Below, in pieces: positions 1 through 63,201 of a stretch of 63,201 nt of DNA. The DNA lies in contig CASGEW010000004.1 in the NCBI GenBank assembly GCA_949300615.1, positions 1-63,201 on the forward strand, written 5' to 3'. This DNA is from an uncultured Bacteroidales bacterium. GTDB taxonomy: Bacteria > Bacteroidota > Bacteroidia > Bacteroidales > CHK158-818. The stretch's first letter is position 1. Every line of letters begins with the position of its first letter. The translations under genes were made by a program, and so were the position numbers. The notes under the pieces are model-generated. The model was not told where the DNA came from. It worked only from the letters and a program-made list of their open reading frames with translations, and searched no databases.

Positions 1-15
1 GACGCAAAGCGGACG

Positions 16-435
16 CTAAAAAGCAAGAACAATTAATGATGTTTTCAAGAACTGTTTCAACACGCCCATGAAACGTCGCTGGTTGGGGATATGTTCTATG
101 GTATCGCGAAGGAAAACCAGATCGAACAATCCGATATCCTGAGACGTTAGGTTATATATATCTTCGTAAATCAATTTGACTTTTTCGTGATTGGGATGGT
201 CGCTGAAAATTTTATTTCCCAGTTCTATTTTCCACTCCATCAAATCAACGCCTACACATTCGCATCCTTTGTCGAGAAACGGGGTTAGATTTCCCCCCTC
301 ACCGCAACCGATCTCCAATACCCGGGTTTGAGGCGTTATCGCCACAAAACGGGAAATATACGGAATTACATACGTTTGGGTCGTATAAATCTGTTCTCTG
401 AAATAGAGCTCTCTGTCGGTGTGTCGTTTTTGCAT
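16..435 (-). CDS. Class I SAM-dependent methyltransferase, possibly C-terminally truncated
   Basis: VLEIGCGEGG motif I, DLVFLRDTIEHI motif; ORF stops shortly after LKQFLK. Confidence 0.8.
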   Translation of the reverse strand: MQKRHTDRELYFREQIYTTQTYVIPYISRFVAITPQTRVLEIGCGEGGNLTPFLDKGCECVGVDLMEWKIELGNKIFSDHPNHEKVKLIYEDIYNLTSQDIGLFDLVFLRDTIEHIPNQRRFMGVLKQFLKTSLIVLAF

Positions 436-518
436 ATAAGCAGCAGATAAACGTTTTTTTTAATTATTCTATTATAAAGCAGGTTTTTATGCTACGCACA
501 AACAAAGGTACGTAAAAT

Positions 519-545
519 GCACGGACAGCTATCCGTGCGACAGAA
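519..545 (-). terminator. Hairpin downstream of rmuC
   Basis: GCACGGA-6nt-TCCGTGC inverted repeat at 519-538. Confidence 0.4.
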
Positions 546-551
546 ACAAAT

Positions 552-1964
552 TCAATCTGTTTCGTCCTCCTCGGCCGGTTTCAAAGACGAAGGCAACTCT
601 TTTTTGGCCTTTACACCCAGTTTTATCAACTTCTGGGCCTGCCCTATCAGGTTACCACTACCCTCTTTAAGTTGGTTAAACGCTTCGTTATAACTTTTGG
701 AGGCATTTCCCAAATGTTTTCCTATCTCATTCATCTTCTCAACAAACCCTACGAATTTATCGTACAAACGAGCTCCTCGCTCTGCAATGTCAAGTGCATT
801 CTGGTTTTGTTGTTCGCGTTTCCAGAGATCCACTACCAGTTTCAACGCAGCAATAAGGTTGGTAGGACTGATCAACAAAACCCGTTTGGAGTAGGCGTAT
901 TGCCATAAATTAGGGTCTTTTTGCATCGCCACCAGATAGGCCGGTTCGTTAGGGATGAACATCATCACAAAATCCAACGATGCGACATGGTCCTGATAAT
1001 GTTTAGCCGCCAGTTCGTCGATATGGCTTTTGACGGAACGGATGTGTTCTGCCAACGCTTTTTCCAACTCGCCGGTATCTTCGGCATCAACATACCGCGT
1101 ATAGGCCGTCAAAGAGACTTTTGAATCAATAATGATCCGACGGTTATCGGGATAGACAACCATCACATCGGGACGCATCCGTTTCCCGTTTTCGTTCAAG
1201 ACGGGATGTCCCATATCGTCTGTCAAAGTCTCCTGTACAAAATATTGTTGATTTTTTGTCAGTCCCGACTTTTCGAGAATACTTTCCAGAATGACCTCTC
1301 CCCAATCGCCTTGTGTTTTGGAATCGCCTTTCAACGCTTTTGTCAGGTTATTGGCCTCTTGGCTGATCCGTTGGTTCAATTCGACCAACTCTTTGATACG
1401 GCTGTCCAGACTAAACCGTTCTTTCGACTCTTTATCGTAGGTCTCCTCTACTTTGGTTTTAAATTCTGACAATTTTTCTTGCAACGGAGCCAATATACGG
1501 TCTATGTTCTCTTTATTCAGTTCAGTAAAACGTTTACTCTTTTCTTCGAGAATGGTATTGGCCATCAACTTGAACTCGTTATTCATTTGTGTTCGGAGAT
1601 TCTCCATTTCAACTTGTTGTGTCTGCATTTTTTCCGCCAATGTACGATTCTCTGCGGCAAGCTCTATCGCTCTCCTGGCATGAGCTTCCCGATCAGCGAC
1701 TGTTTCGGCCAGACGTTCTTCCAATTTCTGACGGACTTCGTTGTTTTGTTCAGACTCCCGTTCCAACATATCGATCCGGGCCTCTGCCACAGCTTTTTCC
1801 TGATACCACCGAACGGAATCTTCTTTTAAACGAATCCGTTCAGCATCGTTCTCCTCCTGACGACGTTTCTGCTCTTGTTCCGCTCTTTTACGTACAAATA
1901 CATAGAGTACCAAGAATATGATACCAACCAATAATCCTACAATAAAATAAACGAACTCCATCAT
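552..1964 (-). CDS. rmuC: DNA recombination protein RmuC
   Basis: N-terminal TM, coiled coil, [36 protein letters not shown] motifs. Confidence 0.95.
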
Positions 1965-2338
1965 TTTATTATCTGAACAATTTGTACACCAACATAAACG
2001 AACAACAATCCCAACGCAAAACTGGACAAGGCATACAAGGCCATGGTTCCAAAAGCGTTCTCTTTCAACAACGAAAGCGACTCTCCTGCAAAAGTAGAAA
2101 ACGTGGTAAAACTACCGCAAAAACCGATTATCAAAGCTGCCCGCCACCCTTCGGTAAACCAATCGGCCCGAGCAAATAACCCAATCAAAACTCCGATCAA
2201 AAGACACCCCGACAAATTTACTACCCAAGTAGCCAATGGAAAGGTAGATGTCCAATGTGATGCGATATAACGGGAAAGTAAATAACGGGAAACACTTCCC
2301 AAAAATCCTCCGGCACCTATACAAAATAACAGTTTCAT
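1961..2338 (-). CDS. crcB: Fluoride efflux channel CrcB/Fluc
   Basis: [10 protein letters not shown] and [12 protein letters not shown] motifs, 4 TM, 125 aa. Confidence 0.95.
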
Positions 2339-2359
2339 AAAAATCTTATATTAACCGGT

Positions 2360-3706
2360 TCAGACGTTGAAACGGAGCTCCTCTCCCCGACACGTTTGGT
2401 TCAACTCGCCATTTTCATACGCAATTACCCCGTTTACATAGGTTTGATATACGGTCGCCGGGAAGATATAACCCTCGAACGGAGACCATCCGCATTTCGA
2501 CAAGGTATTTTCTTGGGTTACGGTATAGGGGCGGTCGGGGTCTATCAATACCAAATCGGCGTAATAACCTTTTCGGATGTATCCCCGGTCCTGAATTTTA
2601 TATAACTGTGCCGGTGCATGACACATTTTTTCTACCATCTTTTCCAGAGTTATCTCTCCCTGCCGGCTTTTATCTATCATGGCCAACAACGAATGTTGCA
2701 ACAACGGGCCTCCGGATGCGGCTTTCAAACAAGAGCCCTGCTTTTCTGCCCACGTATGCGGGGCATGGTCAGTCGCTATCACATCAATGAGATTATTGTT
2801 TACCGCCTCGGTCAACGCTACGCGATCGCTCTCTTTTTTAATAGCCGGATTCCATTTGATACGATTACCCAACCGGGCATAGTCCGAATCGTTGAAGAAC
2901 AGATGATGTACGCAAACCTCTCCTGTTATTTTCTTTTCTTTCAGCGGTTTATTCTCAAACAACGAAATTTCCCGGGCCGTAGAAAGATGCAGTATATGTA
3001 ACCTGGCTCCCGTACGCGAGGCCAACGCTACGGCCTTTGCCGAAGATTGGTAACAAGCCTCCTCACTCCGAATTAAAGGGTGGAACGTTACGGGCAATTC
3101 TTCTCCATACTGCTTTATAAAACGCTCCCTGTTGGCCTTTATCACCGACTCCTCTTCACAATGCACGGCAATGAGCAGCGGAATTTCTGAAAAGATACGC
3201 TCCAAAGCGCGGGCATCATCGACCAACATATTTCCGGTAGAAGAACCCATAAATATCTTTATCCCACAGACACGGTGCGGATCGGCTTTTTTCAGTTCTT
3301 CCAAATTTTCATTTGTCGCACCCAAGTAAAAAGAGTAATTCGCCAAAGAGGTTTCGGCAGCCCGTTGAAATTTCCATTCCAGATTTTCAAGGGTTGTTGT
3401 TTGCGGAACAGTGTTGGGCATATCCATAAACGAGGTTACACCTCCGGCAACAGCCGCAGCAGATTCGCTTCCTATATCGCCTTTATGTGTCAATCCCGGT
3501 TCCCGAAAATGGACTTGATCGTCTATAATACCGGGTATCAACCATTTGCCCCGAGCATCCACAACCGCAGATACCGATTGTTCTACCTCTTGCGGCAACT
3601 CTCCCATATATATATCGGCAATTCTTTCGCCTACAAGCAAAAGCGAACCGGTATATCGTTCACCTTCGTTTATAATAAGGGCATTTTTTATAAGAGTCTT
3701 TTTCAT
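2360..3706 (-). CDS. pyrC: Dihydroorotase
   Basis: [34 protein letters not shown]. Confidence 0.93.
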
Positions 3707-3818
3707 TTTGTCTCTTTTAATGAAACATCATAAATACAAAGGAACTCGAAAACAGAGACCCTGCCACGATTTCGTTGCTCGCGGGCGACAGACAATCCGC
3801 TTCAACAAAGGGATATTT

Positions 3819-4637
3819 TCAGTTCATTCCTTCTCTTGCCAACGATCGTTTCTTCACGCTATTGCGATTCAATCTTTTTTTCGGATATTTCTTAAACCAA
3901 CTGCCTACGGCCAGGCTTATTACACCGAATACAGCCTCTCCAAATATGGACGAATTCATTTTGCTTACCCCCAAACGTCTGTTAATAAATATAATAGGAA
4001 CTTCTATCAACTTGAATCCACATTTGGAAGCGGTAAACTTCATCTCAATCTGAAAAGCATATCCCTTGAAACGAATTTTATCCAGATCGATGGCTTCGAG
4101 CACATCACGCCGGTAACAGACAAAACCGGCTGTTGTATCGGCAATTTTCATTCCGGTAATCAGCCGTACATACTTGGAAGCAAAATAGGACATAACCACC
4201 CTACCCATGGGCCAGTTTACAACATTTACTCCCGAAATATACCGCGAACCGATAGCCATATCCGCCCCGTCGCTTATACACGCATCCAACAGACGAGGCA
4301 AATCTTCCGGATTATGGGAGAAATCGGCATCCATCTCAAAAATATACTCATAACCGTTTTCTATGGCCCACTTGAAACCGGTGATGTACGCCGTTCCCAG
4401 TCCCAACTTGCCGGCCCTCTCTATCAAAAAGAGCGCGTCGGAAAACTCTTGCTGCAAAGTCTTTACAATAGATGCCGTCCCATCGGGGGAACCATCGTCT
4501 ATGATCAAGATATGAAAGTGTTCTCCCTGACAAAATACAGAACGAATGATGTCCTCTACATTCTCTTTTTCATTGTATGTCGGTATGATGACCAGACAAG
4601 GTTGAACTTCCGATATGTTTTCGTCCCGTATCAACAT
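3819..4637 (-). CDS. Polyprenol monophosphomannose synthase (GT2, Dpm1-like)
   Basis: IIPTYNEKEN, DDGSPDGT, KLGLGTAY, EMDADFSH. Confidence 0.92.
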   Translation of the reverse strand: MLIRDENISEVQPCLVIIPTYNEKENVEDIIRSVFCQGEHFHILIIDDGSPDGTASIVKTLQQEFSDALFLIERAGKLGLGTAYITGFKWAIENGYEYIFEMDADFSHNPEDLPRLLDACISDGADMAIGSRYISGVNVVNWPMGRVVMSYFASKYVRLITGMKIADTTAGFVCYRRDVLEAIDLDKIRFKGYAFQIEMKFTASKCGFKLIEVPIIFINRRLGVSKMNSSIFGEAVFGVISLAVGSWFKKYPKKRLNRNSVKKRSLAREGMN

Positions 4638-4659
4638 AAATTAATGATTAATTTGTTTT

Positions 4660-4727
4660 CAAATATACGATATTTTAAAGGATTTAGCCGAATTGATTCC
4701 ATTTTTTACCGAAAAAAAGTATTTTTG
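4660..4727. promoter_or_regulatory. Divergent Bacteroidetes -7 promoter boxes
   Basis: TATATTTG on minus strand (4660-4667) and TATTTTTG on plus strand (4720-4727) match TAnnTTTG. Confidence 0.6.
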
Positions 4728-4771
4728 CGTTCGTTTTTATCCTCTTAGGGCAATAAATCTGACAATAAGAA

Positions 4772-7700
4772 ATGACTATATCCGAGCTTTCCCATATATT
4801 TAACACCTCTGTTCGGCAATCGGCTCTATTCAAATTACTAAAAAACGATCAAGTAAGTACCATTCACTTGCAAGGGTTGCAAGGGTCGGCACTGGCACTG
4901 GCACTATCGCCGCTGCTCGAAACAGGAAACCAGTTCGTATTTATTGCCAACGACTTGGAAGAGGCCGGATATTTGTATCACGACCTGGTACAGATAAACG
5001 GAGAACAAAAAATTCTCTTTTTCCCATCTGCTTACAAACGACAGATCAAATACGGGCAATTAGACCCTTCGAACGAAATACTCCGGACAGAGACCCTCAA
5101 TCGGTTAAGCCAGTATTCAGGCAGCATCCTGGTCATTACATATCCCGAAGCCCTGGCCGAAAAAGTAGTATCGAACCAGTTACTGACTAAAAAGACATTG
5201 TCTCTCTCCTCGGGAGAGAAAGTGAGCAGTACGTTTGTGGCCGATGTATTGTTTGAATATGGGTTTGAACGGGTAGATTATGTGTATGAACCGGGACAAT
5301 ACGCCGTAAGAGGAAGTATTCTCGATGTTTTCTCCTTTTCAAACGACTACCCGTACCGCATTGATTTTTTCGGAGATGAAATAGATAGTATCCGTACGTT
5401 TGAAATCGAGACGCAACTTTCAAAAGAACGGTTATCCCAGATCTGCATCATCCCGGATGTTTCGCAAGAGAGCGTATCGGGGGTCTCGTTACTGGACTTC
5501 ATTCAACCATCCGTCATACTCGGATGCCGAGACCTTACGTGGGTGGTAGAACGTATTGCCGGGATAGCCTCAGAGACCATCTCGTCCCAGCTGCTGATCT
5601 CGGAAGACGGCGATACAAAAGCCATGGAAAAGATCATCGACCCGGAACTGTTCAAACGAAAAATTTTCAATTTCCGGCGTATCGACTTCGGGGCCAACAG
5701 CCCCTCGGCATCACCGGCGATCATCCGGATGAATTGCTCGGCCCAACCTATTTTCCACAAAAATTTCGACCTGGTCAGCGAAACCCTTCACAAATATGCA
5801 GACGACGGCTACAAGATATATATCCTCAGCGACAGTCCCAAACAGATTGAACGCATCCAAACCATTTTCGACGACAGAAACGACAACATCGTATTCACGC
5901 CCGTGGATAAAACCCTGCACGAAGGATTTACCGACCACGACCTGAAATGCTGTTTCTTTACCGACCACCAGATATTCAACCGTTTTCACAAATACAACCT
6001 GAAAAGCGAAAAAGCCCGTTCCGGGAAACTGGCTCTTTCGTTGAAAGAGTTGAAACAGTTTGAGATAGGCGATTATATCGTACACATCGACCACGGTATC
6101 GGGAAATTCGGAGGATTGGTAAGAACCGAAATAAACGGGAAAATGCAAGAGGTGGTCAAACTCGTCTTCCTGAACGACGATATTCTGTTCGTAAGCCTAC
6201 ATGCCCTGCACAAACTATCCAAATACCGGGCCAAAGAGGGAGAAGCTCCACGCATCAACAAATTGGGTTCCGGAGCTTGGGAGCGGATGAAAGAGAAGAC
6301 CAAGAGCAAAATAAAAGACATTGCCCGAGACCTCATCTTATTATACGCCAAACGTAAACAGGAAAAAGGATTTGCCTACTCTCCCGATTCGTACCTGCAA
6401 CAGGAGTTGGAAGCCTCGTTCGTTTACGAAGATACGCCCGACCAGTTGAAATCTACGCAAGAGGTCAAACACGACATGGAAAGCGAACAACCCATGGACA
6501 GGCTCATTTGCGGAGATGTCGGTTTCGGCAAAACGGAAATCGCCATACGAGCTGCCTTTAAAGCGGTAACCGACAACAAACAGGTGGCCATATTGGTCCC
6601 GACAACCGTATTGGCTTTTCAACACTATAAAACGTTCAGCGACCGATTAAAAGATTTTCCCGTAACCATCGAATATTTAAGTCGCGCCCGTAAAGCATCG
6701 GACGTTAAAACAATTCTGAAACAGTTGCCAGAGGGGAAACCCGATATTATCATCGGTACACACCGCCTTATCGGAAAAGATGTCAAGTTTAAAGATTTAG
6801 GGCTGCTTATCATAGACGAAGAACAGAAATTCGGCGTATCGGTAAAAGAGAAACTTAAACAGCTGAAAGTAAACGTGGATACACTCACCATGTCGGCAAC
6901 TCCCATCCCCCGGACACTGCAATTCTCGCTTATGGGAGCCCGTGACCTATCGGTCATAACCACCCCTCCCCCCAACCGCTATCCCATACAAACCGAAGTA
7001 CACGGGTTCAACGAAGATATTATCCGCGAAGCCGTTAACTTCGAGATGAGCCGGAATGGGCAGGTATTTATCGTCAATAACCGTATCCAGCAACTGAACG
7101 AACTGGCCGACACCGTCCATCGCCTGGTACCGGATGCCCGTATCTGTATCGGACACGGACAAATGGAATCGGAGAAACTGGAACAGGTAATCATGGATTT
7201 CACCAACTACGATTACGACGTATTGGTAGCCACCACCATCATCGAATCGGGAATCGATATACCCAACACCAATACCATCATCATCAACAACGCCCAGAAT
7301 TTCGGATTGAGCGAACTGCACCAACTGCGCGGCCGGGTGGGCCGAAGCAACAAAAAGGCGTTCTGTTACCTGCTGGTACCCCCTTTGCGTACACTGACTG
7401 TCGAAGCTCGGCGAAGGTTACAAGCTATCGAGAGTTTTTCAGACTTGGGAAGCGGCATACACATTGCCATGCAGGACCTCGACATCCGGGGAGCAGGAAA
7501 CCTGTTGGGAGCCGAACAAAGCGGATTCATCGCAGATTTAGGATATGAAACTTATCAGAAAATCTTAAACGAAGCGGTAACAGAACTCAAAAACGACGAA
7601 TTCAGCGACCTCTACCGAAACGAAAACGACCGGCAGGAGCAGATGCCCGGATATGTATCCGAGTGCATCGTGGAATCGGACCTGGAACTGTTATTCCCGA

Positions 7701-8119
7701 ACAACTATATTCCCAACGACTCCGAACGTATCTCCCTCTACCAGCAACTGGACGAAATGGAACGGGAAACGGATATAAAAAGATTTGCCGAACAATTGGA
7801 AGACCGCTTCGGTCGTATCCCCCACGAAGGCAGAGAGTTGATACGTGTCGTTACGTTACGGCGATTAGGCAAGCTGTTAGGGTTGGAAAAAATCGCGTTG
7901 AAACAGGGGAAAATGTACCTATATTTTATCAACGACGAAAAAAGCGGTTATTTCCAATCGCAACCATTCGGAAAGATTCTCTTCTATTTACAGCATCACG
8001 CCCGTATGTGCAAACTGAGAGAGATGAAAGGAAAACGATCCATGGCGATCGACGGCGTAAACAGCGTCGAAACGGCGGTCTCCATCCTGCAAGAGATATT
8101 GGCAAACGAAGCCATTTGA
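4772..8119 (+). CDS. mfd: Transcription-repair coupling factor
   Basis: UvrB-homology region, CarD-like VHIDHGIG, GDVGFGKT, DEEQKFG, TRCF C-terminus. Confidence 0.98.
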   Translation: MTISELSHIFNTSVRQSALFKLLKNDQVSTIHLQGLQGSALALALSPLLETGNQFVFIANDLEEAGYLYHDLVQINGEQKILFFPSAYKRQIKYGQLDPSNEILRTETLNRLSQYSGSILVITYPEALAEKVVSNQLLTKKTLSLSSGEKVSSTFVADVLFEYGFERVDYVYEPGQYAVRGSILDVFSFSNDYPYRIDFFGDEIDSIRTFEIETQLSKERLSQICIIPDVSQESVSGVSLLDFIQPSVILGCRDLTWVVERIAGIASETISSQLLISEDGDTKAMEKIIDPELFKRKIFNFRRIDFGANSPSASPAIIRMNCSAQPIFHKNFDLVSETLHKYADDGYKIYILSDSPKQIERIQTIFDDRNDNIVFTPVDKTLHEGFTDHDLKCCFFTDHQIFNRFHKYNLKSEKARSGKLALSLKELKQFEIGDYIVHIDHGIGKFGGLVRTEINGKMQEVVKLVFLNDDILFVSLHALHKLSKYRAKEGEAPRINKLGSGAWERMKEKTKSKIKDIARDLILLYAKRKQEKGFAYSPDSYLQQELEASFVYEDTPDQLKSTQEVKHDMESEQPMDRLICGDVGFGKTEIAIRAAFKAVTDNKQVAILVPTTVLAFQHYKTFSDRLKDFPVTIEYLSRARKASDVKTILKQLPEGKPDIIIGTHRLIGKDVKFKDLGLLIIDEEQKFGVSVKEKLKQLKVNVDTLTMSATPIPRTLQFSLMGARDLSVITTPPPNRYPIQTEVHGFNEDIIREAVNFEMSRNGQVFIVNNRIQQLNELADTVHRLVPDARICIGHGQMESEKLEQVIMDFTNYDYDVLVATTIIESGIDIPNTNTIIINNAQNFGLSELHQLRGRVGRSNKKAFCYLLVPPLRTLTVEARRRLQAIESFSDLGSGIHIAMQDLDIRGAGNLLGAEQSGFIADLGYETYQKILNEAVTELKNDEFSDLYRNENDRQEQMPGYVSECIVESDLELLFPNNYIPNDSERISLYQQLDEMERETDIKRFAEQLEDRFGRIPHEGRELIRVVTLRRLGKLLGLEKIALKQGKMYLYFINDEKSGYFQSQPFGKILFYLQHHARMCKLREMKGKRSMAIDGVNSVETAVSILQEILANEAI

Positions 8120-8254
8120 GACAAACGACTCGATTAATTCATTGGAGATGAGAAACAAGAATAATCGTTTGCCCGATTTCTTCTAAAAAAGAGAAAAAAC
8201 AGCAGACGATGCGCCATTCTTTTTATACTTTTGCGGGCAAATTTTCGACAAACG

Positions 8255-9193
8255 ATGAACGTAAAAGCCAAAGGTTATATTTTGGGGACGATTGCCGCAG
8301 CCACGTACGGTATGAATCCGCTCTTTGCCCTACCGTTATACAAGGATGGAATGAATCCCGATTCTGTCCTGTTTTTCAGGTATTTGTTTGCCATCCCACT
8401 ATTAGGAATCATGATTAAAGCCCGACGAAGAGATTTTAAAATAAACAGAAAAGAGATTTTTCCGCTGTCCATATTCGGCATATTGATGTCCATCTCTTCG
8501 CTCACGCTATTTCAAAGTTACAACTATATGGATGCCGGTATCGCATCGACACTGCTATTTATCTATCCCATCTTGGTGGCATTGATCATGGCTTTTGTCT
8601 TCAAAGAGAGGTTGACCCTGCAAACGGCACTGTGTATCCTGTTGGCCGTAGGAGGCATCGGGCTCTTATATAAAAACAGCGACGGTTCTACACTCAGCCT
8701 GACAGGTACGGCCCTGGTATTCGCCTCTTCGCTTTCGTATGCCATCTACCTGGTAGGAATCAACCAAAACTCTTTAAAGAGTATGGCGACTCTGAAAGTT
8801 ACCTTCTATGTGTTGCTTTTCGGCCTGACACTGTTCATCGCAAGGCTGTACATCAACGACAACCTTACCCTGCCCAACGAATGGTACTTATGGGGAAATT
8901 TGTTGGCTCTGGCCCTCTTCCCTACCGCTATCTCCTTCGTCTGTACGACGGGGGCCATCCAATACATCGGTTCTACTCCTACCGCTATATTGGGTGCCTT
9001 GGAACCGGTTACCGCCATTTTTTTCGGGATAACGGTATTTGGCGAAACCCTCACTCTTCGAGAATCTACCGGTCTGGTATTGATTATTGTTGCTGTTACG
9101 TTTGTTATTGCAGGAAGCAATATCACGGTACACCTGACCCGTTTCAGGAAAATGTTCCCGAAACTCCCCCTAAGGCGCAAAAAACAAAGTTGA
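8255..9193 (+). CDS. DMT/EamA family transporter
   Basis: About 10 TM, two EamA repeats, LEPVTA motif; ATG 8255 follows TACTTTTG at 8226-8233. Confidence 0.9.
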   Translation: MNVKAKGYILGTIAAATYGMNPLFALPLYKDGMNPDSVLFFRYLFAIPLLGIMIKARRRDFKINRKEIFPLSIFGILMSISSLTLFQSYNYMDAGIASTLLFIYPILVALIMAFVFKERLTLQTALCILLAVGGIGLLYKNSDGSTLSLTGTALVFASSLSYAIYLVGINQNSLKSMATLKVTFYVLLFGLTLFIARLYINDNLTLPNEWYLWGNLLALALFPTAISFVCTTGAIQYIGSTPTAILGALEPVTAIFFGITVFGETLTLRESTGLVLIIVAVTFVIAGSNITVHLTRFRKMFPKLPLRRKKQS

Positions 9194-9253
9194 TTTCCTC
9201 GACAATATTTCCGGCCCACCGAAAAGAACATTTCCGGCAGACAGACCAACCGG

Positions 9254-10243
9254 TCAGAAATCCCTTTCGTTGGCCATATTCCAAAGATTCAGATAGGCCG
9301 ATTTTATAATATCCACGGCTTTGGGATAATTTATTTTATCGGCATGATCCGAGGGTTTGTGATAATCCGGATGCCCGTTGGTATGGTACCAGATAATGGG
9401 TATCTCTTTTCGGGCAAAAGAGGCATTGTCGCTCCCGCCTACCGGCTTGTCCCACGGACGATACTCCGGTGTCAACTTCAAATCGTATCTTTGAATATGG
9501 CTTTTCATCCACGTTTCAAACGCGGGATGGCTCTCAGTATAAAAATAGACAACATGGGTCTGTACCGCTTCGTCGGTATTACGACCTATCATGTCAAAAT
9601 TCAAATAACCCTTGATTTTGGTCGGATCGGGAAATACAGAGACAAAATAGGCTGAGCCCAAAAGCCCCCGCTCCTCTCCGTCCCAGAAAGCAAAAAGGAC
9701 CGTTCGTTCAGGTTGCTGACCGGTTGCCAGAAATGCTTTGGCAATTTGCAAAACAGCCGATACTCCCGAAGCATTGTCGTCCGCCCCGTTATACAGGGAA
9801 TCGCCGTTCACGGCCTTGTCAATACCCAAATGATCGTAATGCGCCCCTACGATAACATACTCGTCGCTGAGCCTACCGGGGATACAAGCGATGATGTTAC
9901 GCATCTCTACCGGGACACCTCCCGATTGCAAAAGAGAGTCGCGCTTCGCCGGATTCACAGAATAGCGATTTGTCTTTTCACTTTTTATCGCCTCGAAAGG
10001 CTGGTAATATGAATCTTTCCATGCTGAAACACCCATATCGTCCAAAAGAGAGACGATATAAGCCGCTGCAATCTTTCCTCCCCAAGAACCGGCCGCACGG
10101 CCTTCCAACAAATCATCGGCTAAAAAAGAGATTTGTGATCTGACTGAATTTTCGGTTATGGTCTCCAAGCCCTTATCTACCTGGGCCATTCCCCCGATAC
10201 GACAGAGGAAGAGAAATAGCACTACAAGGATATAGTTTTTCAT
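9254..10243 (-). CDS. Secreted M28 family peptidase
   Basis: Signal peptide, GAHYDHLG, GADDNASG, GEERGLLGS, SDNASF, YHKPSD. Confidence 0.92.
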   Translation of the reverse strand: MKNYILVVLFLFLCRIGGMAQVDKGLETITENSVRSQISFLADDLLEGRAAGSWGGKIAAAYIVSLLDDMGVSAWKDSYYQPFEAIKSEKTNRYSVNPAKRDSLLQSGGVPVEMRNIIACIPGRLSDEYVIVGAHYDHLGIDKAVNGDSLYNGADDNASGVSAVLQIAKAFLATGQQPERTVLFAFWDGEERGLLGSAYFVSVFPDPTKIKGYLNFDMIGRNTDEAVQTHVVYFYTESHPAFETWMKSHIQRYDLKLTPEYRPWDKPVGGSDNASFARKEIPIIWYHTNGHPDYHKPSDHADKINYPKAVDIIKSAYLNLWNMANERDF

Positions 10244-10446
10244 TGCGGCGAGTATTAAATTATCACAAAAATACAGCGATCGATGCAAATTCCCAAAAGA
10301 ATCTTACAAAAACAGGATGCTTTTATACTCAACGAAAAACGGTTGATTTGGTCATACACGCATCGAAATCATAATATACGTAAAGAATCAACGTATATTT
10401 TATAAAATAGCAACTCTTCAATAATTTTTTTGTACTTTTGTCTTCA

Positions 10447-10525
10447 CAACAAAAGGGGTGCCTAAAATTGGCTGAGATTATACCCTATGAACCTATACGG
10501 ATAATGCCGAAGTAGGAATTTGTTC
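10447..10525 (+). ncRNA. TPP riboswitch
   Basis: GGGGTGC...GCTGAGATTATACCC..TGAACCT..GGATAATGCC..AGTAGGAA core, AACAAA/TTTGTT P1; promoter TACTTTTG at 10433-10440; precedes thi operon. Confidence 0.95.
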
Positions 10526-10597
10526 ATAGAATATAGCACTTCTCGCTGTCCAATAATTACAAACACTCCTATCATTTAAATAAACCCGATTACAGCA

Positions 10598-11431
10598 ATG
10601 AGGCTATATCGTACCGTTTTATCTATTGCCGGATCAGACAGCGGAGGTGGCGCAGGCATACAGGCCGATATGAAAACAATATCGGCGTTGGGAGTATATG
10701 CCACGACAGCCATCACAGCAGTTACAGCCCAAAACACCTGCGGTGTTTCGTCCATTGAGCCGGTTTCTCCCCTGCTTGTCAAAGCCCAGATTGAGGTCGT
10801 ATTGAGCGACATAGGAGCAGATGCCATCAAAATAGGTATGTTGCACAATTTGGCGGCAGCAAAAGTCGTATCCGAAGCAATCGTACGATATTCGCCGCAA
10901 TATGTCATACTCGACCCGGTTATGATTTCAACCAGCGGGCATAAATTGATTGAAGATGAAACCATCGATTTTATCCGTAATACTCTTATGAAACAAGCCT
11001 CGCTCATTACTCCCAACATAGACGAAGCGGCTCTGCTGGCTCAATGCGAGATACAATCGGAAAAAGAGGTTTATACGGCTGCCGAAAAGCTATTAAATGC
11101 CGGATGTCGTGCCGTATTGATGAAAGGCGGACACCTAAAAGGCGAAACGATGACCGATATACTGTTTACCGGAAAGTCCAACCCGATCGTTTTAAGAGAG
11201 AAATGCATCACCTCCCCAAATACGCACGGGACCGGTTGTACCCTCTCTTCTGCCATTGCTTCCTATTTGGCACTGGGACAACAACTCGAAGATGCAGTCA
11301 TTGCAGCCAAACGGTACATTACACAAGCCATCGAAGCCGGCAGTACAGTAACCGTCGGGAAAGGGCATGGCCCGTTGAATCATTTTTTCAATCCGGCCCC
11401 TTTACGTATCATCTCGGACAATTTAACCTAA
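10598..11431 (+). CDS. thiD: HMP/HMP-P kinase
   Basis: IAGSDSGGGAGIQAD, ITPNIDEA, HGTGCTLSSA. Confidence 0.96.
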   Translation: MRLYRTVLSIAGSDSGGGAGIQADMKTISALGVYATTAITAVTAQNTCGVSSIEPVSPLLVKAQIEVVLSDIGADAIKIGMLHNLAAAKVVSEAIVRYSPQYVILDPVMISTSGHKLIEDETIDFIRNTLMKQASLITPNIDEAALLAQCEIQSEKEVYTAAEKLLNAGCRAVLMKGGHLKGETMTDILFTGKSNPIVLREKCITSPNTHGTGCTLSSAIASYLALGQQLEDAVIAAKRYITQAIEAGSTVTVGKGHGPLNHFFNPAPLRIISDNLT

Positions 11432-11459
11432 ATCCATAACGACAACAACCATTATCACT

Positions 11460-11660
11460 ATGAACGTATTCTTAAACAATTCAGAAATTTGCGTTGGGAA
11501 ACGAGTTACCCTAAAAGACCTGCTCGGAGGGCAAGGCATCACGCCGACAGGGATTGCCGTGGCCGTAAACAACGTGATTATCCCGAAAGACGAGTGGGAA
11601 AACAGATTTTTGGTTAACGGAGACAAAGTAACGGTTATCCGGGCCACATACGGAGGATAA
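11460..11660 (+). CDS. thiS: Sulfur carrier ThiS
   Basis: 66 aa, AVAVN, C-terminal GG. Confidence 0.95.
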   Translation: MNVFLNNSEICVGKRVTLKDLLGGQGITPTGIAVAVNNVIIPKDEWENRFLVNGDKVTVIRATYGG

Positions 11661-11665
11661 GCAAA

Positions 11666-12286
11666 ATGCACTTAATCTGTATCACAAAAGATCAACCTGT
11701 ACAGAACGAAGCAGCAAAAATCCAATTCCTGTTGGAAAATGGAGTCGATATTCTGCATCTGAGAAAACCGACATTCTCAGAAGAGGAGGCATCTTCGCTT
11801 TTATCGGAAATAGAGAGCCGCTTTTATCCCCGAATCGTTTTACACGATCACTTCCATCTCACGTCTCATTTCCCGGTAAGGGGGATTCATCTCAACCAGA
11901 GGAACAACCGCATCCCCCTGCCATACAAAGAGGAAATAAGCCGTTCATGCCACAGCATAACGGAGATAGCCGGAAATAACGAAGCGTATGAATATCTATT
12001 TCTAAGTCCTATTTTCGACAGCATCTCCAAAAGCGGCTATCGTTCGGGGTTTTCAGAAAAAGAACTGGCCGATGCCAGCCGGAGGGGAATTATCAACCCG
12101 AAAATAATTGCATTAGGCGGCATAACTCCTGAACATATCCTGAAACTAAAACCTTATTCTTTTGGAGGCGTTGCCGTTTTAGGGTATCTGTGGAACAACG
12201 CAGACACGGATAACGAGATAAAAACAAAAATCGACCTTTTACGGTCGGCATTAGACCAGATAGAACAACCATGTTACAATTCATAA
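11666..12286 (+). CDS. Thiamine phosphate synthase-like protein (ThiE/TenI family paralog)
   Basis: HLRKP, GIHL, SCHS, FLSPIFDSISK, ALGGI. Confidence 0.85.
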   Translation: MHLICITKDQPVQNEAAKIQFLLENGVDILHLRKPTFSEEEASSLLSEIESRFYPRIVLHDHFHLTSHFPVRGIHLNQRNNRIPLPYKEEISRSCHSITEIAGNNEAYEYLFLSPIFDSISKSGYRSGFSEKELADASRRGIINPKIIALGGITPEHILKLKPYSFGGVAVLGYLWNNADTDNEIKTKIDLLRSALDQIEQPCYNS

Positions 12287-12893
12287 CCCATCAAACCGAT
12301 ACCATCTCCTATTTACATTCGGCCGAACTTGTATTAAAGGGCGGGTGCAAATGGGTACAATTACGCATGAAAGAGGCATCGACAGAAGAGATCAAAAAAA
12401 CAGCCTTTAAAGTGCGGAAATTGTGCAAACTGTACAACGCTACGTTTATCATCGACGACCACGTTGTCATTGCCCGGGAGGTAGGTGCCGACGGCGTTCA
12501 TTTGGGGAAAAACGATCTTCCGGTTGCCGAAGCTCGTAAAATCGTAGGCAACTCTTTCATTATCGGAGGAACCGCCAATACGTTTGAAGACATTGAGCAT
12601 TTAGTTTCGGCAGGAGCCGACTACATCGGATTGGGGCCGTTCCAGTTTACCGAAACGAAAAAAAACCTGAGCCCTGTTTTAGGGATCGAGGGATACCGGA
12701 ATATCATGGAGAAATGCCGGAGAAAAAATATCACCATACCGATCGTCGCCATCGGAGGCATTACAGCACACGACATATCGGCCATCATGGAAACCGGCGT
12801 CAAAGGGATAGCCCTCTCCGGTTCTATCCTTCGTTCGCCCAATCCGGTGGAAGAGACGGCAAATATTTTAAATATCATCAAATATAACCAAAT

Positions 12894-12897
<4 letters not shown>
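12271..12897 (+). CDS. thiE: Thiamine phosphate synthase
   Basis: [28 protein letters not shown]. Confidence 0.95.
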
Positions 12898-15381
<2,484 letters not shown>

Positions 15382-15393
15382 GAACAATCCTCT

Positions 15394-15942
15394 ATGGACA
15401 GAGATTACACAGTTTTACTCAAAAAACGGCTGACACCGCATTTCATAAACGGGATAGTGTTCTTAATAAAACAACATCCCGAAGAGATGGATACGGTGTA
15501 TCGGTTGATGTACAACCCGGATACGACCGTTTCGTGGAGAGCAGCCTGGGCCTGTGAAAAACTGTGTACAGAATTTCCGGAATGGTTTCTGGACAAACGG
15601 GACAAATTAATGGAATTTTCTCTGGACCACCCTCACAAAGGTACCAAACGGTTGATCCTTTCCATTTTAGACAAATTGCCCATAACTAAACCGATCTCGA
15701 TACCGTTCCTAAACGCCTGTTTCGAGGGGATGTTTTCGCCGGAAGAACCGGCTGCCGTACAAACGCTGTATATGAAACTGTCGTACCGATTGTGTATGGA
15801 AGAGCCGGAGCTGCTGCCGGAATTACAAATGTTATTAGAAAGTGTAAATCCCGAGTACTATTCTACCGCTGTCAGAACAGCACGAAAGAATACGTTGCTC
15901 CGGATCAATAAAACAAAGAAAAAATGTTTTCAGAAGAATTAG
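15394..15942 (+). CDS. Hypothetical alpha-helical (HEAT/ARM-like) protein inside thi operon
   Basis: Fills the thiC-thiH gap on the same strand; SWRAAW motif, helical repeat-like character. Confidence 0.75.
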   Translation: MDRDYTVLLKKRLTPHFINGIVFLIKQHPEEMDTVYRLMYNPDTTVSWRAAWACEKLCTEFPEWFLDKRDKLMEFSLDHPHKGTKRLILSILDKLPITKPISIPFLNACFEGMFSPEEPAAVQTLYMKLSYRLCMEEPELLPELQMLLESVNPEYYSTAVRTARKNTLLRINKTKKKCFQKN

Positions 15943-17036
15943 AAAAATACCCATGGGATGAGGTAACCGACCAGATTTATTCAAAAACGGCCAACGATGT
16001 AGAAACGGCACTGTGCAAAGAGCACCTCTCCGTGGACGATTTCATGGCCCTGGTCTCTCCCGCTGCGGCGGCATACCTGGAACCGATGGCGGCATTGAGC
16101 CGGAAATATACGCAACAACGATTCGGGAAAACCGTACAAATGTACGTCCCGCTGTACATCACCAACTCTTGTACAAACCATTGCGTGTATTGCGGATTCC
16201 AGCACGACAACCCCATTGCCCGCGTCATACTGAAAGACGAGGAGATTATCAACGAATGTAAAGCTATCCGGAAGATAGGTCCTTTTGAGAATCTCTTGAT
16301 TGTTACGGGCGAAAATCCCCGCGATGCCGGTGTCGATTACATCGAAAACGCCCTCCGGCTTGCCCGGCCCTATTTCGCCAACCTGAGCATCGAGGTAATG
16401 CCCTTGAAAAGCGAAGAGTATTACCGACTGACAAAAGCCGGGCTGAACGGTGTAGTTTGTTTCCAGGAAACCTACAACAAGGCTCATTACAACATCTATC
16501 ACCCGAAAGGGATGAAATCCAAATTTGAATGGCGTGTCAACGGGTTCGACCGCATGGGACAGGCCAATGTCCATAAAATAGGGATGGGCGTGTTGATCGG
16601 GTTGGAAGAGTGGCGTACCGATACCACGATGATGGCCATCCACCTGCGTTACCTGCAAAAACATTACTGGAAAACCCGATACAGTGTCAACTTCCCGCGG
16701 ATGCGCCCCTCAGAAGGACATTTCAAACCGAACGTCATCATGCAGGACAAGGAGTTGGCCCAACTCATTTTTGCCTACCGGATTTTCGACCACGACGTGG
16801 ATATTTCGGTATCCACCCGTGAAAATCCACATTTCAGAGACCATATAGCCACCTTAGGTGCCACATCGATAAGTGCCGGATCGAAGACCGAACCGGGTGG
16901 TTATTATACCTATCCGCAGGCCCTGGAACAATTCTCGGTAAACGACGACCGTACCCCACAAGAGGTAGAAACGTCCGTCAAAAAACTGGGATACGAGGTA
17001 GTATGGAAAGACTGGGACGAAACATTCGACCGCTAA
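15924..17036 (+). CDS. thiH: 2-iminoacetate synthase (radical SAM)
   Basis: CTNHCVYC, FQETYN, SAGSKTEPGGY, WKDWD. Confidence 0.96.
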   Translation: MFSEELEKYPWDEVTDQIYSKTANDVETALCKEHLSVDDFMALVSPAAAAYLEPMAALSRKYTQQRFGKTVQMYVPLYITNSCTNHCVYCGFQHDNPIARVILKDEEIINECKAIRKIGPFENLLIVTGENPRDAGVDYIENALRLARPYFANLSIEVMPLKSEEYYRLTKAGLNGVVCFQETYNKAHYNIYHPKGMKSKFEWRVNGFDRMGQANVHKIGMGVLIGLEEWRTDTTMMAIHLRYLQKHYWKTRYSVNFPRMRPSEGHFKPNVIMQDKELAQLIFAYRIFDHDVDISVSTRENPHFRDHIATLGATSISAGSKTEPGGYYTYPQALEQFSVNDDRTPQEVETSVKKLGYEVVWKDWDETFDR

Positions 17037-17037
17037 C

Positions 17038-17736
17038 ATGGAGCGATACCGCAGACATATCCTGTTGAAAGAGATTGGTACAGAGGGACAACAAAAATTG
17101 GGCCATGCTTCGGTCCTGATTGTCGGCGTCGGGGGACTGGGTTCTCCCGTATCCCTCTATCTGGCGGCTGCCGGCGTAGGACGCATCGGGCTAATGGATG
17201 ACGATACCGTATCGGAAAGTAATCTGCAAAGACAAGTTTTATATACGACAGAAGAGATCGGACTTTCCAAAGTTGTCTGTGCTGAAAAACGGCTGAAAGC
17301 CCTCTCCCCGGAAACAATCATCGAAACCTACCCCTACCGGTTGGAAAATGAAAACGCCGTATCAATCATCTCACAATACGATATAGTGGTGGACGGGTGC
17401 GACAATTACACCACCCGTTACCTGATAAACGACACCTGCCTGCAACTGGGGAAACCATACGTATATGGGACTATCGGCGAGTTTCAAGGTCAGGTTGCCG
17501 TATTCAACTACCTGAACGGATTTTCTTACCGGGACATCTATCCGGACGAAAGTTACCTAACCTCGCTCCCCCGCCCCGAACAGGGGGTGATGGGGGCCGT
17601 TCCGGGTATTGTCGGCTCCATTGAGGCGGCCGAAACCATCAAGATCATCACCGGAGCAGGTAATACACTCAACAACAGACTATTGACCATCGACATTCTG
17701 AACATGGAGGTCAATATCCTGACCTTCCCCCAATGA
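17038..17736 (+). CDS. thiF: ThiF/MoeB adenylyltransferase
   Basis: RYRRH, GVGGLGS, SNLQRQ, DGCDNY. Confidence 0.9.
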
Positions 17737-17867
17737 CCCTGTCTGACCCGGACCTCAGAAACAGTTTTTTTGTTACACACAAGAAGTTCCAAGACAATAT
17801 CCGGACGAATCGGGATATATCAAAAATATTCATTAATTTCGCACGCAAAATCAAAACAAACGAAACT

Positions 17868-19226
17868 ATGGCAAAACCATCGATACCCAAAGGCACGAGA
17901 GACTTCTCTCCCGTGGAAATGGCTAAAAGGAACTACATCTTTAATACGATTCGGGAGGTATTCCACCTGTTCGGATTCCAACAGATAGAGACCCCGGCCA
18001 TGGAGAACCTCTCCACCCTGATGGGGAAATATGGAGAAGAGGGAGACAAATTGCTCTTTAAAATCTTAAACTCCGGCGATTTCCTGTCGGAAGCTACCGA
18101 CGAAGAGCTCGCCAGTCGCAATACCCTGAAACTGGCCTCGAAATTGTGTGAAAAAGGATTGCGATACGACCTTACCGTACCGTTTGCCCGTTTCGTGGTG
18201 ATGCACAGAAACGAGATAAGTTTCCCGTTCAAACGCTACCAGATACAACCGGTATGGCGTGCCGACCGTCCCCAGAAAGGACGTTACCGGGAATTCTACC
18301 AGTGTGATGCCGACGTGGTAGGATCCGACTCGCTGTTGAACGAGGTAGAACTGATCCTGATGACCGATGAGGTATTTCACCGTTTCGGTATCCGAACCTG
18401 CATCAAAGTCAACAACCGAAAAATATTGAGCGGTATTGCCGAAATCATCGGCGAACCGGACAAGATCGTCGATATTACCGTAGCAATCGACAAACTCGAT
18501 AAAATCGGGCTGGAAAAAGTAAACGAAGAACTGCGGGAAAAGAACATCTCCGAAAAAGCCATCGCCCTGCTGCAACCGATTATCCTGCTGCAAGGGACAA
18601 ACCGGGAGAAACTCCAAACCCTCCAATCCGTGCTGGCTTCATCCGAGATCGGAATGAAGGGCATCGAAGAACTAACATACATCCTCGACAAAGTAGAAAA
18701 CGCCAACCTTCGTGCCACGTTTGAAATAGACTTGACTCTGGCCCGCGGACTCAACTACTATACGGGAGCCATCTTCGAGGTAAAAGCCCTGGATGTACAG
18801 ATAGGCAGCATCACCGGCGGCGGACGATACGACAACTTGACTGGCGTATTCGGTATGCCGGGAGTGTCGGGCGTTGGCATCTCATACGGAGCAGACCGCA
18901 TATTCGACGTTCTGAATCAGCTGGACCTATACCCGAAAGACTCCTTGCAAACCACTCAAATCCTGTTTGTCAATTTCGGGAAAACAGAAGAGGAGTATTG
19001 CATTGCCTGTGCCAGACAACTCAGGAAAGAGGGCATCCGCACGGAAATATATCCGGAAGCCTCGAAAATGAAAAAACAGATGGGATATGCCGACGGCAAG
19101 CAAATTCCATACGTAGCCTTAGCCGGCGAAAACGAAATAGCAGCAGGGAAAATCACTGTCAAAAATATGTCGAATGGTGAACAAAAGTTGCTCTCTATCG
19201 ACGAATTAATCGCACTGTTCAAATGA
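17868..19226 (+). CDS. hisS: Histidine--tRNA ligase
   Basis: [40 protein letters not shown]; start moved to ATG 17868. Confidence 0.98.
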
Positions 19227-19726
19227 TAGAGATCAGAGAAGCAAGTATCCACGACTGTCAATTAATACGAGAACTGGCCTCCCGAACCTGGGGCCCTACT
19301 TACGGCCATATCTTATCGCCCGAACAACTCGATTATATGTTTGAATGGATGTACGCTGAGAAGTCCCTTTTAGAACAAATGACCGAACAAAAACACCGCT
19401 TTTTCATCGCTTCGTACGACGGAGAGGCCTGCGGCTACATATCCGTAGAAAGAGAAGACAAGCGGTTGTTTCATATCCAGAAAATATATGTACTGCCTCA
19501 AATGCAAGGGAAGAAAATAGGAAAATACTTAATAGAAAAAGCATTCTCCTATATCAGAGGCCTCGTCGCTCCGGACGAGAGTGTTACCGTAGAACTGAAT
19601 GTAAACCGACAGAACAAAGCTACCGGGTTTTACAAACGTATGGGATTTTCCATTGCTCGAAGCGGAGACTTCCTGATTGGAAACGGATTCTTTATGAACG
19701 ACTATATCATGGCCATCCAGATTTAA
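19223..19726 (+). CDS. GNAT N-acetyltransferase
   Basis: [26 protein letters not shown]; overlaps hisS stop (ATGA). Confidence 0.9.
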
Positions 19727-19738
19727 AGATGACCATCG

Positions 19739-20131
19739 CTATTTTTCGGACTTCACTACCGGATAATTGTGCTTGATCCAATCGTCCAGCCCTTTATCCA
19801 AATCGTATATCTTCTTAAATCCTGCTTTCGATAGTTTATCGGCTGCCTTTTTGCTGCGTACCCCCCCCTTACAATACACGGCAACCGGCTTTCCGGCATC
19901 CAGCGCCTGAATCTGTTTGTCAAAGTCGAGAGTCTTAATATCCATATTCACGGCCTTCTCGATATGACCCTGACGGTACTCTTCGGGCGTACGGGCATCT
20001 ACAATCTGAATGGCATCATCAGACAACAGTTGTTGAAACTCAGGCGTAGTCATCGATTGGTAATTCTTTTGCTGAGAGCAACCTCCCACAATAAACGATA
20101 ATAACATCATCAGAAAGAACAAATTTTTCAT
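19739..20131 (-). CDS. Rhodanese-like lipoprotein
   Basis: Lipobox-like VGGC, DARTPEEY..GHI, active-site loop CKGGVRS. Confidence 0.9.
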   Translation of the reverse strand: MKNLFFLMMLLSFIVGGCSQQKNYQSMTTPEFQQLLSDDAIQIVDARTPEEYRQGHIEKAVNMDIKTLDFDKQIQALDAGKPVAVYCKGGVRSKKAADKLSKAGFKKIYDLDKGLDDWIKHNYPVVKSEK

Positions 20132-20490
20132 AAACAAGATTTTTTATAGCGTTTTAGTATATAACAAACTTATATTACAAAAGTTATTACGATAACCTCT
20201 ACAAAATAAGTAAATATAACCGAAACAAACCAACGAAAATCGCTCGACACCCCCCCGATCTCCAAAAGTTTATGCCAATAGGTACCTATTTACCTGAGAC
20301 GACAGGCAGATTTTCAAAAAGAAAATCTTAAATTTCACACTCTTTTTTTGAATAGAATCTCTATTTTTGTTTATCAAAGTGTTGCTAAAAAACAGGAACA
20401 GTTCTTGAAAACAGAGACAATATGCAAACTGGAAATGTCTTTGCTTAATCCCCCAAAGAGAGATTTCTCCCCAAGGAAAACAGCTATGTT

Positions 20491-20886
20491 ATGACAATTG
20501 AAAAATTAGACGGAACAAGTACACGATTATACAGCTTGGTAGCCCCATTGGTAATGAAAAGCAGCGTCTTGCGGCAAAACAACAACTATCCGTTCAAGAC
20601 ATCCAGGCATCATACCTGGTTCGTTGCCATAGAAGGATGCGAGGTCCTGGGATTTATGCCGATAGAGATCAAAGACAAAAGCGTTACGATAAACAACTAT
20701 TACGTGGCCGGCGACAATCCCCAACTATTAACAACCTTGTTGAAAAAGGTCATACAGACATACGAAAGAGGACACATCATACAATCGGTAACCCACACTC
20801 GCCACCTGGAAACATTTAAAGAAAAAGGATTTTCCGTTACCAGAGAGTGGAAACTCTACGTCAAAATGTTATATAACAAACCATGA
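20491..20886 (+). CDS. Hypothetical protein, GNAT-like fold suspected
   Basis: WFVAIEGCEVLGFMP strand pattern, FKEKGF near end; ATGA overlap with next gene. Confidence 0.7.
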   Translation: MTIEKLDGTSTRLYSLVAPLVMKSSVLRQNNNYPFKTSRHHTWFVAIEGCEVLGFMPIEIKDKSVTINNYYVAGDNPQLLTTLLKKVIQTYERGHIIQSVTHTRHLETFKEKGFSVTREWKLYVKMLYNKP

Positions 20887-22166
20887 ACAGACCTTCTTCG
20901 GTATATAACCAAACATTGTTGCGTTTAAAAAAGATTTTTTCTTCTTTCGATAACATATACATATCTTTCTCCGGCGGAAAAGACAGTAGCGTATTGCTGA
21001 ACCTGTGTATCGATTACATCCGAAAAAACAGGTTAAAATGCCGATTGGGTGTATTCCACATGGATTACGAGATACAATACCGCGAAACCATCGATTATGT
21101 TGACCAGGTATTGAATTCCAATCAGGATATCTTGGATGTATATCGTATCTGCGTACCGTTCAAAGTACCAACGTGTACCTCCATGTTCCAACAATATTGG
21201 AGACCCTGGGATGAAGATATGCGGGATCAATGGGTACGGCAACAACCCAAAGATTGCTATACACAAAAAGATTTCCCATTTTTCAAATCCAATATGTGGG
21301 ATTATGAATTTCAACTCCGGTTTGCCGAATGGATACACCTGCGAAACAGAGCTAAACGTACCTGCTGTTTGATAGGAATCCGTACCCAGGAGAGCTTTAA
21401 CCGTTGGAGAACCATCCACAGTAAACGGAATTATTACCATCAAGGCCTTAAATGGATACATCTTATCAAAACCAACATATACTGTGCTTATCCCATATAC
21501 GACTGGTTGACAACCGATATATGGACAGCCAACGGGAAATTCGGATGGAGTTACAACCACTTGTACGATCTTTTTTACCAGGCCGGTATCCCCTTGGATA
21601 AGCAACGAGTGGCAAGCCCGTTTATTTCTCAGGCCCAATCGAGCCTGAAACTATACCGGGCTATCGATCCCGATATGTGGGGAAAGATGATAAACCGGGT
21701 CAATGGGGTCAATTTTACCGGGATTTACGGGGGTACCTCTGCCGTAGGATGGAAAAAAGTTACGTTACCCAAAGGCTTTACATGGGCCCAATATATGCAG
21801 TTCCTGCTCTCTACCCTACCTTCGGAGACAAGAGCCAATTACCTGCGAAAATTATCGGTAAGTATCGAATTTTGGAGAACCCGGGGAGGCTGCCTCTCTA
21901 CCAAAACCATCGAAAAGTTACGTAACGCCGGTATCGAAATATCTGTCGGAGAGACAACTGCTTATAAAACGAATAAGAAACCGGTACGTATGGAATACCA
22001 GGACGACATCAACATCGCAGAATTTCGGGAATTACCTACCTTTAAGCGAATATGCATCTGTATCCTGAAAAACGACCACGCTTGCAAGTACATGGGATTC
22101 GCCCTCAACAAAGACGAAAAAAAACGGAAAAAACGGATTATGGATATATATAAATCCCTGTTGTAA
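20883..22166 (+). CDS. PAPS-reductase-like / DUF3440 protein (IbrA/YbdN family)
   Basis: SFSGGKDS PP-loop, GIRTQESFNR, YPIYDW, QRVASPF, KNDHACK. Confidence 0.9.
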   Translation: MNRPSSVYNQTLLRLKKIFSSFDNIYISFSGGKDSSVLLNLCIDYIRKNRLKCRLGVFHMDYEIQYRETIDYVDQVLNSNQDILDVYRICVPFKVPTCTSMFQQYWRPWDEDMRDQWVRQQPKDCYTQKDFPFFKSNMWDYEFQLRFAEWIHLRNRAKRTCCLIGIRTQESFNRWRTIHSKRNYYHQGLKWIHLIKTNIYCAYPIYDWLTTDIWTANGKFGWSYNHLYDLFYQAGIPLDKQRVASPFISQAQSSLKLYRAIDPDMWGKMINRVNGVNFTGIYGGTSAVGWKKVTLPKGFTWAQYMQFLLSTLPSETRANYLRKLSVSIEFWRTRGGCLSTKTIEKLRNAGIEISVGETTAYKTNKKPVRMEYQDDINIAEFRELPTFKRICICILKNDHACKYMGFALNKDEKKRKKRIMDIYKSLL

Positions 22167-22347
22167 CGCAGGCAAAATACTTGTTCCCATCCTCGACACC
22201 CCAAACGTAAAAGGTCTAAACCGATGATCGAACCAGCCCGAATGTTTTGCTTTTATTATGAAAAAGAGATACCTTTACACAACAACACGGTAGGTGCGGA
22301 ATTTATGCCCGAACCGATCGGTTTCTATCCAAACAAGAGAATAAACT

Positions 22348-22854
22348 ATGGAATATAAAAGTCCCGTATATAACGTCCGAGCCATACCGGTAGAAAAAAT
22401 CGCGGCAAACGGATACAATCCCAACATCGTGGCTCCGCCCGAAATGAAACTGTTGGAACTATCCATCTGGGAAGACGGATACACCATGCCTTGTGTATGC
22501 TACTACATAGCCGACAAAGATATGTACGAGCTGGTAGATGGTTACCACCGCTATCTGGTCATGAAAACATCCCAACGAATCTATGAACGGGAAAAAGGGT
22601 TGCTACCAGTAGTAGTTATAGAGAAAGACCTGTCAAACCGGATGGCCTCTACCATCAGACACAACCGAGCTCGCGGTACACACAACATCGAATTGATGAG
22701 CAACATTGTTTCAGAACTGACCAAAGCGGGAATGTCTGACCAATGGATTATCAAAAACATTGGTATGGACAAGGATGAGTTGCTGCGACTAAAACAAATA
22801 ACCGGCCTTGCTGCACTGTTTGCAGATAAAGAATTCAGCCTTTCCAAAGAATAA
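22348..22854 (+). CDS. ParB/Srx-like N-terminal domain protein (IbrB/YbdM family)
   Basis: ANGYNPN, SIWEDGYT, VDGYHR, STIRHNRARG. Confidence 0.9.
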   Translation: MEYKSPVYNVRAIPVEKIAANGYNPNIVAPPEMKLLELSIWEDGYTMPCVCYYIADKDMYELVDGYHRYLVMKTSQRIYEREKGLLPVVVIEKDLSNRMASTIRHNRARGTHNIELMSNIVSELTKAGMSDQWIIKNIGMDKDELLRLKQITGLAALFADKEFSLSKE

Positions 22855-23175
22855 AAAGAGGAACTAATACTACAATCTACTCATATAAAGACACTTGTAA
22901 AGAATATTCTTCTCAAAAAGGGAGGTATATAAAAAACGAAAGGTTGTCTCACGACAACCAATCTTTGTTAACTTTAAATCTAATACCATGAAAAACACAT
23001 AGCAAATGTACGAACTTTTATGTTATAAAACATACAACAAACAGAAAAAATTGATATATTTGCATTATTTAACATATCTGCGACGATATAGAACCGTTGA
23101 TGTTTGCCATACCCAAGAAATATTCTTATATTTATACAAATAAATTTCAAGTATAAACCTCTAAACAATACGGCT

Positions 23176-23400
23176 ATGGAAGAGAATGATAAAATTGTTG
23201 TATTCAAGTCTTTTTCAGACGATGTGGCCGCACATATGGTAATGGACATCCTAAAAGAAAATGGTATCGACTGTTTTTTAACGGGCGAAAACCTCAACTA
23301 TACGGGTATGCCGTTGCCGATAGCGGGTGTAGATTTGAATTTGTTTGAAAGGGATATTCCCCGAGCAAATGAAATATTGAAAGAACAACGAAAGAAATAA
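23176..23400 (+). CDS. DUF2007 / PII-like small protein
   Basis: AHMVMDILKENGIDCFL, RDIPRANEIL pattern. Confidence 0.75.
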   Translation: MEENDKIVVFKSFSDDVAAHMVMDILKENGIDCFLTGENLNYTGMPLPIAGVDLNLFERDIPRANEILKEQRKK

Positions 23401-23423
23401 AAAACTTTTTGGGTGTTAGATGT

Positions 23424-23462
23424 AGAAAGGGAGTAGAATCATCATAGTTCTACTCCCTTTCT
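23424..23462. terminator. Hairpin between convergent genes
   Basis: Perfect 15-bp stem AGAAAGGGAGTAGAA/TTCTACTCCCTTTCT, 9-nt loop. Confidence 0.7.
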
Positions 23463-23570
23463 TCCTTACTCCCTACCTTCATATTAAAAAATACTCACCT
23501 TTACAACAATACAAAAGACAATCTGTATCGAAATCAATCTGACAGACCGTCCTTTATTTATGAAAACATC

Positions 23571-24809
23571 TTATTTATCTGTTTTTACATCGTCCAATGT
23601 AATGCTTGCACAAAACAGATAGCGGGGGTCGTCTTTCTGCAAAAGAGAGTTATACAGCGATGCCAAATTTCGTTTTACCTTTCCTTTAAAAACATTTTTT
23701 CCGTTACACACGACGGTTATCGGTTTGTCGAGATCGAACATCTCATCGTTTAGAAAGAGGATCAATCTCTCCGAATAGTTCTTTTCGATATAAACGGTAT
23801 TCCCTTTTCTGGTTACCACAATCTCTCCTCCGGGTTGCAACAAGTCGTTAGGGACGGACAACCAGTAAAATGACCCATGCAACACGCCATTATCCTGCTT
23901 CCAGACAATTTTCTCCGGATAGGGATTACGCGTAAAGTGGGACATCCATTCGATACCGGCTTTGTCTTCCCGATCCATCCAGTGCCCCTTACCGGGCACG
24001 ATATGGACATCGTGCACATATCCACCGGGATCGTTCTTCTGCAAACTATCCAACATGATTTCCCACTGCCGAGCCACTTGGTTACGGTTGTAGGCAGCAT
24101 CGTCCGCTCCCATCCAAAGGGCAAAACCGATATTACGAAGGCTCAGAGGTGACACATCCCCCGGATGTCCCGCCATCATGGCGGCAGCGGCCCAACGGTC
24201 GGCCATACGGGGAGCCAACCGATATGTACCATCTCCTCCGGCCGAATACCCGGTTATATAAACTCTATCCGGATTGACATCTTTCAATACAACAGCACTC
24301 TTTATAATCTGCTCAAACAAGGCATCGATATGCGGTTGATGCCACAAATCCCACGTATTTAGCGGGGCACGCGGAGCCAGATAGATACCCTCCTGCGGTT
24401 GATAAAGACCAATCTGGTTTCGCCACTGCTGGTCATTCAACGCAGCCGGGGCTCCTCCTCCACCGTGCATGGAGATGTACAAACTCCACCCGTCGGCCGG
24501 CTTCTCCCCGAATACCCGATAATCGAACCGCATCCGGAATTCATCTTCGGTAAACAGTTTCAATTTCCAGGAAGAGGCATACTGTTTCTTTATCTCTTCT
24601 GCTCGATAATTCCACAACAGCTCGCGCAATGATTCTGCCTCTGTTGCCGACAACGATTTCTGATAAAATGGTAACCGGACTATCTCCCTCAAATCCGGCT
24701 GCGTGTGTAGCCATTTTTCAAATTTATCGACAGTTTTGCTTTGTGCATATAAAGAGAGACCCGAATACGAAAAAATACTTACAACAAGCAGAGCGAATAA
24801 TCTTTTCAT
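23571..24809 (-). CDS. Secreted alpha/beta hydrolase (esterase/peptidase-like)
   Basis: Signal peptide, SMHGGGG oxyanion motif, GYSAGG nucleophile elbow, GADD, GKGHW. Confidence 0.8.
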   Translation of the reverse strand: MKRLFALLVVSIFSYSGLSLYAQSKTVDKFEKWLHTQPDLREIVRLPFYQKSLSATEAESLRELLWNYRAEEIKKQYASSWKLKLFTEDEFRMRFDYRVFGEKPADGWSLYISMHGGGGAPAALNDQQWRNQIGLYQPQEGIYLAPRAPLNTWDLWHQPHIDALFEQIIKSAVVLKDVNPDRVYITGYSAGGDGTYRLAPRMADRWAAAAMMAGHPGDVSPLSLRNIGFALWMGADDAAYNRNQVARQWEIMLDSLQKNDPGGYVHDVHIVPGKGHWMDREDKAGIEWMSHFTRNPYPEKIVWKQDNGVLHGSFYWLSVPNDLLQPGGEIVVTRKGNTVYIEKNYSERLILFLNDEMFDLDKPITVVCNGKNVFKGKVKRNLASLYNSLLQKDDPRYLFCASITLDDVKTDK

Positions 24810-24888
24810 TTTTTCTATACAATCTATTATAAAAGATGCCGGCAACATCGGAACATTTCTCCCACGATGCAGCCGGCATCCCTAAAAA

Positions 24889-27800
24889 TCATTTACTGAA
24901 ATTACGGGGAGCCGGAGCTTTGGTAGGAAGCGGCTTACGGTCTTTCAGCTGTTTCATCACCTCTTCTATGGCTTTGTCTAACTGCTGATCTTCGCCCGCA
25001 TACTCTTTCACCGGATCGTTATCGATCACAATATCCGGATCTACTCCATGGTTTTCGATAATCCATTCTCCCGTTTTGGGATCGAAACTGGTGAAGAAAG
25101 GCACTCGCATATCCGTCCCATCGATGAAAGGCAACGAACCACTAATGCCGACAATTCCTCCCCAGGTACGTGTCCCGATAAGTTTTCCCAGACCCAAAGC
25201 CCGGAATCCCCAGGGGAACAGGTCGCCGTCAGAAGCCGAATACTTGTTTATCAGACACACCTTAGGTCCCGTCTGTACCGCATCGGGAACCGTACCAATT
25301 CGGTCTGAACCACGCTGCATGGTAACTCGATATACCTCGCGGGCGAGACGTTCCAGAATCATGGGCGAAACGTTTCCGCCACCATTGGCACGATCGTCGA
25401 TGATCAAACCCTCTTTATCTACCTGCGGATAGAAATAACGGGCAAATTCGTTCAACCCTTCCACTCCCATATCGGGAATATAAATGTAACCTATTTTCCC
25501 ACCGGAGGCTTTTTCTACTTTTTCGATATTACCCTGTACCCAATTGTAGTGATAAAGTGGAAATTCATCAGCAATAGGCGTAATAACAATCTTTCGAGCC
25601 CCCTCTTTCTGTGCCTTTGTATGGATGCTCAATTCGGTAGGTACACCAGCTTTCCCAACCAAAAGGGAGTACATATCTTTTACGGTATTGGTAGGAACTC
25701 CGTCGATAGCGATAATAAAATCGCCCTCTTTGACATTCAGCCCCGGCTCTGTAAGCGGAGAACGCAAGTCTCGGCTCCACGAAGCTCCCGGTATGATTTT
25801 CTCGATACGGAAAAATCCACTCTTATCGCGAGATATTTCGGCTCCCAACAACCCGGTCTGGATGCGTTCGGGACGTTCGGTTTCACCCGGATTAATATAG
25901 GCGTGCCCACAATTCAATTCGCTGATCATTTCACCGATCACATAATTCAAATCCAAACGGGTCTTTACATAGGGAAGCAATACGGCATATTTCTTTTTCA
26001 TCGCATTCCAATCTACTCCGTGCATATTTTCCAGATAAAATCCATCGCGGTATCCGCGCCATGCCTCGTTGAAAATCTGTTCCCACTCCTGAGCGTAGTC
26101 GGTGGTTATTTTCATATTCGACAAATCGACGGCTTTATTCAAACCTGCCCTGCCGGAGGTAATATCTGAAATATAAAATTGCCCTCCTTTACTGAACACA
26201 GCTTTTTTCATCCCGGGCGCTACATACATGGAGGCCCCTTCGGCTACGATATTTTCTTCCTGTTTGTCGAGATCGAACACACGGGTAGAACCTCCGCGGT
26301 TGTACCATACGTTCTTCCCGTCTGAATAGATATTCCCGTAATACCCCGTGGGAAGCGGCAATCGCAAGATACGTTCACCGATTCCTTCCGGATCGAAAAC
26401 AACCAGATTCGAGTTTTCCGATTTATCTTTCTTTTCTTTGTCAACCTCCTCTTTTTTATCTCCGTCTTCTTTTTCTTTACCTTTTTCTTCTGAGAATATC
26501 TTCACCTCTGCATCTTTTTCGATAAAGGGCGAAGGGGTATCTTTGGAAAGCAATGCCATATAAATGCCGTTCATATTGGTATATACATGGTTCCACTCCA
26601 AGTTCCCATACGTGGGTGAAAAGTCTCTCGACGAATTAAACAGCAGGTATTTCCCGTCGGTACTGAATACCGGCGAACCGGAATCGTACCATTTATCGGT
26701 AACGGCATACTCTTTCTTATCGGCAATGTTGTAAAGATAAATAATGCTGTATTTATTTTCGGCCGGCAATACATAGGTCAACCATTTGGAATCGGGTGAG
26801 AATCTCACGCCGGAGGGTTCGCCCGCAGGACATTGAAAGAGGACACTCTTTTGTTTGGAGGCTACGTCCAACAGATTAAGCCGGTTCTTCCGGTCGGTAT
26901 AAACGATTTTCCGGGCATCAGGACTCCATTCAAAAGAACGGATATAGGTATCGTTATTCTTGGTTAATTGTACGGGGTCGCCACCTTCTGAAGGTTGCAT
27001 CCACAACTCTGTTTCACCGGTTGCATCGGAGATGTATGCGATGTACTTACCATCGGGCGACCAACTGGCATTGCGTTCATGTACACCGGGCGTACGGGTC
27101 AGGTTTTTGGTTACGCCTTTATCGACCGGAACATTAAATATTTCACCCCGTGCCGTTATTACCATCCGTTCTCCACCGGGAGAATAGCTGTACGCCCGAA
27201 CATATTGGGAACCATCTTTTTGTTCGCTACGGGCATAGATATTGTCCGAAGTCAAGGTTATGGGAACTTTCTGGGCTTTTTTGGTACCGGCATCCAACAA
27301 ATAGATGTATCCGCCGTTTTCAAAGACGATATGGTTTCCGTTACAACTGGGGAATTTCACATCGAACTCTTTAAAATCGGTTACTTTCGAGGTTTGTTTG
27401 GTTTTGGTATTGTAAACGAAGATATTCATCGTCCTGTCGCGGTCGGAAATAAAATAGATTTCATCGCCGATCCACATGGGCATGATATCTTGTGCATCGT
27501 TCTGAGTGATGTTTTCAACCGTACCCGATTCCGGCGTATAAATCCAAATATCATCGGCCATACCGCCTTTGTAATATTTCCAAGTCCGGAATTCGCGAAA
27601 TACCCGGTTGTAGGCCAGTTGTTTTCCATCCGGCGAATAACAGCAAAAGCCTCCTTCTGGCAAGGGAATCTCTTCTGACAGCCCGCCTTCTTGCGATACC
27701 GATTTCAATTTACCGGTAAAACTGCTGCCGATACGGTTACGATATACGATACGGGAACCATCCGGCGTCCATGCCATGACGATGTTATTGGGGCCCATAC

Positions 27801-28143
27801 GATCGCCCAGGTCATCCCGGCTGTTGGTAGCCGTATAGGTAACCCGAAGCGGTTCGCCTCCTTCCGAGGGAATGGTAAAAACTTCGGTATTCCCGTCGTA
27901 TTGCCCGGTAAAGGCTATCGTACGCCCGTCGGGAGAGTATTTGGGAAACATTTCATATCCGACGTGCGAGGTCAAACGTTTGGCCTCTCCACCTTTTACG
28001 GAAACTTTGTAGAGATCCCCCGCATAGGAAAATACGATTTCGCTCCCATTGGTAGAGGGAAAGCGTAACAACCTGGCTTCATCTGCTGCATACAAAAATG
28101 CAGGCCAACACAGGATGCTAAGAAGTGCGATTTTTTTCTTCAT
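24889..28143 (-). CDS. Tricorn-like S41 protease
   Basis: WD40/PD40 propellers (SPDG repeats), PDZ region, DDRANGGG, SASDGD, RTWGG. Confidence 0.95.
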   Translation of the reverse strand: MKKKIALLSILCWPAFLYAADEARLLRFPSTNGSEIVFSYAGDLYKVSVKGGEAKRLTSHVGYEMFPKYSPDGRTIAFTGQYDGNTEVFTIPSEGGEPLRVTYTATNSRDDLGDRMGPNNIVMAWTPDGSRIVYRNRIGSSFTGKLKSVSQEGGLSEEIPLPEGGFCCYSPDGKQLAYNRVFREFRTWKYYKGGMADDIWIYTPESGTVENITQNDAQDIMPMWIGDEIYFISDRDRTMNIFVYNTKTKQTSKVTDFKEFDVKFPSCNGNHIVFENGGYIYLLDAGTKKAQKVPITLTSDNIYARSEQKDGSQYVRAYSYSPGGERMVITARGEIFNVPVDKGVTKNLTRTPGVHERNASWSPDGKYIAYISDATGETELWMQPSEGGDPVQLTKNNDTYIRSFEWSPDARKIVYTDRKNRLNLLDVASKQKSVLFQCPAGEPSGVRFSPDSKWLTYVLPAENKYSIIYLYNIADKKEYAVTDKWYDSGSPVFSTDGKYLLFNSSRDFSPTYGNLEWNHVYTNMNGIYMALLSKDTPSPFIEKDAEVKIFSEEKGKEKEDGDKKEEVDKEKKDKSENSNLVVFDPEGIGERILRLPLPTGYYGNIYSDGKNVWYNRGGSTRVFDLDKQEENIVAEGASMYVAPGMKKAVFSKGGQFYISDITSGRAGLNKAVDLSNMKITTDYAQEWEQIFNEAWRGYRDGFYLENMHGVDWNAMKKKYAVLLPYVKTRLDLNYVIGEMISELNCGHAYINPGETERPERIQTGLLGAEISRDKSGFFRIEKIIPGASWSRDLRSPLTEPGLNVKEGDFIIAIDGVPTNTVKDMYSLLVGKAGVPTELSIHTKAQKEGARKIVITPIADEFPLYHYNWVQGNIEKVEKASGGKIGYIYIPDMGVEGLNEFARYFYPQVDKEGLIIDDRANGGGNVSPMILERLAREVYRVTMQRGSDRIGTVPDAVQTGPKVCLINKYSASDGDLFPWGFRALGLGKLIGTRTWGGIVGISGSLPFIDGTDMRVPFFTSFDPKTGEWIIENHGVDPDIVIDNDPVKEYAGEDQQLDKAIEEVMKQLKDRKPLPTKAPAPRNFSK

Positions 28144-28329
28144 TGTGTGATGAGTTTTTCCTGATTTGTTTTGATATTCATGTTACAAACTTACAATTTT
28201 TTTAGCATATCCACCCCTATTTAAGCGAAACGAATTTGAGAAAAGAGAAAAATAATACCCGCTTCCCCTGCCGGGTCAAAACACCGACGCAGAAAACGGG
28301 TAATACAAAAACCGTGCAAGGAATATTTT

Positions 28330-29496
28330 CTACTCTATTCCCTCTAAAATAATATCCTTATAGACACTGGTTATTTGAATGGTTTTTTCAGGATTTTTCT
28401 TTTCCCCAATGATACCGACACACGTCTTGACGGATTCAGTCTGTTCTATTTCTGTATTTATAAGTTTGAGCCCATTCATTTTTATATCCGCCATCGATAC
28501 GGAAAGATCCACATTGCAAGAAATTTCAGAAGATAATACCAACTTAACCTCACTATAAGCGGACCCAACGGAGATATTTTCAAAATTTGTATCTATATTT
28601 TTTATATCCAGCTGGCTGAATTGGAGGGATCTTATAGTTGCCCTTTTCATTAACTGTTCTATACTCAACGTAGAATAGCGCACATCAGAAGTCTCTATCT
28701 CGCCAGCCGTGGCCAAGTGTATTTCCCCAAATACATACTCTGTAACTTTCAATATATCAAATTGTTGTATGGATGTTGAGCTATATTCACCAGAGCAGAT
28801 AAGACGAGATATAGCTCCGATCTCCGCTTTGGAATAGGACATTTCCAGTTGTAAGTTTTTTGCCTGTTGCAATTTTAGTTTGCCAAATTTCAGCTTTATA
28901 TTATTGTTGTCTGTTTGCAAACGGGATATCTCTATATCGCCAAAATCCAAAGAGATATTTACTCCTTGTTTACAATCTTTTAAATAAATGTTCCCAAACT
29001 TATTGTTTAATTGCAGGTAAATAGAAGCTGGCACAGTAACGGTATAATTCACCTCAATTTTATCATTCTCATTGTTCAGGTTGTTATTGGTCGGGAATAT
29101 GGTTTTTGCCGAAACCTTCGATCTACTTTCTGAAAATTTCACATCTATCCGATTGGCCATATCTTGTACTTTTTTCAGGTCCTGACCTTTGACCATAACG
29201 GTAATAGTAAAAGTGATAGCATTGGTATTTCCCTCTGTTATAAAGATATTCCCAAACTGATTCTCGATTTCCAATACGGCACCTGCATCAACCTCCATCT
29301 GCCGATGGATTGTTTTACTCACCTCTTTCTCTGAAAAAATTTCCGTATCGACAGCATTGTTTCTATGGAAAGATCTGTCAAACGAAACAAATTCGGACGG
29401 TCGCGAATCCGACTGGATGGTATTTGCATAACTGGAATGGGCAATACATACATATAGCCAGCAAAAAACCATATAAAAAATTTTGATCTGTTTCAT
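28330..29496 (-). CDS. Secreted beta-strand repeat protein (DUF4097/adhesin-like)
   Basis: Signal peptide; repeated N(Q/K)FGNI and YS motifs; third gene of ECF module. Confidence 0.65.
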   Translation of the reverse strand: MKQIKIFYMVFCWLYVCIAHSSYANTIQSDSRPSEFVSFDRSFHRNNAVDTEIFSEKEVSKTIHRQMEVDAGAVLEIENQFGNIFITEGNTNAITFTITVMVKGQDLKKVQDMANRIDVKFSESRSKVSAKTIFPTNNNLNNENDKIEVNYTVTVPASIYLQLNNKFGNIYLKDCKQGVNISLDFGDIEISRLQTDNNNIKLKFGKLKLQQAKNLQLEMSYSKAEIGAISRLICSGEYSSTSIQQFDILKVTEYVFGEIHLATAGEIETSDVRYSTLSIEQLMKRATIRSLQFSQLDIKNIDTNFENISVGSAYSEVKLVLSSEISCNVDLSVSMADIKMNGLKLINTEIEQTESVKTCVGIIGEKKNPEKTIQITSVYKDIILEGIE

Positions 29497-29504
29497 AACG
29501 GTCT

Positions 29505-29987
29505 TTATTTATTTTCCAAGAGAGATTGAATCGATGTAAGAGTCTCTATCTGTTTGTCATAACAACGGACAAGTGCCAATATATAATTTTCTTCCGGAAT
29601 GTTCTTCCCGATTTCCTGCAAAGCATCCACCTCCTGCTGCATAGACTTGATGGCTTTTTGTAAAAGGATTTTGGCCTCTTCATTTTTTTCTACCAACACA
29701 TTTATACTGTCAATTTGTTCGGATATTTTAAACTGATAATAGGCTGTAACGCCAGGGATGTCGCTCGCCTGGGCTTGATCACTGCCTGATTCCCGGGGGA
29801 GTATTCCCAAGAGCAATAAAATGGAAGCAGCAATCGCAGCGACAAAACGGATACAATATTTCGTATTCCTTCTTCGTCTTTGCAATATCAGCCGTTGTTC
29901 AAAACGGAGCAGATGCCCGTCAGGAGGGAGTTGATTGTCAAATGACGAACGGTTCTCTTTTATTATTTTTTCAAGTTGCCGATTCAT
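29505..29987 (-). CDS. Putative anti-sigma factor
   Basis: PPDGHLLRFEQRL, single TM AAIAASILLL, directly downstream of ECF sigma. Confidence 0.7.
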   Translation of the reverse strand: MNRQLEKIIKENRSSFDNQLPPDGHLLRFEQRLILQRRRRNTKYCIRFVAAIAASILLLLGILPRESGSDQAQASDIPGVTAYYQFKISEQIDSINVLVEKNEEAKILLQKAIKSMQQEVDALQEIGKNIPEENYILALVRCYDKQIETLTSIQSLLENK

Positions 29988-29988
29988 A

Positions 29989-30519
29989 CTACAATTTTTT
30001 TATCAGTATTTCTAATTTCTTGCGAGCCCTCACAAATTGTGATCGGGCGGTAGAAGGTGCTATACCAAGAATTTGGGCGATATGCTCGAAACTAAACTCT
30101 TCTATTAACCGGAGATTAACTATCGTTCGATATCCATCGGGTAACTGTGCGATGGCTTGTTGAATCTGTTCGACCGAAATATCAGCCTCTTCTTCCTCAC
30201 AACTCTCCTCTTCTTCACAATCAAGATTATCGTCAATCGGGACAAAAAAAAACTTTCGCTGACGTATAACATCAATGGATGCGTTTATCGCCATCCGACG
30301 GAGTTTTCGCTCTAAATCGGGATAAGGCAAAACATAATCCTGTACATGATCAAAAAATTTGATAAAAGTTTCCTGCATCACCTCTTCTGCATCCATCGGA
30401 TTATTCAGAATACGGAAACAACTATTATATATACAGCGACAAAACAGGGTATAAAACTCCATTTGTGCCCGTCGGTCTCTTTTTATACAACGATGAAGAA
30501 TGTCTGTATATCGGTCCAT
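29989..30519 (-). CDS. ECF RNA polymerase sigma factor
   Basis: DAEEVMQETF region 2, QLPDGYR..EEFSFEHIAQILGI region 4. Confidence 0.92.
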   Translation of the reverse strand: MDRYTDILHRCIKRDRRAQMEFYTLFCRCIYNSCFRILNNPMDAEEVMQETFIKFFDHVQDYVLPYPDLERKLRRMAINASIDVIRQRKFFFVPIDDNLDCEEEESCEEEEADISVEQIQQAIAQLPDGYRTIVNLRLIEEFSFEHIAQILGIAPSTARSQFVRARKKLEILIKKL

Positions 30520-30713
30520 TTTTTCTCTTTCATCTGAATAACGACAAAAAGGTTGAAATGCTGCATCCTTTTACGCTGCTTTTCAAGCACACCATCCCCT
30601 TTCAATTTGTTTGCAAACTTTCTATCCGGCTCTATTTCAAAGTAAAGAAAAAAAATGCAATTTTTCTCACAGAAACTTGATATTTTCAAAGAAAAGCATT
30701 ATATTTGTTACAG

Positions 30714-30905
30714 AAAAAGAGATTTAGTCGCATCGCAGTTGATTGGGAAACTCATCAATGAATATGAAATGCCGAGACACGTTTTCTTTTCTAATGGCGG
30801 GCCACACTCTTTCGGGAGATGCTTTGCACGGTGGATTACAAAGGGAAAGGACGCTCAAATCCTGTTTTTCGGAGTTTCATCACATCCTCCGATGCGACTT
30901 TTGTC
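30714..30905 (+). ncRNA. ssrS: Probable 6S RNA (Bacteroidales-1-like motif)
   Basis: Terminal stem AGTCGCATCG (30726-30735)/CGATGCGACT (30890-30899) enclosing about 175 nt; promoter TATATTTG at 30700-30707; central CTAATGGCGGG..CTCTTTCGGG recalled as typical of this RNA. Confidence 0.7.
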
Positions 30906-31161
30906 TTATCTAGGGGGGGGGAGGAAGAAAAAGAAAGACGAACTCGGATATTTCTTAAAATACTACATTTCCGTATTATATATCCACAAATTTAAGTCAA
31001 TTGAAATCCAATCATTTAAACATACTTTACACAAGTACGCATATAATGCATTTTCTTTAAGCTCGAAAAAACATATGCCGTACTATAAGCCCCCAATAAT
31101 GATTTTATTTTAAACCTATACCCTAACCCATTGAAACACAATTATTCTCTACAATCAACCT

Positions 31162-31638
31162 TTACTTTATTGATTTCCAACGAGAATAGGGATAGTGAAT
31201 CAAGTTTGAATTAAAAAAACGAGAATCGCTTGTAACCTCTTTCCCGACCCATTCCGGTTTTTCAACAACATATCCTTCATAAGGCACCTCTACCTCTGCA
31301 ACAACAAGACCAACATTTTCCCCCAGAAACTCATCAACCTCCCATATCAGATTGTTTATATGTATCTTATAACGATTTTTTTCTATCAATGGTTTAATAC
31401 ACAATTCATCTAACATCGATATGGCATCTTCTACCGGAACGACATATTCAAATTCTGCACGCGAAACTCCTGTTGTCCGGCCTTTTACAGTAATATAACC
31501 TGTCGAACCTACCACTCGAACCCGTACCGTTCGCTCTTTATCGAGAGACAAATATCCTTGTTTGTAATATGTACAGTTCCCAAGTTTTTTATAAATATCA
31601 GAAGTTACCAGAAATTTGTATTCTATCTCCTTTCCCAT
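31162..31638 (-). CDS. CYTH domain protein
   Basis: EIEYKFLV, RVRV, EFEY, WEVDEF, VAEVE. Confidence 0.92.
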   Translation of the reverse strand: MGKEIEYKFLVTSDIYKKLGNCTYYKQGYLSLDKERTVRVRVVGSTGYITVKGRTTGVSRAEFEYVVPVEDAISMLDELCIKPLIEKNRYKIHINNLIWEVDEFLGENVGLVVAEVEVPYEGYVVEKPEWVGKEVTSDSRFFNSNLIHYPYSRWKSIK

Positions 31639-31841
31639 ATCAAGTTTCTTTTTTATAATCGCAATGTTTGTTGTAAAGGAATATATTTTCAGGGATAAGT
31701 CCAGCAAAAACAGCGCTTAAACTATGTTAAAGGGGTATGAATACTTTTTCGTACAAAAAAGTCTTCTGATATTTTTATTACATTTGCACTTGCTTGCAAA
31801 GATAGAAATGTAATTAATTTACTCCGTATTGAAGAATCTTC

Positions 31842-34370
31842 ATGAATAGATATATATATCTGATTTTTATACTTCTTATCACATATTCTCCCCATATATC
31901 GGCTCAATACAAACTACACGGCGTGGTCCGGGATTCTGCCACAAATGAGACTTTACCTTTTGCAGCCGTGGTTATAGAGGGTACTCAAACGGGAAAATCA
32001 ACCGACATGGAAGGAATGTTTACCATCAACTCAGCCCCGGAAAATGCCGTTCTGGTTGTTTCATATACCGGATATTTCCCAAAAAGAGTGGTGGTAGATC
32101 CCGCCAACCGGGAAAATATCGAGGTAAAACTGACCTCCTCGGTAAAAGAGTTGGACGAAGTAGTTATTACCCCTAAAAAAACCAAATACAGCCGAAAAAA
32201 CAATCCGGCCGTCGATCTGGTAAAAAAAATAATCGAACAAAAGAAACAGAACCGTCTGGAAGACCATGACTTTTATCAATACGAACGGTACGAAAAAATG
32301 ACGTTCGCGTTGAACGATTTTTCAGAAGAGCAGAAAAAAAAGTGGCTGTTCAAAAAATTTCAGTTCATATTCGATTATGTCGATACATCTGAAATATCGG
32401 GTAAACCCATCCTGACAGTATCCATCAGAGAACAAATTGAAAACAATTATTACCGCAAGAATCCCGAATCGAAAAAACAGGTAATAACCGGCATGAAAAA
32501 AGCCGGGATCGATGAAATGTTAAACCAAGACGGGGTAAAACAGTTTTTGGGAGAGGCTTTTAAAGAGGTCGATATATACGAAAACGACATATCCTTGTTG
32601 ATGAACCGGTTCGTCAGCCCGCTCTCAAATATCGCCACCTCTTTTTACAAATTCTACATATACGACACGATAGATGTAGAGGGGGAGAAATGTGCCGATT
32701 TGGTCTTTGTCCCGTTCAACTCTGAATCCTTCGGTTTTGTTGGACGTATGTACGTTACGTTAGACTCGACCTATTTTGTCAAAAAGGTTAAAATGAACGT
32801 CCCGTACGACATAAACCTGAACTTCGTGGAAAAAATGTCGATCGAACAAGATTTCGATCGCTTGCCGGACGGGACCCGGTTAATAACAAAAGACGACATT
32901 ACGGTAGAATTCAGGCTGATATCCAATACGCAAGGTTTGTATGCCAGAAGGATTAACACATACCAGAAATACAACTTCGACCCGCCTCAGAATATGGATA
33001 TATTCAAAGAGAAGGAACGAATAATCATCGAAGACGATGCTGAGATGAAACCCGAGGAGTTTTGGGTGGACAACCGGCATGTCCCGGTACGGACAAAAGA
33101 AAACGCTGTTGAAAAGATGCTGACACGGCTGCGGGAAGTACCGGTGTTCTATTATACGGAAAAAGTAATCGCCACATTGATATCCGGATATATCTCTACC
33201 TCGAAAGAAAACAGTAAATTCGACTTCGGGCCGATGAATACAACCATAAGCGGTAATACCGCAGAGGGTGCCCGTTTCAGAATTGGAGGTATAACCACGG
33301 CTAACCTCCACCCCAACTGGTTTGGACGCGGATACCTGGCGTATGGTACAAAAGATGAGAAATTCAAATATATGGGAGAAGTCGAATATTCGTTCAACAA
33401 GAAAAGATACCATACAAGAGAATTCCCCATACACTCCATCAGGGCGATGCACAGTTACGACATCAACCAGTTAGGTCAGCATTATCTATATACGAACAAA
33501 GATAATGTCTTCTTGTCGCTGAAACGCAAGTCGGACACACGTATTACGTATGAAAGGTTGTCGGAGCTGGAATACAAAAACGAGTTTTCGTCAGGATTCT
33601 CTTATGCATTTAATCTCAATTACCGAACCGAATATCCGAGCCGGTGGGTAAAATTCATCGAGGAGGGCGTAGAACAGAAAGATTTTTCGGTTGCCGCCGC
33701 CGAAATAAAATTACGCTATGCTCCCAACGAAAGATACTACCAGACCAAAACTTCACGTATCCCCATTACCAAAGATGCCCCGGTCTTTACATTATCGCAT
33801 AAAATCGGCGCCAAAGGCGTACTGAACAGCAAGTATAATATAAACCAGACGGAACTGGGAATACAAAAACGTTTCTGGTTTTCTGCTTTCGGTTATACCG
33901 ATATTATTCTCAAAGGAGGAAAAGTTTGGAGCAAAGTACCCTTCCCTTTGCTGATCCTGCCCAACGCAAATCTTTCATACACTATCCAACCGGAATCCTA
34001 CACGTTGATGAACGCGATGGAATTTATCAACGACCAATATCTTTCGTGGGATTTGACCTATTTTGTCAACGGTGCACTATTCAACCGAATCCCGCTGCTC
34101 AAATATCTCAAATGGCGCGAAGTATTATCGTTCAGGGGCCTATATGGAGGCCTCTCCAACAAAAACAATCCCTACATCAATCCGAAAGGGCTGTACGAAT
34201 TTCCGCAAGGGAGTACGATAATGGATAATATGCCCTATATGGAGGCCGGCGTAGGCATCGAAAATATATTCAAGATATTGAGAGTGGATTATGTATGGAG
34301 GTTAACATACCGGGATTTACCCGATATAGACCGCAGTGGGGTTCGTATCGCTTTACACTTCACATTCTAA
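31842..34370 (+). CDS. Outer-membrane protein, carboxypeptidase-regulatory-like N-domain + DUF5686
   Basis: GVVRDSATNETLPFA, VSYTGY, ELDEVVI, NPAVDL, C-terminal aromatic F. Confidence 0.85.
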   Translation: MNRYIYLIFILLITYSPHISAQYKLHGVVRDSATNETLPFAAVVIEGTQTGKSTDMEGMFTINSAPENAVLVVSYTGYFPKRVVVDPANRENIEVKLTSSVKELDEVVITPKKTKYSRKNNPAVDLVKKIIEQKKQNRLEDHDFYQYERYEKMTFALNDFSEEQKKKWLFKKFQFIFDYVDTSEISGKPILTVSIREQIENNYYRKNPESKKQVITGMKKAGIDEMLNQDGVKQFLGEAFKEVDIYENDISLLMNRFVSPLSNIATSFYKFYIYDTIDVEGEKCADLVFVPFNSESFGFVGRMYVTLDSTYFVKKVKMNVPYDINLNFVEKMSIEQDFDRLPDGTRLITKDDITVEFRLISNTQGLYARRINTYQKYNFDPPQNMDIFKEKERIIIEDDAEMKPEEFWVDNRHVPVRTKENAVEKMLTRLREVPVFYYTEKVIATLISGYISTSKENSKFDFGPMNTTISGNTAEGARFRIGGITTANLHPNWFGRGYLAYGTKDEKFKYMGEVEYSFNKKRYHTREFPIHSIRAMHSYDINQLGQHYLYTNKDNVFLSLKRKSDTRITYERLSELEYKNEFSSGFSYAFNLNYRTEYPSRWVKFIEEGVEQKDFSVAAAEIKLRYAPNERYYQTKTSRIPITKDAPVFTLSHKIGAKGVLNSKYNINQTELGIQKRFWFSAFGYTDIILKGGKVWSKVPFPLLILPNANLSYTIQPESYTLMNAMEFINDQYLSWDLTYFVNGALFNRIPLLKYLKWREVLSFRGLYGGLSNKNNPYINPKGLYEFPQGSTIMDNMPYMEAGVGIENIFKILRVDYVWRLTYRDLPDIDRSGVRIALHFTF

Positions 34371-34396
34371 CCGACTCGGTTATTCTACAACAATAT

Positions 34397-34442
34397 AAAA
34401 AAACAGCAGGAAGATCAAAATAAATCTTCCTGCTGTTTTTTT
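34397..34442. terminator. Bidirectional intrinsic terminator
   Basis: AAAAAAACAGCAGGAAGAT...ATCTTCCTGCTGTTTTTTT between convergent genes. Confidence 0.9.
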
Positions 34443-34454
34443 ATATATTACAAT

Positions 34455-36170
34455 CTATCGAATCATTTTTGAGAAACTATATAAATAGATAATATCCCGT
34501 ATATCATTCCCTTTTTGCGAAGAGATCAACACGGGTTGAAACTCATACGAATCGCCATATTTCACCTGAATGTTCTCAAAATCGTTTTTCCCAACCAACA
34601 GATAACCTTCCGCAGGTTGTTCTTTTTCAAAATCCACCACACGGTCGTTCGCATAAAAGTTAACCACAAAAAATCGCAACATCGGTGTAGCTACATAAGA
34701 ATAGATTTTTCCCTCTGGCACAACTTTTACTACCTCCCGGGCAAAAGGCAACATCGATTTCTGGTTCAATACGCTGGGTAGCACATACGCATCCAACACA
34801 ACCTGGAAACAGAAGAAAAGGGAAACGACAGCATACAAATAACGATTATTGGAACAACAATCTTTTCGGGAGCGATATATCGTCCAGATAGAGGCTACCG
34901 TACAAACAGCCGCCACAATCGCCCAAAATGATACGGAAGAATTTTGCAATGCCAAAATATACTCCGAAACATTTCCCAAAACAGGAATTGCCGAGAGCAA
35001 AACTTCGGCCTTAACAAAACGTACGATCAATAACAAGACCAATACAATTCCTATCAATGACGACAAGAATGTACCGAATATACGCCAAGCAACCTGTTTG
35101 TTCCGGAACAAATAAAACATATATTCTGCCAAAAACAACGCTACAAACGGATAGATAGACATAATGTAAACACTTCGTTTGCTTTTGGGAATACAGAAAA
35201 ATACAAATACGACAACAATGCAAATAAGAGAGTATAACCGGGCATCGCTCATCCCCGTTATGGATTGTTTGAACGCCATCCATTTTTGAGAGGCCTTGCC
35301 TTTCGGCCATTTATAAGACAACGTAAACAAAGAGATCAGTGCCAAGACAGACCACGGAATGAAACCGGCCAATGTGATATAAAAATAATAGATAATGGGT
35401 TGTTCATGAGACTCGTACGACATCTTTCCCATAAACCTCCCGAAATTTTCTTCCATAACCAACGACAAGAATGCATCTCCGCCCTGCTTATATGCCAGGT
35501 AGTACCAGATAGCAGGCAAAATACACGAAACCACTGCGGTAAGGGCACACTTCCACACTACCGTAAAAAATTTTTGGCCCCGTATCAACATAAACAATCC
35601 GATAATGGCACAAGGCAAAACAATGCCTACGGGGCCTTTTGTAAGTGTAGCACACCCCATCAGAATAGCAGAAACAAGGGATATGCCTCGCGCTCCCTTT
35701 TCATTCCATTTGTAGAGTTGTAGAAAAGAGAGTACCATGAACATGGTCATAACCATATCTACCCGCGACGCCATAGCTGCACGGTGAATCTCAAATGTCG
35801 ATATGGTAAGCAATACGCTTAAAAAGGCGGTAGAATTATTTACCCGTTTGGCAAAAAACAGGAAACAACAGATGGCCATCACAATAACGGCGATGGCCGA
35901 AGGTAAACGAGAGGTATATTCGGAAACATACCCTGCCGGTAAAGAAAACAGGGCTATGGCCCAATGGAACAAAGGTGGTTTGTAGGCAATATCTCCTCCA
36001 TTATTAACAGGCAATATCCAATTCTGATGATTCAGCATGGATACGGCTACAATCGCTTCACGCGGTTCTCCCTTGGTATGGAAATTGATAATGCCAATAT
36101 ACGGTAAAAGGGTAAAGATACTGACCAATACCAGAATCAGCAAAAGGGCATTTCTTGTATTTATTTGCAT
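34455..36170 (-). CDS. ArnT-like GT-C glycosyltransferase
   Basis: GEPREA, YKPPLFHW, RLPSA, TKGPVG, KRSVYI; many TM. Confidence 0.88.
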   Translation of the reverse strand: MQINTRNALLLILVLVSIFTLLPYIGIINFHTKGEPREAIVAVSMLNHQNWILPVNNGGDIAYKPPLFHWAIALFSLPAGYVSEYTSRLPSAIAVIVMAICCFLFFAKRVNNSTAFLSVLLTISTFEIHRAAMASRVDMVMTMFMVLSFLQLYKWNEKGARGISLVSAILMGCATLTKGPVGIVLPCAIIGLFMLIRGQKFFTVVWKCALTAVVSCILPAIWYYLAYKQGGDAFLSLVMEENFGRFMGKMSYESHEQPIIYYFYITLAGFIPWSVLALISLFTLSYKWPKGKASQKWMAFKQSITGMSDARLYSLICIVVVFVFFCIPKSKRSVYIMSIYPFVALFLAEYMFYLFRNKQVAWRIFGTFLSSLIGIVLVLLLIVRFVKAEVLLSAIPVLGNVSEYILALQNSSVSFWAIVAAVCTVASIWTIYRSRKDCCSNNRYLYAVVSLFFCFQVVLDAYVLPSVLNQKSMLPFAREVVKVVPEGKIYSYVATPMLRFFVVNFYANDRVVDFEKEQPAEGYLLVGKNDFENIQVKYGDSYEFQPVLISSQKGNDIRDIIYLYSFSKMIR

Positions 36171-36209
36171 AGTAACACAGTATTTCTTCAATAGTGCGGT
36201 TTGAAAAAT

Positions 36210-37151
36210 CTATTTTGTTTCGTCCAGGTTGATTTTTTTGTAAATGATGTATTCCGGCCTGTTTTTCGTCTCATCAAAAATATTCCCGATGTATTCGCCC
36301 AGAATACCAATGGTAAAGAGCTGGACACCTCCTAAAAACAAGATTATGATGACGGTGGACGACCATCCCGGCATGACATTCTCTGCAACAAAAATATGAA
36401 GGTATAAAATCCACAGAACCAATGCAAGTGCTATCAGAATGGAAATACAGCCCAATGAAATGGCCAACCTCAACGGCTTTTTAGAAAAGCCGAAAAGACC
36501 GACCGAAGCTAAACGAATCATTTTTGTCAAGGTATATTTTGTTTCGCCAGCTTTGCGTTCATCCCTATCGTAATAGAACGGGACTTGTTTGAATCCCATC
36601 CAACAGAACAAACCCCGAAGATACTTATGTTTTTCCGGGAACTGTCGGAATGCATCCAACACATAACGGTCTATCAGACGGAAATCGCCCGTATCGACTG
36701 GAAAAGAAAAATCGGACAGTAGATTAAGCCCCCGATAAAAGAGTTTGGCTGTCATTCGCTTAAAAAACGATTCTCCTTTACGTTTTCTGCGAACAGCATA
36801 GACTACGTTGCACTGTTCCCTCTCATAGGTTTCTATCATCTGGGGAATCACCTCGGGGGGGTCCTGCAAATCGGCATCAATAATCACGGCCACATCGCCC
36901 GTACAATGATGCAATCCGGCCGACACGGCATTTTGATGCCCAAAATTCCGGGAAAATGAAATCAGTTTTACCCGGTGGTCGTCTTGGGCAAAACCGGTTA
37001 AAAGTTCTTCTGTCCTATCTTTACTTCCATCGTTTACAAATAACAACTCGTAATCGTAGCTATTCGCTTCCATTACGGCTGTAAACCGTTTATACGAAGT
37101 CGCTATTACCTCCTCTTCGTTGTAACAGGGAATGACAATACTTAATTTCAT
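36210..37151 (-). CDS. GT2 undecaprenyl-phosphate glycosyltransferase (GtrB/ArnC-like)
   Basis: PCYNEE, NDGSKD, SRNFGHQ, DADLQDPP, GDFRL, two C-terminal TM. Confidence 0.93.
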   Translation of the reverse strand: MKLSIVIPCYNEEEVIATSYKRFTAVMEANSYDYELLFVNDGSKDRTEELLTGFAQDDHRVKLISFSRNFGHQNAVSAGLHHCTGDVAVIIDADLQDPPEVIPQMIETYEREQCNVVYAVRRKRKGESFFKRMTAKLFYRGLNLLSDFSFPVDTGDFRLIDRYVLDAFRQFPEKHKYLRGLFCWMGFKQVPFYYDRDERKAGETKYTLTKMIRLASVGLFGFSKKPLRLAISLGCISILIALALVLWILYLHIFVAENVMPGWSSTVIIILFLGGVQLFTIGILGEYIGNIFDETKNRPEYIIYKKINLDETK

Positions 37152-37189
37152 AATACCCGCGTGTTATATTGAAACCAACTGGATACCTG

Positions 37190-37582
37190 TCAGCTCTTGA
37201 ATGTTACACATTTATTCAATACAAAGTTCATAACCGTATATACCCCCATAGCCAATAACTGTGCTAAATAGGAGTTGAGCAAGAAGTGTTCAACCATCAA
37301 CCGAAGTGAGATGAACTGTATCCCGTAACATAGAGCAAATATAGCTAAAAAATAAGCAATCTCCCGAAATACAGCGCCTTCATTTTTCTTAAATACCCAA
37401 AGCTTGTTCCAGATAAAACTGTTGACAATACCGACTGCATATCCACAAATATTAGCAATATACACCCCTACATGGAAAAATGACATCAATACATAAATCA
37501 CAACAAGTGATAAAGCAGTATTAAGCACGCCTACCATGGCGAACTTTATCAACTGTACGGTTGTCTTTTTGGGTATAATCAT
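37190..37582 (-). CDS. GtrA family flippase
   Basis: KFAMVGVLNT, NSFIWNKLWVF, 4 TM. Confidence 0.9.
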   Translation of the reverse strand: MIIPKKTTVQLIKFAMVGVLNTALSLVVIYVLMSFFHVGVYIANICGYAVGIVNSFIWNKLWVFKKNEGAVFREIAYFLAIFALCYGIQFISLRLMVEHFLLNSYLAQLLAMGVYTVMNFVLNKCVTFKS

Positions 37583-37583
37583 A

Positions 37584-38213
37584 TTATGAATCGAGTTCTG
37601 ACTCTTCACCTTTTAAAACAGGTAAAGACAAATGGTATTTTACCGCTACTATCCGTACTACAATGACGCTTGCGGCCGATATAATCTGAGTGGTAACTTC
37701 ATCTAAATTGATCCAGTAACAGGCCCAATAAAACAGTCCACCGATTACACACGCCATGGCATATATATCTTTCCGGAAAATAAGCGGAGCTTCATTGATA
37801 AAAATGTCTCGTAAAACGCCTCCGGCCGAACCGGTAATCGTACCCATCACAATGGCTACCCAGAAAGGATAATCGAGTGCTAACGATTTCTGAATCCCGA
37901 CGACGACAAATAACGCCAAACCTATCGTATCGAAAATAAAAAAGGTATTTTGCAGTCGAATCAGGTATTTCCCGAAAATGATAACCGATAACAACGAAAT
38001 ACCCGTTACGGCCAGATAGATGCTGTTCAACATCCAGAAAGGAGTACATCCTAACATGACATCCCGGATGGTACCACCTCCGATAGCCGTAACCAAACCT
38101 ACCACATAGGCCCCGAACCAGTCGAATTTTTTAGCAGAGGCCAATCTTATACCGCTAATGGCAAAAGCGATTGTCCCCAATATCTCTATAATGGTCAGAA
38201 ACGTACTATCCAT
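37584..38213 (-). CDS. Trimeric intracellular cation channel family (UPF0126)
   Basis: TAIGGGTIRD and GSAGGVLRD duplicated motifs. Confidence 0.92.
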   Translation of the reverse strand: MDSTFLTIIEILGTIAFAISGIRLASAKKFDWFGAYVVGLVTAIGGGTIRDVMLGCTPFWMLNSIYLAVTGISLLSVIIFGKYLIRLQNTFFIFDTIGLALFVVVGIQKSLALDYPFWVAIVMGTITGSAGGVLRDIFINEAPLIFRKDIYAMACVIGGLFYWACYWINLDEVTTQIISAASVIVVRIVAVKYHLSLPVLKGEESELDS

Positions 38214-38354
38214 ATATTACAAAATTGCCACAAAAGTAAGAAGATTCTGCCACTACGGAAAGAATTTATCCGATTTGATACAATTTTTCTTTGGTTCGAC
38301 AACCTTTTAGCCGTTGCAATCGTTCTGCTTGAAAGATATTTACTGTTTCAACAT

Positions 38355-39084
38355 ATGACATTGATAACCGACGTCCAGAATGCTCCTGGCAAACAGATAC
38401 TAAACGCTTTTCTCGAACAAAAAGTCGATGATATCCGAATACATCATATACATCAGTTCTATCCTGACCGGGAGCTCTTCCTGTATCCCGGCCCGAGAGA
38501 ATGTCGAAACAGAAACGGCTATCCGAAACTCGGGCATCTTATATACCATATTCCGGCGGAATATTCTTATGGAACAGATGCCTATCTTTATCGGGAATCC
38601 TCTATCTTCGGGAAAAATCCTATTTCCCGCCGGGAACGGACGTATCAGTTTTACCTCGTCCGATGCCATCGCCCGGGTAGTAACTTTCTTTACGAGAAGT
38701 AAACCCAAGGTAAGTGCAACCTACAAAATATCGAGTGATATCTCTTACTCCTTCACCGATATTGCCAACATATTATCGGCCATCTCGGAGATGCCGATTT
38801 GTTACTCTCCGGTCGAACGCTCTTTTTTCAGGAAATCGTTATTGAATGATTCTATTCCGATAACATGGACCGACAGAATTGTATCGGTGGCAAAATCAAT
38901 CGAAATGAACGAATTCGATCTCCCCGACTTTACCCTGTTCCGATTGTTGGAAAGAGCAAAAAAAGAGCAGGAAAAGATTTCCAAGAGGTCGCTCTCCTAT
39001 TGGCTGGGCAGAGAACAAGAAAGGGTACATACGGGGAAAAACAAAAACCTCTCCGATTATCTCAAAGAGGTCTATCTTTCCTAA
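38355..39084 (+). pseudogene. Degenerate NmrA/QorB-like SDR oxidoreductase
   Basis: Decayed N-terminus in one frame; IIYISS, ETETAIRNSGILYTIFR, AGNGRISF in another; most of the Rossmann fold is absent. Confidence 0.55.
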
Positions 39085-39094
39085 TGACAAACAG

Positions 39095-39550
39095 CTATTG
39101 CAACTCGCGGATGATTTCGTGTACCGTATCCACGACCTGAGGAAGTGCCTTTTCAACCGGAGGAGAGAGCTCCATACCGATCTCCTGTACATCCCGTGCC
39201 GAAACGACGACCAAATCAATTTCCGGAATATTCTCTTGCAAGACCATGGCATCTATCATATCTTTCAATCCTACCTCGTGAGCGCTCATCAACCGGGGAT
39301 AATCGGCCGAATATTTGGGTTTTAGCCGCCTTACCGTACCGGGAGGACGGGTATCGAGGGTAGCATCGATCATAATAACATGGTCGTATTGCTGCAAAAT
39401 ACCGATCATAAATATACCTCCCGTCCCTCCATCTAAAACATCTATGCCGGCAGGTATTCCTGTTTGTTGTATTCGATGAACGGCATGGATACCGACTCCT
39501 TCATCTTTAAGTACCCAATTTCCCAAACCCAGGACCAAAATCCGATTCAT
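39095..39550 (-). CDS. hyaD: Hydrogenase maturation protease
   Basis: GLGNWVLKDEGVG, DGGT, SAHEVGL. Confidence 0.92.
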   Translation of the reverse strand: MNRILVLGLGNWVLKDEGVGIHAVHRIQQTGIPAGIDVLDGGTGGIFMIGILQQYDHVIMIDATLDTRPPGTVRRLKPKYSADYPRLMSAHEVGLKDMIDAMVLQENIPEIDLVVVSARDVQEIGMELSPPVEKALPQVVDTVHEIIRELQ

Positions 39551-40326
39551 GCATTTATCTCCTTTTCCCTTTTCTTATGTGCTGTTTCCTCCATTTTTTT
39601 ATCCAAAGACAATTGCTTTTTTCTCTTCTCTTCGGACAAGAATTGTTCTACAATTTTTTCATTTATAAATTTCCAACCGCCTATCATGGAGGAGGCTATC
39701 CCGTTGCGCTCAATATAGTCGTGGTAAAAAACCAGATATACGTGTACGATGATAAACAACACGAAAAACCACATCAAGATATGGTGGATGTTACGAACCG
39801 GAAAGAACCCATTCATGCTGATCAACAAATCCTGAAAATAGGGAGCATACCACGCATCGCTGGATGCACTGAACATGGAAAATCCGGTAACAATCTGAAC
39901 AATGGATACGACCAACAGGCCGAAATAGGTAAAGGCGGCCAGGGAGTTGTGCCCAATGTCGTAAACCGGTTTGGGAGTCAGCAACAACACATCCACCTTT
40001 ATAGTCTCAAAAATGCCGTTAATTTGTTTGCGGGTAATCGGAATAAAATTGTTCCACCGGGCAAAAACATTGCCTGCAAAGGCCCAGTATATACGTACCG
40101 CCAAATTGATTACAAATATAAAAGCGGCGATGAAATGTGCTAATCTCACCCACCCGAACCAATAATTAAACTCCGGTGCCGTACCGTGCATAATGGCAGG
40201 CGGGTCTCCGATAATAAATCCGGTTACAATCAAAACGGTAATTGTAAAGGCATTTACCCAATGGAAAATACGTACGGGCAGTTGCCATACATATACTTCT
40301 CTCAACGACGGTTTTCGACTAATCAT
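39547..40326 (-). CDS. hyaC: Ni/Fe-hydrogenase cytochrome b subunit
   Basis: WQLPVRIFHW, RLAHF, GHNSLA, HHILMW, VHVY heme-ligand histidines. Confidence 0.93.
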   Translation of the reverse strand: MISRKPSLREVYVWQLPVRIFHWVNAFTITVLIVTGFIIGDPPAIMHGTAPEFNYWFGWVRLAHFIAAFIFVINLAVRIYWAFAGNVFARWNNFIPITRKQINGIFETIKVDVLLLTPKPVYDIGHNSLAAFTYFGLLVVSIVQIVTGFSMFSASSDAWYAPYFQDLLISMNGFFPVRNIHHILMWFFVLFIIVHVYLVFYHDYIERNGIASSMIGGWKFINEKIVEQFLSEEKRKKQLSLDKKMEETAHKKREKEINA

Positions 40327-40338
40327 ATCCTGGTGTTT

Positions 40339-42057
40339 TTACATACAATCTAACTGATGGACGAATGAACCTTTTTCGTCATACAAATGAACGGCGCAGG
40401 CCAAACAGGGATCGAACGAATGAATCGTTCTGATAATTTCCAACGGTACAGAGGGGTCGAATACGGGTGTCCCTATCAACGAAGCCTCGAATGCAGAATG
40501 TTGTCCTTTGGTATCGCGGGGAGAACCGTTCCAGGTAGTGGGGACTACCATCTGATACCGGGACACTTTCTTGTCCGATATGTCCACGTAATGGGCCAAA
40601 GAGCCCCGGGGCGCTTCGGTAAGCCCGTATCCTTGGGCTTTCTTGGGCCAGGTAGAGGGTTCCCAATAGGTGTTATTGAACATCCGGTAATCTCCCGACT
40701 TGATGTTACTTAACAACTGGCGATAGAAATCGCCCATCCAATCGGCCACCAACGAAGACTCCATGGCACGTGCCAATGTTCTCCCTACGGTAGAATAAAG
40801 GGCCTCCAACGGCACATTCAATTGGGCCAGGCACTTGTCTGTAAGCTCCTTATACGGTTCGTACCCAGAGGCATACCCGACAATGAAGCGAGCCAGAGGC
40901 CCGGTCTCCATGGGCATTCCTTTATAACGGGGCGTTTTAATCCAGCTATACGGTTTATCTACGTCCAGGTATTCGTATGGAGGCGTAGGCCCGGTATAAT
41001 CCAATACCGTTTCGCCCACCGAAGGGTGAAGCCCTACATCTTTTCCTTCGGCATACTTGTACCACGAGTTATTGACAAACTCCTGCAATCCATCCATATC
41101 GGTAGGGTCAAACGGCTCTACGTGGGACAGGTCCCGATCTACAACAATTCCTCGGGGACTTTTGTAGGTTGGCAGCTCGCCGTAATTTCCCATCGGGAAA
41201 TCTCCATATGAGATGTAATTTCTCAATCCTCCGCCTATTTTAGTCCACTCCGGATAGTACGAGGCGATGGCCAACACGTCGGGCAGATAAACTTGCTGGG
41301 CAAATTGTTGCGTCTCTTCGATAATCTCCGCTACATAGCTCAATCGTTCCAGATTCAACGCATTCGGGTCGTTTATATTCACGGCACAGGCCATCCCGCC
41401 AACCAGGAAATTGGGATGCGGGTTTTTCCCTCCGAATATGGTTTGGATTTTTACAATATCTTTCTGTACTTCAAGCGCCTCCAAATAGTGGGCAACTCCT
41501 AACAGATTTACTGCCGGCGGCAATTTATAGGCTGGATGACCCCAATACCCGTTAGCAAAGATTCCCAGCTGGCTGGTATCCATGAAGTTCTTAATTTTTT
41601 TCTGTATATCGGCAAAATACCCAACAGAACTTTTGGGCCAGGGCGATATGCTCTGGGCAATTGCCGAGGTTTCTTTGGGATCGGCTTTTAGGGCAGAAAC
41701 AACATCGACCCAATCCAACGCCTGCAACTGGTAGAAATGTACCACATGATCCTGTTCCATCAAAGCTGCCTGCATCAGGTTCCGTACCATCTCGGCATTG
41801 GGAGGTACGACAATTCCCAACGCATTTTCGACAGCCCGTACCGAGCACAACGAATGGATAGAGGTGCATACCCCGCATACCCGGCCGACATAGGCCCAAA
41901 CTTCCCGCGGATCGCGGCCTTGTGCTATCAATTCCAATCCGCGTATCATCGTTCCGGAGCTGTACGCATCTTTGATGATTCCGTTTTCTACATCGGCCTC
42001 AATACGTAAATGTCCCTCTATGCGGGTAACCGGATCTACTACGATTCTTTTTGCCAT
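40339..42057 (-). CDS. hyaB: [NiFe]-hydrogenase large subunit (group 1)
   Basis: DPVTRIEGH, RVCGVC, GGKNPH, EAPRG, SFDPCLACAVH plus cleavable tail. Confidence 0.97.
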   Translation of the reverse strand: MAKRIVVDPVTRIEGHLRIEADVENGIIKDAYSSGTMIRGLELIAQGRDPREVWAYVGRVCGVCTSIHSLCSVRAVENALGIVVPPNAEMVRNLMQAALMEQDHVVHFYQLQALDWVDVVSALKADPKETSAIAQSISPWPKSSVGYFADIQKKIKNFMDTSQLGIFANGYWGHPAYKLPPAVNLLGVAHYLEALEVQKDIVKIQTIFGGKNPHPNFLVGGMACAVNINDPNALNLERLSYVAEIIEETQQFAQQVYLPDVLAIASYYPEWTKIGGGLRNYISYGDFPMGNYGELPTYKSPRGIVVDRDLSHVEPFDPTDMDGLQEFVNNSWYKYAEGKDVGLHPSVGETVLDYTGPTPPYEYLDVDKPYSWIKTPRYKGMPMETGPLARFIVGYASGYEPYKELTDKCLAQLNVPLEALYSTVGRTLARAMESSLVADWMGDFYRQLLSNIKSGDYRMFNNTYWEPSTWPKKAQGYGLTEAPRGSLAHYVDISDKKVSRYQMVVPTTWNGSPRDTKGQHSAFEASLIGTPVFDPSVPLEIIRTIHSFDPCLACAVHLYDEKGSFVHQLDCM

Positions 42058-42098
42058 ATTCTGTTCTGTTTTAATACTGCATTAATTCGTTTTTTTAA

Positions 42099-43277
42099 CT
42101 ATTCCCCCTTCTCCTTTTTTTCACGATCGGCCATTTGCCTGCGTTCCTCCTCCATCCGGGCTTTTTGACGTTCATATTCTTCGGTATTGATACTGATGTC
42201 GTCCAACTGGTTCTTTATCAGTTTGCGTTTCTGGATATTGGTAACTACGGCATGCACCAAGACACCTCCCAAGGTAACGGCACCAAGGGCAGCCCCTATT
42301 TGGTCGGATGTAGCCTCTATGCCGATACCGTGAACATCGGGAATATGGCTGTACAACGGAGCATAATCCCAAAAATCGGGTTCTGCACATCCGATACATC
42401 CGTGCCCGGACTGGATGGGATAACTGATGCAATTATTCCATTTGATTACGGCGCAGGAGTTGAACGTATTAGGCCCTTTGCATCCCATATAATAGAGACA
42501 ATATCCTTTCTTGGCATTCTCATCGTCGAACGACTGTACAAAAAGTCCCGCATCATAGGCAGGACGCCTGTAACAAGTGTCGTGTACCCGACGGCCGTAA
42601 AACACTTTCGGACGACCCATGTTATCGAGCTCGGGCAATCGGTCGAACGTCAAGATATAGGTAATGACCCCAGCCATCACATCTGCAATGGGAGGACACC
42701 CCTGTACGTTGATCACCGGTTTACCGGAAAAGATTTTATGCACCGGTTCCGTCTCCGTGGGATTGGGACGTGCCCGTTGAATACATCCCGACGAAGCACA
42801 GTTTCCCCATGCAATAATCGCTTCGGCCCCGGCAGCACTCTCGTCGAACACCTGTTTGGCCGACCGGCCGGCAATCGTACAATAGCCGGGACTGCCCAAC
42901 GGAATAGAGCCTTCTACAATCAGGATATACTTCCCGTAATTTTTCTTCATCGACTCGGCTTTTACCGCCTCGGCCTGTTCTCCGGAAGCGGCCATCAAGG
43001 TATCGGAATAATCCAACGAAATCATTTCCAACAGAATCTGTCCCACCAGCGGATGCGACGCTCTTATAAACGACTCGCTGCAACAGGTACACTCCTGGAA
43101 ATGTTCCCAGATAACCGGTTTACGAGGTTTGGTTTGCAATGCGTCGATAATCTGAGCAACACCGGTACTCTGCAATCCCAACATTCCTCCTACCAAACCA
43201 CAAAATTTCAAAAAATCACGGCGGGAATATCCCTTTTCGATCAACTCCTGATAAAACGTTTTGTTTGTAGTATCCAT
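42099..43277 (-). CDS. hyaA: [NiFe]-hydrogenase small subunit
   Basis: Tat signal SRRDFLK, ECTCCSES, GNCASSGC, GCPP, GCKGP, HGCIGC, C-terminal TM. Confidence 0.97.
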   Translation of the reverse strand: MDTTNKTFYQELIEKGYSRRDFLKFCGLVGGMLGLQSTGVAQIIDALQTKPRKPVIWEHFQECTCCSESFIRASHPLVGQILLEMISLDYSDTLMAASGEQAEAVKAESMKKNYGKYILIVEGSIPLGSPGYCTIAGRSAKQVFDESAAGAEAIIAWGNCASSGCIQRARPNPTETEPVHKIFSGKPVINVQGCPPIADVMAGVITYILTFDRLPELDNMGRPKVFYGRRVHDTCYRRPAYDAGLFVQSFDDENAKKGYCLYYMGCKGPNTFNSCAVIKWNNCISYPIQSGHGCIGCAEPDFWDYAPLYSHIPDVHGIGIEATSDQIGAALGAVTLGGVLVHAVVTNIQKRKLIKNQLDDISINTEEYERQKARMEEERRQMADREKKEKGE

Positions 43278-43295
43278 AGGGCAATTTATTTAATA

Positions 43296-44348
43296 TCAAC
43301 AAATACGAGGCAACTGTTCTCCCGATATGACATCCACGATACGATGTCCTCCATACAGGGTTTTCAACGTTACTATTCCTGCACTTTTTTCGCTAACACG
43401 GCCTATTACGGCCGCATTTCTCCCCAAATCGCCGTTCTGTAAAATCCGGACAGCTTCCCGGGCGTGCGGCTCGGGGACAAAAATCAAAACAATCCCTTCG
43501 TTGGCCACGCACAGCGGATCGAGTCCCAACAAATCGCACGCAGCCCATACCGGCTGGCTTATCGGCAACTGTGTTTCGTCTATCTCTATCGTTACCTGTG
43601 CCTTTCGTGCTATCTCATTCAACGTGGCAGATACTCCTCCCCGGGTAGGATCTCGCAAAAGATGAATATTCGGGACAGCTGACAGCAGATTGGTTATCAG
43701 ACCGTTCAACGGTGCCGTATCGCTCTTTAATTCCGATTCAAACCCCAAGCTGTCGCGCGTGGAAAGAATGGTTATTCCGTGCTCTCCTATCAACCCGCTG
43801 ACAATCACGACATCGCCCGGTACAACGTTCGTCGGGGAGATATGGATACCGTCAGGGACTATCCCCAGGCCGGAAGTATTGATATATATCCCGTCTCCAT
43901 TCCCTTTTTCCACCACCTTGGTATCGCCGGTAATGATCTCCACTCCGGCTTTTCGGGCGGCAGACGACATGGTATTGACAATTCGCTGCAAATCGGCCAT
44001 CGGAAACCCCTCTTCCAAAATGAATCCCGTCGTCAGGTATTTCGGAATAGCTCCGCAACAGGCCAAATCGTTTACCGTACCGTTGATGGCAAGGTCTCCG
44101 ATATTGCCTCCGGGAAAGAAGAGCGGATTGACTACAAACGAATCGGTTGTCATGGCCAAGCGATCGCCTCGTACGGGAATGATCGCTCCATCGTGTTCTT
44201 GTGCCAAATATTTATTCTTAAAAGCAGGGAAAAATATCTTGTCAATCAGCTGTTGTGTCAGCTTTCCCCCGCCTCCATGCGCCAATATTACCTGCTCATA
44301 CCGAGCGATGGGTAACGGACAAGCCTGCTTTAATTGGGTTTCTGTCAT
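43296..44348 (-). CDS. hypE: Hydrogenase maturation protein HypE
   Basis: HGGGG, TTDSF, GDTKVV, RDPTRGG, terminal PRIC. Confidence 0.96.
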   Translation of the reverse strand: MTETQLKQACPLPIARYEQVILAHGGGGKLTQQLIDKIFFPAFKNKYLAQEHDGAIIPVRGDRLAMTTDSFVVNPLFFPGGNIGDLAINGTVNDLACCGAIPKYLTTGFILEEGFPMADLQRIVNTMSSAARKAGVEIITGDTKVVEKGNGDGIYINTSGLGIVPDGIHISPTNVVPGDVVIVSGLIGEHGITILSTRDSLGFESELKSDTAPLNGLITNLLSAVPNIHLLRDPTRGGVSATLNEIARKAQVTIEIDETQLPISQPVWAACDLLGLDPLCVANEGIVLIFVPEPHAREAVRILQNGDLGRNAAVIGRVSEKSAGIVTLKTLYGGHRIVDVISGEQLPRIC

Positions 44349-45438
44349 AACGATTTCTTTTATAACGATAATAGGCGGCACAGGTTCCCTCCGAAGATAC
44401 CATCGGCGCTCCCAACGGATGTTCCGGAGTACAAGCCTGACCAAACAAAGGGCAATCATGCGGGGATATTTTGCCGCTTAGTATCTTTCCGGCTTGACAC
44501 CGATCGGGAACAGATTGTTCCTGCTTTAATTGGAAACGTTTAACCGCATCGTATTGTTTATACGCTTCGTTGATTTTAAAACCGCTTTCTTTCAATAACC
44601 CAAGGCCTCGCCACTCTTGATCAGATCGCTCAAATACCTGCTTTATACAACGTAGGGCCTGTTCATTACCGGAAAGTTCTACCACGCGGGAATAGGCATT
44701 GTCCACACCGGGCTGTTTCGCTTCCAACCTTCTAACACACCATAAAATTCCATACAACAAGTCGGAAGGTTCAAATCCGGTAACAGCAACCGGCGTTTGC
44801 CATTTACGGGAAAAAGACTCATATTCCCGTATCCCGGTAACAGCACAAACATGGCCTGCGGCCAAGAATCCGTCAATGACATTCTCCGGATCGGACAACA
44901 ACGCTTCCATGGCCGGAAGCACCGATACCAATGCCGGCAAAAGGGAAAAGTTCTTTATCCGACGTTGACAAGCAACCTGTAATACCAAAGCATACATCGG
45001 TAAGGCCGTCTCAAAACCGATCGCCAAGAAGACAACCTGTAAATGCGGATTCTCTGCGGCAAGCTGCAAGGCATCGAGCGGGGAGTAGAACATCTTTACG
45101 CCACCTCCCCGCGATTTAGCCGATTGCAAATCGCCCAAGATTCCCGGTACACGCATCATATCGCCAAACGTACACAAACATACGCCGGGTTGCATGGAAA
45201 GCCTTATGGCATTGTCTATAACCGATACCGGAGTAACACAAACGGGACATCCGGGACCATGTATCAGCCGAATCTGCTGCGGTAGCATATCTTCTATGCC
45301 ATATTGGGCCAGCGCGTGCGTTTGTCCACCGCATACCTCCATGATATTCCAACTCCGGGTCGTAATACGGTGTATGGCGTGGCACAACTCTTTTACATCT
45401 TCCGGATTCCGGAAAGAGGAATTAATCATCTGTTGCAT
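44296..45438 (-). CDS. hypD: Hydrogenase maturation protein HypD
   Basis: MEVCGGQTH, GPGCPVC, GFET, PMVSSEGTCAAY. Confidence 0.96.
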   Translation of the reverse strand: MQQMINSSFRNPEDVKELCHAIHRITTRSWNIMEVCGGQTHALAQYGIEDMLPQQIRLIHGPGCPVCVTPVSVIDNAIRLSMQPGVCLCTFGDMMRVPGILGDLQSAKSRGGGVKMFYSPLDALQLAAENPHLQVVFLAIGFETALPMYALVLQVACQRRIKNFSLLPALVSVLPAMEALLSDPENVIDGFLAAGHVCAVTGIREYESFSRKWQTPVAVTGFEPSDLLYGILWCVRRLEAKQPGVDNAYSRVVELSGNEQALRCIKQVFERSDQEWRGLGLLKESGFKINEAYKQYDAVKRFQLKQEQSVPDRCQAGKILSGKISPHDCPLFGQACTPEHPLGAPMVSSEGTCAAYYRYKRNRYDRNPIKAGLSVTHRSV

Positions 45439-45673
45439 ACTGTTTTGAAAAATGAGCAAGAGTTTTAAAATCTTCGAGCGTTTTCAAGGCCTCTTCGGTA
45501 TTAACCTTGCAAAGGGCCACTCCGGCATAGGCCAACAGATAATCGCCGGGAAGGACATCCACATATTCGACGCAAACCGATTTTGAGATTCCGCCAAAAT
45601 CGACCTTTGCCATCTGTAATCCCTCCGCAGGGCGGTCTATTTCCAATACTTTTCCAGGTATTGCCAAACACAT
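45422..45673 (-). CDS. hypC: HypC/HybG/HupF chaperone
   Basis: MCLAIPG start, AKVDFGG. Confidence 0.92.
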   Translation of the reverse strand: MCLAIPGKVLEIDRPAEGLQMAKVDFGGISKSVCVEYVDVLPGDYLLAYAGVALCKVNTEEALKTLEDFKTLAHFSKQYATDD

Positions 45674-45745
45674 ATTTTTTAAGTTTTTATTTAATAAGAA
45701 CAATATTTCGTCTCTTTTGTTTTGTGGTATAAAGAAAGGAGATGC

Positions 45746-48004
45746 ATGAACCATCACTATTTCATACACATCGAGGGACTTGTACAAGGGGTGGGATTCC
45801 GCCCGTTCATTTACCAACTGGCTCGGGAGCACCGTTTGTCGGGATGTGTGGACAACCGAAACGACGGCGTATATATTGAGCTGGATTGTTCGGGGAAAGA
45901 GGTAAAACGTTTTATCCGCGATATATTAAGTAAAAAACCGAAGATAGCGCATATCCGGAACTATGCCGTCTCGCGATTACCGGCGACATCCGGGTTTTCG
46001 GATTTCCAGATTAACGAAAGCAAAGAATCCGGATCGCAAATAACGCGGATCAGCCCGGATATTGCCGTATGCGAAGATTGCCTGCGGGACAGGGGCACCC
46101 AACCGCACCGTCTGTTCTACCCGTTTATAAACTGTACGCACTGCGGCCCTCGGTTCTCAATTATCAAGGATTTACCCTACGATCGGCAGCAAACGACCAT
46201 GAGTGAATTTAAGATGTGCAGCCGCTGTCAGTCAGAATATGAAAACCTGACCGACCGAAGATTTCACGCCCAACCCATCGCCTGCAACGATTGCGGACCC
46301 CGGTACACCGGTACAGACGATTCTGGCATACTTTCGACCGACTATCCCTCTCTTTTACACAAAATCACCGCAACAATCCAATCGGGAGGTATTGTAGCGA
46401 TAAAAGGGTTAGGGGGATACAACCTGCTATGCGACGCACACAATACGAAAAGCATTTTACGGCTGCGGCAAATCAAACAACGGGAGAAGAAACCTTTTGC
46501 CGTCATGTTTCCCGACGAAAACAGAGCCAAGAGATGGCTCGACATAACCGATACCGAATCGGCGCTCTTAAACTCCTGGCGCAAACCTATCGTCTTGTTG
46601 AGGGAACACCAAAAACTAAACCCCGAACTGAACCGGGGATTGACAACGCTGGGTGCGATACTGCCCTATATGCCCATCCATTTCGACATTTTCAAAAACA
46701 GCAACCTGGATGCGGTGGTTTTCAGCAGCGGAAACTTCGGAGACGAGCCGATTATAACAGACAACGAAGAGGCTGAAAAGAAACTCCGGCCAATCGCCGA
46801 CCTATTCGTATCCCACAACCGGGATATTCACAACCGGGTGGATGATTCGGTCGTACAATGTATTCACAACGATTTCCAGATTATCCGTCGTTCAAGGGGA
46901 TATGTTCCCGAGCCGATCATTACCCAAGGACAAACGGAAGGTATTCTGGCCTTCGGGGCAGAAAAAACGGCATCGTTTGCTGTGGGGAAATCGAAAGAGA
47001 TTATCCAGAGCCAATACATCGGGAATCTGTCCAACGTAGAGACGTTTGAATTCTACCAAGAGACAATCCAGCGGTTTTGCCGACTGTTTCGGTTCACCCC
47101 ACGTTATCTGGTCTGCGATCTGCATCCCGATTACCTATCGACCCGATTGGCCCAAGAGATGTCGGCAAAAACAGAAATCGAATTGCTGCAAGTACAGCAC
47201 CATCATGCCCACGCCGTATCCGTTATGATAGAGCATCGTCTTTACGACGATGTCCTGGCTATCTGTTTGGACGGGACTGGATTGGGTACGGATTCCTGTT
47301 CGTGGGGAGGAGAAGTGCTGCGATGCAACCGAAACACATTTTCCCGGTTAAGGCACCTCCCATACGTGGCATTGCCCGGGGGAGACAAAGCCGCCAAACA
47401 GGGATGGCGGATGGCGGTCTCGTACCTGCACCATTATCGGCTACCGATTCCCGAATCATTGAAAAAGGCTATCGGAATAGAGAAAATAGAGGGAATCAAA
47501 CAGATGATAGACAAACAAATCAATACCCCCTGTACATCGAGTTGCGGCCGTTTGTTCGATGCCGTATCGGCACTATTGGGCATCTGCTATCAAAACAGTT
47601 TTCAGGGAGAAGCGGCCATCCTACTGGAACACACGGCATCGGAAAGGGAAACGGGAACCTATCCCCTTCCCCGTCAGGGATTTTCTTTTCAACTTCTGTT
47701 CGAGGGCATCTTAGATGATTTGTCCCAACATATTTCCCGGGAGAATATTGCCGCAAAGTTTCACAATACACTGGCTTCCGTGTTATTAAATAATGTATTA
47801 GAGTTACTGAATGAAACAGGTCTCTCTAAAATCGTCCTTTCGGGAGGGGTATTTCAAAACAAAAAGTTGTTACAGTTGTTAATACAACAGTTCAAGGATA
47901 AAAAAATTCCTTGCTATTATACCAGGCAAATTCCTTGCAACGACGCCGGTATCGCCGTCGGGCAATTAGGTATAGGAGCTGCCGCTTTTTATAAACAACC
48001 ATAA
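45746..48004 (+). CDS. hypF: Carbamoyltransferase HypF
   Basis: GLVQGVGFRPF, Zn fingers, RRFHAQP, QHHHAH, NDAGIAVGQ. Confidence 0.96.
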   Translation: MNHHYFIHIEGLVQGVGFRPFIYQLAREHRLSGCVDNRNDGVYIELDCSGKEVKRFIRDILSKKPKIAHIRNYAVSRLPATSGFSDFQINESKESGSQITRISPDIAVCEDCLRDRGTQPHRLFYPFINCTHCGPRFSIIKDLPYDRQQTTMSEFKMCSRCQSEYENLTDRRFHAQPIACNDCGPRYTGTDDSGILSTDYPSLLHKITATIQSGGIVAIKGLGGYNLLCDAHNTKSILRLRQIKQREKKPFAVMFPDENRAKRWLDITDTESALLNSWRKPIVLLREHQKLNPELNRGLTTLGAILPYMPIHFDIFKNSNLDAVVFSSGNFGDEPIITDNEEAEKKLRPIADLFVSHNRDIHNRVDDSVVQCIHNDFQIIRRSRGYVPEPIITQGQTEGILAFGAEKTASFAVGKSKEIIQSQYIGNLSNVETFEFYQETIQRFCRLFRFTPRYLVCDLHPDYLSTRLAQEMSAKTEIELLQVQHHHAHAVSVMIEHRLYDDVLAICLDGTGLGTDSCSWGGEVLRCNRNTFSRLRHLPYVALPGGDKAAKQGWRMAVSYLHHYRLPIPESLKKAIGIEKIEGIKQMIDKQINTPCTSSCGRLFDAVSALLGICYQNSFQGEAAILLEHTASERETGTYPLPRQGFSFQLLFEGILDDLSQHISRENIAAKFHNTLASVLLNNVLELLNETGLSKIVLSGGVFQNKKLLQLLIQQFKDKKIPCYYTRQIPCNDAGIAVGQLGIGAAAFYKQP

Positions 48005-48006
48005 TT

Positions 48007-48345
48007 ATGCACGAACTATCCATCGCATTAAGTATTGTCAATTTAGCCGTTCAAGAAGCCAAAAACAACGGGAACAACCAACTATCGGAACTGGAAATAG
48101 AGGTCGGCGAACTGGCCGGCGTTGACATCGAAGGGCTCGACTTCTCCCTGGGAATTATCTTGAAAAGCAGCCGGATGAATGTCAGCCACAAAATTGATAC
48201 CATTGCGGCTATCTCCCATTGCAATATCTGCAAAAAAGATTTCAGCGTTATCCGGAAATATACAAGTTGCCCGTTTTGCGGATCGAAAGATACATACCTG
48301 AAAAAGGGCCATGAACTCCGTTTAAAATCAATTGTTGTCGAATAA
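48007..48345 (+). CDS. hypA: Nickel chaperone HypA
   Basis: MHELSIA, CNIC, CPFC. Confidence 0.95.
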   Translation: MHELSIALSIVNLAVQEAKNNGNNQLSELEIEVGELAGVDIEGLDFSLGIILKSSRMNVSHKIDTIAAISHCNICKKDFSVIRKYTSCPFCGSKDTYLKKGHELRLKSIVVE

Positions 48346-48365
48346 AAACCAAAATCGATATATTT

Positions 48366-49124
48366 ATGTGTAGAACTTGCGGATGTAGCGAACATCACCT
48401 TGTACAGGAACCGCATCTGACCCATGAACAGATGCATACTTGGGGAATAGAACATCACCATCACCCTGAAAACAGGTCTGTCATCGAAGTGGAGAAAGAT
48501 ATTCTTTCCCATAACAACCACATGGCCGAACGTATCAGAGGCTATCTGGATGCGCGGAATATATACGCCATCAACCTGGTCAGCTCTCCCGGCTCCGGAA
48601 AAACTTCGTTGTTGGAGGCAACCATAAAAGCCCTCACAGGAAAAATAGAGATGGGTGTCATCGAAGGAGACCAGCATACATCGAACGATGCCAAACGTAT
48701 TATGAACTTGGGCGTTCATACGGTACAAATCAATACGGAAACCGGTTGTCATTTGGAGGCCGGTGAAATATACAATACGATAAAACAGATGAATCTGCCG
48801 ACAGATTCACTCCTTTTCATCGAGAATATCGGTAATCTGGTATGTCCGGCGCTGTTCGATTTAGGAGAAAACGAACGAGCCGTAATGATCAGCGTAACCG
48901 AGGGCGACGACAAACCCCTCAAATACCCCTATATGTTCGAGAGCGCCCAAACCTGCATCATCAACAAAATAGACCTATTGCCTTACCTGCAATGCAATAT
49001 TGAAGAGATAAAACAAAATGCTTTGTCCATCAATCCTCATCTCCTGTTTTTCGAGGTGTCAGCTTTACAGGGCATCGGCATGGAGAATTGGATATCGCAT
49101 CTTTTACAACATACTCAATCGTAA
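48366..49124 (+). CDS. hypB: Nickel GTPase HypB
   Basis: MCRTCGC, His-rich linker, SSPGSGKT, GCHL, ENIGNLVCP, NKID. Confidence 0.96.
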   Translation: MCRTCGCSEHHLVQEPHLTHEQMHTWGIEHHHHPENRSVIEVEKDILSHNNHMAERIRGYLDARNIYAINLVSSPGSGKTSLLEATIKALTGKIEMGVIEGDQHTSNDAKRIMNLGVHTVQINTETGCHLEAGEIYNTIKQMNLPTDSLLFIENIGNLVCPALFDLGENERAVMISVTEGDDKPLKYPYMFESAQTCIINKIDLLPYLQCNIEEIKQNALSINPHLLFFEVSALQGIGMENWISHLLQHTQS

Positions 49125-49771
49125 TGTGCGTCGATTTCTTTAACCAGATATGCCGGCAATGGGATGAAACAAGCAAACCGGATGCCGACAAAATAACCTT
49201 TTTATTGGAAAAACTCTCTTGGAACGTTTCAACCCGGATTCTGGATGTGGGTACGGGTACTGGGGTACTGTTGCCTTTTATCCGACAATTTTCACCTCAA
49301 TCGTATATACAGGCAATAGACATCGCTGCCGGGATGATAGAGATTGCCCAAAAAAAGTACGCAGGATGGGAAAACGTGGATTGGTTCGTTGCGGATATAG
49401 AACAACCTATGGACCGGGGAAAATTCGATCAAATCATCTTGTATTCGGTTTTTCCCCATTTAACCGACAAAACAGGAACTGTTTCATACCTCATCAACCA
49501 CTGCCTGACCGACGAGGGAGAATTATTAATAGCCCATGCCCAAAGCCGGAGGTTTTTAAATCACCTGCACAAACACAAGGACAAACGGGTCTGCAACGAT
49601 TCGTTGATTGCAATAGAAAAACAGTGTACTATTTTTGAAAGAGAGGGTCTGGGAATCATCGATGCCGACGAATCGAACCAATACTATTACATCGTTCTGG
49701 GAAAATCTTATGCCAACTCAACCACCGTAATGCCGGCCCCGCCAAATTGCACATGTTCATCCTGGAAATGA
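49124..49771 (+). CDS. Class I SAM-dependent methyltransferase
   Basis: LDVGTGTG, DIAAGMI, YSVFPH; TAATG overlap with hypB stop. Confidence 0.85.
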   Translation: MCVDFFNQICRQWDETSKPDADKITFLLEKLSWNVSTRILDVGTGTGVLLPFIRQFSPQSYIQAIDIAAGMIEIAQKKYAGWENVDWFVADIEQPMDRGKFDQIILYSVFPHLTDKTGTVSYLINHCLTDEGELLIAHAQSRRFLNHLHKHKDKRVCNDSLIAIEKQCTIFEREGLGIIDADESNQYYYIVLGKSYANSTTVMPAPPNCTCSSWK

Positions 49772-52179
49772 GCGACTCCCGGTACCGTCTTTAAATATTG
49801 TCGAATCAGTTGCCGCAATATTCCCGTACCGGTTCCGTGCAAAATACGCACCCGCGATACCCCTACCAGAATAGCGTCGTCGATAAAATAGGTTACGGCC
49901 TGCAAGGCTTCATCGCCACGCATCCCCCGAACGTCTATTTCCTGCTTGAAATTCAACTTGCGTTCCCTAATATCATCGGCCGTTTGCTCGCTCACAAAGG
50001 TATTTTTGGGTTGTACCTTTTTTACCTGATTCTTACAGACCTTTTCCAACAACTCGGTTTTGACCGTAGATTTGAGCATACCGAAAATCACGATGGAATT
50101 TTTGCCTTGTATCTCTATCACCTCGCCAACCGTATTTTGCCCTTTGATCCGGACATTGTCTCCGGGTTCTATCACTTCGGGTTTCCAGGTCTCCTTTTCT
50201 TTCTTCTTTTGTCTCGCTTTTTTGCGTTGCTCCCGCTCTTGAAGCTGTTTTATTTTACGGGTAATTTTATCATCTGAAATATTTTCCTGTGCTGCGACCG
50301 ACTGTTTAAAGGCTTCAAATTCTTGACGGACGGCCCGGGTTTTCTCCTTTTCTGCCTGTGCCTCCTTGATTTGCCGTATCGTATTTTCTATTTGTGCATT
50401 TGCCTGTTGCAGAACGACCTCGGCTTCCAACTTCGCCCGCTTCATCCACTCTTTCCGTTGCTCGTCCAACTCTTTTAAATCCTTTTCATAGCGGGCCGAC
50501 AGCTCTTCGAGTTTTTTCTCTTTTAACCGGATATTCTGACGTTTGTTTTCCCAATAACGTTTGTCCCGGACAATATCTTGCAGGTATTTGTCCATATCAA
50601 TATAATCGGAGCCTACCTTTTCGGAGGCTTCGGCTATGACATCTTCCGGCAACCCGATTTTACGGGCAATCTCAATGGCAAAAGAGCTGCCCGGATTTCC
50701 TATCGACAAACGGAACAGGGGTTGCATCTGATTCCGATCATACAGCATGGCCCCGTTGACAATACCAACCGTATCTTCGGCAAAATGTTTCAGGTTCTGA
50801 TAATGGGTGGTTATCACCCCGAAAACCTCCCGCTTGTTAAAACGGTCCAACAGAGCTTCGGCTATGGCTCCCCCGATTTGCGGTTCGGTTCCGCTACCGA
50901 ACTCGTCAATCAACAACAGGGAACGTCCGGAACAATTCCGGACAAAATATTTCATGTTGGTCAGATGGGAACTGTATGTACTTAAATCGTTTTCGATAGA
51001 CTGTTCATCGCCTATATCAATAAATATATCTTTGAAAATACCTACCCGGGAATTTTCCCGCAAAGGGATCAACAGTCCGCACTGTACCATGTATTGAAGC
51101 AATCCTACCGTTTTCAGGCAAACGGATTTTCCACCGGCATTGGGCCCCGATATCAGCAAGATACGTTTATCGGCTTGTAACGTAATATCCAACGGTACCA
51201 CCTTCTTCCCCTGCTTGTGCAACGAGAGCGACAAAAGCGGATGTATGGCCTGTACCCAATCTACCTGCGGTTTATTTTCGACAACGGGCAGAATGGCGTT
51301 TATCTGCAACGCGAACAGGGCTTTGGCCCGGATAAAATCTATATCGGCCAAAAACTCATACGAATAGCAAATATCTTCTACATCGGGACGCAACTGATCG
51401 GTAAACTGCGTCAATATGCGCATAATCTCCCGACGTTCTTCATTTTCCAACTCCCTTACCCGGTTATTGGCCTCGACCACTTCGGCCGGTTCAATAAAGA
51501 CTGTCTTACCGCTGGCCGACTCGTCATGTACAATCCCCTTGATTTTACGCTTGTATGCCGGCACTACCGGGATAACCAGTCGCCCGTCGCGCATGGTAGG
51601 GGTAACATCTTTGTTTACAATCCCTTCGCTTTGAGCCAAACGCAAAATATTATTGAGGTTTTTCGATATACTGGCAAAAACGGCAGTTATTTCACGACGG
51701 ATTCGTTGCAACTCGGACGATGCACTGTCTTTTATTTTTCCGAATTTATCGAGAATCTTATCAATGGACGCGATCTGCTGAGGAAAAACAGCAACATTGC
51801 CCGACAATGCCTGCAAACAGGGATAGGGTGTTTTTTCGGGCTCTTCCTGATGAAAAAAGCGGACAATCTGTCGGATGGTATCCAACGACCGTCTCAGATC
51901 GAACAGTTCCGCCTCATCGAGATAGGTTCCTTCTATCCGAATCTTCTTCAAAGCCGGGCGGACATCGAAAAAATAATTTACCGGAAATTCGTCCTCCTCT
52001 TGCAGGATGCGGACAAACTCCTCCGTCTGATGCAGCCAGGTTTGCAACGTATCGTACTTATCGGTAAAAGAGAGGGCTTCTACCCGCTCCGTACCCAAAC
52101 CACTCAGACACTTGGCTGCAATTAGCTCTTTTATTTTATCAAATCCCGTTTTTTGTTCAAAACTTGCAGGGTATATCAC
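49708..52179 (-). CDS. mutS2: Endonuclease MutS2
   Basis: SGPNAGGKS, DIGDEQS, DEFGSGT, C-terminal Smr (DVRG, HGTGTG); GTG start. Confidence 0.96.
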   Translation of the reverse strand: MIYPASFEQKTGFDKIKELIAAKCLSGLGTERVEALSFTDKYDTLQTWLHQTEEFVRILQEEDEFPVNYFFDVRPALKKIRIEGTYLDEAELFDLRRSLDTIRQIVRFFHQEEPEKTPYPCLQALSGNVAVFPQQIASIDKILDKFGKIKDSASSELQRIRREITAVFASISKNLNNILRLAQSEGIVNKDVTPTMRDGRLVIPVVPAYKRKIKGIVHDESASGKTVFIEPAEVVEANNRVRELENEERREIMRILTQFTDQLRPDVEDICYSYEFLADIDFIRAKALFALQINAILPVVENKPQVDWVQAIHPLLSLSLHKQGKKVVPLDITLQADKRILLISGPNAGGKSVCLKTVGLLQYMVQCGLLIPLRENSRVGIFKDIFIDIGDEQSIENDLSTYSSHLTNMKYFVRNCSGRSLLLIDEFGSGTEPQIGGAIAEALLDRFNKREVFGVITTHYQNLKHFAEDTVGIVNGAMLYDRNQMQPLFRLSIGNPGSSFAIEIARKIGLPEDVIAEASEKVGSDYIDMDKYLQDIVRDKRYWENKRQNIRLKEKKLEELSARYEKDLKELDEQRKEWMKRAKLEAEVVLQQANAQIENTIRQIKEAQAEKEKTRAVRQEFEAFKQSVAAQENISDDKITRKIKQLQEREQRKKARQKKKEKETWKPEVIEPGDNVRIKGQNTVGEVIEIQGKNSIVIFGMLKSTVKTELLEKVCKNQVKKVQPKNTFVSEQTADDIRERKLNFKQEIDVRGMRGDEALQAVTYFIDDAILVGVSRVRILHGTGTGILRQLIRQYLKTVPGVAHFQDEHVQFGGAGITVVELA

Positions 52180-52206
52180 GTCTTTTCTCCTTGTTATTTA
52201 CAACGG

Positions 52207-52478
52207 CAAAGATAGTGAAAGGCGAGAGCAGAGACAAATGAAAACAAGTGTTTTCAAATTTGAATCTGCCGAGCCGCAGCCTATCTTCTGTAAAGATAGT
52301 GAAAGGCGAGAGTAGAGACAAATGAAAACAACGTTTTCAAATTCGGCTATACCGAGCCGCATCTTATCTTCGTGTAAACAAAGATAACGAAAGGCGAGAG
52401 TAGAGGCAAATGAAAACAACGCTTTCAAATTTGACTATACCGAGCCGTCTCCTAATATTTTACAAATATAGCGAAAGG
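52207..52478. repeat. Tandem array of three ~84-88 bp palindromic repeats plus a partial fourth
   Basis: Units start at 52207, 52291, 52379 and 52463 (partial); shared core AAAGATA..GAAAGGCGAGAG(C/T)AGAG(A/G)CAAATGAAAACAA..TTTCAAATT..CCGAGCCG. Confidence 0.95.
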
Positions 52479-52595
52479 ATTCCAAACACATACAGATAGC
52501 CTTCTCTTCTTTCTCTTCTCATCGGGAGAGAAATTCAGGCACACCCTGTCCAACAAACCGGACATTTTGTGTACCTTTGCACCAAATACCTCGTT

Positions 52596-54020
52596 ATGAA
52601 CCTACCGGAAGATTTTATCCGCAGAACCCGGGCCCTGCTGGGGGACGAATACGACACATTCCAGAGCGCCCTCGAACAACCTCCCTCGAACAGCCTTCGG
52701 CTGAATCCGGCCAAAACGACCGGAAATTTGCCCGAGCGCGTACCTTGGTGTAACACGGGGTATTACCTGTCCGAACGGCTGACATATACCTTCGACCCCC
52801 TGTTCCATGCCGGTGCCTACTACGTACAAGAGGCCTCGTCCATGTTTTTGGAACAGGTACTCAAACAATACGTCCACCAGCCGGTACGATACCTGGATTT
52901 GTGTGCCGCCCCAGGAGGGAAAAGTACCCACGCCGTATCGGTACTGCCGGCCGGCAGCCTCGTGGTCTCGAACGAAATAACCGACAGCCGCATCCCCGTC
53001 CTGACGGAAAACCTCATCAAATGGGGAACGGGCAATGTGGTAGTAACCCACAACGATGCCTCCGACTTCGCCCCTCTGACAGACTACTTCGACGTCATCC
53101 TGACCGATGTTCCCTGCTCGGGAGAGGGGATGTTTCGTAAAGACCCGAACGCTATCAACGAATGGTCGATAGAGAACGTGGCCCAATGCAGCGACCGCCA
53201 ACGCAGTATCCTGAACCGAATTTGGGGTACATTGCGCCCGGGGGGCATCCTGGTTTACAGCACCTGTACCTACAACACCGACGAGGACGAACAGATCATC
53301 GGTTACCTGCAAACGACATTCGGAGCAGAACTATTACCGGTAGCTTCCCCCCCCGAATGGAACATCTGCAAAGGATTGTCCGGTGAAACAAAAGTAAACC
53401 GTTTCTTTCCCCACCGTACCCGGGGAGAGGGCTTCTTCCTGGCAGCGTTGCGAAAACCCGAAACAGCGGCAATAAGCCGGCAAGAGCTGATCGGCAAACT
53501 GCTCAAAAAAATCGCCCGCCAAAGAGCCAAAGGAGGCAAGACAGAGACCGTCCCCCAAGAGATCAAACAGTGGATCGACAAGAACGACTCGTTCCACTTT
53601 CTCGTCCAAGAAGGGAAAATCATCGCATTGCCACAAGCATACAGCGACGAAATCTCCCTCCTCTTTTCCTTACTGGATGTAGCATACGCCGGCATAGAGG
53701 TAGCCACGCAGAAAGGGAAAGAGTGGATACCCAGCCACGCCTGTGCCATGTCGGTTCACTGCAACCGGCAACTATTCCCCGAAAAAGAGATTTCTCAGGA
53801 ACAGGCCATCGCCTACCTGCGCAGAGAATCCCTGCAACTTCCTCCCGATACCCCCAAAGGGGTCATCCTCCTTACCTACCAGAGCCTCCCCTTGGGCTGG
53901 GTCAAGAATCTGGGGACAAGGGCCAACAACCTCTACCCCCAGGAGTGGCGCATCCGGACAGGATATACTCCCCAACAACTAAAAACCCTCAGCGATCTAT
54001 TCCCGGTATCCGGACATTGA
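52596..54020 (+). CDS. rsmF: rRNA m5C methyltransferase, RsmF/RsmB-NOP family
   Basis: YVQEASSM, DLCAAPGGKS, DVPCSGEGMFRK, YSTCT; promoter TACCTTTG at 52572-52579. Confidence 0.88.
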   Translation: MNLPEDFIRRTRALLGDEYDTFQSALEQPPSNSLRLNPAKTTGNLPERVPWCNTGYYLSERLTYTFDPLFHAGAYYVQEASSMFLEQVLKQYVHQPVRYLDLCAAPGGKSTHAVSVLPAGSLVVSNEITDSRIPVLTENLIKWGTGNVVVTHNDASDFAPLTDYFDVILTDVPCSGEGMFRKDPNAINEWSIENVAQCSDRQRSILNRIWGTLRPGGILVYSTCTYNTDEDEQIIGYLQTTFGAELLPVASPPEWNICKGLSGETKVNRFFPHRTRGEGFFLAALRKPETAAISRQELIGKLLKKIARQRAKGGKTETVPQEIKQWIDKNDSFHFLVQEGKIIALPQAYSDEISLLFSLLDVAYAGIEVATQKGKEWIPSHACAMSVHCNRQLFPEKEISQEQAIAYLRRESLQLPPDTPKGVILLTYQSLPLGWVKNLGTRANNLYPQEWRIRTGYTPQQLKTLSDLFPVSGH

Positions 54021-54147
54021 TACTCACCCTGCCAGAAGCCCCGCTTTTTTCACGAACTTTATAACTCAATCTTACACAGAGATAAAAATAAATTGTTAAA
54101 TTTGTTTCCGATATGGAGAAACGGGTTATCACAAATAAAAAAACGAT

Positions 54148-56154
54148 ATGACAGAACTTCTCACCATCTTACAGAACGATCCTTGGCTACAACCCCATAA
54201 AGAGGTCATCGACAGAAGGCACCGAATGGTGGCAGAAAAAGAGACCGAATTAACTAAAAATGACGGCAGCCTGTCGGGCTTCGCCTCGGGCTACCTCTAT
54301 TTCGGGCTACACCGCATCCCCCGCGGATGGGTTTTTCGCGAATGGGCGCCCAACGCAACAGAAATCTTTCTGATCGGCAATTTCTCCAACTGGCAAGAAG
54401 AGGAGCGGTTCCGCCTTACCCGTCTGGACAATGGAGTTTGGGAAATACGGTTGAAGAGCTGCGAACTTTCGCACCTGGACTTGTACAAACTCTCCATGCA
54501 TTGGGACGGCGGACAAGGAGAGCGCATCCCCGCCTGGGCCACCCGGGTAGTACAGGACGAAGAGACGGGCATCTTCTCCGCCCAAGTGTGGCAGCCGGAA
54601 AACCCTTATAAATTCAAGAAAAAAAGATTCACCCCCAATACCTCCCCCCTCCTGATTTACGAATGTCATATCGGGATGGCCCAGGAAGAGGGCAAAGTGG
54701 GCAGCTATCAGGAGTTCCGACAAAACGTCCTGCCCCGCATCATTGCCGACGGATACAACGCCATTCAGATCATGGCGATACAGGAACACCCCTACTACGG
54801 CTCCTTCGGATATCACGTATCCAGCTTTTTTGCCGCCTCCTCCCGGTTCGGGACGCCCGACGACCTGAAAGAACTTATTGACGAAGCGCATCAAAACGGC
54901 ATTGCCGTTATCATGGACATCGTCCATTCGCACGCCGTAAAAAACGAAGTAGAGGGATTGGGCCGTTTTGACGGCTCGTACAACCAGTATTTCTACCCCG
55001 ACGGAAGACGGGAACACCCCGCCTGGGACTCGCTCTGTTTCGACTACGGAAAAAACGAAGTGCTTCACTTCTTGTTGTCAAATTGCAAATATTGGCTGGA
55101 AGAGTATAAATTCGACGGATTCCGGTTCGACGGCGTAACCTCGATGCTCTATTACAACCACGGACTGGGCAAGGCATACACCTCCTACAACGATTATTAC
55201 GACGGCGGACAAGACGAAAACGCCATCATCTACTTGTCTCTGGCCAACAAGCTCATTCACGAAATACACCCCCAGGCCATCACCATCGCCGAAGAGATGA
55301 GCGGGATGCCCGGCTTGGCCGTACCATACGCCGACGGCGGTATCGGGTTCGATTACCGTATGGCCATGGGAATCCCCGATTTCTGGATAAAACTGATCAA
55401 AGAACACTCCGACGAAGATTGGAAACCCACCTCGCTCTTCTGGGAACTGACCAACCGACGGGCCGACGAAAAGACCATCAGCTATGCCGAAAGCCACGAC
55501 CAGGCCCTGGTAGGAGACAAAACCATCATCTTCCGGCTCATCGACGACCAGATGTATTGGCACATGATGAAGGGAGACCTGAACCTGACTGTGGACAGAG
55601 GGATGGCCCTGCACAAAATGATCCGGCTATTGACACTGGCCACCATCAACGGAGGATACCTCAATTTCATGGGAAACGAATTCGGGCACCCCGAATGGAT
55701 CGACTTCCCGCGGCAGGGCAACGGATGGTCATACAAATACGCCCGACGTCAATGGTCGCTGGTCGATCGGCAAGACCTGAAATACCAATACTTAGGAGAT
55801 TTCGACAAGGCGATGCTGAAATTGGTTAAGGAAGAAAAGAATTTCCAAAAATACCCCATCGAAAAATTGTGGGACAACAACGAAGACCAGATCCTGGCAT
55901 TCCGCCGCAAGAAACTGGTTTTCATCTTCAACTTCCACCCCTACAAATCGTACGTCGATTACGGAATATTGATCAAAAAAGGAACCTTTACCACCGTATT
56001 GAACACCGATTCCAAAGCTTTCGGAGGATTCGGGTTGGTAGATGAATCGATCGAACACGGCGTGGTAGCAGACGCCCTCTACAAAAAAGAGAAAAAAGAG
56101 TGGCTCAAATTCTATATTCCGGCACGCTCTGCATTGGTATTACGCGAAAAATAA
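54148..56154 (+). CDS. glgB: 1,4-alpha-glucan branching enzyme (GH13)
   Basis: REWAPNA, YGSFGY, DIVHSH, FRFDGVTSM, AESHDQ, NFMGNEFGHPEW. Confidence 0.93.
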   Translation: MTELLTILQNDPWLQPHKEVIDRRHRMVAEKETELTKNDGSLSGFASGYLYFGLHRIPRGWVFREWAPNATEIFLIGNFSNWQEEERFRLTRLDNGVWEIRLKSCELSHLDLYKLSMHWDGGQGERIPAWATRVVQDEETGIFSAQVWQPENPYKFKKKRFTPNTSPLLIYECHIGMAQEEGKVGSYQEFRQNVLPRIIADGYNAIQIMAIQEHPYYGSFGYHVSSFFAASSRFGTPDDLKELIDEAHQNGIAVIMDIVHSHAVKNEVEGLGRFDGSYNQYFYPDGRREHPAWDSLCFDYGKNEVLHFLLSNCKYWLEEYKFDGFRFDGVTSMLYYNHGLGKAYTSYNDYYDGGQDENAIIYLSLANKLIHEIHPQAITIAEEMSGMPGLAVPYADGGIGFDYRMAMGIPDFWIKLIKEHSDEDWKPTSLFWELTNRRADEKTISYAESHDQALVGDKTIIFRLIDDQMYWHMMKGDLNLTVDRGMALHKMIRLLTLATINGGYLNFMGNEFGHPEWIDFPRQGNGWSYKYARRQWSLVDRQDLKYQYLGDFDKAMLKLVKEEKNFQKYPIEKLWDNNEDQILAFRRKKLVFIFNFHPYKSYVDYGILIKKGTFTTVLNTDSKAFGGFGLVDESIEHGVVADALYKKEKKEWLKFYIPARSALVLREK

Positions 56155-56177
56155 ATAGAATACCATACCCGATAGCC

Positions 56178-57602
56178 ATGACAAGACAATTCGTATTGAC
56201 CCTACTGGGCCTGCTGACGGCCGTCGCATCCCTATCCGCACAAACCCAAGAGATCCGGATACTCCCCCAACAACACCAACAGATAGAGGGATGGGGCGTA
56301 TCGCTTTGCTGGTGGGCCTCAATGGTAGGTCGCTGGGACGACGCCCGCATCGATTCGCTGATAACCTGCCTGACCGATCCTGAGCAACTGAACATGAACA
56401 TCTTCCGTTACAACATTGGCGGAGGAGACGACCCTTCACACGCGGACGGACACATGGTCAAAGGCAAGGGCAAACGCGCCGAAATGGAGGGATTCAAAGC
56501 CTCCGAAACCGCCCCTTACAACTGGGATGCCGACACCGGGCAACGCAAGATACTGCTCAAAATAAAAGAGAAACGACCGGATGCCATCTTCGAGGCCTTC
56601 TCCAACTCCGCCCCCTATTGGATGACCATCAGCGGATGTTCGGGCGGAAACGACCCTGCCAACACCGACAACCTCAAACCAGAGTATTACGATATGTTTT
56701 GCGACTATTTGATCGATGTATGCCTTCACTACAAAGAGCGATACGGCATCACCTTCAAAACGCTGGAACCCTTCAATGAAGCCACTTCCGACTACTGGGG
56801 ATATCTGGGCAGCCAGGAAGGATGCCATTTCGATGCCGAGTCACAAATCAAGCTGCTTCGCATCCTCTACCCCAAACTCAAAGCATCGGGATTAAATACG
56901 GTCATCTCCGCCTCTGACGAGACCAACCTCATCTCTGCCATCCGCGTAGCCAAGGCCTATACCCAGGCCGGCGACATCTGGGAAAAGATCGGGCAGTTCA
57001 ACACCCACACCTATTCAGGTACAAATCCGCAACGGAAAGAGTTGCACCAAATCATCTCCGAAATACAAAAACCTTTCTGGCAATCGGAGACAGGGCCCAG
57101 CGAAGGTTCCGGGTTCGAATCGAACCTGTTGCTGACCCAGAAACTGTTCGACGATATGCGATACATGAAACCCGCGGCATGGCTCGACTGGCAATGGATG
57201 GAAGAGGGAAACGACACCTGGTGCCAGATACGTTGCAACTTTGCCGACCAAAGCTACCAGGTTGTCAAAAACTTTTACGTGCGAATGCAGGTAACCCGAT
57301 TCATGAAACAGGGCTACTACATCATCGAATCGTCTGACGACAGCAGCCTGGCTGCCATCAGCCCCGACCGGAAAGAGCTGGCAATCTGCCTATTGAACAT
57401 CAAAAACGAAGACTCACCGATCCGTGTCGACCTCTCTGCCTTCGACTCCTCTGTCAAAAAGGCCTCTTTGTACCGTACCAGCCAACAAGAAAATTGCAAA
57501 CAACTTAAAAACATTTCCGTTCGGAAACAACAAATCGACTATACGATGCCGGCCCAATCCATCACCACCCTCATCCTGACCAGCAAAAAGCCCTTTATGT
57601 AA
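56178..57602 (+). CDS. Secreted glycoside hydrolase family 30 (beta-1,6-galactanase-like)
   Basis: Signal peptide, EGWGVSLCWWA, RYNIGG, FSNSAP, PFNE, WQSE. Confidence 0.8.
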   Translation: MTRQFVLTLLGLLTAVASLSAQTQEIRILPQQHQQIEGWGVSLCWWASMVGRWDDARIDSLITCLTDPEQLNMNIFRYNIGGGDDPSHADGHMVKGKGKRAEMEGFKASETAPYNWDADTGQRKILLKIKEKRPDAIFEAFSNSAPYWMTISGCSGGNDPANTDNLKPEYYDMFCDYLIDVCLHYKERYGITFKTLEPFNEATSDYWGYLGSQEGCHFDAESQIKLLRILYPKLKASGLNTVISASDETNLISAIRVAKAYTQAGDIWEKIGQFNTHTYSGTNPQRKELHQIISEIQKPFWQSETGPSEGSGFESNLLLTQKLFDDMRYMKPAAWLDWQWMEEGNDTWCQIRCNFADQSYQVVKNFYVRMQVTRFMKQGYYIIESSDDSSLAAISPDRKELAICLLNIKNEDSPIRVDLSAFDSSVKKASLYRTSQQENCKQLKNISVRKQQIDYTMPAQSITTLILTSKKPFM

Positions 57603-57634
57603 TACCGAATCAAACCAAACCCGTCAAACAAACT

Positions 57635-58336
57635 ATGATGAAGAAAAGACTATTCCTATTAACGTTAGCCATTTGGGCGGTATGTTCGTTGCAGGCACAA
57701 AGCGAAGAGCAACGATACATCGAAGTAACAGGCACCTCCGAAATAGAGATTGTCCCTGACAAGATACACTACATCATCGAAATCCGGGAATATTTTGAAG
57801 AGGAGTTCGACGGCATATCCAAACCCGAAGAGTTCCGGACCAAGGTTCCCCTGGCCCAGATAGAAGAGAAGCTGCGGCAAGCCCTCTCCGAAGCCGGGAT
57901 TGCACCAGAAAACATCCGTACGCAGGAGGTAGGCGACTACTGGCGCAAACAAGGGCAGGATTTTCTGGTTTCCAAAAAATTCGACATTGTCTTGCAGGAT
58001 TTCAAACAGATAGACGAGATTGTCAAACGCATCGATACCCGGGGCGTCAATACGATGCGCATCGGCGAGCTGGAAAACAAAGATATGCTCGACTATCACA
58101 TCAAAGGGAAAATCGAAGCATTGAAAGCGGCCCAACGCAAAGCCACTTACCTGGTTGAAACCTTAGGGAAGAAATTGGGTCCCGTGATCCGCATCGTAGA
58201 AGACGGGAATATGGGAATGGGCCCCTTGTTCAGTGCACAGAGCAATGTCCGAGCCTCCGATGCTGCCTCATTCGACGAGTTCCGCACCATCCAGAAGAGC
58301 TACTCCGTCCTGGTACGGTTCGCCATTATAGACTAA
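57635..58336 (+). CDS. SIMPL (DUF541) domain protein
   Basis: IEVTGTSEIEIVPD, ALKAAQRKA..LGKKLG. Confidence 0.88.
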   Translation: MMKKRLFLLTLAIWAVCSLQAQSEEQRYIEVTGTSEIEIVPDKIHYIIEIREYFEEEFDGISKPEEFRTKVPLAQIEEKLRQALSEAGIAPENIRTQEVGDYWRKQGQDFLVSKKFDIVLQDFKQIDEIVKRIDTRGVNTMRIGELENKDMLDYHIKGKIEALKAAQRKATYLVETLGKKLGPVIRIVEDGNMGMGPLFSAQSNVRASDAASFDEFRTIQKSYSVLVRFAIID

Positions 58337-58478
58337 AAAAAGCGATCCAATCATCGTCTCGGGCTATTTTAGGGGCACGTTTTTTGACATACCATCCGGG
58401 GAAAAGAGAATTACGCCTCCTGCAACAGTCCAGGGCCGCTCTCACAAACAGCCCCTGAAAAAGAAAAGAGAAATACAA

Positions 58479-58955
58479 TTATTGGACCTCCAACGAAACG
58501 CCTACCTCGGTAATGCCATCCAGGTAACTCTCCTTCATGGCCGGGCGCACACTCAAACGGGCGCTGTCTCCGGTTACGGACAACGGGTTCTTCAACGGAA
58601 CGGAAAGCTGATAGAGCGACCCCCAACCTTTACCCAGCCATCGGCCATCGGGGTCGGCCACGGGCACCCTTACCGTATCGCACAAGAGCGTATCCGACAA
58701 CGGGGTGGCATACCAGACATACAACCATAAATCCTGGTAGCGAAACCGGGTATCATGCCGGATGTGCAACGAAACGTTGTAACGCGCCGACGAGTCGGGA
58801 ACTGCCACCGCAAAGGTCTCGGTAGAGCGCTTGTACCACCCCTCGGAAGGAAGAGTATGGAAATCATGCACCGTATCCGAACAAGAGCCGGCCGCTATCA
58901 ACACGGCAAGCATACCCACCCGCCAGAAATTCCGATTATTCCGATTTACTCTCAT
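58479..58955 (-). CDS. gldH: GldH family lipoprotein
   Basis: Lipobox AGSC, RHDTRFRYQDLWL, DGRWLGKG, GITEVG. Confidence 0.82.
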   Translation of the reverse strand: MRVNRNNRNFWRVGMLAVLIAAGSCSDTVHDFHTLPSEGWYKRSTETFAVAVPDSSARYNVSLHIRHDTRFRYQDLWLYVWYATPLSDTLLCDTVRVPVADPDGRWLGKGWGSLYQLSVPLKNPLSVTGDSARLSVRPAMKESYLDGITEVGVSLEVQ

Positions 58956-60207
58956 TCTTCTGTGCCGGACGACGAGGCTTCTGGTTACGGTTTTTTCCTT
59001 CACTACGCGGCTTCGCCGTATTTTCTGCGGGAGCATCTGCCACAGCGGCTGCCGGCTGCTCTTCGGCGGGATTCTTGGATTTGGCCGGTTTCCGTTTTTT
59101 CTTCTGCGACGTGTTTTTCTTTTTGTTTTTGTCAAAACGGGTCAGGCTGTCTTGTCCTACCACATCACCGAACTCTTTTTGTACCGGCGCATCCTTTTGG
59201 TTGTTGTCCAATTCATCCGGACGGATACCGCGTTTGTTCAATGCAATCACCTCAAAGGCTCGGGATGCGGGGATGGTAATTAAATTAGCAGCCACCTCTT
59301 TGCTGGTAGAGTAGGTTATCAAGCGGTTGAATATATCCGTTTTAAAATGGTAGTAGGTATTGTCGCGGGTCTCCAACACGATTTCGCGCGAGGGAAGACG
59401 TTTGATACTTTCTACATAGGCATCCACTTCGTAATTCAGGCAACATTTAAGTTTGGCACACTGTCCGGCCAATTTCTGCGGATTGAGCGAGATGTCCTGA
59501 TAACGGGCGGCGCTGGTGGCTACCGACACGAAATTGGTCATCCATCCCGAACAACACAACTGCCTGCCGCAAGGCCCAATCCCGCCAATGCGTCCTGCCT
59601 CCTGCCGGGCTCCGATCTGTTTCATTTCGATACGCACCCGGAACACTTCGGCCAATACCTTTATCAACTGGCGGAAATCGACCCGGTCGTCGGCAATGTA
59701 ATAAAATATCGCCTTGTTTCCGTCTCCTTGGTACTCTACATCGCCTATCTTCATGTTCAAGTGCAGATCTTCGGCTATTTTACGGGCACGAAGCATGGTG
59801 GAATGCTCTTTCGACTTGGCCTCCCAATACTTTTCCAGGTCGTTCGGCTTGGCTTTCCGATAAACCCGCTTGATATCCGAATTGTCCGTCTTGACATTGT
59901 TCTTTTTCATCTGCAACAACACCAACCGTCCAGTCAAGGTTACCACCCCAATATCATGCCCGGGATTCGATTCGACAGCTACGATATCTCCCTTTTCCAA
60001 CTTGATTTTGGTGGAGTTCAGGTAATATCCCTTACGGGTATTCTTGAATTGTACCTCCACGAAATCGGTATCGTTATGCGACTCGGGAATATCGGCCAAC
60101 CAGTCGAAACAATGCAGGGTTTCCTGCTGACGACAACAGAATTTTCTGGCAGCCTCATACTCCTGGTTTTGTACCGTATTATCTGATTTTATTTCGTTCG
60201 TGTCCAT
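58936..60207 (-). CDS. PSP1-domain protein (RicT/YaaT family)
   Basis: DFRQL, QIGARQEA, GPCGRQLCC, GQCAKLKCCLNYE. Confidence 0.9.
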   Translation of the reverse strand: MDTNEIKSDNTVQNQEYEAARKFCCRQQETLHCFDWLADIPESHNDTDFVEVQFKNTRKGYYLNSTKIKLEKGDIVAVESNPGHDIGVVTLTGRLVLLQMKKNNVKTDNSDIKRVYRKAKPNDLEKYWEAKSKEHSTMLRARKIAEDLHLNMKIGDVEYQGDGNKAIFYYIADDRVDFRQLIKVLAEVFRVRIEMKQIGARQEAGRIGGIGPCGRQLCCSGWMTNFVSVATSAARYQDISLNPQKLAGQCAKLKCCLNYEVDAYVESIKRLPSREIVLETRDNTYYHFKTDIFNRLITYSTSKEVAANLITIPASRAFEVIALNKRGIRPDELDNNQKDAPVQKEFGDVVGQDSLTRFDKNKKKNTSQKKKRKPAKSKNPAEEQPAAAVADAPAENTAKPRSEGKNRNQKPRRPAQKNESKSE

Positions 60208-60362
60208 CTTTTACGTTTTATTTGTCCGGAAACAGTCTTGCCGAAAACGGTCTAACCAAATACTCCGGAGGTGAAAAATCGGAAAAACCACAGTGCGCAC
60301 ATCAGAATTTCTTCCGGCGGGCCTGCGGTTTTTCCTCCATATTATGTGTTTAACCGTGTATC

Positions 60363-61856
60363 TTATTTGGCAAAACTAACCGCCCGGGTTTCACGGATAA
60401 CGGTTATCTTCACCTGTCCCGGATAGGTCATTTCATCTTGGATACGTTTAGCTATTTCCGTAGAGAGTTTTTCCAATTCCCGACCGGCCTGTATGGCATA
60501 GGTCTTCAATACGCCGGGATAGGACAAGGCCAGCTGTTCGAGGTCATTCAACCGTTTAATATAGGCTTCGACAATCTCGCGGCGAGCGCCGGGACGGGCT
60601 CCCGAAATGGCATCGCACACCTGTACGATCGGGGCCAACAGCGAGGTCATCTCCGTCTCGTCGTGATGGGCGCCGATGGCGTTGCAGATATCGGGCTTCT
60701 CCTTGTATTTTTCAGCCAGTTTCATCCCCAGCAAAGCGTGCGGCAGTTCGGGTTCGTCATCGGGCACCTTCCCGATATCGTGGAGCAATCCGGCCCGTTT
60801 GGCCTTCTTGGGGTTCAACCCGAGCTCGCTGGCCATGGTGGCGCACAAGTTGGCCGTTTCGCGGGAGTGTTGCAACAGGTTTTGTCCGTAAGAGGAGCGA
60901 TATTTCATCTTTCCTACCAGCCGGATCAATTCGGGATGCAACCCGTGGATACCCAAATCTATCGTAGTACGTTTCCCGGTTTCGATAATCTCTTCTTCGA
61001 TCTGTTTCCGCACTTTGGCCACCACCTCTTCGATACGTGCCGGATGGATACGTCCATCCATCACCAGTTGATGGAGCGCCAAGCGGGCTATTTCGCGGCG
61101 AACGGGGTCGAACGCCGAAAGGACGATGGCTTCGGGGGTATCATCAACGATAATCTCTACGCCGGTAGCGGCTTCCAATGCCCGGATGTTACGGCCTTCG
61201 CGTCCGATGATACGGCCCTTTATCTCGTCCGATTCGATGTGGAACACGGTAACGGCATTCTCTATGGCCGTTTCCGTAGCCACCCGTTGGATGGTCTGGA
61301 CAACAATCCGTTTGGCCTCTTTATTAGCCGTCAGTTTAGCCTCATCCATGATATCATTGATGTACGAGGCGGCCATGGTCTTGGCTTCCTCTTTCAACGA
61401 TTCTACCAATTTTTCTTTGGCCTCTTCGGCGGATAGCCCGGAGATGTGTTCCAGCTTTTCTACCTCCTGTTTGTGCAACCGTTCCAGCTCCTGTTTTTTC
61501 TTATCGACCAAATCCAACTGTGAATCCAGGTTGGAACGGATGGCATCGGTCTCCGTCTTTTTGCGTTGCAAGTCTTGTTGCAACTGGTTCAGTTGGAGTT
61601 CGCGTTGTTTGATCTTGGCTTCGGCCGACTGGATTTTCGCATTACGGGCATTTGCCTGTTTTTCCATATCGGCCTTTAAATGCAAGAACTTTTCTTTTAC
61701 CTCCAACAGTTTGTTCTTCTTGATTACTTCGGCTTCTTTCTTCGCCTCTTCTACTATCGTTTGCGCCTGGTTTCGGGTAATGGTACGGATCACCACAAAG
61801 GCGATCAATACTCCGACAATAATCCCGCCGGCAGCGGTTAATACTATTTCTATCAT
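60363..61856 (-). CDS. rny: Ribonuclease Y
   Basis: N-terminal TM, coiled coil, [27 protein letters not shown]. Confidence 0.96.
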
Positions 61857-61879
61857 CTGGTTTCTTATTAGTTAGTTAT

Positions 61880-61927
61880 AAAAAAAGCACTACAAACGGC
61901 CCTCACGAGGGAGGGCGTATGCAGTGC
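61880..61927 (-). terminator. Long hairpin plus T7 tract between zapA and rny
   Basis: Minus strand GCACTGCATACGCCCTCCCTCGTGAGGGCCGTTTGTAGTGC-TTTTTTT. Confidence 0.7.
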
Positions 61928-61980
61928 AGGATATTCCACTATATTTCACTTTCATCCGGATACCCGGTAGAAACTATTCT

Positions 61981-62280
61981 CTACTTGTTCTCTTCGAGAT
62001 ATTTTTCAACATCTTCAATCAACGCCTTTACCGAGCGATTTATCGTTTCCGGGCCTTGACTTTCATCCAGCGACAGAAAGCTGAACGCAAAACGGAAAGC
62101 AACCAATGCCAAAAAATTTTCGCGGTTCAACTCCGAACCCCTATACAGCTCCATATAGTGAGCCAGGCCTTCATCGACCATCGTTGCCGCTTTCCTGTAC
62201 CGTTCCTCTTCTCCGCGTTCGATCCGAATCGGATAGGTGCCACCGGCGATCTTCAAGTGAATTGTAAATTTATCGTTCAT
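61981..62280 (-). CDS. zapA: Cell division protein ZapA
   Basis: IAGGTYPIRI, EEERYRKAA, context upstream of rny. Confidence 0.85.
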   Translation of the reverse strand: MNDKFTIHLKIAGGTYPIRIERGEEERYRKAATMVDEGLAHYMELYRGSELNRENFLALVAFRFAFSFLSLDESQGPETINRSVKALIEDVEKYLEENK

Positions 62281-62285
62281 CGCAT

Positions 62286-62585
62286 CTATTCATTTAAAAG
62301 AGAGATGCATTTGTCGATTTCCCGCACCAACTTATTGAATCTGGCTTTCGAGGCTTTTACATCTTCGTCGTCCCCGCTCAGGGCCTTGGCCATCTTCAAT
62401 CTTTGATATTTTATTTGCAGCGTTTCCTGCTGCGCTTTCAATACGGAAATAGTCTGTTCACACTCTTCCACTCGTTGTTCAAGCCGACACTTTTCTTTTT
62501 TCAAAGCATCGCAGCGAGCCATCAACAACTGGATTTTTGCGCCCAACGCATCCAATAAACTTTTCGGCGTTTCACCCATTTCCAT
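62286..62585 (-). CDS. Coiled-coil protein (ZapB-like)
   Basis: Heptad pattern, LVREIDKCISLL C-terminus, upstream of zapA. Confidence 0.7.
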   Translation of the reverse strand: MEMGETPKSLLDALGAKIQLLMARCDALKKEKCRLEQRVEECEQTISVLKAQQETLQIKYQRLKMAKALSGDDEDVKASKARFNKLVREIDKCISLLNE

Positions 62586-62758
62586 AAAAATTCTACACAA
62601 AAGTAAGAAAAATGATTGAATGAAAAAACAGAATAGGACAATATTTTAATAAATCCTTTCAATTTCATACAAGAAGAAGCAGCATCCCGCCATCTTTTCC
62701 CACATATTTTTGTACCGGCCAAAGAATCGCCGTACTTTTGCACCTACAATTATTTGTA

Positions 62759-63201
62759 ATGAAACTCCTCTGGTTAGACATAAACAGTTCGTATGCACAT
62801 TCGTCGTTGGCATTGCCCGCCATCCATGCCCAGACGTTGAACCGGGAAAAACCGGCCGATATTGTCTGGGACGTACTATCGGGAACCGTGGCCACTCCCG
62901 TGGCTCAAATCGTAAACGAAGCCGTAAGCCGCCGTCCCGACATCATCGCCGCTACCTGCTGGTTGTTTACCGTCGAGCACATCATCCAACTTACCGGGCG
63001 CATCAAAGCTCTGCTGCCCGGATGTACGATCCTGTTGGGAGGGCCGGAGTTTTTGGGAGACAACGAGCCGTTTCTTCGGGCCAACCGTTTTGTGGAGGGC
63101 GTATTCCGAGGAGAAGGCGAAGAAGAGGTTCCCCGATGGCTCGACCGGATCAACCAGAAATCGGCCTGGAAAGAGCTCAAAGGGGTATGTTACTTGGATG
63201 C
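62759..63201 (+). CDS. B12-binding radical SAM protein, N-terminal part (runs off window)
   Basis: Read manually: MKLLWLDINSSYAHSSLALP..LGGPEF..RGEGEE; promoter TACTTTTG at 62733-62740. Confidence 0.8.
   Translation, partial: MKLLWLDINSSYAHSSLALPAIHAQTLNREKPADIVWDVLSGTVATPVAQIVNEAVSRRPDIIAATCWLFTVEHIIQLTGRIKALLPGCTILLGGPEFLGDNEPFLRANRFVEGVFRGEGEEEVPRWLDRINQKSAWKELKGVCYLD

Follow-up and report, generated by a model that had tools for sequence, protein, structure and literature searches.

The tandem array upstream of mutS2 belongs to a dispersed family of repeats in gut Bacteroidales that is non-coding and probably non-autonomous. The best explanation that we can offer is a promoter-seated element that targets -7 boxes, forms arrays and is spread by an enzyme acting in trans, and we place the probability of this reading, with the mutS2 array as a member of the family, at about 0.6. 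Units sit exactly at the -7 box of a resident promoter, a single box marking empty sites and box-unit(s)-box filled ones. The native spacing between a -7 box and the start codon is thereby preserved for the gene, while a consensus -33 and spacer come from the element. Because the target motif would be remade at each end, arrays could grow and shrink head to tail, through slippage, unequal exchange or re-insertion, and a trans-acting enzyme specific for TAT(N)TTTG would carry units to new promoters. The gene-proximal composite promoter would be the working one, with the inner units largely passengers that could add upstream starts with a hairpin leader.

Layout of the mutS2 locus

The window (the whole 63,201-nucleotide stretch of DNA that was analyzed) contains a mutS2-type gene on the minus strand (49708-52179 in the ORF list, GTG start at 52179), with the N-terminus (V/M)IYPASFEQKTGFD and Pfam matches to MutS_V (MutS domain V, 3.4e-31) and MSSS (MutS2/Smr-associated SH3, 3.3e-06). 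The array at 52207-52478 faces this gene and consists of three units of 84, 88 and 84 bases followed by a 16-base stub. Direct reading, Tandem Repeats Finder (52207-52447, period 88, 2.8 copies, 86% matches, score 339) and a repeat search (three copies of 75 nt at spacings of 84 and 88 nt, with a terminal stub at 52455-52478) agreed with the original prediction of three diverged units of 84-88 bp and a 16-bp partial one, and the array was by far the strongest of the 30 Tandem Repeats Finder rows for the window.

Unit 1 (52207-52290, minus strand, 84 nt, nhmmer score 70.7) forms a near-perfect long hairpin, with GAAAAC at 52240-52245, the loop at 52246-52249 and GTTTTC at 52250-52255. Its -7 box, TATCTTTG (52207-52214, minus strand), leaves 27 nt to the mutS2 GTG at 52179, the predicted distance upstream of a gene whose identity as mutS2 Pfam supports, and its -33 TTTG (52235-52238, minus strand) lies 20 nt upstream of that box, inside the 3' arm of the hairpin. 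Unit 2 (52291-52378, minus strand, 88 nt) has the box TATCTTTA at 52291-52298 and a -33 at 52319-52322, and unit 3 (52379-52462, minus strand, 84 nt) has the box TATCTTTG at 52379-52386 and a -33 at 52407-52410. All three full units thus carry TTTG-N20-TATCTTT(G/A) pointing at mutS2 on the minus strand, as predicted, with exact consensus boxes in units 1 and 3. The stub CAAATATAGCGAAAGG (52463-52478, minus strand) is made up of a distal box, TATATTTG (52463-52470), and 8 nt resembling a unit end, which read CCTTTCGC on the minus strand. The junction between units 2 and 3 has a long linker, TATCTTTG-TTTACAC-GAAGATA, and was also found at C10:70207 and C21:21021 in the same genome and in other genera.

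On the distal side of the array lies a divergent gene for an RsmF/RsmB-type 16S rRNA methyltransferase (52596-54020, plus strand; Pfam Methyltr_RsmB-F 1.5e-40, RsmF_N 6e-25, PUA 1e-17). It has a separate -7 box of its own, TACCTTTG (52572-52579, plus strand), outside the repeat and 16 nt before its ATG at 52596. No transposase or integrase domain was detected by Pfam in any of the 54 scanned ORFs of the window; that it holds no transposase had been noted from the sequence beforehand.

Promoters of sigma-ABfr have a spacing of 19-21 nt between the -33 and -7 elements. The passages of the published account that describe these elements place TAnnTTTG at -7 and TTTG near -33 (PMC7366714). The combined pattern TTTG-N19-21-TAnnTTTG had six exact matches in the window, two of them being units 1 and 3 (52207-52238 and 52379-52410, minus strand), compared with 1.2 ± 1.0 in shuffles, and none of 100 shuffles reached six.

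Dispersed copies and their placement at promoters

A profile search with nhmmer returned at least 54 units in this genome (G000), which lie at 34 places spread over 30 contigs in arrays of one to three units, so the dispersed copies that had been anticipated do exist. Within-genome BLAST pairs were 80-95% identical over 76-88 nt. It is practically inconceivable that the mutS2 array is a one-off local duplication of the promoter, or a chance likeness to the promoter consensus. Units 2 and 3 are indeed close copies of each other (88% or 91% identity in two comparisons), but local duplication is refuted by 54 units at 34 places and by dispersal to other genomes, the family being multi-copy in at least 8 genomes other than G000, and chance likeness is at odds with a motif count in the window above that of all 100 shuffles.

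Read toward the gene, the unit of about 83 nt runs [-7 box TAT(A/C)TTTG] - AGAAKATAGG - long imperfect hairpin - TTTCAC - [-7 box]. The hairpin is GGCTCGGCATAG..CAAAT..GAAAAC-N4-GTTTTC..ATTTG..CTCTGCTCTCGCC, and the consensus -33 TTTG lies in its 3' arm, exactly 20 nt ahead of the next box. The core measures 76 nt and copies stand head to tail with a typical period of 83 nt; among the G000 arrays we counted periods of 83 (13 cases), 82 (2), 84 (1) and 88 (3), and an inverted pair of units at one locus only (C93). We rejected a coding reading because most periods (82, 83 and 88) are not multiples of three. A distal box ends 17 of the 23 G000 arrays that have a complete distal unit. The family shares several features of a MITE, being short and non-coding, with terminal inverted repeats and many dispersed copies, and its copies also satisfy the definition of putative mobile promoters (at least 80% identity over at least 50 nt, upstream of non-paralogous genes in one genome). 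Contigs of G000 end in arrays, which indicates that the family breaks short-read assemblies.

The original prediction had expected a bias toward promoter positions, and this was clear. At 27 of 32 scorable places in G000 the promoter-like arm points toward the start of the neighboring gene (binomial p 1e-4). Among the 26 G000 arrays with a recognizable proximal box, 20 have an ORF (60 aa or longer) starting 5-55 nt past it, compared with 26% of 6000 random intergenic points (p 9e-8). Pfam scanning of 27 carrier genes showed that the downstream genes are unrelated: they encode MutS2, RsmD, PriA, TruA, LepA, HflX, EngB and two ABC-F proteins, and further a peptidase M20, GH127, GH28, LemA, a lipocalin-like protein and CotH.

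The exact sigma-ABfr pattern was present in 23 of 30 proximal units and 12 of 19 internal units of G000. Over the family, the box ends in the consensus G in 191 of 208 gene-proximal cases but in only 80 of 145 internal ones, the G being lost in the other 65, and this difference suggests that gene-proximal boxes are under selection to keep it. With the G kept in proximal boxes and often lost from internal ones, the gene's promoter is most likely provided by the last unit, the inner units being mostly passengers. The claim that each unit is an outward promoter therefore stands as a description of the sequence in the window but not across the family, and the loss of the G from internal boxes speaks against the idea that every unit fires or yields an RNA of about 85 nt, as had also been proposed.

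No conserved 8-mer is commoner in intergenic DNA than the -7 box, and G000 has 345 more intergenic TAT[ACT]TTTG boxes outside the arrays. None of four repeat-free promoters that we read in G002 and G000 had a native -33 TTTG 19-21 nt upstream of its box.

Empty sites, copy number and distribution

Comparison with the congeners G001 and G002 (the latter 90% complete) gave three filled/empty orthologous pairs with base-precise edges. In each, the empty site has a single TAT(A/T)TTTG box, 20-28 nt before the ATG, and the filled site reads box-unit(s)-box, as expected from the prediction that empty sites would be found at -7 boxes. At rsmD there are 0 units in G002, 1 in G000 and 2 in G001; at hflX there are 0 in G002 and 2 in each of G000 and G001; and C66:4250 is empty in G000 and holds 1 unit in G001. 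We found no unit at all in G002, where three orthologous carrier genes (rsmD, hflX and mutS2) have plain single-box promoters; the sequence upstream of its mutS2 is CGCAAAGATAACGAA, the same box alone with no unit behind it. Unit number also differs between G000 and G001 at mutS2 (3 vs 2), priA (1 vs 2), C56 (3 vs 1) and C23 (1 vs 2).

Other loci were less clean. No clean empty site was found for mutS2 among G000, G001 and G002; the distal flank is not syntenic, and the RsmF/RsmB-type gene does not adjoin mutS2 in G001 or G002. The same was true of priA, where G002 has an unrelated stretch of similar length, of C9:13346, where G002 may hold a relic, of C21 and C13:34523, where the loci are rearranged, and of C61, where the repeat is present in G001.

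Filled sites are bounded by two boxes of 7-10 nt, which differ by 1 nt at C66 and at hflX. The distal box of the mutS2 array had been compared to a duplicated target, and there is indeed a box at 52463-52470 and a box-unit(s)-box arrangement elsewhere, but the boxes are not always identical and fall short of proof of a true target duplication, as the element itself may carry one of them. Conversion of a filled site to an empty one by deletion between the two boxes could equally account for the pairs. Taken together, dispersal, placement and empty sites favor the original prediction of a non-autonomous element that inserts at -7 boxes and regenerates the promoter; from sequence we infer that the units transpose with the help of a mobilizing enzyme, that the promoters so formed are active and that mutS2 may be affected.

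The family is patchy across the order. BLAST detected it in 12 of 401 genomes, and a covariance model in 8 of 151 (7 of 148 genera), in 6 of which it was multi-copy, or about 4% of the sampled genera. Two complete genomes have 60 and 41 promoter arms. An exact 25-nt pattern occurred in at least 119 stretches in named Bacteroidales records, and titles of records with the family included Barnesiella, Paraprevotella, Phocaeicola, Alistipes (Alistipes-type Rikenellaceae) and Muribaculaceae. Paraprevotella clara YIT 11840, P. xylaniphila YIT 11841 and a Phocaeicola plebeius strain were among the titles matched by the 25-nt pattern. Units group by genus (14 label changes vs 36 in shuffles), and those at rsmD cluster by genus and not by locus, with some subfamilies common to several genera. 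Copies were also seen in 1 plasmid record, in 12 virome contigs that lack annotation and, as the exact pattern, in 1 IMG/VR contig, and these records made no case for a phage or plasmid source.

We considered whether the repeat is instead an inherited cis-regulatory module, with a palindrome that acts as operator for a conserved regulator or, placed before the promoter, as insulator, kept in one regulon and lost by deletion between boxes. Of about 30 loci sampled in other genera, three lie before orthologues of genes that carry the repeat in G000 (EngB, M20 and RsmD; about 0.5 by chance), a sharing that fits inheritance or a common regulatory role as well as it fits target preference. The carriers are rich in ribosome- and nucleic acid-associated factors (LepA, HflX, EngB, two ABC-F proteins, RsmD, TruA, PriA and MutS2 among the 27 scanned), and units are 80-86% identical between genera compared with 64-68% for orthologous proteins. 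We nevertheless regard such a module as unlikely. A congener lacks every unit and has single-box promoters at three orthologous genes, 0 to 3 copies occur at the same promoter among close species, only 8 of 151 sampled genomes of the order have the family, and its units follow genus and not locus. Moreover, GH127, GH28, the lipocalin-like protein, CotH and LemA are also among the carriers, and an operator would need neither 76 conserved bases nor tandem copies.

Palindrome, mobilization and related elements

The nested palindrome described for the array was very apparent in unit 1, whose fold reaches -30.1 kcal/mol on the plus strand and -29.7 on the minus (z -5.9 and -5.6), whereas units 2 and 3 fold much worse (z -0.9 to -2.5). 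With the structure fixed from the unit 1 fold, 87.7% of alignment cells pair, compared with 41-55% when partners are slid. Three helices show paired changes, and cells with double changes numbered 63 against 24.6 ± 3.8 in shuffles, none of 500 shuffles reaching 63; these counts were taken over related sequences and are to be read with that kinship in mind. In the outer arms, AAKATAG / CTATMTT, 87.6% of cells are paired, and one pair alternates between GC (44) and UA (26). Such paired changes, which preserve the palindrome, would also be expected of the cis-regulatory module considered above.

They would suit a small structured RNA or 5' leader as well, in which each unit is transcribed from the box upstream and the hairpin RNA is the product, acting as a stabilizer, an attenuator or a trans-acting sRNA. 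The strong hairpin of unit 1 and the three covarying helices are as such an RNA would have them, and on the gene strand two pairs are mostly G-U (34-83, 70 of 89; 15-103, 59 of 89), where the opposite strand would give A-C mismatches. However, G-T and A-C mismatches were about equal in G000 and G001 (61 vs 96, or 47 vs 54 once the two outermost columns, which do not pair, are left out), and de novo RNAalifold of 55 units gave a weak consensus (-7.0 and -0.9). In one genus the apical GAAAAC/GTTTTC hairpin is gone from 4 of 4 aligned units, yet arrays persist with a period of about 75. A search of Rfam over 51000-53500 with E up to 10 returned four chance-level rows, none at the gathering threshold; the best, GEBRO, scored 17 bits where its threshold is 284.7. 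The 65 of 145 internal boxes without the consensus G mean that many units lack a promoter of their own. Units do occur inside longer contigs from a metatranscriptome run, but an RNA library can contain DNA and the contigs show no transcript ends. All told, an RNA product is quite improbable as the basis of the family. A consensus scan also gave no terminator-like site where the long hairpin of the unit ends, which disposed of a terminator reading and is a further point against an RNA; the sole terminator-like site within the array is a 5-pair stem in unit 2 (52344-52359, plus strand).

Returning to the mobile, box-targeted element, we searched for an enzyme that could move it. The transposase family searched genome-wide was Y1_Tnp (PF01797), and no Y1/RAYT candidate was present in any of nine genomes (G000, G001, G002, G029, G358, G317, G106, G081 and G255), two of them single-contig or complete; as a control, the same search was positive in 6 of 14 named genomes. 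The suggestion of a REP-like element with a linked RAYT accordingly failed. In the two complete genomes, none of six candidate unpaired left arms belonged to an autonomous copy: four were ordinary diverged units and two were chance matches inside genes.

The same family might have spread with no dedicated transposase, by template switching or ectopic conversion on the microhomology of the -7 box, helped by stalling at the hairpin, with slippage altering the arrays. This accords with the lack of a Y1/RAYT candidate in all nine genomes and of an autonomous copy, with a box that is the sole shared flank and often imperfect, and with the 345 further boxes as possible landing sites. Units in one array are usually each other's nearest relatives, and two-unit blocks with the same odd junction occur at three G000 loci, as this route would also have it. 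We judge it improbable all the same: two switches on 7-10 nt of homology should be rare, yet carriers have 40-60 units and non-carriers of the same genus none; the patchy spread over several families at 80-86% identity resembles that of an invading element; and the genome-wide enzyme search covered a single transposase family, Y1_Tnp.

A promoter-carrying, MITE-like repeat is of a kind already known. Correia elements (CREE/NEMIS) of Neisseria are 100-155 bp long, with 26-bp terminal repeats and a duplicated TA; they are small, non-coding and palindrome-ended, with many intergenic copies that are present or absent between strains. They also harbor functional promoters (PMC3575422). The Bacteroidales repeat is likewise small, non-coding, palindromic, intergenic and multi-copy, promoter-carrying and variable in presence, but, judged against descriptions of Correia elements, it differs in its unit of about 83 nt between two sigma-ABfr -7 boxes, its head-to-tail arrangement and its Bacteroidetes -33/-7 promoter. 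REP/REPIN sequences are palindromes of 20-40 nt, typically in inverted doublets. Our family resembles them as short intergenic palindromes in tens of copies with a lineage-specific consensus and no coding capacity. Unlike the REP/REPIN-RAYT system, it occurs in genomes without Y1_Tnp (0 of 9), and its units are AT-rich, 76-83 nt long, head to tail and located where genes begin, not where they end.

Putative mobile promoters were defined as stretches at least 80% identical over at least 50 nt upstream of unrelated genes, sometimes across families, with a mode of movement that is not known (PMC3575422). That survey (Matus-Garcia, Nijveen and van Passel 2012) covered 1,362 complete genomes of 2011 in a -150 to -50 window and gave no anatomy or target (PMC3575422). 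The operational idea is the same, and the Bacteroidales element adds edges, a target motif and empty sites; orthologous presence and absence, another mark of MITEs, was seen at rsmD, C66:4250 and hflX. A 2024 MITE catalogue in NAR lists, in the passages available to us, 81,380 different cellular MITEs in 46,051 Bacteroidota genomes, with some MITEs common to Bacteroides and Phocaeicola (PMC11602168). Those passages mention no promoter target and no tandem arrays, the word 'tandem' occurring 0 times and 'promoter' 2 times (PMC11602168). The family matched no described repeat family in Rfam or the literature searched, and it may be among the Bacteroidota MITEs of this catalogue. BrickBuilt of Porphyromonas gingivalis, a MITE of the same order, contains tandem repeats according to the part of its description available (PMC4596501). 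By that partial description BrickBuilt is a minisatellite inside a larger MITE, whereas our arrays repeat the entire unit as their tandem period and lie at promoters.

We tentatively suggest, as a more specific and doubtful form of the preferred reading, a promoter-splitting, self-complementing mobile element that recognizes the sigma-ABfr -7 box, perhaps as the melted strand of the open complex. The upstream half, orphaned by insertion at the edge of the box, would receive a spare -7 box, and the resident box a consensus -33 and spacer, so that insertion would be harmless or even up-regulating. As each copy would recreate its own target, this would explain head-to-tail arrays and horizontal spread across several gut Bacteroidales families with no linked transposase. 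If true, this would amount to a targeting logic new to bacterial mobile DNA and to a natural promoter cassette tunable by copy number, and tens of housekeeping promoters in many gut Bacteroidales would be chimeras of host and repeat DNA. Unit number varies between close species and would be a ready source of expression variation, and the repeat may serve Bacteroidales engineering as a natural source of compact consensus promoters. It also raises the mechanistic question of what recognizes TAT(N)TTTG and moves an 83-nt hairpin.

In two RNA-labelled and two DNA-labelled runs, which as assembled contigs are silent on expression, the similarity of many contigs begins at 52205-52207, the edge of the repeat.

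The mutS2 array and its dispersed copies

The region at 52207-52478 comprises three head-to-tail units (84, 88 and 84 nt) followed by a 16-nt stub. Tandem Repeats Finder gave this array a score of 339 (period 88, 2.8 copies, 86% matches), with the 29 remaining rows of its output for the window far lower, and a repeat search of the window also located the three copies and the stub. The Bacteroidetes -33/-7 promoter consensus (PMC7366714), taken with a 19-21-nt spacing as TTTG-N19-21-TAnnTTTG, is matched exactly on the minus strand by unit 1 (52207-52238) and unit 3 (52379-52410), and unit 2 reads TATCTTTA on that strand. The window contains 6 matches to this consensus versus 1.2 expected, and none of 100 shuffles reached 6. 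The tandem units with an outward promoter motif described in the original prediction are thus real, as is the nested palindrome of unit 1, which folds into a strong hairpin on both strands (z -5.9 and -5.6); units 2 and 3 fold weakly (z -0.9 to -2.5).

The array precedes a mutS2-type ORF (MutS domain V and a MutS2/Smr SH3 domain) whose GTG lies 27 nt past the first box. The divergent neighbor is an RsmF-type methyltransferase gene with its own box, TACCTTTG. A transposase or integrase domain was found in none of the 54 window ORFs scanned, in agreement with the original prediction. The window also holds a thiamine biosynthesis cluster at 10598-17736 (ThiD-type kinase, two TMP-TENI genes, ThiG, ThiC, a ThiH-like radical-SAM gene and ThiF) and a NiFe hydrogenase region at 39095-49124 (large subunit, cytochrome b, HycI protease and the maturation genes hypD, hypF, hypA and hypB). 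Its second strongest tandem repeat, a 27-nt repeat at 43560-43616 (2.0 copies, 80% matches, score 70), lies in the gap before an ORF at 43779. Sequencing runs holding most of the mutS2 region were labelled as gut or chicken gut metagenomes.

Using BLAST and three rounds of nhmmer, we found 54 units in the window's own genome, G000 (a 2.41-Mb draft of 130 contigs, the window being contig 4), distributed over 34 places and 30 contigs, so the unit is dispersed in many copies and not confined to mutS2. Twenty-two places hold single units and the rest pairs or triples. Repeat periods were 83 (13 cases), 82 (2), 84 (1) and 88 (3) and therefore keep no reading frame; a coding reading of the repeat was rejected and the unit is non-coding. 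The count of 54 is a floor, because several contigs end inside arrays (C14:2-51, C27:160-388, C108:5070-5128 and C112:4462-4680). The flanks of single arrays in the congener G001 match the ends of two different G000 contigs (loci L051, L056 and L059). The repeat fragments short-read assemblies, and copy counts from them are floors.

Aligned units read, toward the downstream gene, box TAT(A/C)TTTG, AGAAKATAGG, a long imperfect hairpin with the apex GAAAAC-N4-GTTTTC, TTTCAC and the next box. Each unit is a palindrome bounded by -7 boxes, with its -33 TTTG in the 3' arm, 20 nt before the next box. The 5' arm repeats the promoter arm in inverted, diverged form; its mirrored box is TATATTCT and therefore lacks TTTG. 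A long-linker junction, TATCTTTG-TTTACAC-GAAGATA, with period 88, was seen at 52364-52386 of the window, at C10:70207-70300 and C21:21021-21114, and in three other genomes from two genera (loci L112, L115, L116 and L118). Its recurrence at several loci suggests that two-unit blocks were copied together or that the variant is old.

Placement at gene starts

The promoter arm points at the adjacent gene start at 27 of 32 scorable places in G000 (binomial p 1e-4), a count based on a crude ORF map; all five places facing otherwise are weak, truncated or mis-mapped, two of them at contig ends. In 20 of the 26 arrays with a recognizable box, a set that leaves aside eight degenerate copies without one, an ORF of at least 60 aa begins 5-55 nt past the proximal (gene-side) box, and in the remaining 6 the ORF start is 79-152 nt off or the contig edge is reached. 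The same test was positive for 26% of 6000 random intergenic points (p 9e-8) and for 49% of 345 other intergenic TAT[ACT]TTTG boxes in G000, indicating that boxes of this type are gene-start markers there. Placement at gene-proximal promoters is exact, and the predicted bias toward promoter positions was borne out.

The genes after arrays are unrelated and include MutS2, RsmD, PriA, TruA, LepA, HflX, EngB, two ABC-F proteins, peptidase M20, a radical-SAM protein, GH127, GH28, LemA and a DksA-type zinc finger, among others. Factors acting on ribosomes or nucleic acids appeared frequent, an impression with no statistic behind it. Outside the window, C93:2952-3119 carries an ordinary unit followed by a symmetric one (3035-3119), flanked by lepA and a response-regulator gene. 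Each arm of the symmetric unit has a full TTTG-N20-TAnnTTTG (3066-3035 on the minus strand, 3088-3119 on the plus strand), one for each divergent gene, and G001 shares this arrangement.

Boxes were pooled from G000, from loci in G001 and seven other genomes, and from 119 loci of a collection scan. The final G of the consensus was kept in 191 of 208 gene-proximal boxes versus only 80 of 145 internal boxes; the other internal positions show T, A or C as the last base or lack a box. The claim that each unit carries a promoter, which holds as sequence in the window, thus does not extend across the family. The loss of this G argues against each unit being its own transcription unit, and the pattern fits selection of the last box as the working promoter, with the other boxes drifting.

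Empty sites and changes in unit number

BLAST detected no repeat units in the congener G002 (90% complete). Its rsmD promoter reads ..AACTATATTGGTTATATTTG-TAC..ATG; in G000 the same flanks enclose one 83-nt unit between two TATATTTG boxes, and G001 has two units there. At hflX, G002 reads CATTATATTT-GCATCG, and both G000 and G001 hold two units between TCTATTT-A.. and ..TATATTT-GCATCG. The site at C66:4250 is empty in G000 (..CCGTATTTTTGTTTGG..) and holds one unit between TATATTTG and TATTTTTG in G001. Each of these three orthologous empty sites has one -7 box, in line with the original prediction. At mutS2, G002 has CAAAGATA alone, at the same distance to the start codon. No TTTG lies 19-21 nt before the box in any of the four repeat-free promoters; a unit would therefore add a consensus -33. 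The C66 pair favors the proximal box as the resident one, since it is the box of the empty site and the distal box has the family consensus.

The far edge at mutS2 is unreadable because the distal flank (window 52463-52600; L011 and L012) differs in all three genomes. Only in G000 does rsmF adjoin the array; in G001 and G002, mutS2 and rsmF lie on separate contigs with other neighbors, which places a rearrangement breakpoint at the array or promoter. Unit number is labile, differing between G000 and G001 at mutS2 (3 vs 2), priA (1 vs 2), C56 (3 vs 1) and C23:1445 (1 vs 2). Neighboring units are usually closest relatives, which suggests that most growth within arrays would be local duplication. 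Opposite a degenerate copy at C9:13346, the G002 stretch resembles the promoter arm only, TATTTACCTGCG..TTTTTCGTATATTTG (L030 3235-3420 compared with L018 1741-2000); it is a unit relic or else an ordinary promoter likeness.

Spread across Bacteroidales and probable origin

Spread is patchy across families. In BLAST searches with two units, 3 of 41 relatives had matches, as did 12 of 401 genomes (7 of 236 genera) sampled across the order; a covariance model found 8 of 151 genomes (7 of 148 genera), six multi-copy and two with single weak matches. With up to 3 mismatches allowed, promoter arms number 60 and 41 in two complete genomes (2 and 1 for the controls), and an exact 25-nt pattern recovered at least 119 stretches in the species collection. 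Record titles among the matches listed include several Barnesiella, Paraprevotella clara, P. xylaniphila, Phocaeicola plebeius, Alistipes, Tidjanibacter, Rikenellaceae, Muribaculaceae, Prevotella, Bacteroides and others, and one 2-kb contig binned as Ruminococcus. Seven other genomes contributed 31 loci; a box closes 30 of the arrays there (TAnnTTTG in 29 of 30), and in many an ORF starts 4-60 nt past it. Units group by genus (14 label changes versus 36 in shuffles), and some subfamilies, such as the long-linker junction of window units 2/3, cross genera. Among about 30 sampled loci in other genera, 3 precede orthologs of G000 carrier genes (EngB, M20 and RsmD); an inherited regulatory module is a live alternative.

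The palindrome was paired in 87.7% of cells in 89 distinct units from seven genomes, versus 41-55% with partners slid by 1-3 columns. Double-change cells numbered 63 versus 24.6 ± 3.8 in shuffles (0/500), and pairs changed on both sides 11 versus 6.7 ± 1.3 (1/500), counts that are inflated by related copies; the chief covarying pairs were 18-100 (GC 44, UA 26), 31-87 (CG 58, UA 13) and 36-81 (CG 70, UA 11). Such pairing bears on an RNA function of the unit, also a live alternative. A local hairpin in which the upstream box pairs with the 5' arm scores about equally well. On the gene strand G-U predominates at two pairs, and taken over all pairs, G-T and A-C mismatches occur at similar levels in G000 and G001. 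A shorter form in one other genus (G029; L003, L006 and L009) has a period of about 75 and lacks the apical GAAAAC/GTTTTC hairpin; it retains GGCTCGGCATAG..CAAATAAATTTG..CTCTGCTCTCGCCTTTCACTATCTTTG, and its arrays persist, reaching four or more units. We read the palindrome as probably a DNA-level feature (protein-recognized arms or a folded single strand) rather than an RNA one.

The family resembles, in how it works, small promoter-carrying repeats (Correia elements, ERIC and REPIN), and it fits the operational class of "putative mobile promoters" (PMC3575422). Of six generic MITE features it shares at least four, and a target duplication and a parent element are the two candidate others. 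It is not a REP/RAYT system, because neither of the two defining features tested was found; a Y1/RAYT gene was absent from all nine genomes searched, and the REP-like part of the original prediction fell. A longer element with the same arms was seen at none of six places checked. Both results favor a further live alternative, transposase-free spread by template switching on the box. Our full-text literature search found no description of such a repeat in Bacteroidales; a 2024 catalog listing 81,380 Bacteroidota MITEs may include the family.

The most likely origin is a MITE-like repeat that targets and regenerates promoters and is widespread among gut Bacteroidales. The unit would move to TAT(N)TTTG boxes by a trans-acting enzyme, and the recreated target would permit head-to-tail growth of arrays. 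The gene would be driven by a composite promoter that joins the unit's -33 and spacer to the last box, and intact upstream boxes would add longer transcripts with a hairpin leader. The observation in the original prediction was real and its interpretation largely right; mobility, the enzyme and promoter activity are inferred from sequence.

Viral contigs rarely carry the unit. It occurs in 1 IMG/VR contig, in 12 human fecal virome contigs filed without annotation as "Bacteriophage sp." (MT836672.1, MT835991.1 and ten more) and in one plasmid record, at 16415-16515 of the 46-kb OY726013.1, which is entered as a plasmid of Phocaeicola massiliensis. These plasmid- and virome-filed copies may be bacterial DNA in virome preparations.
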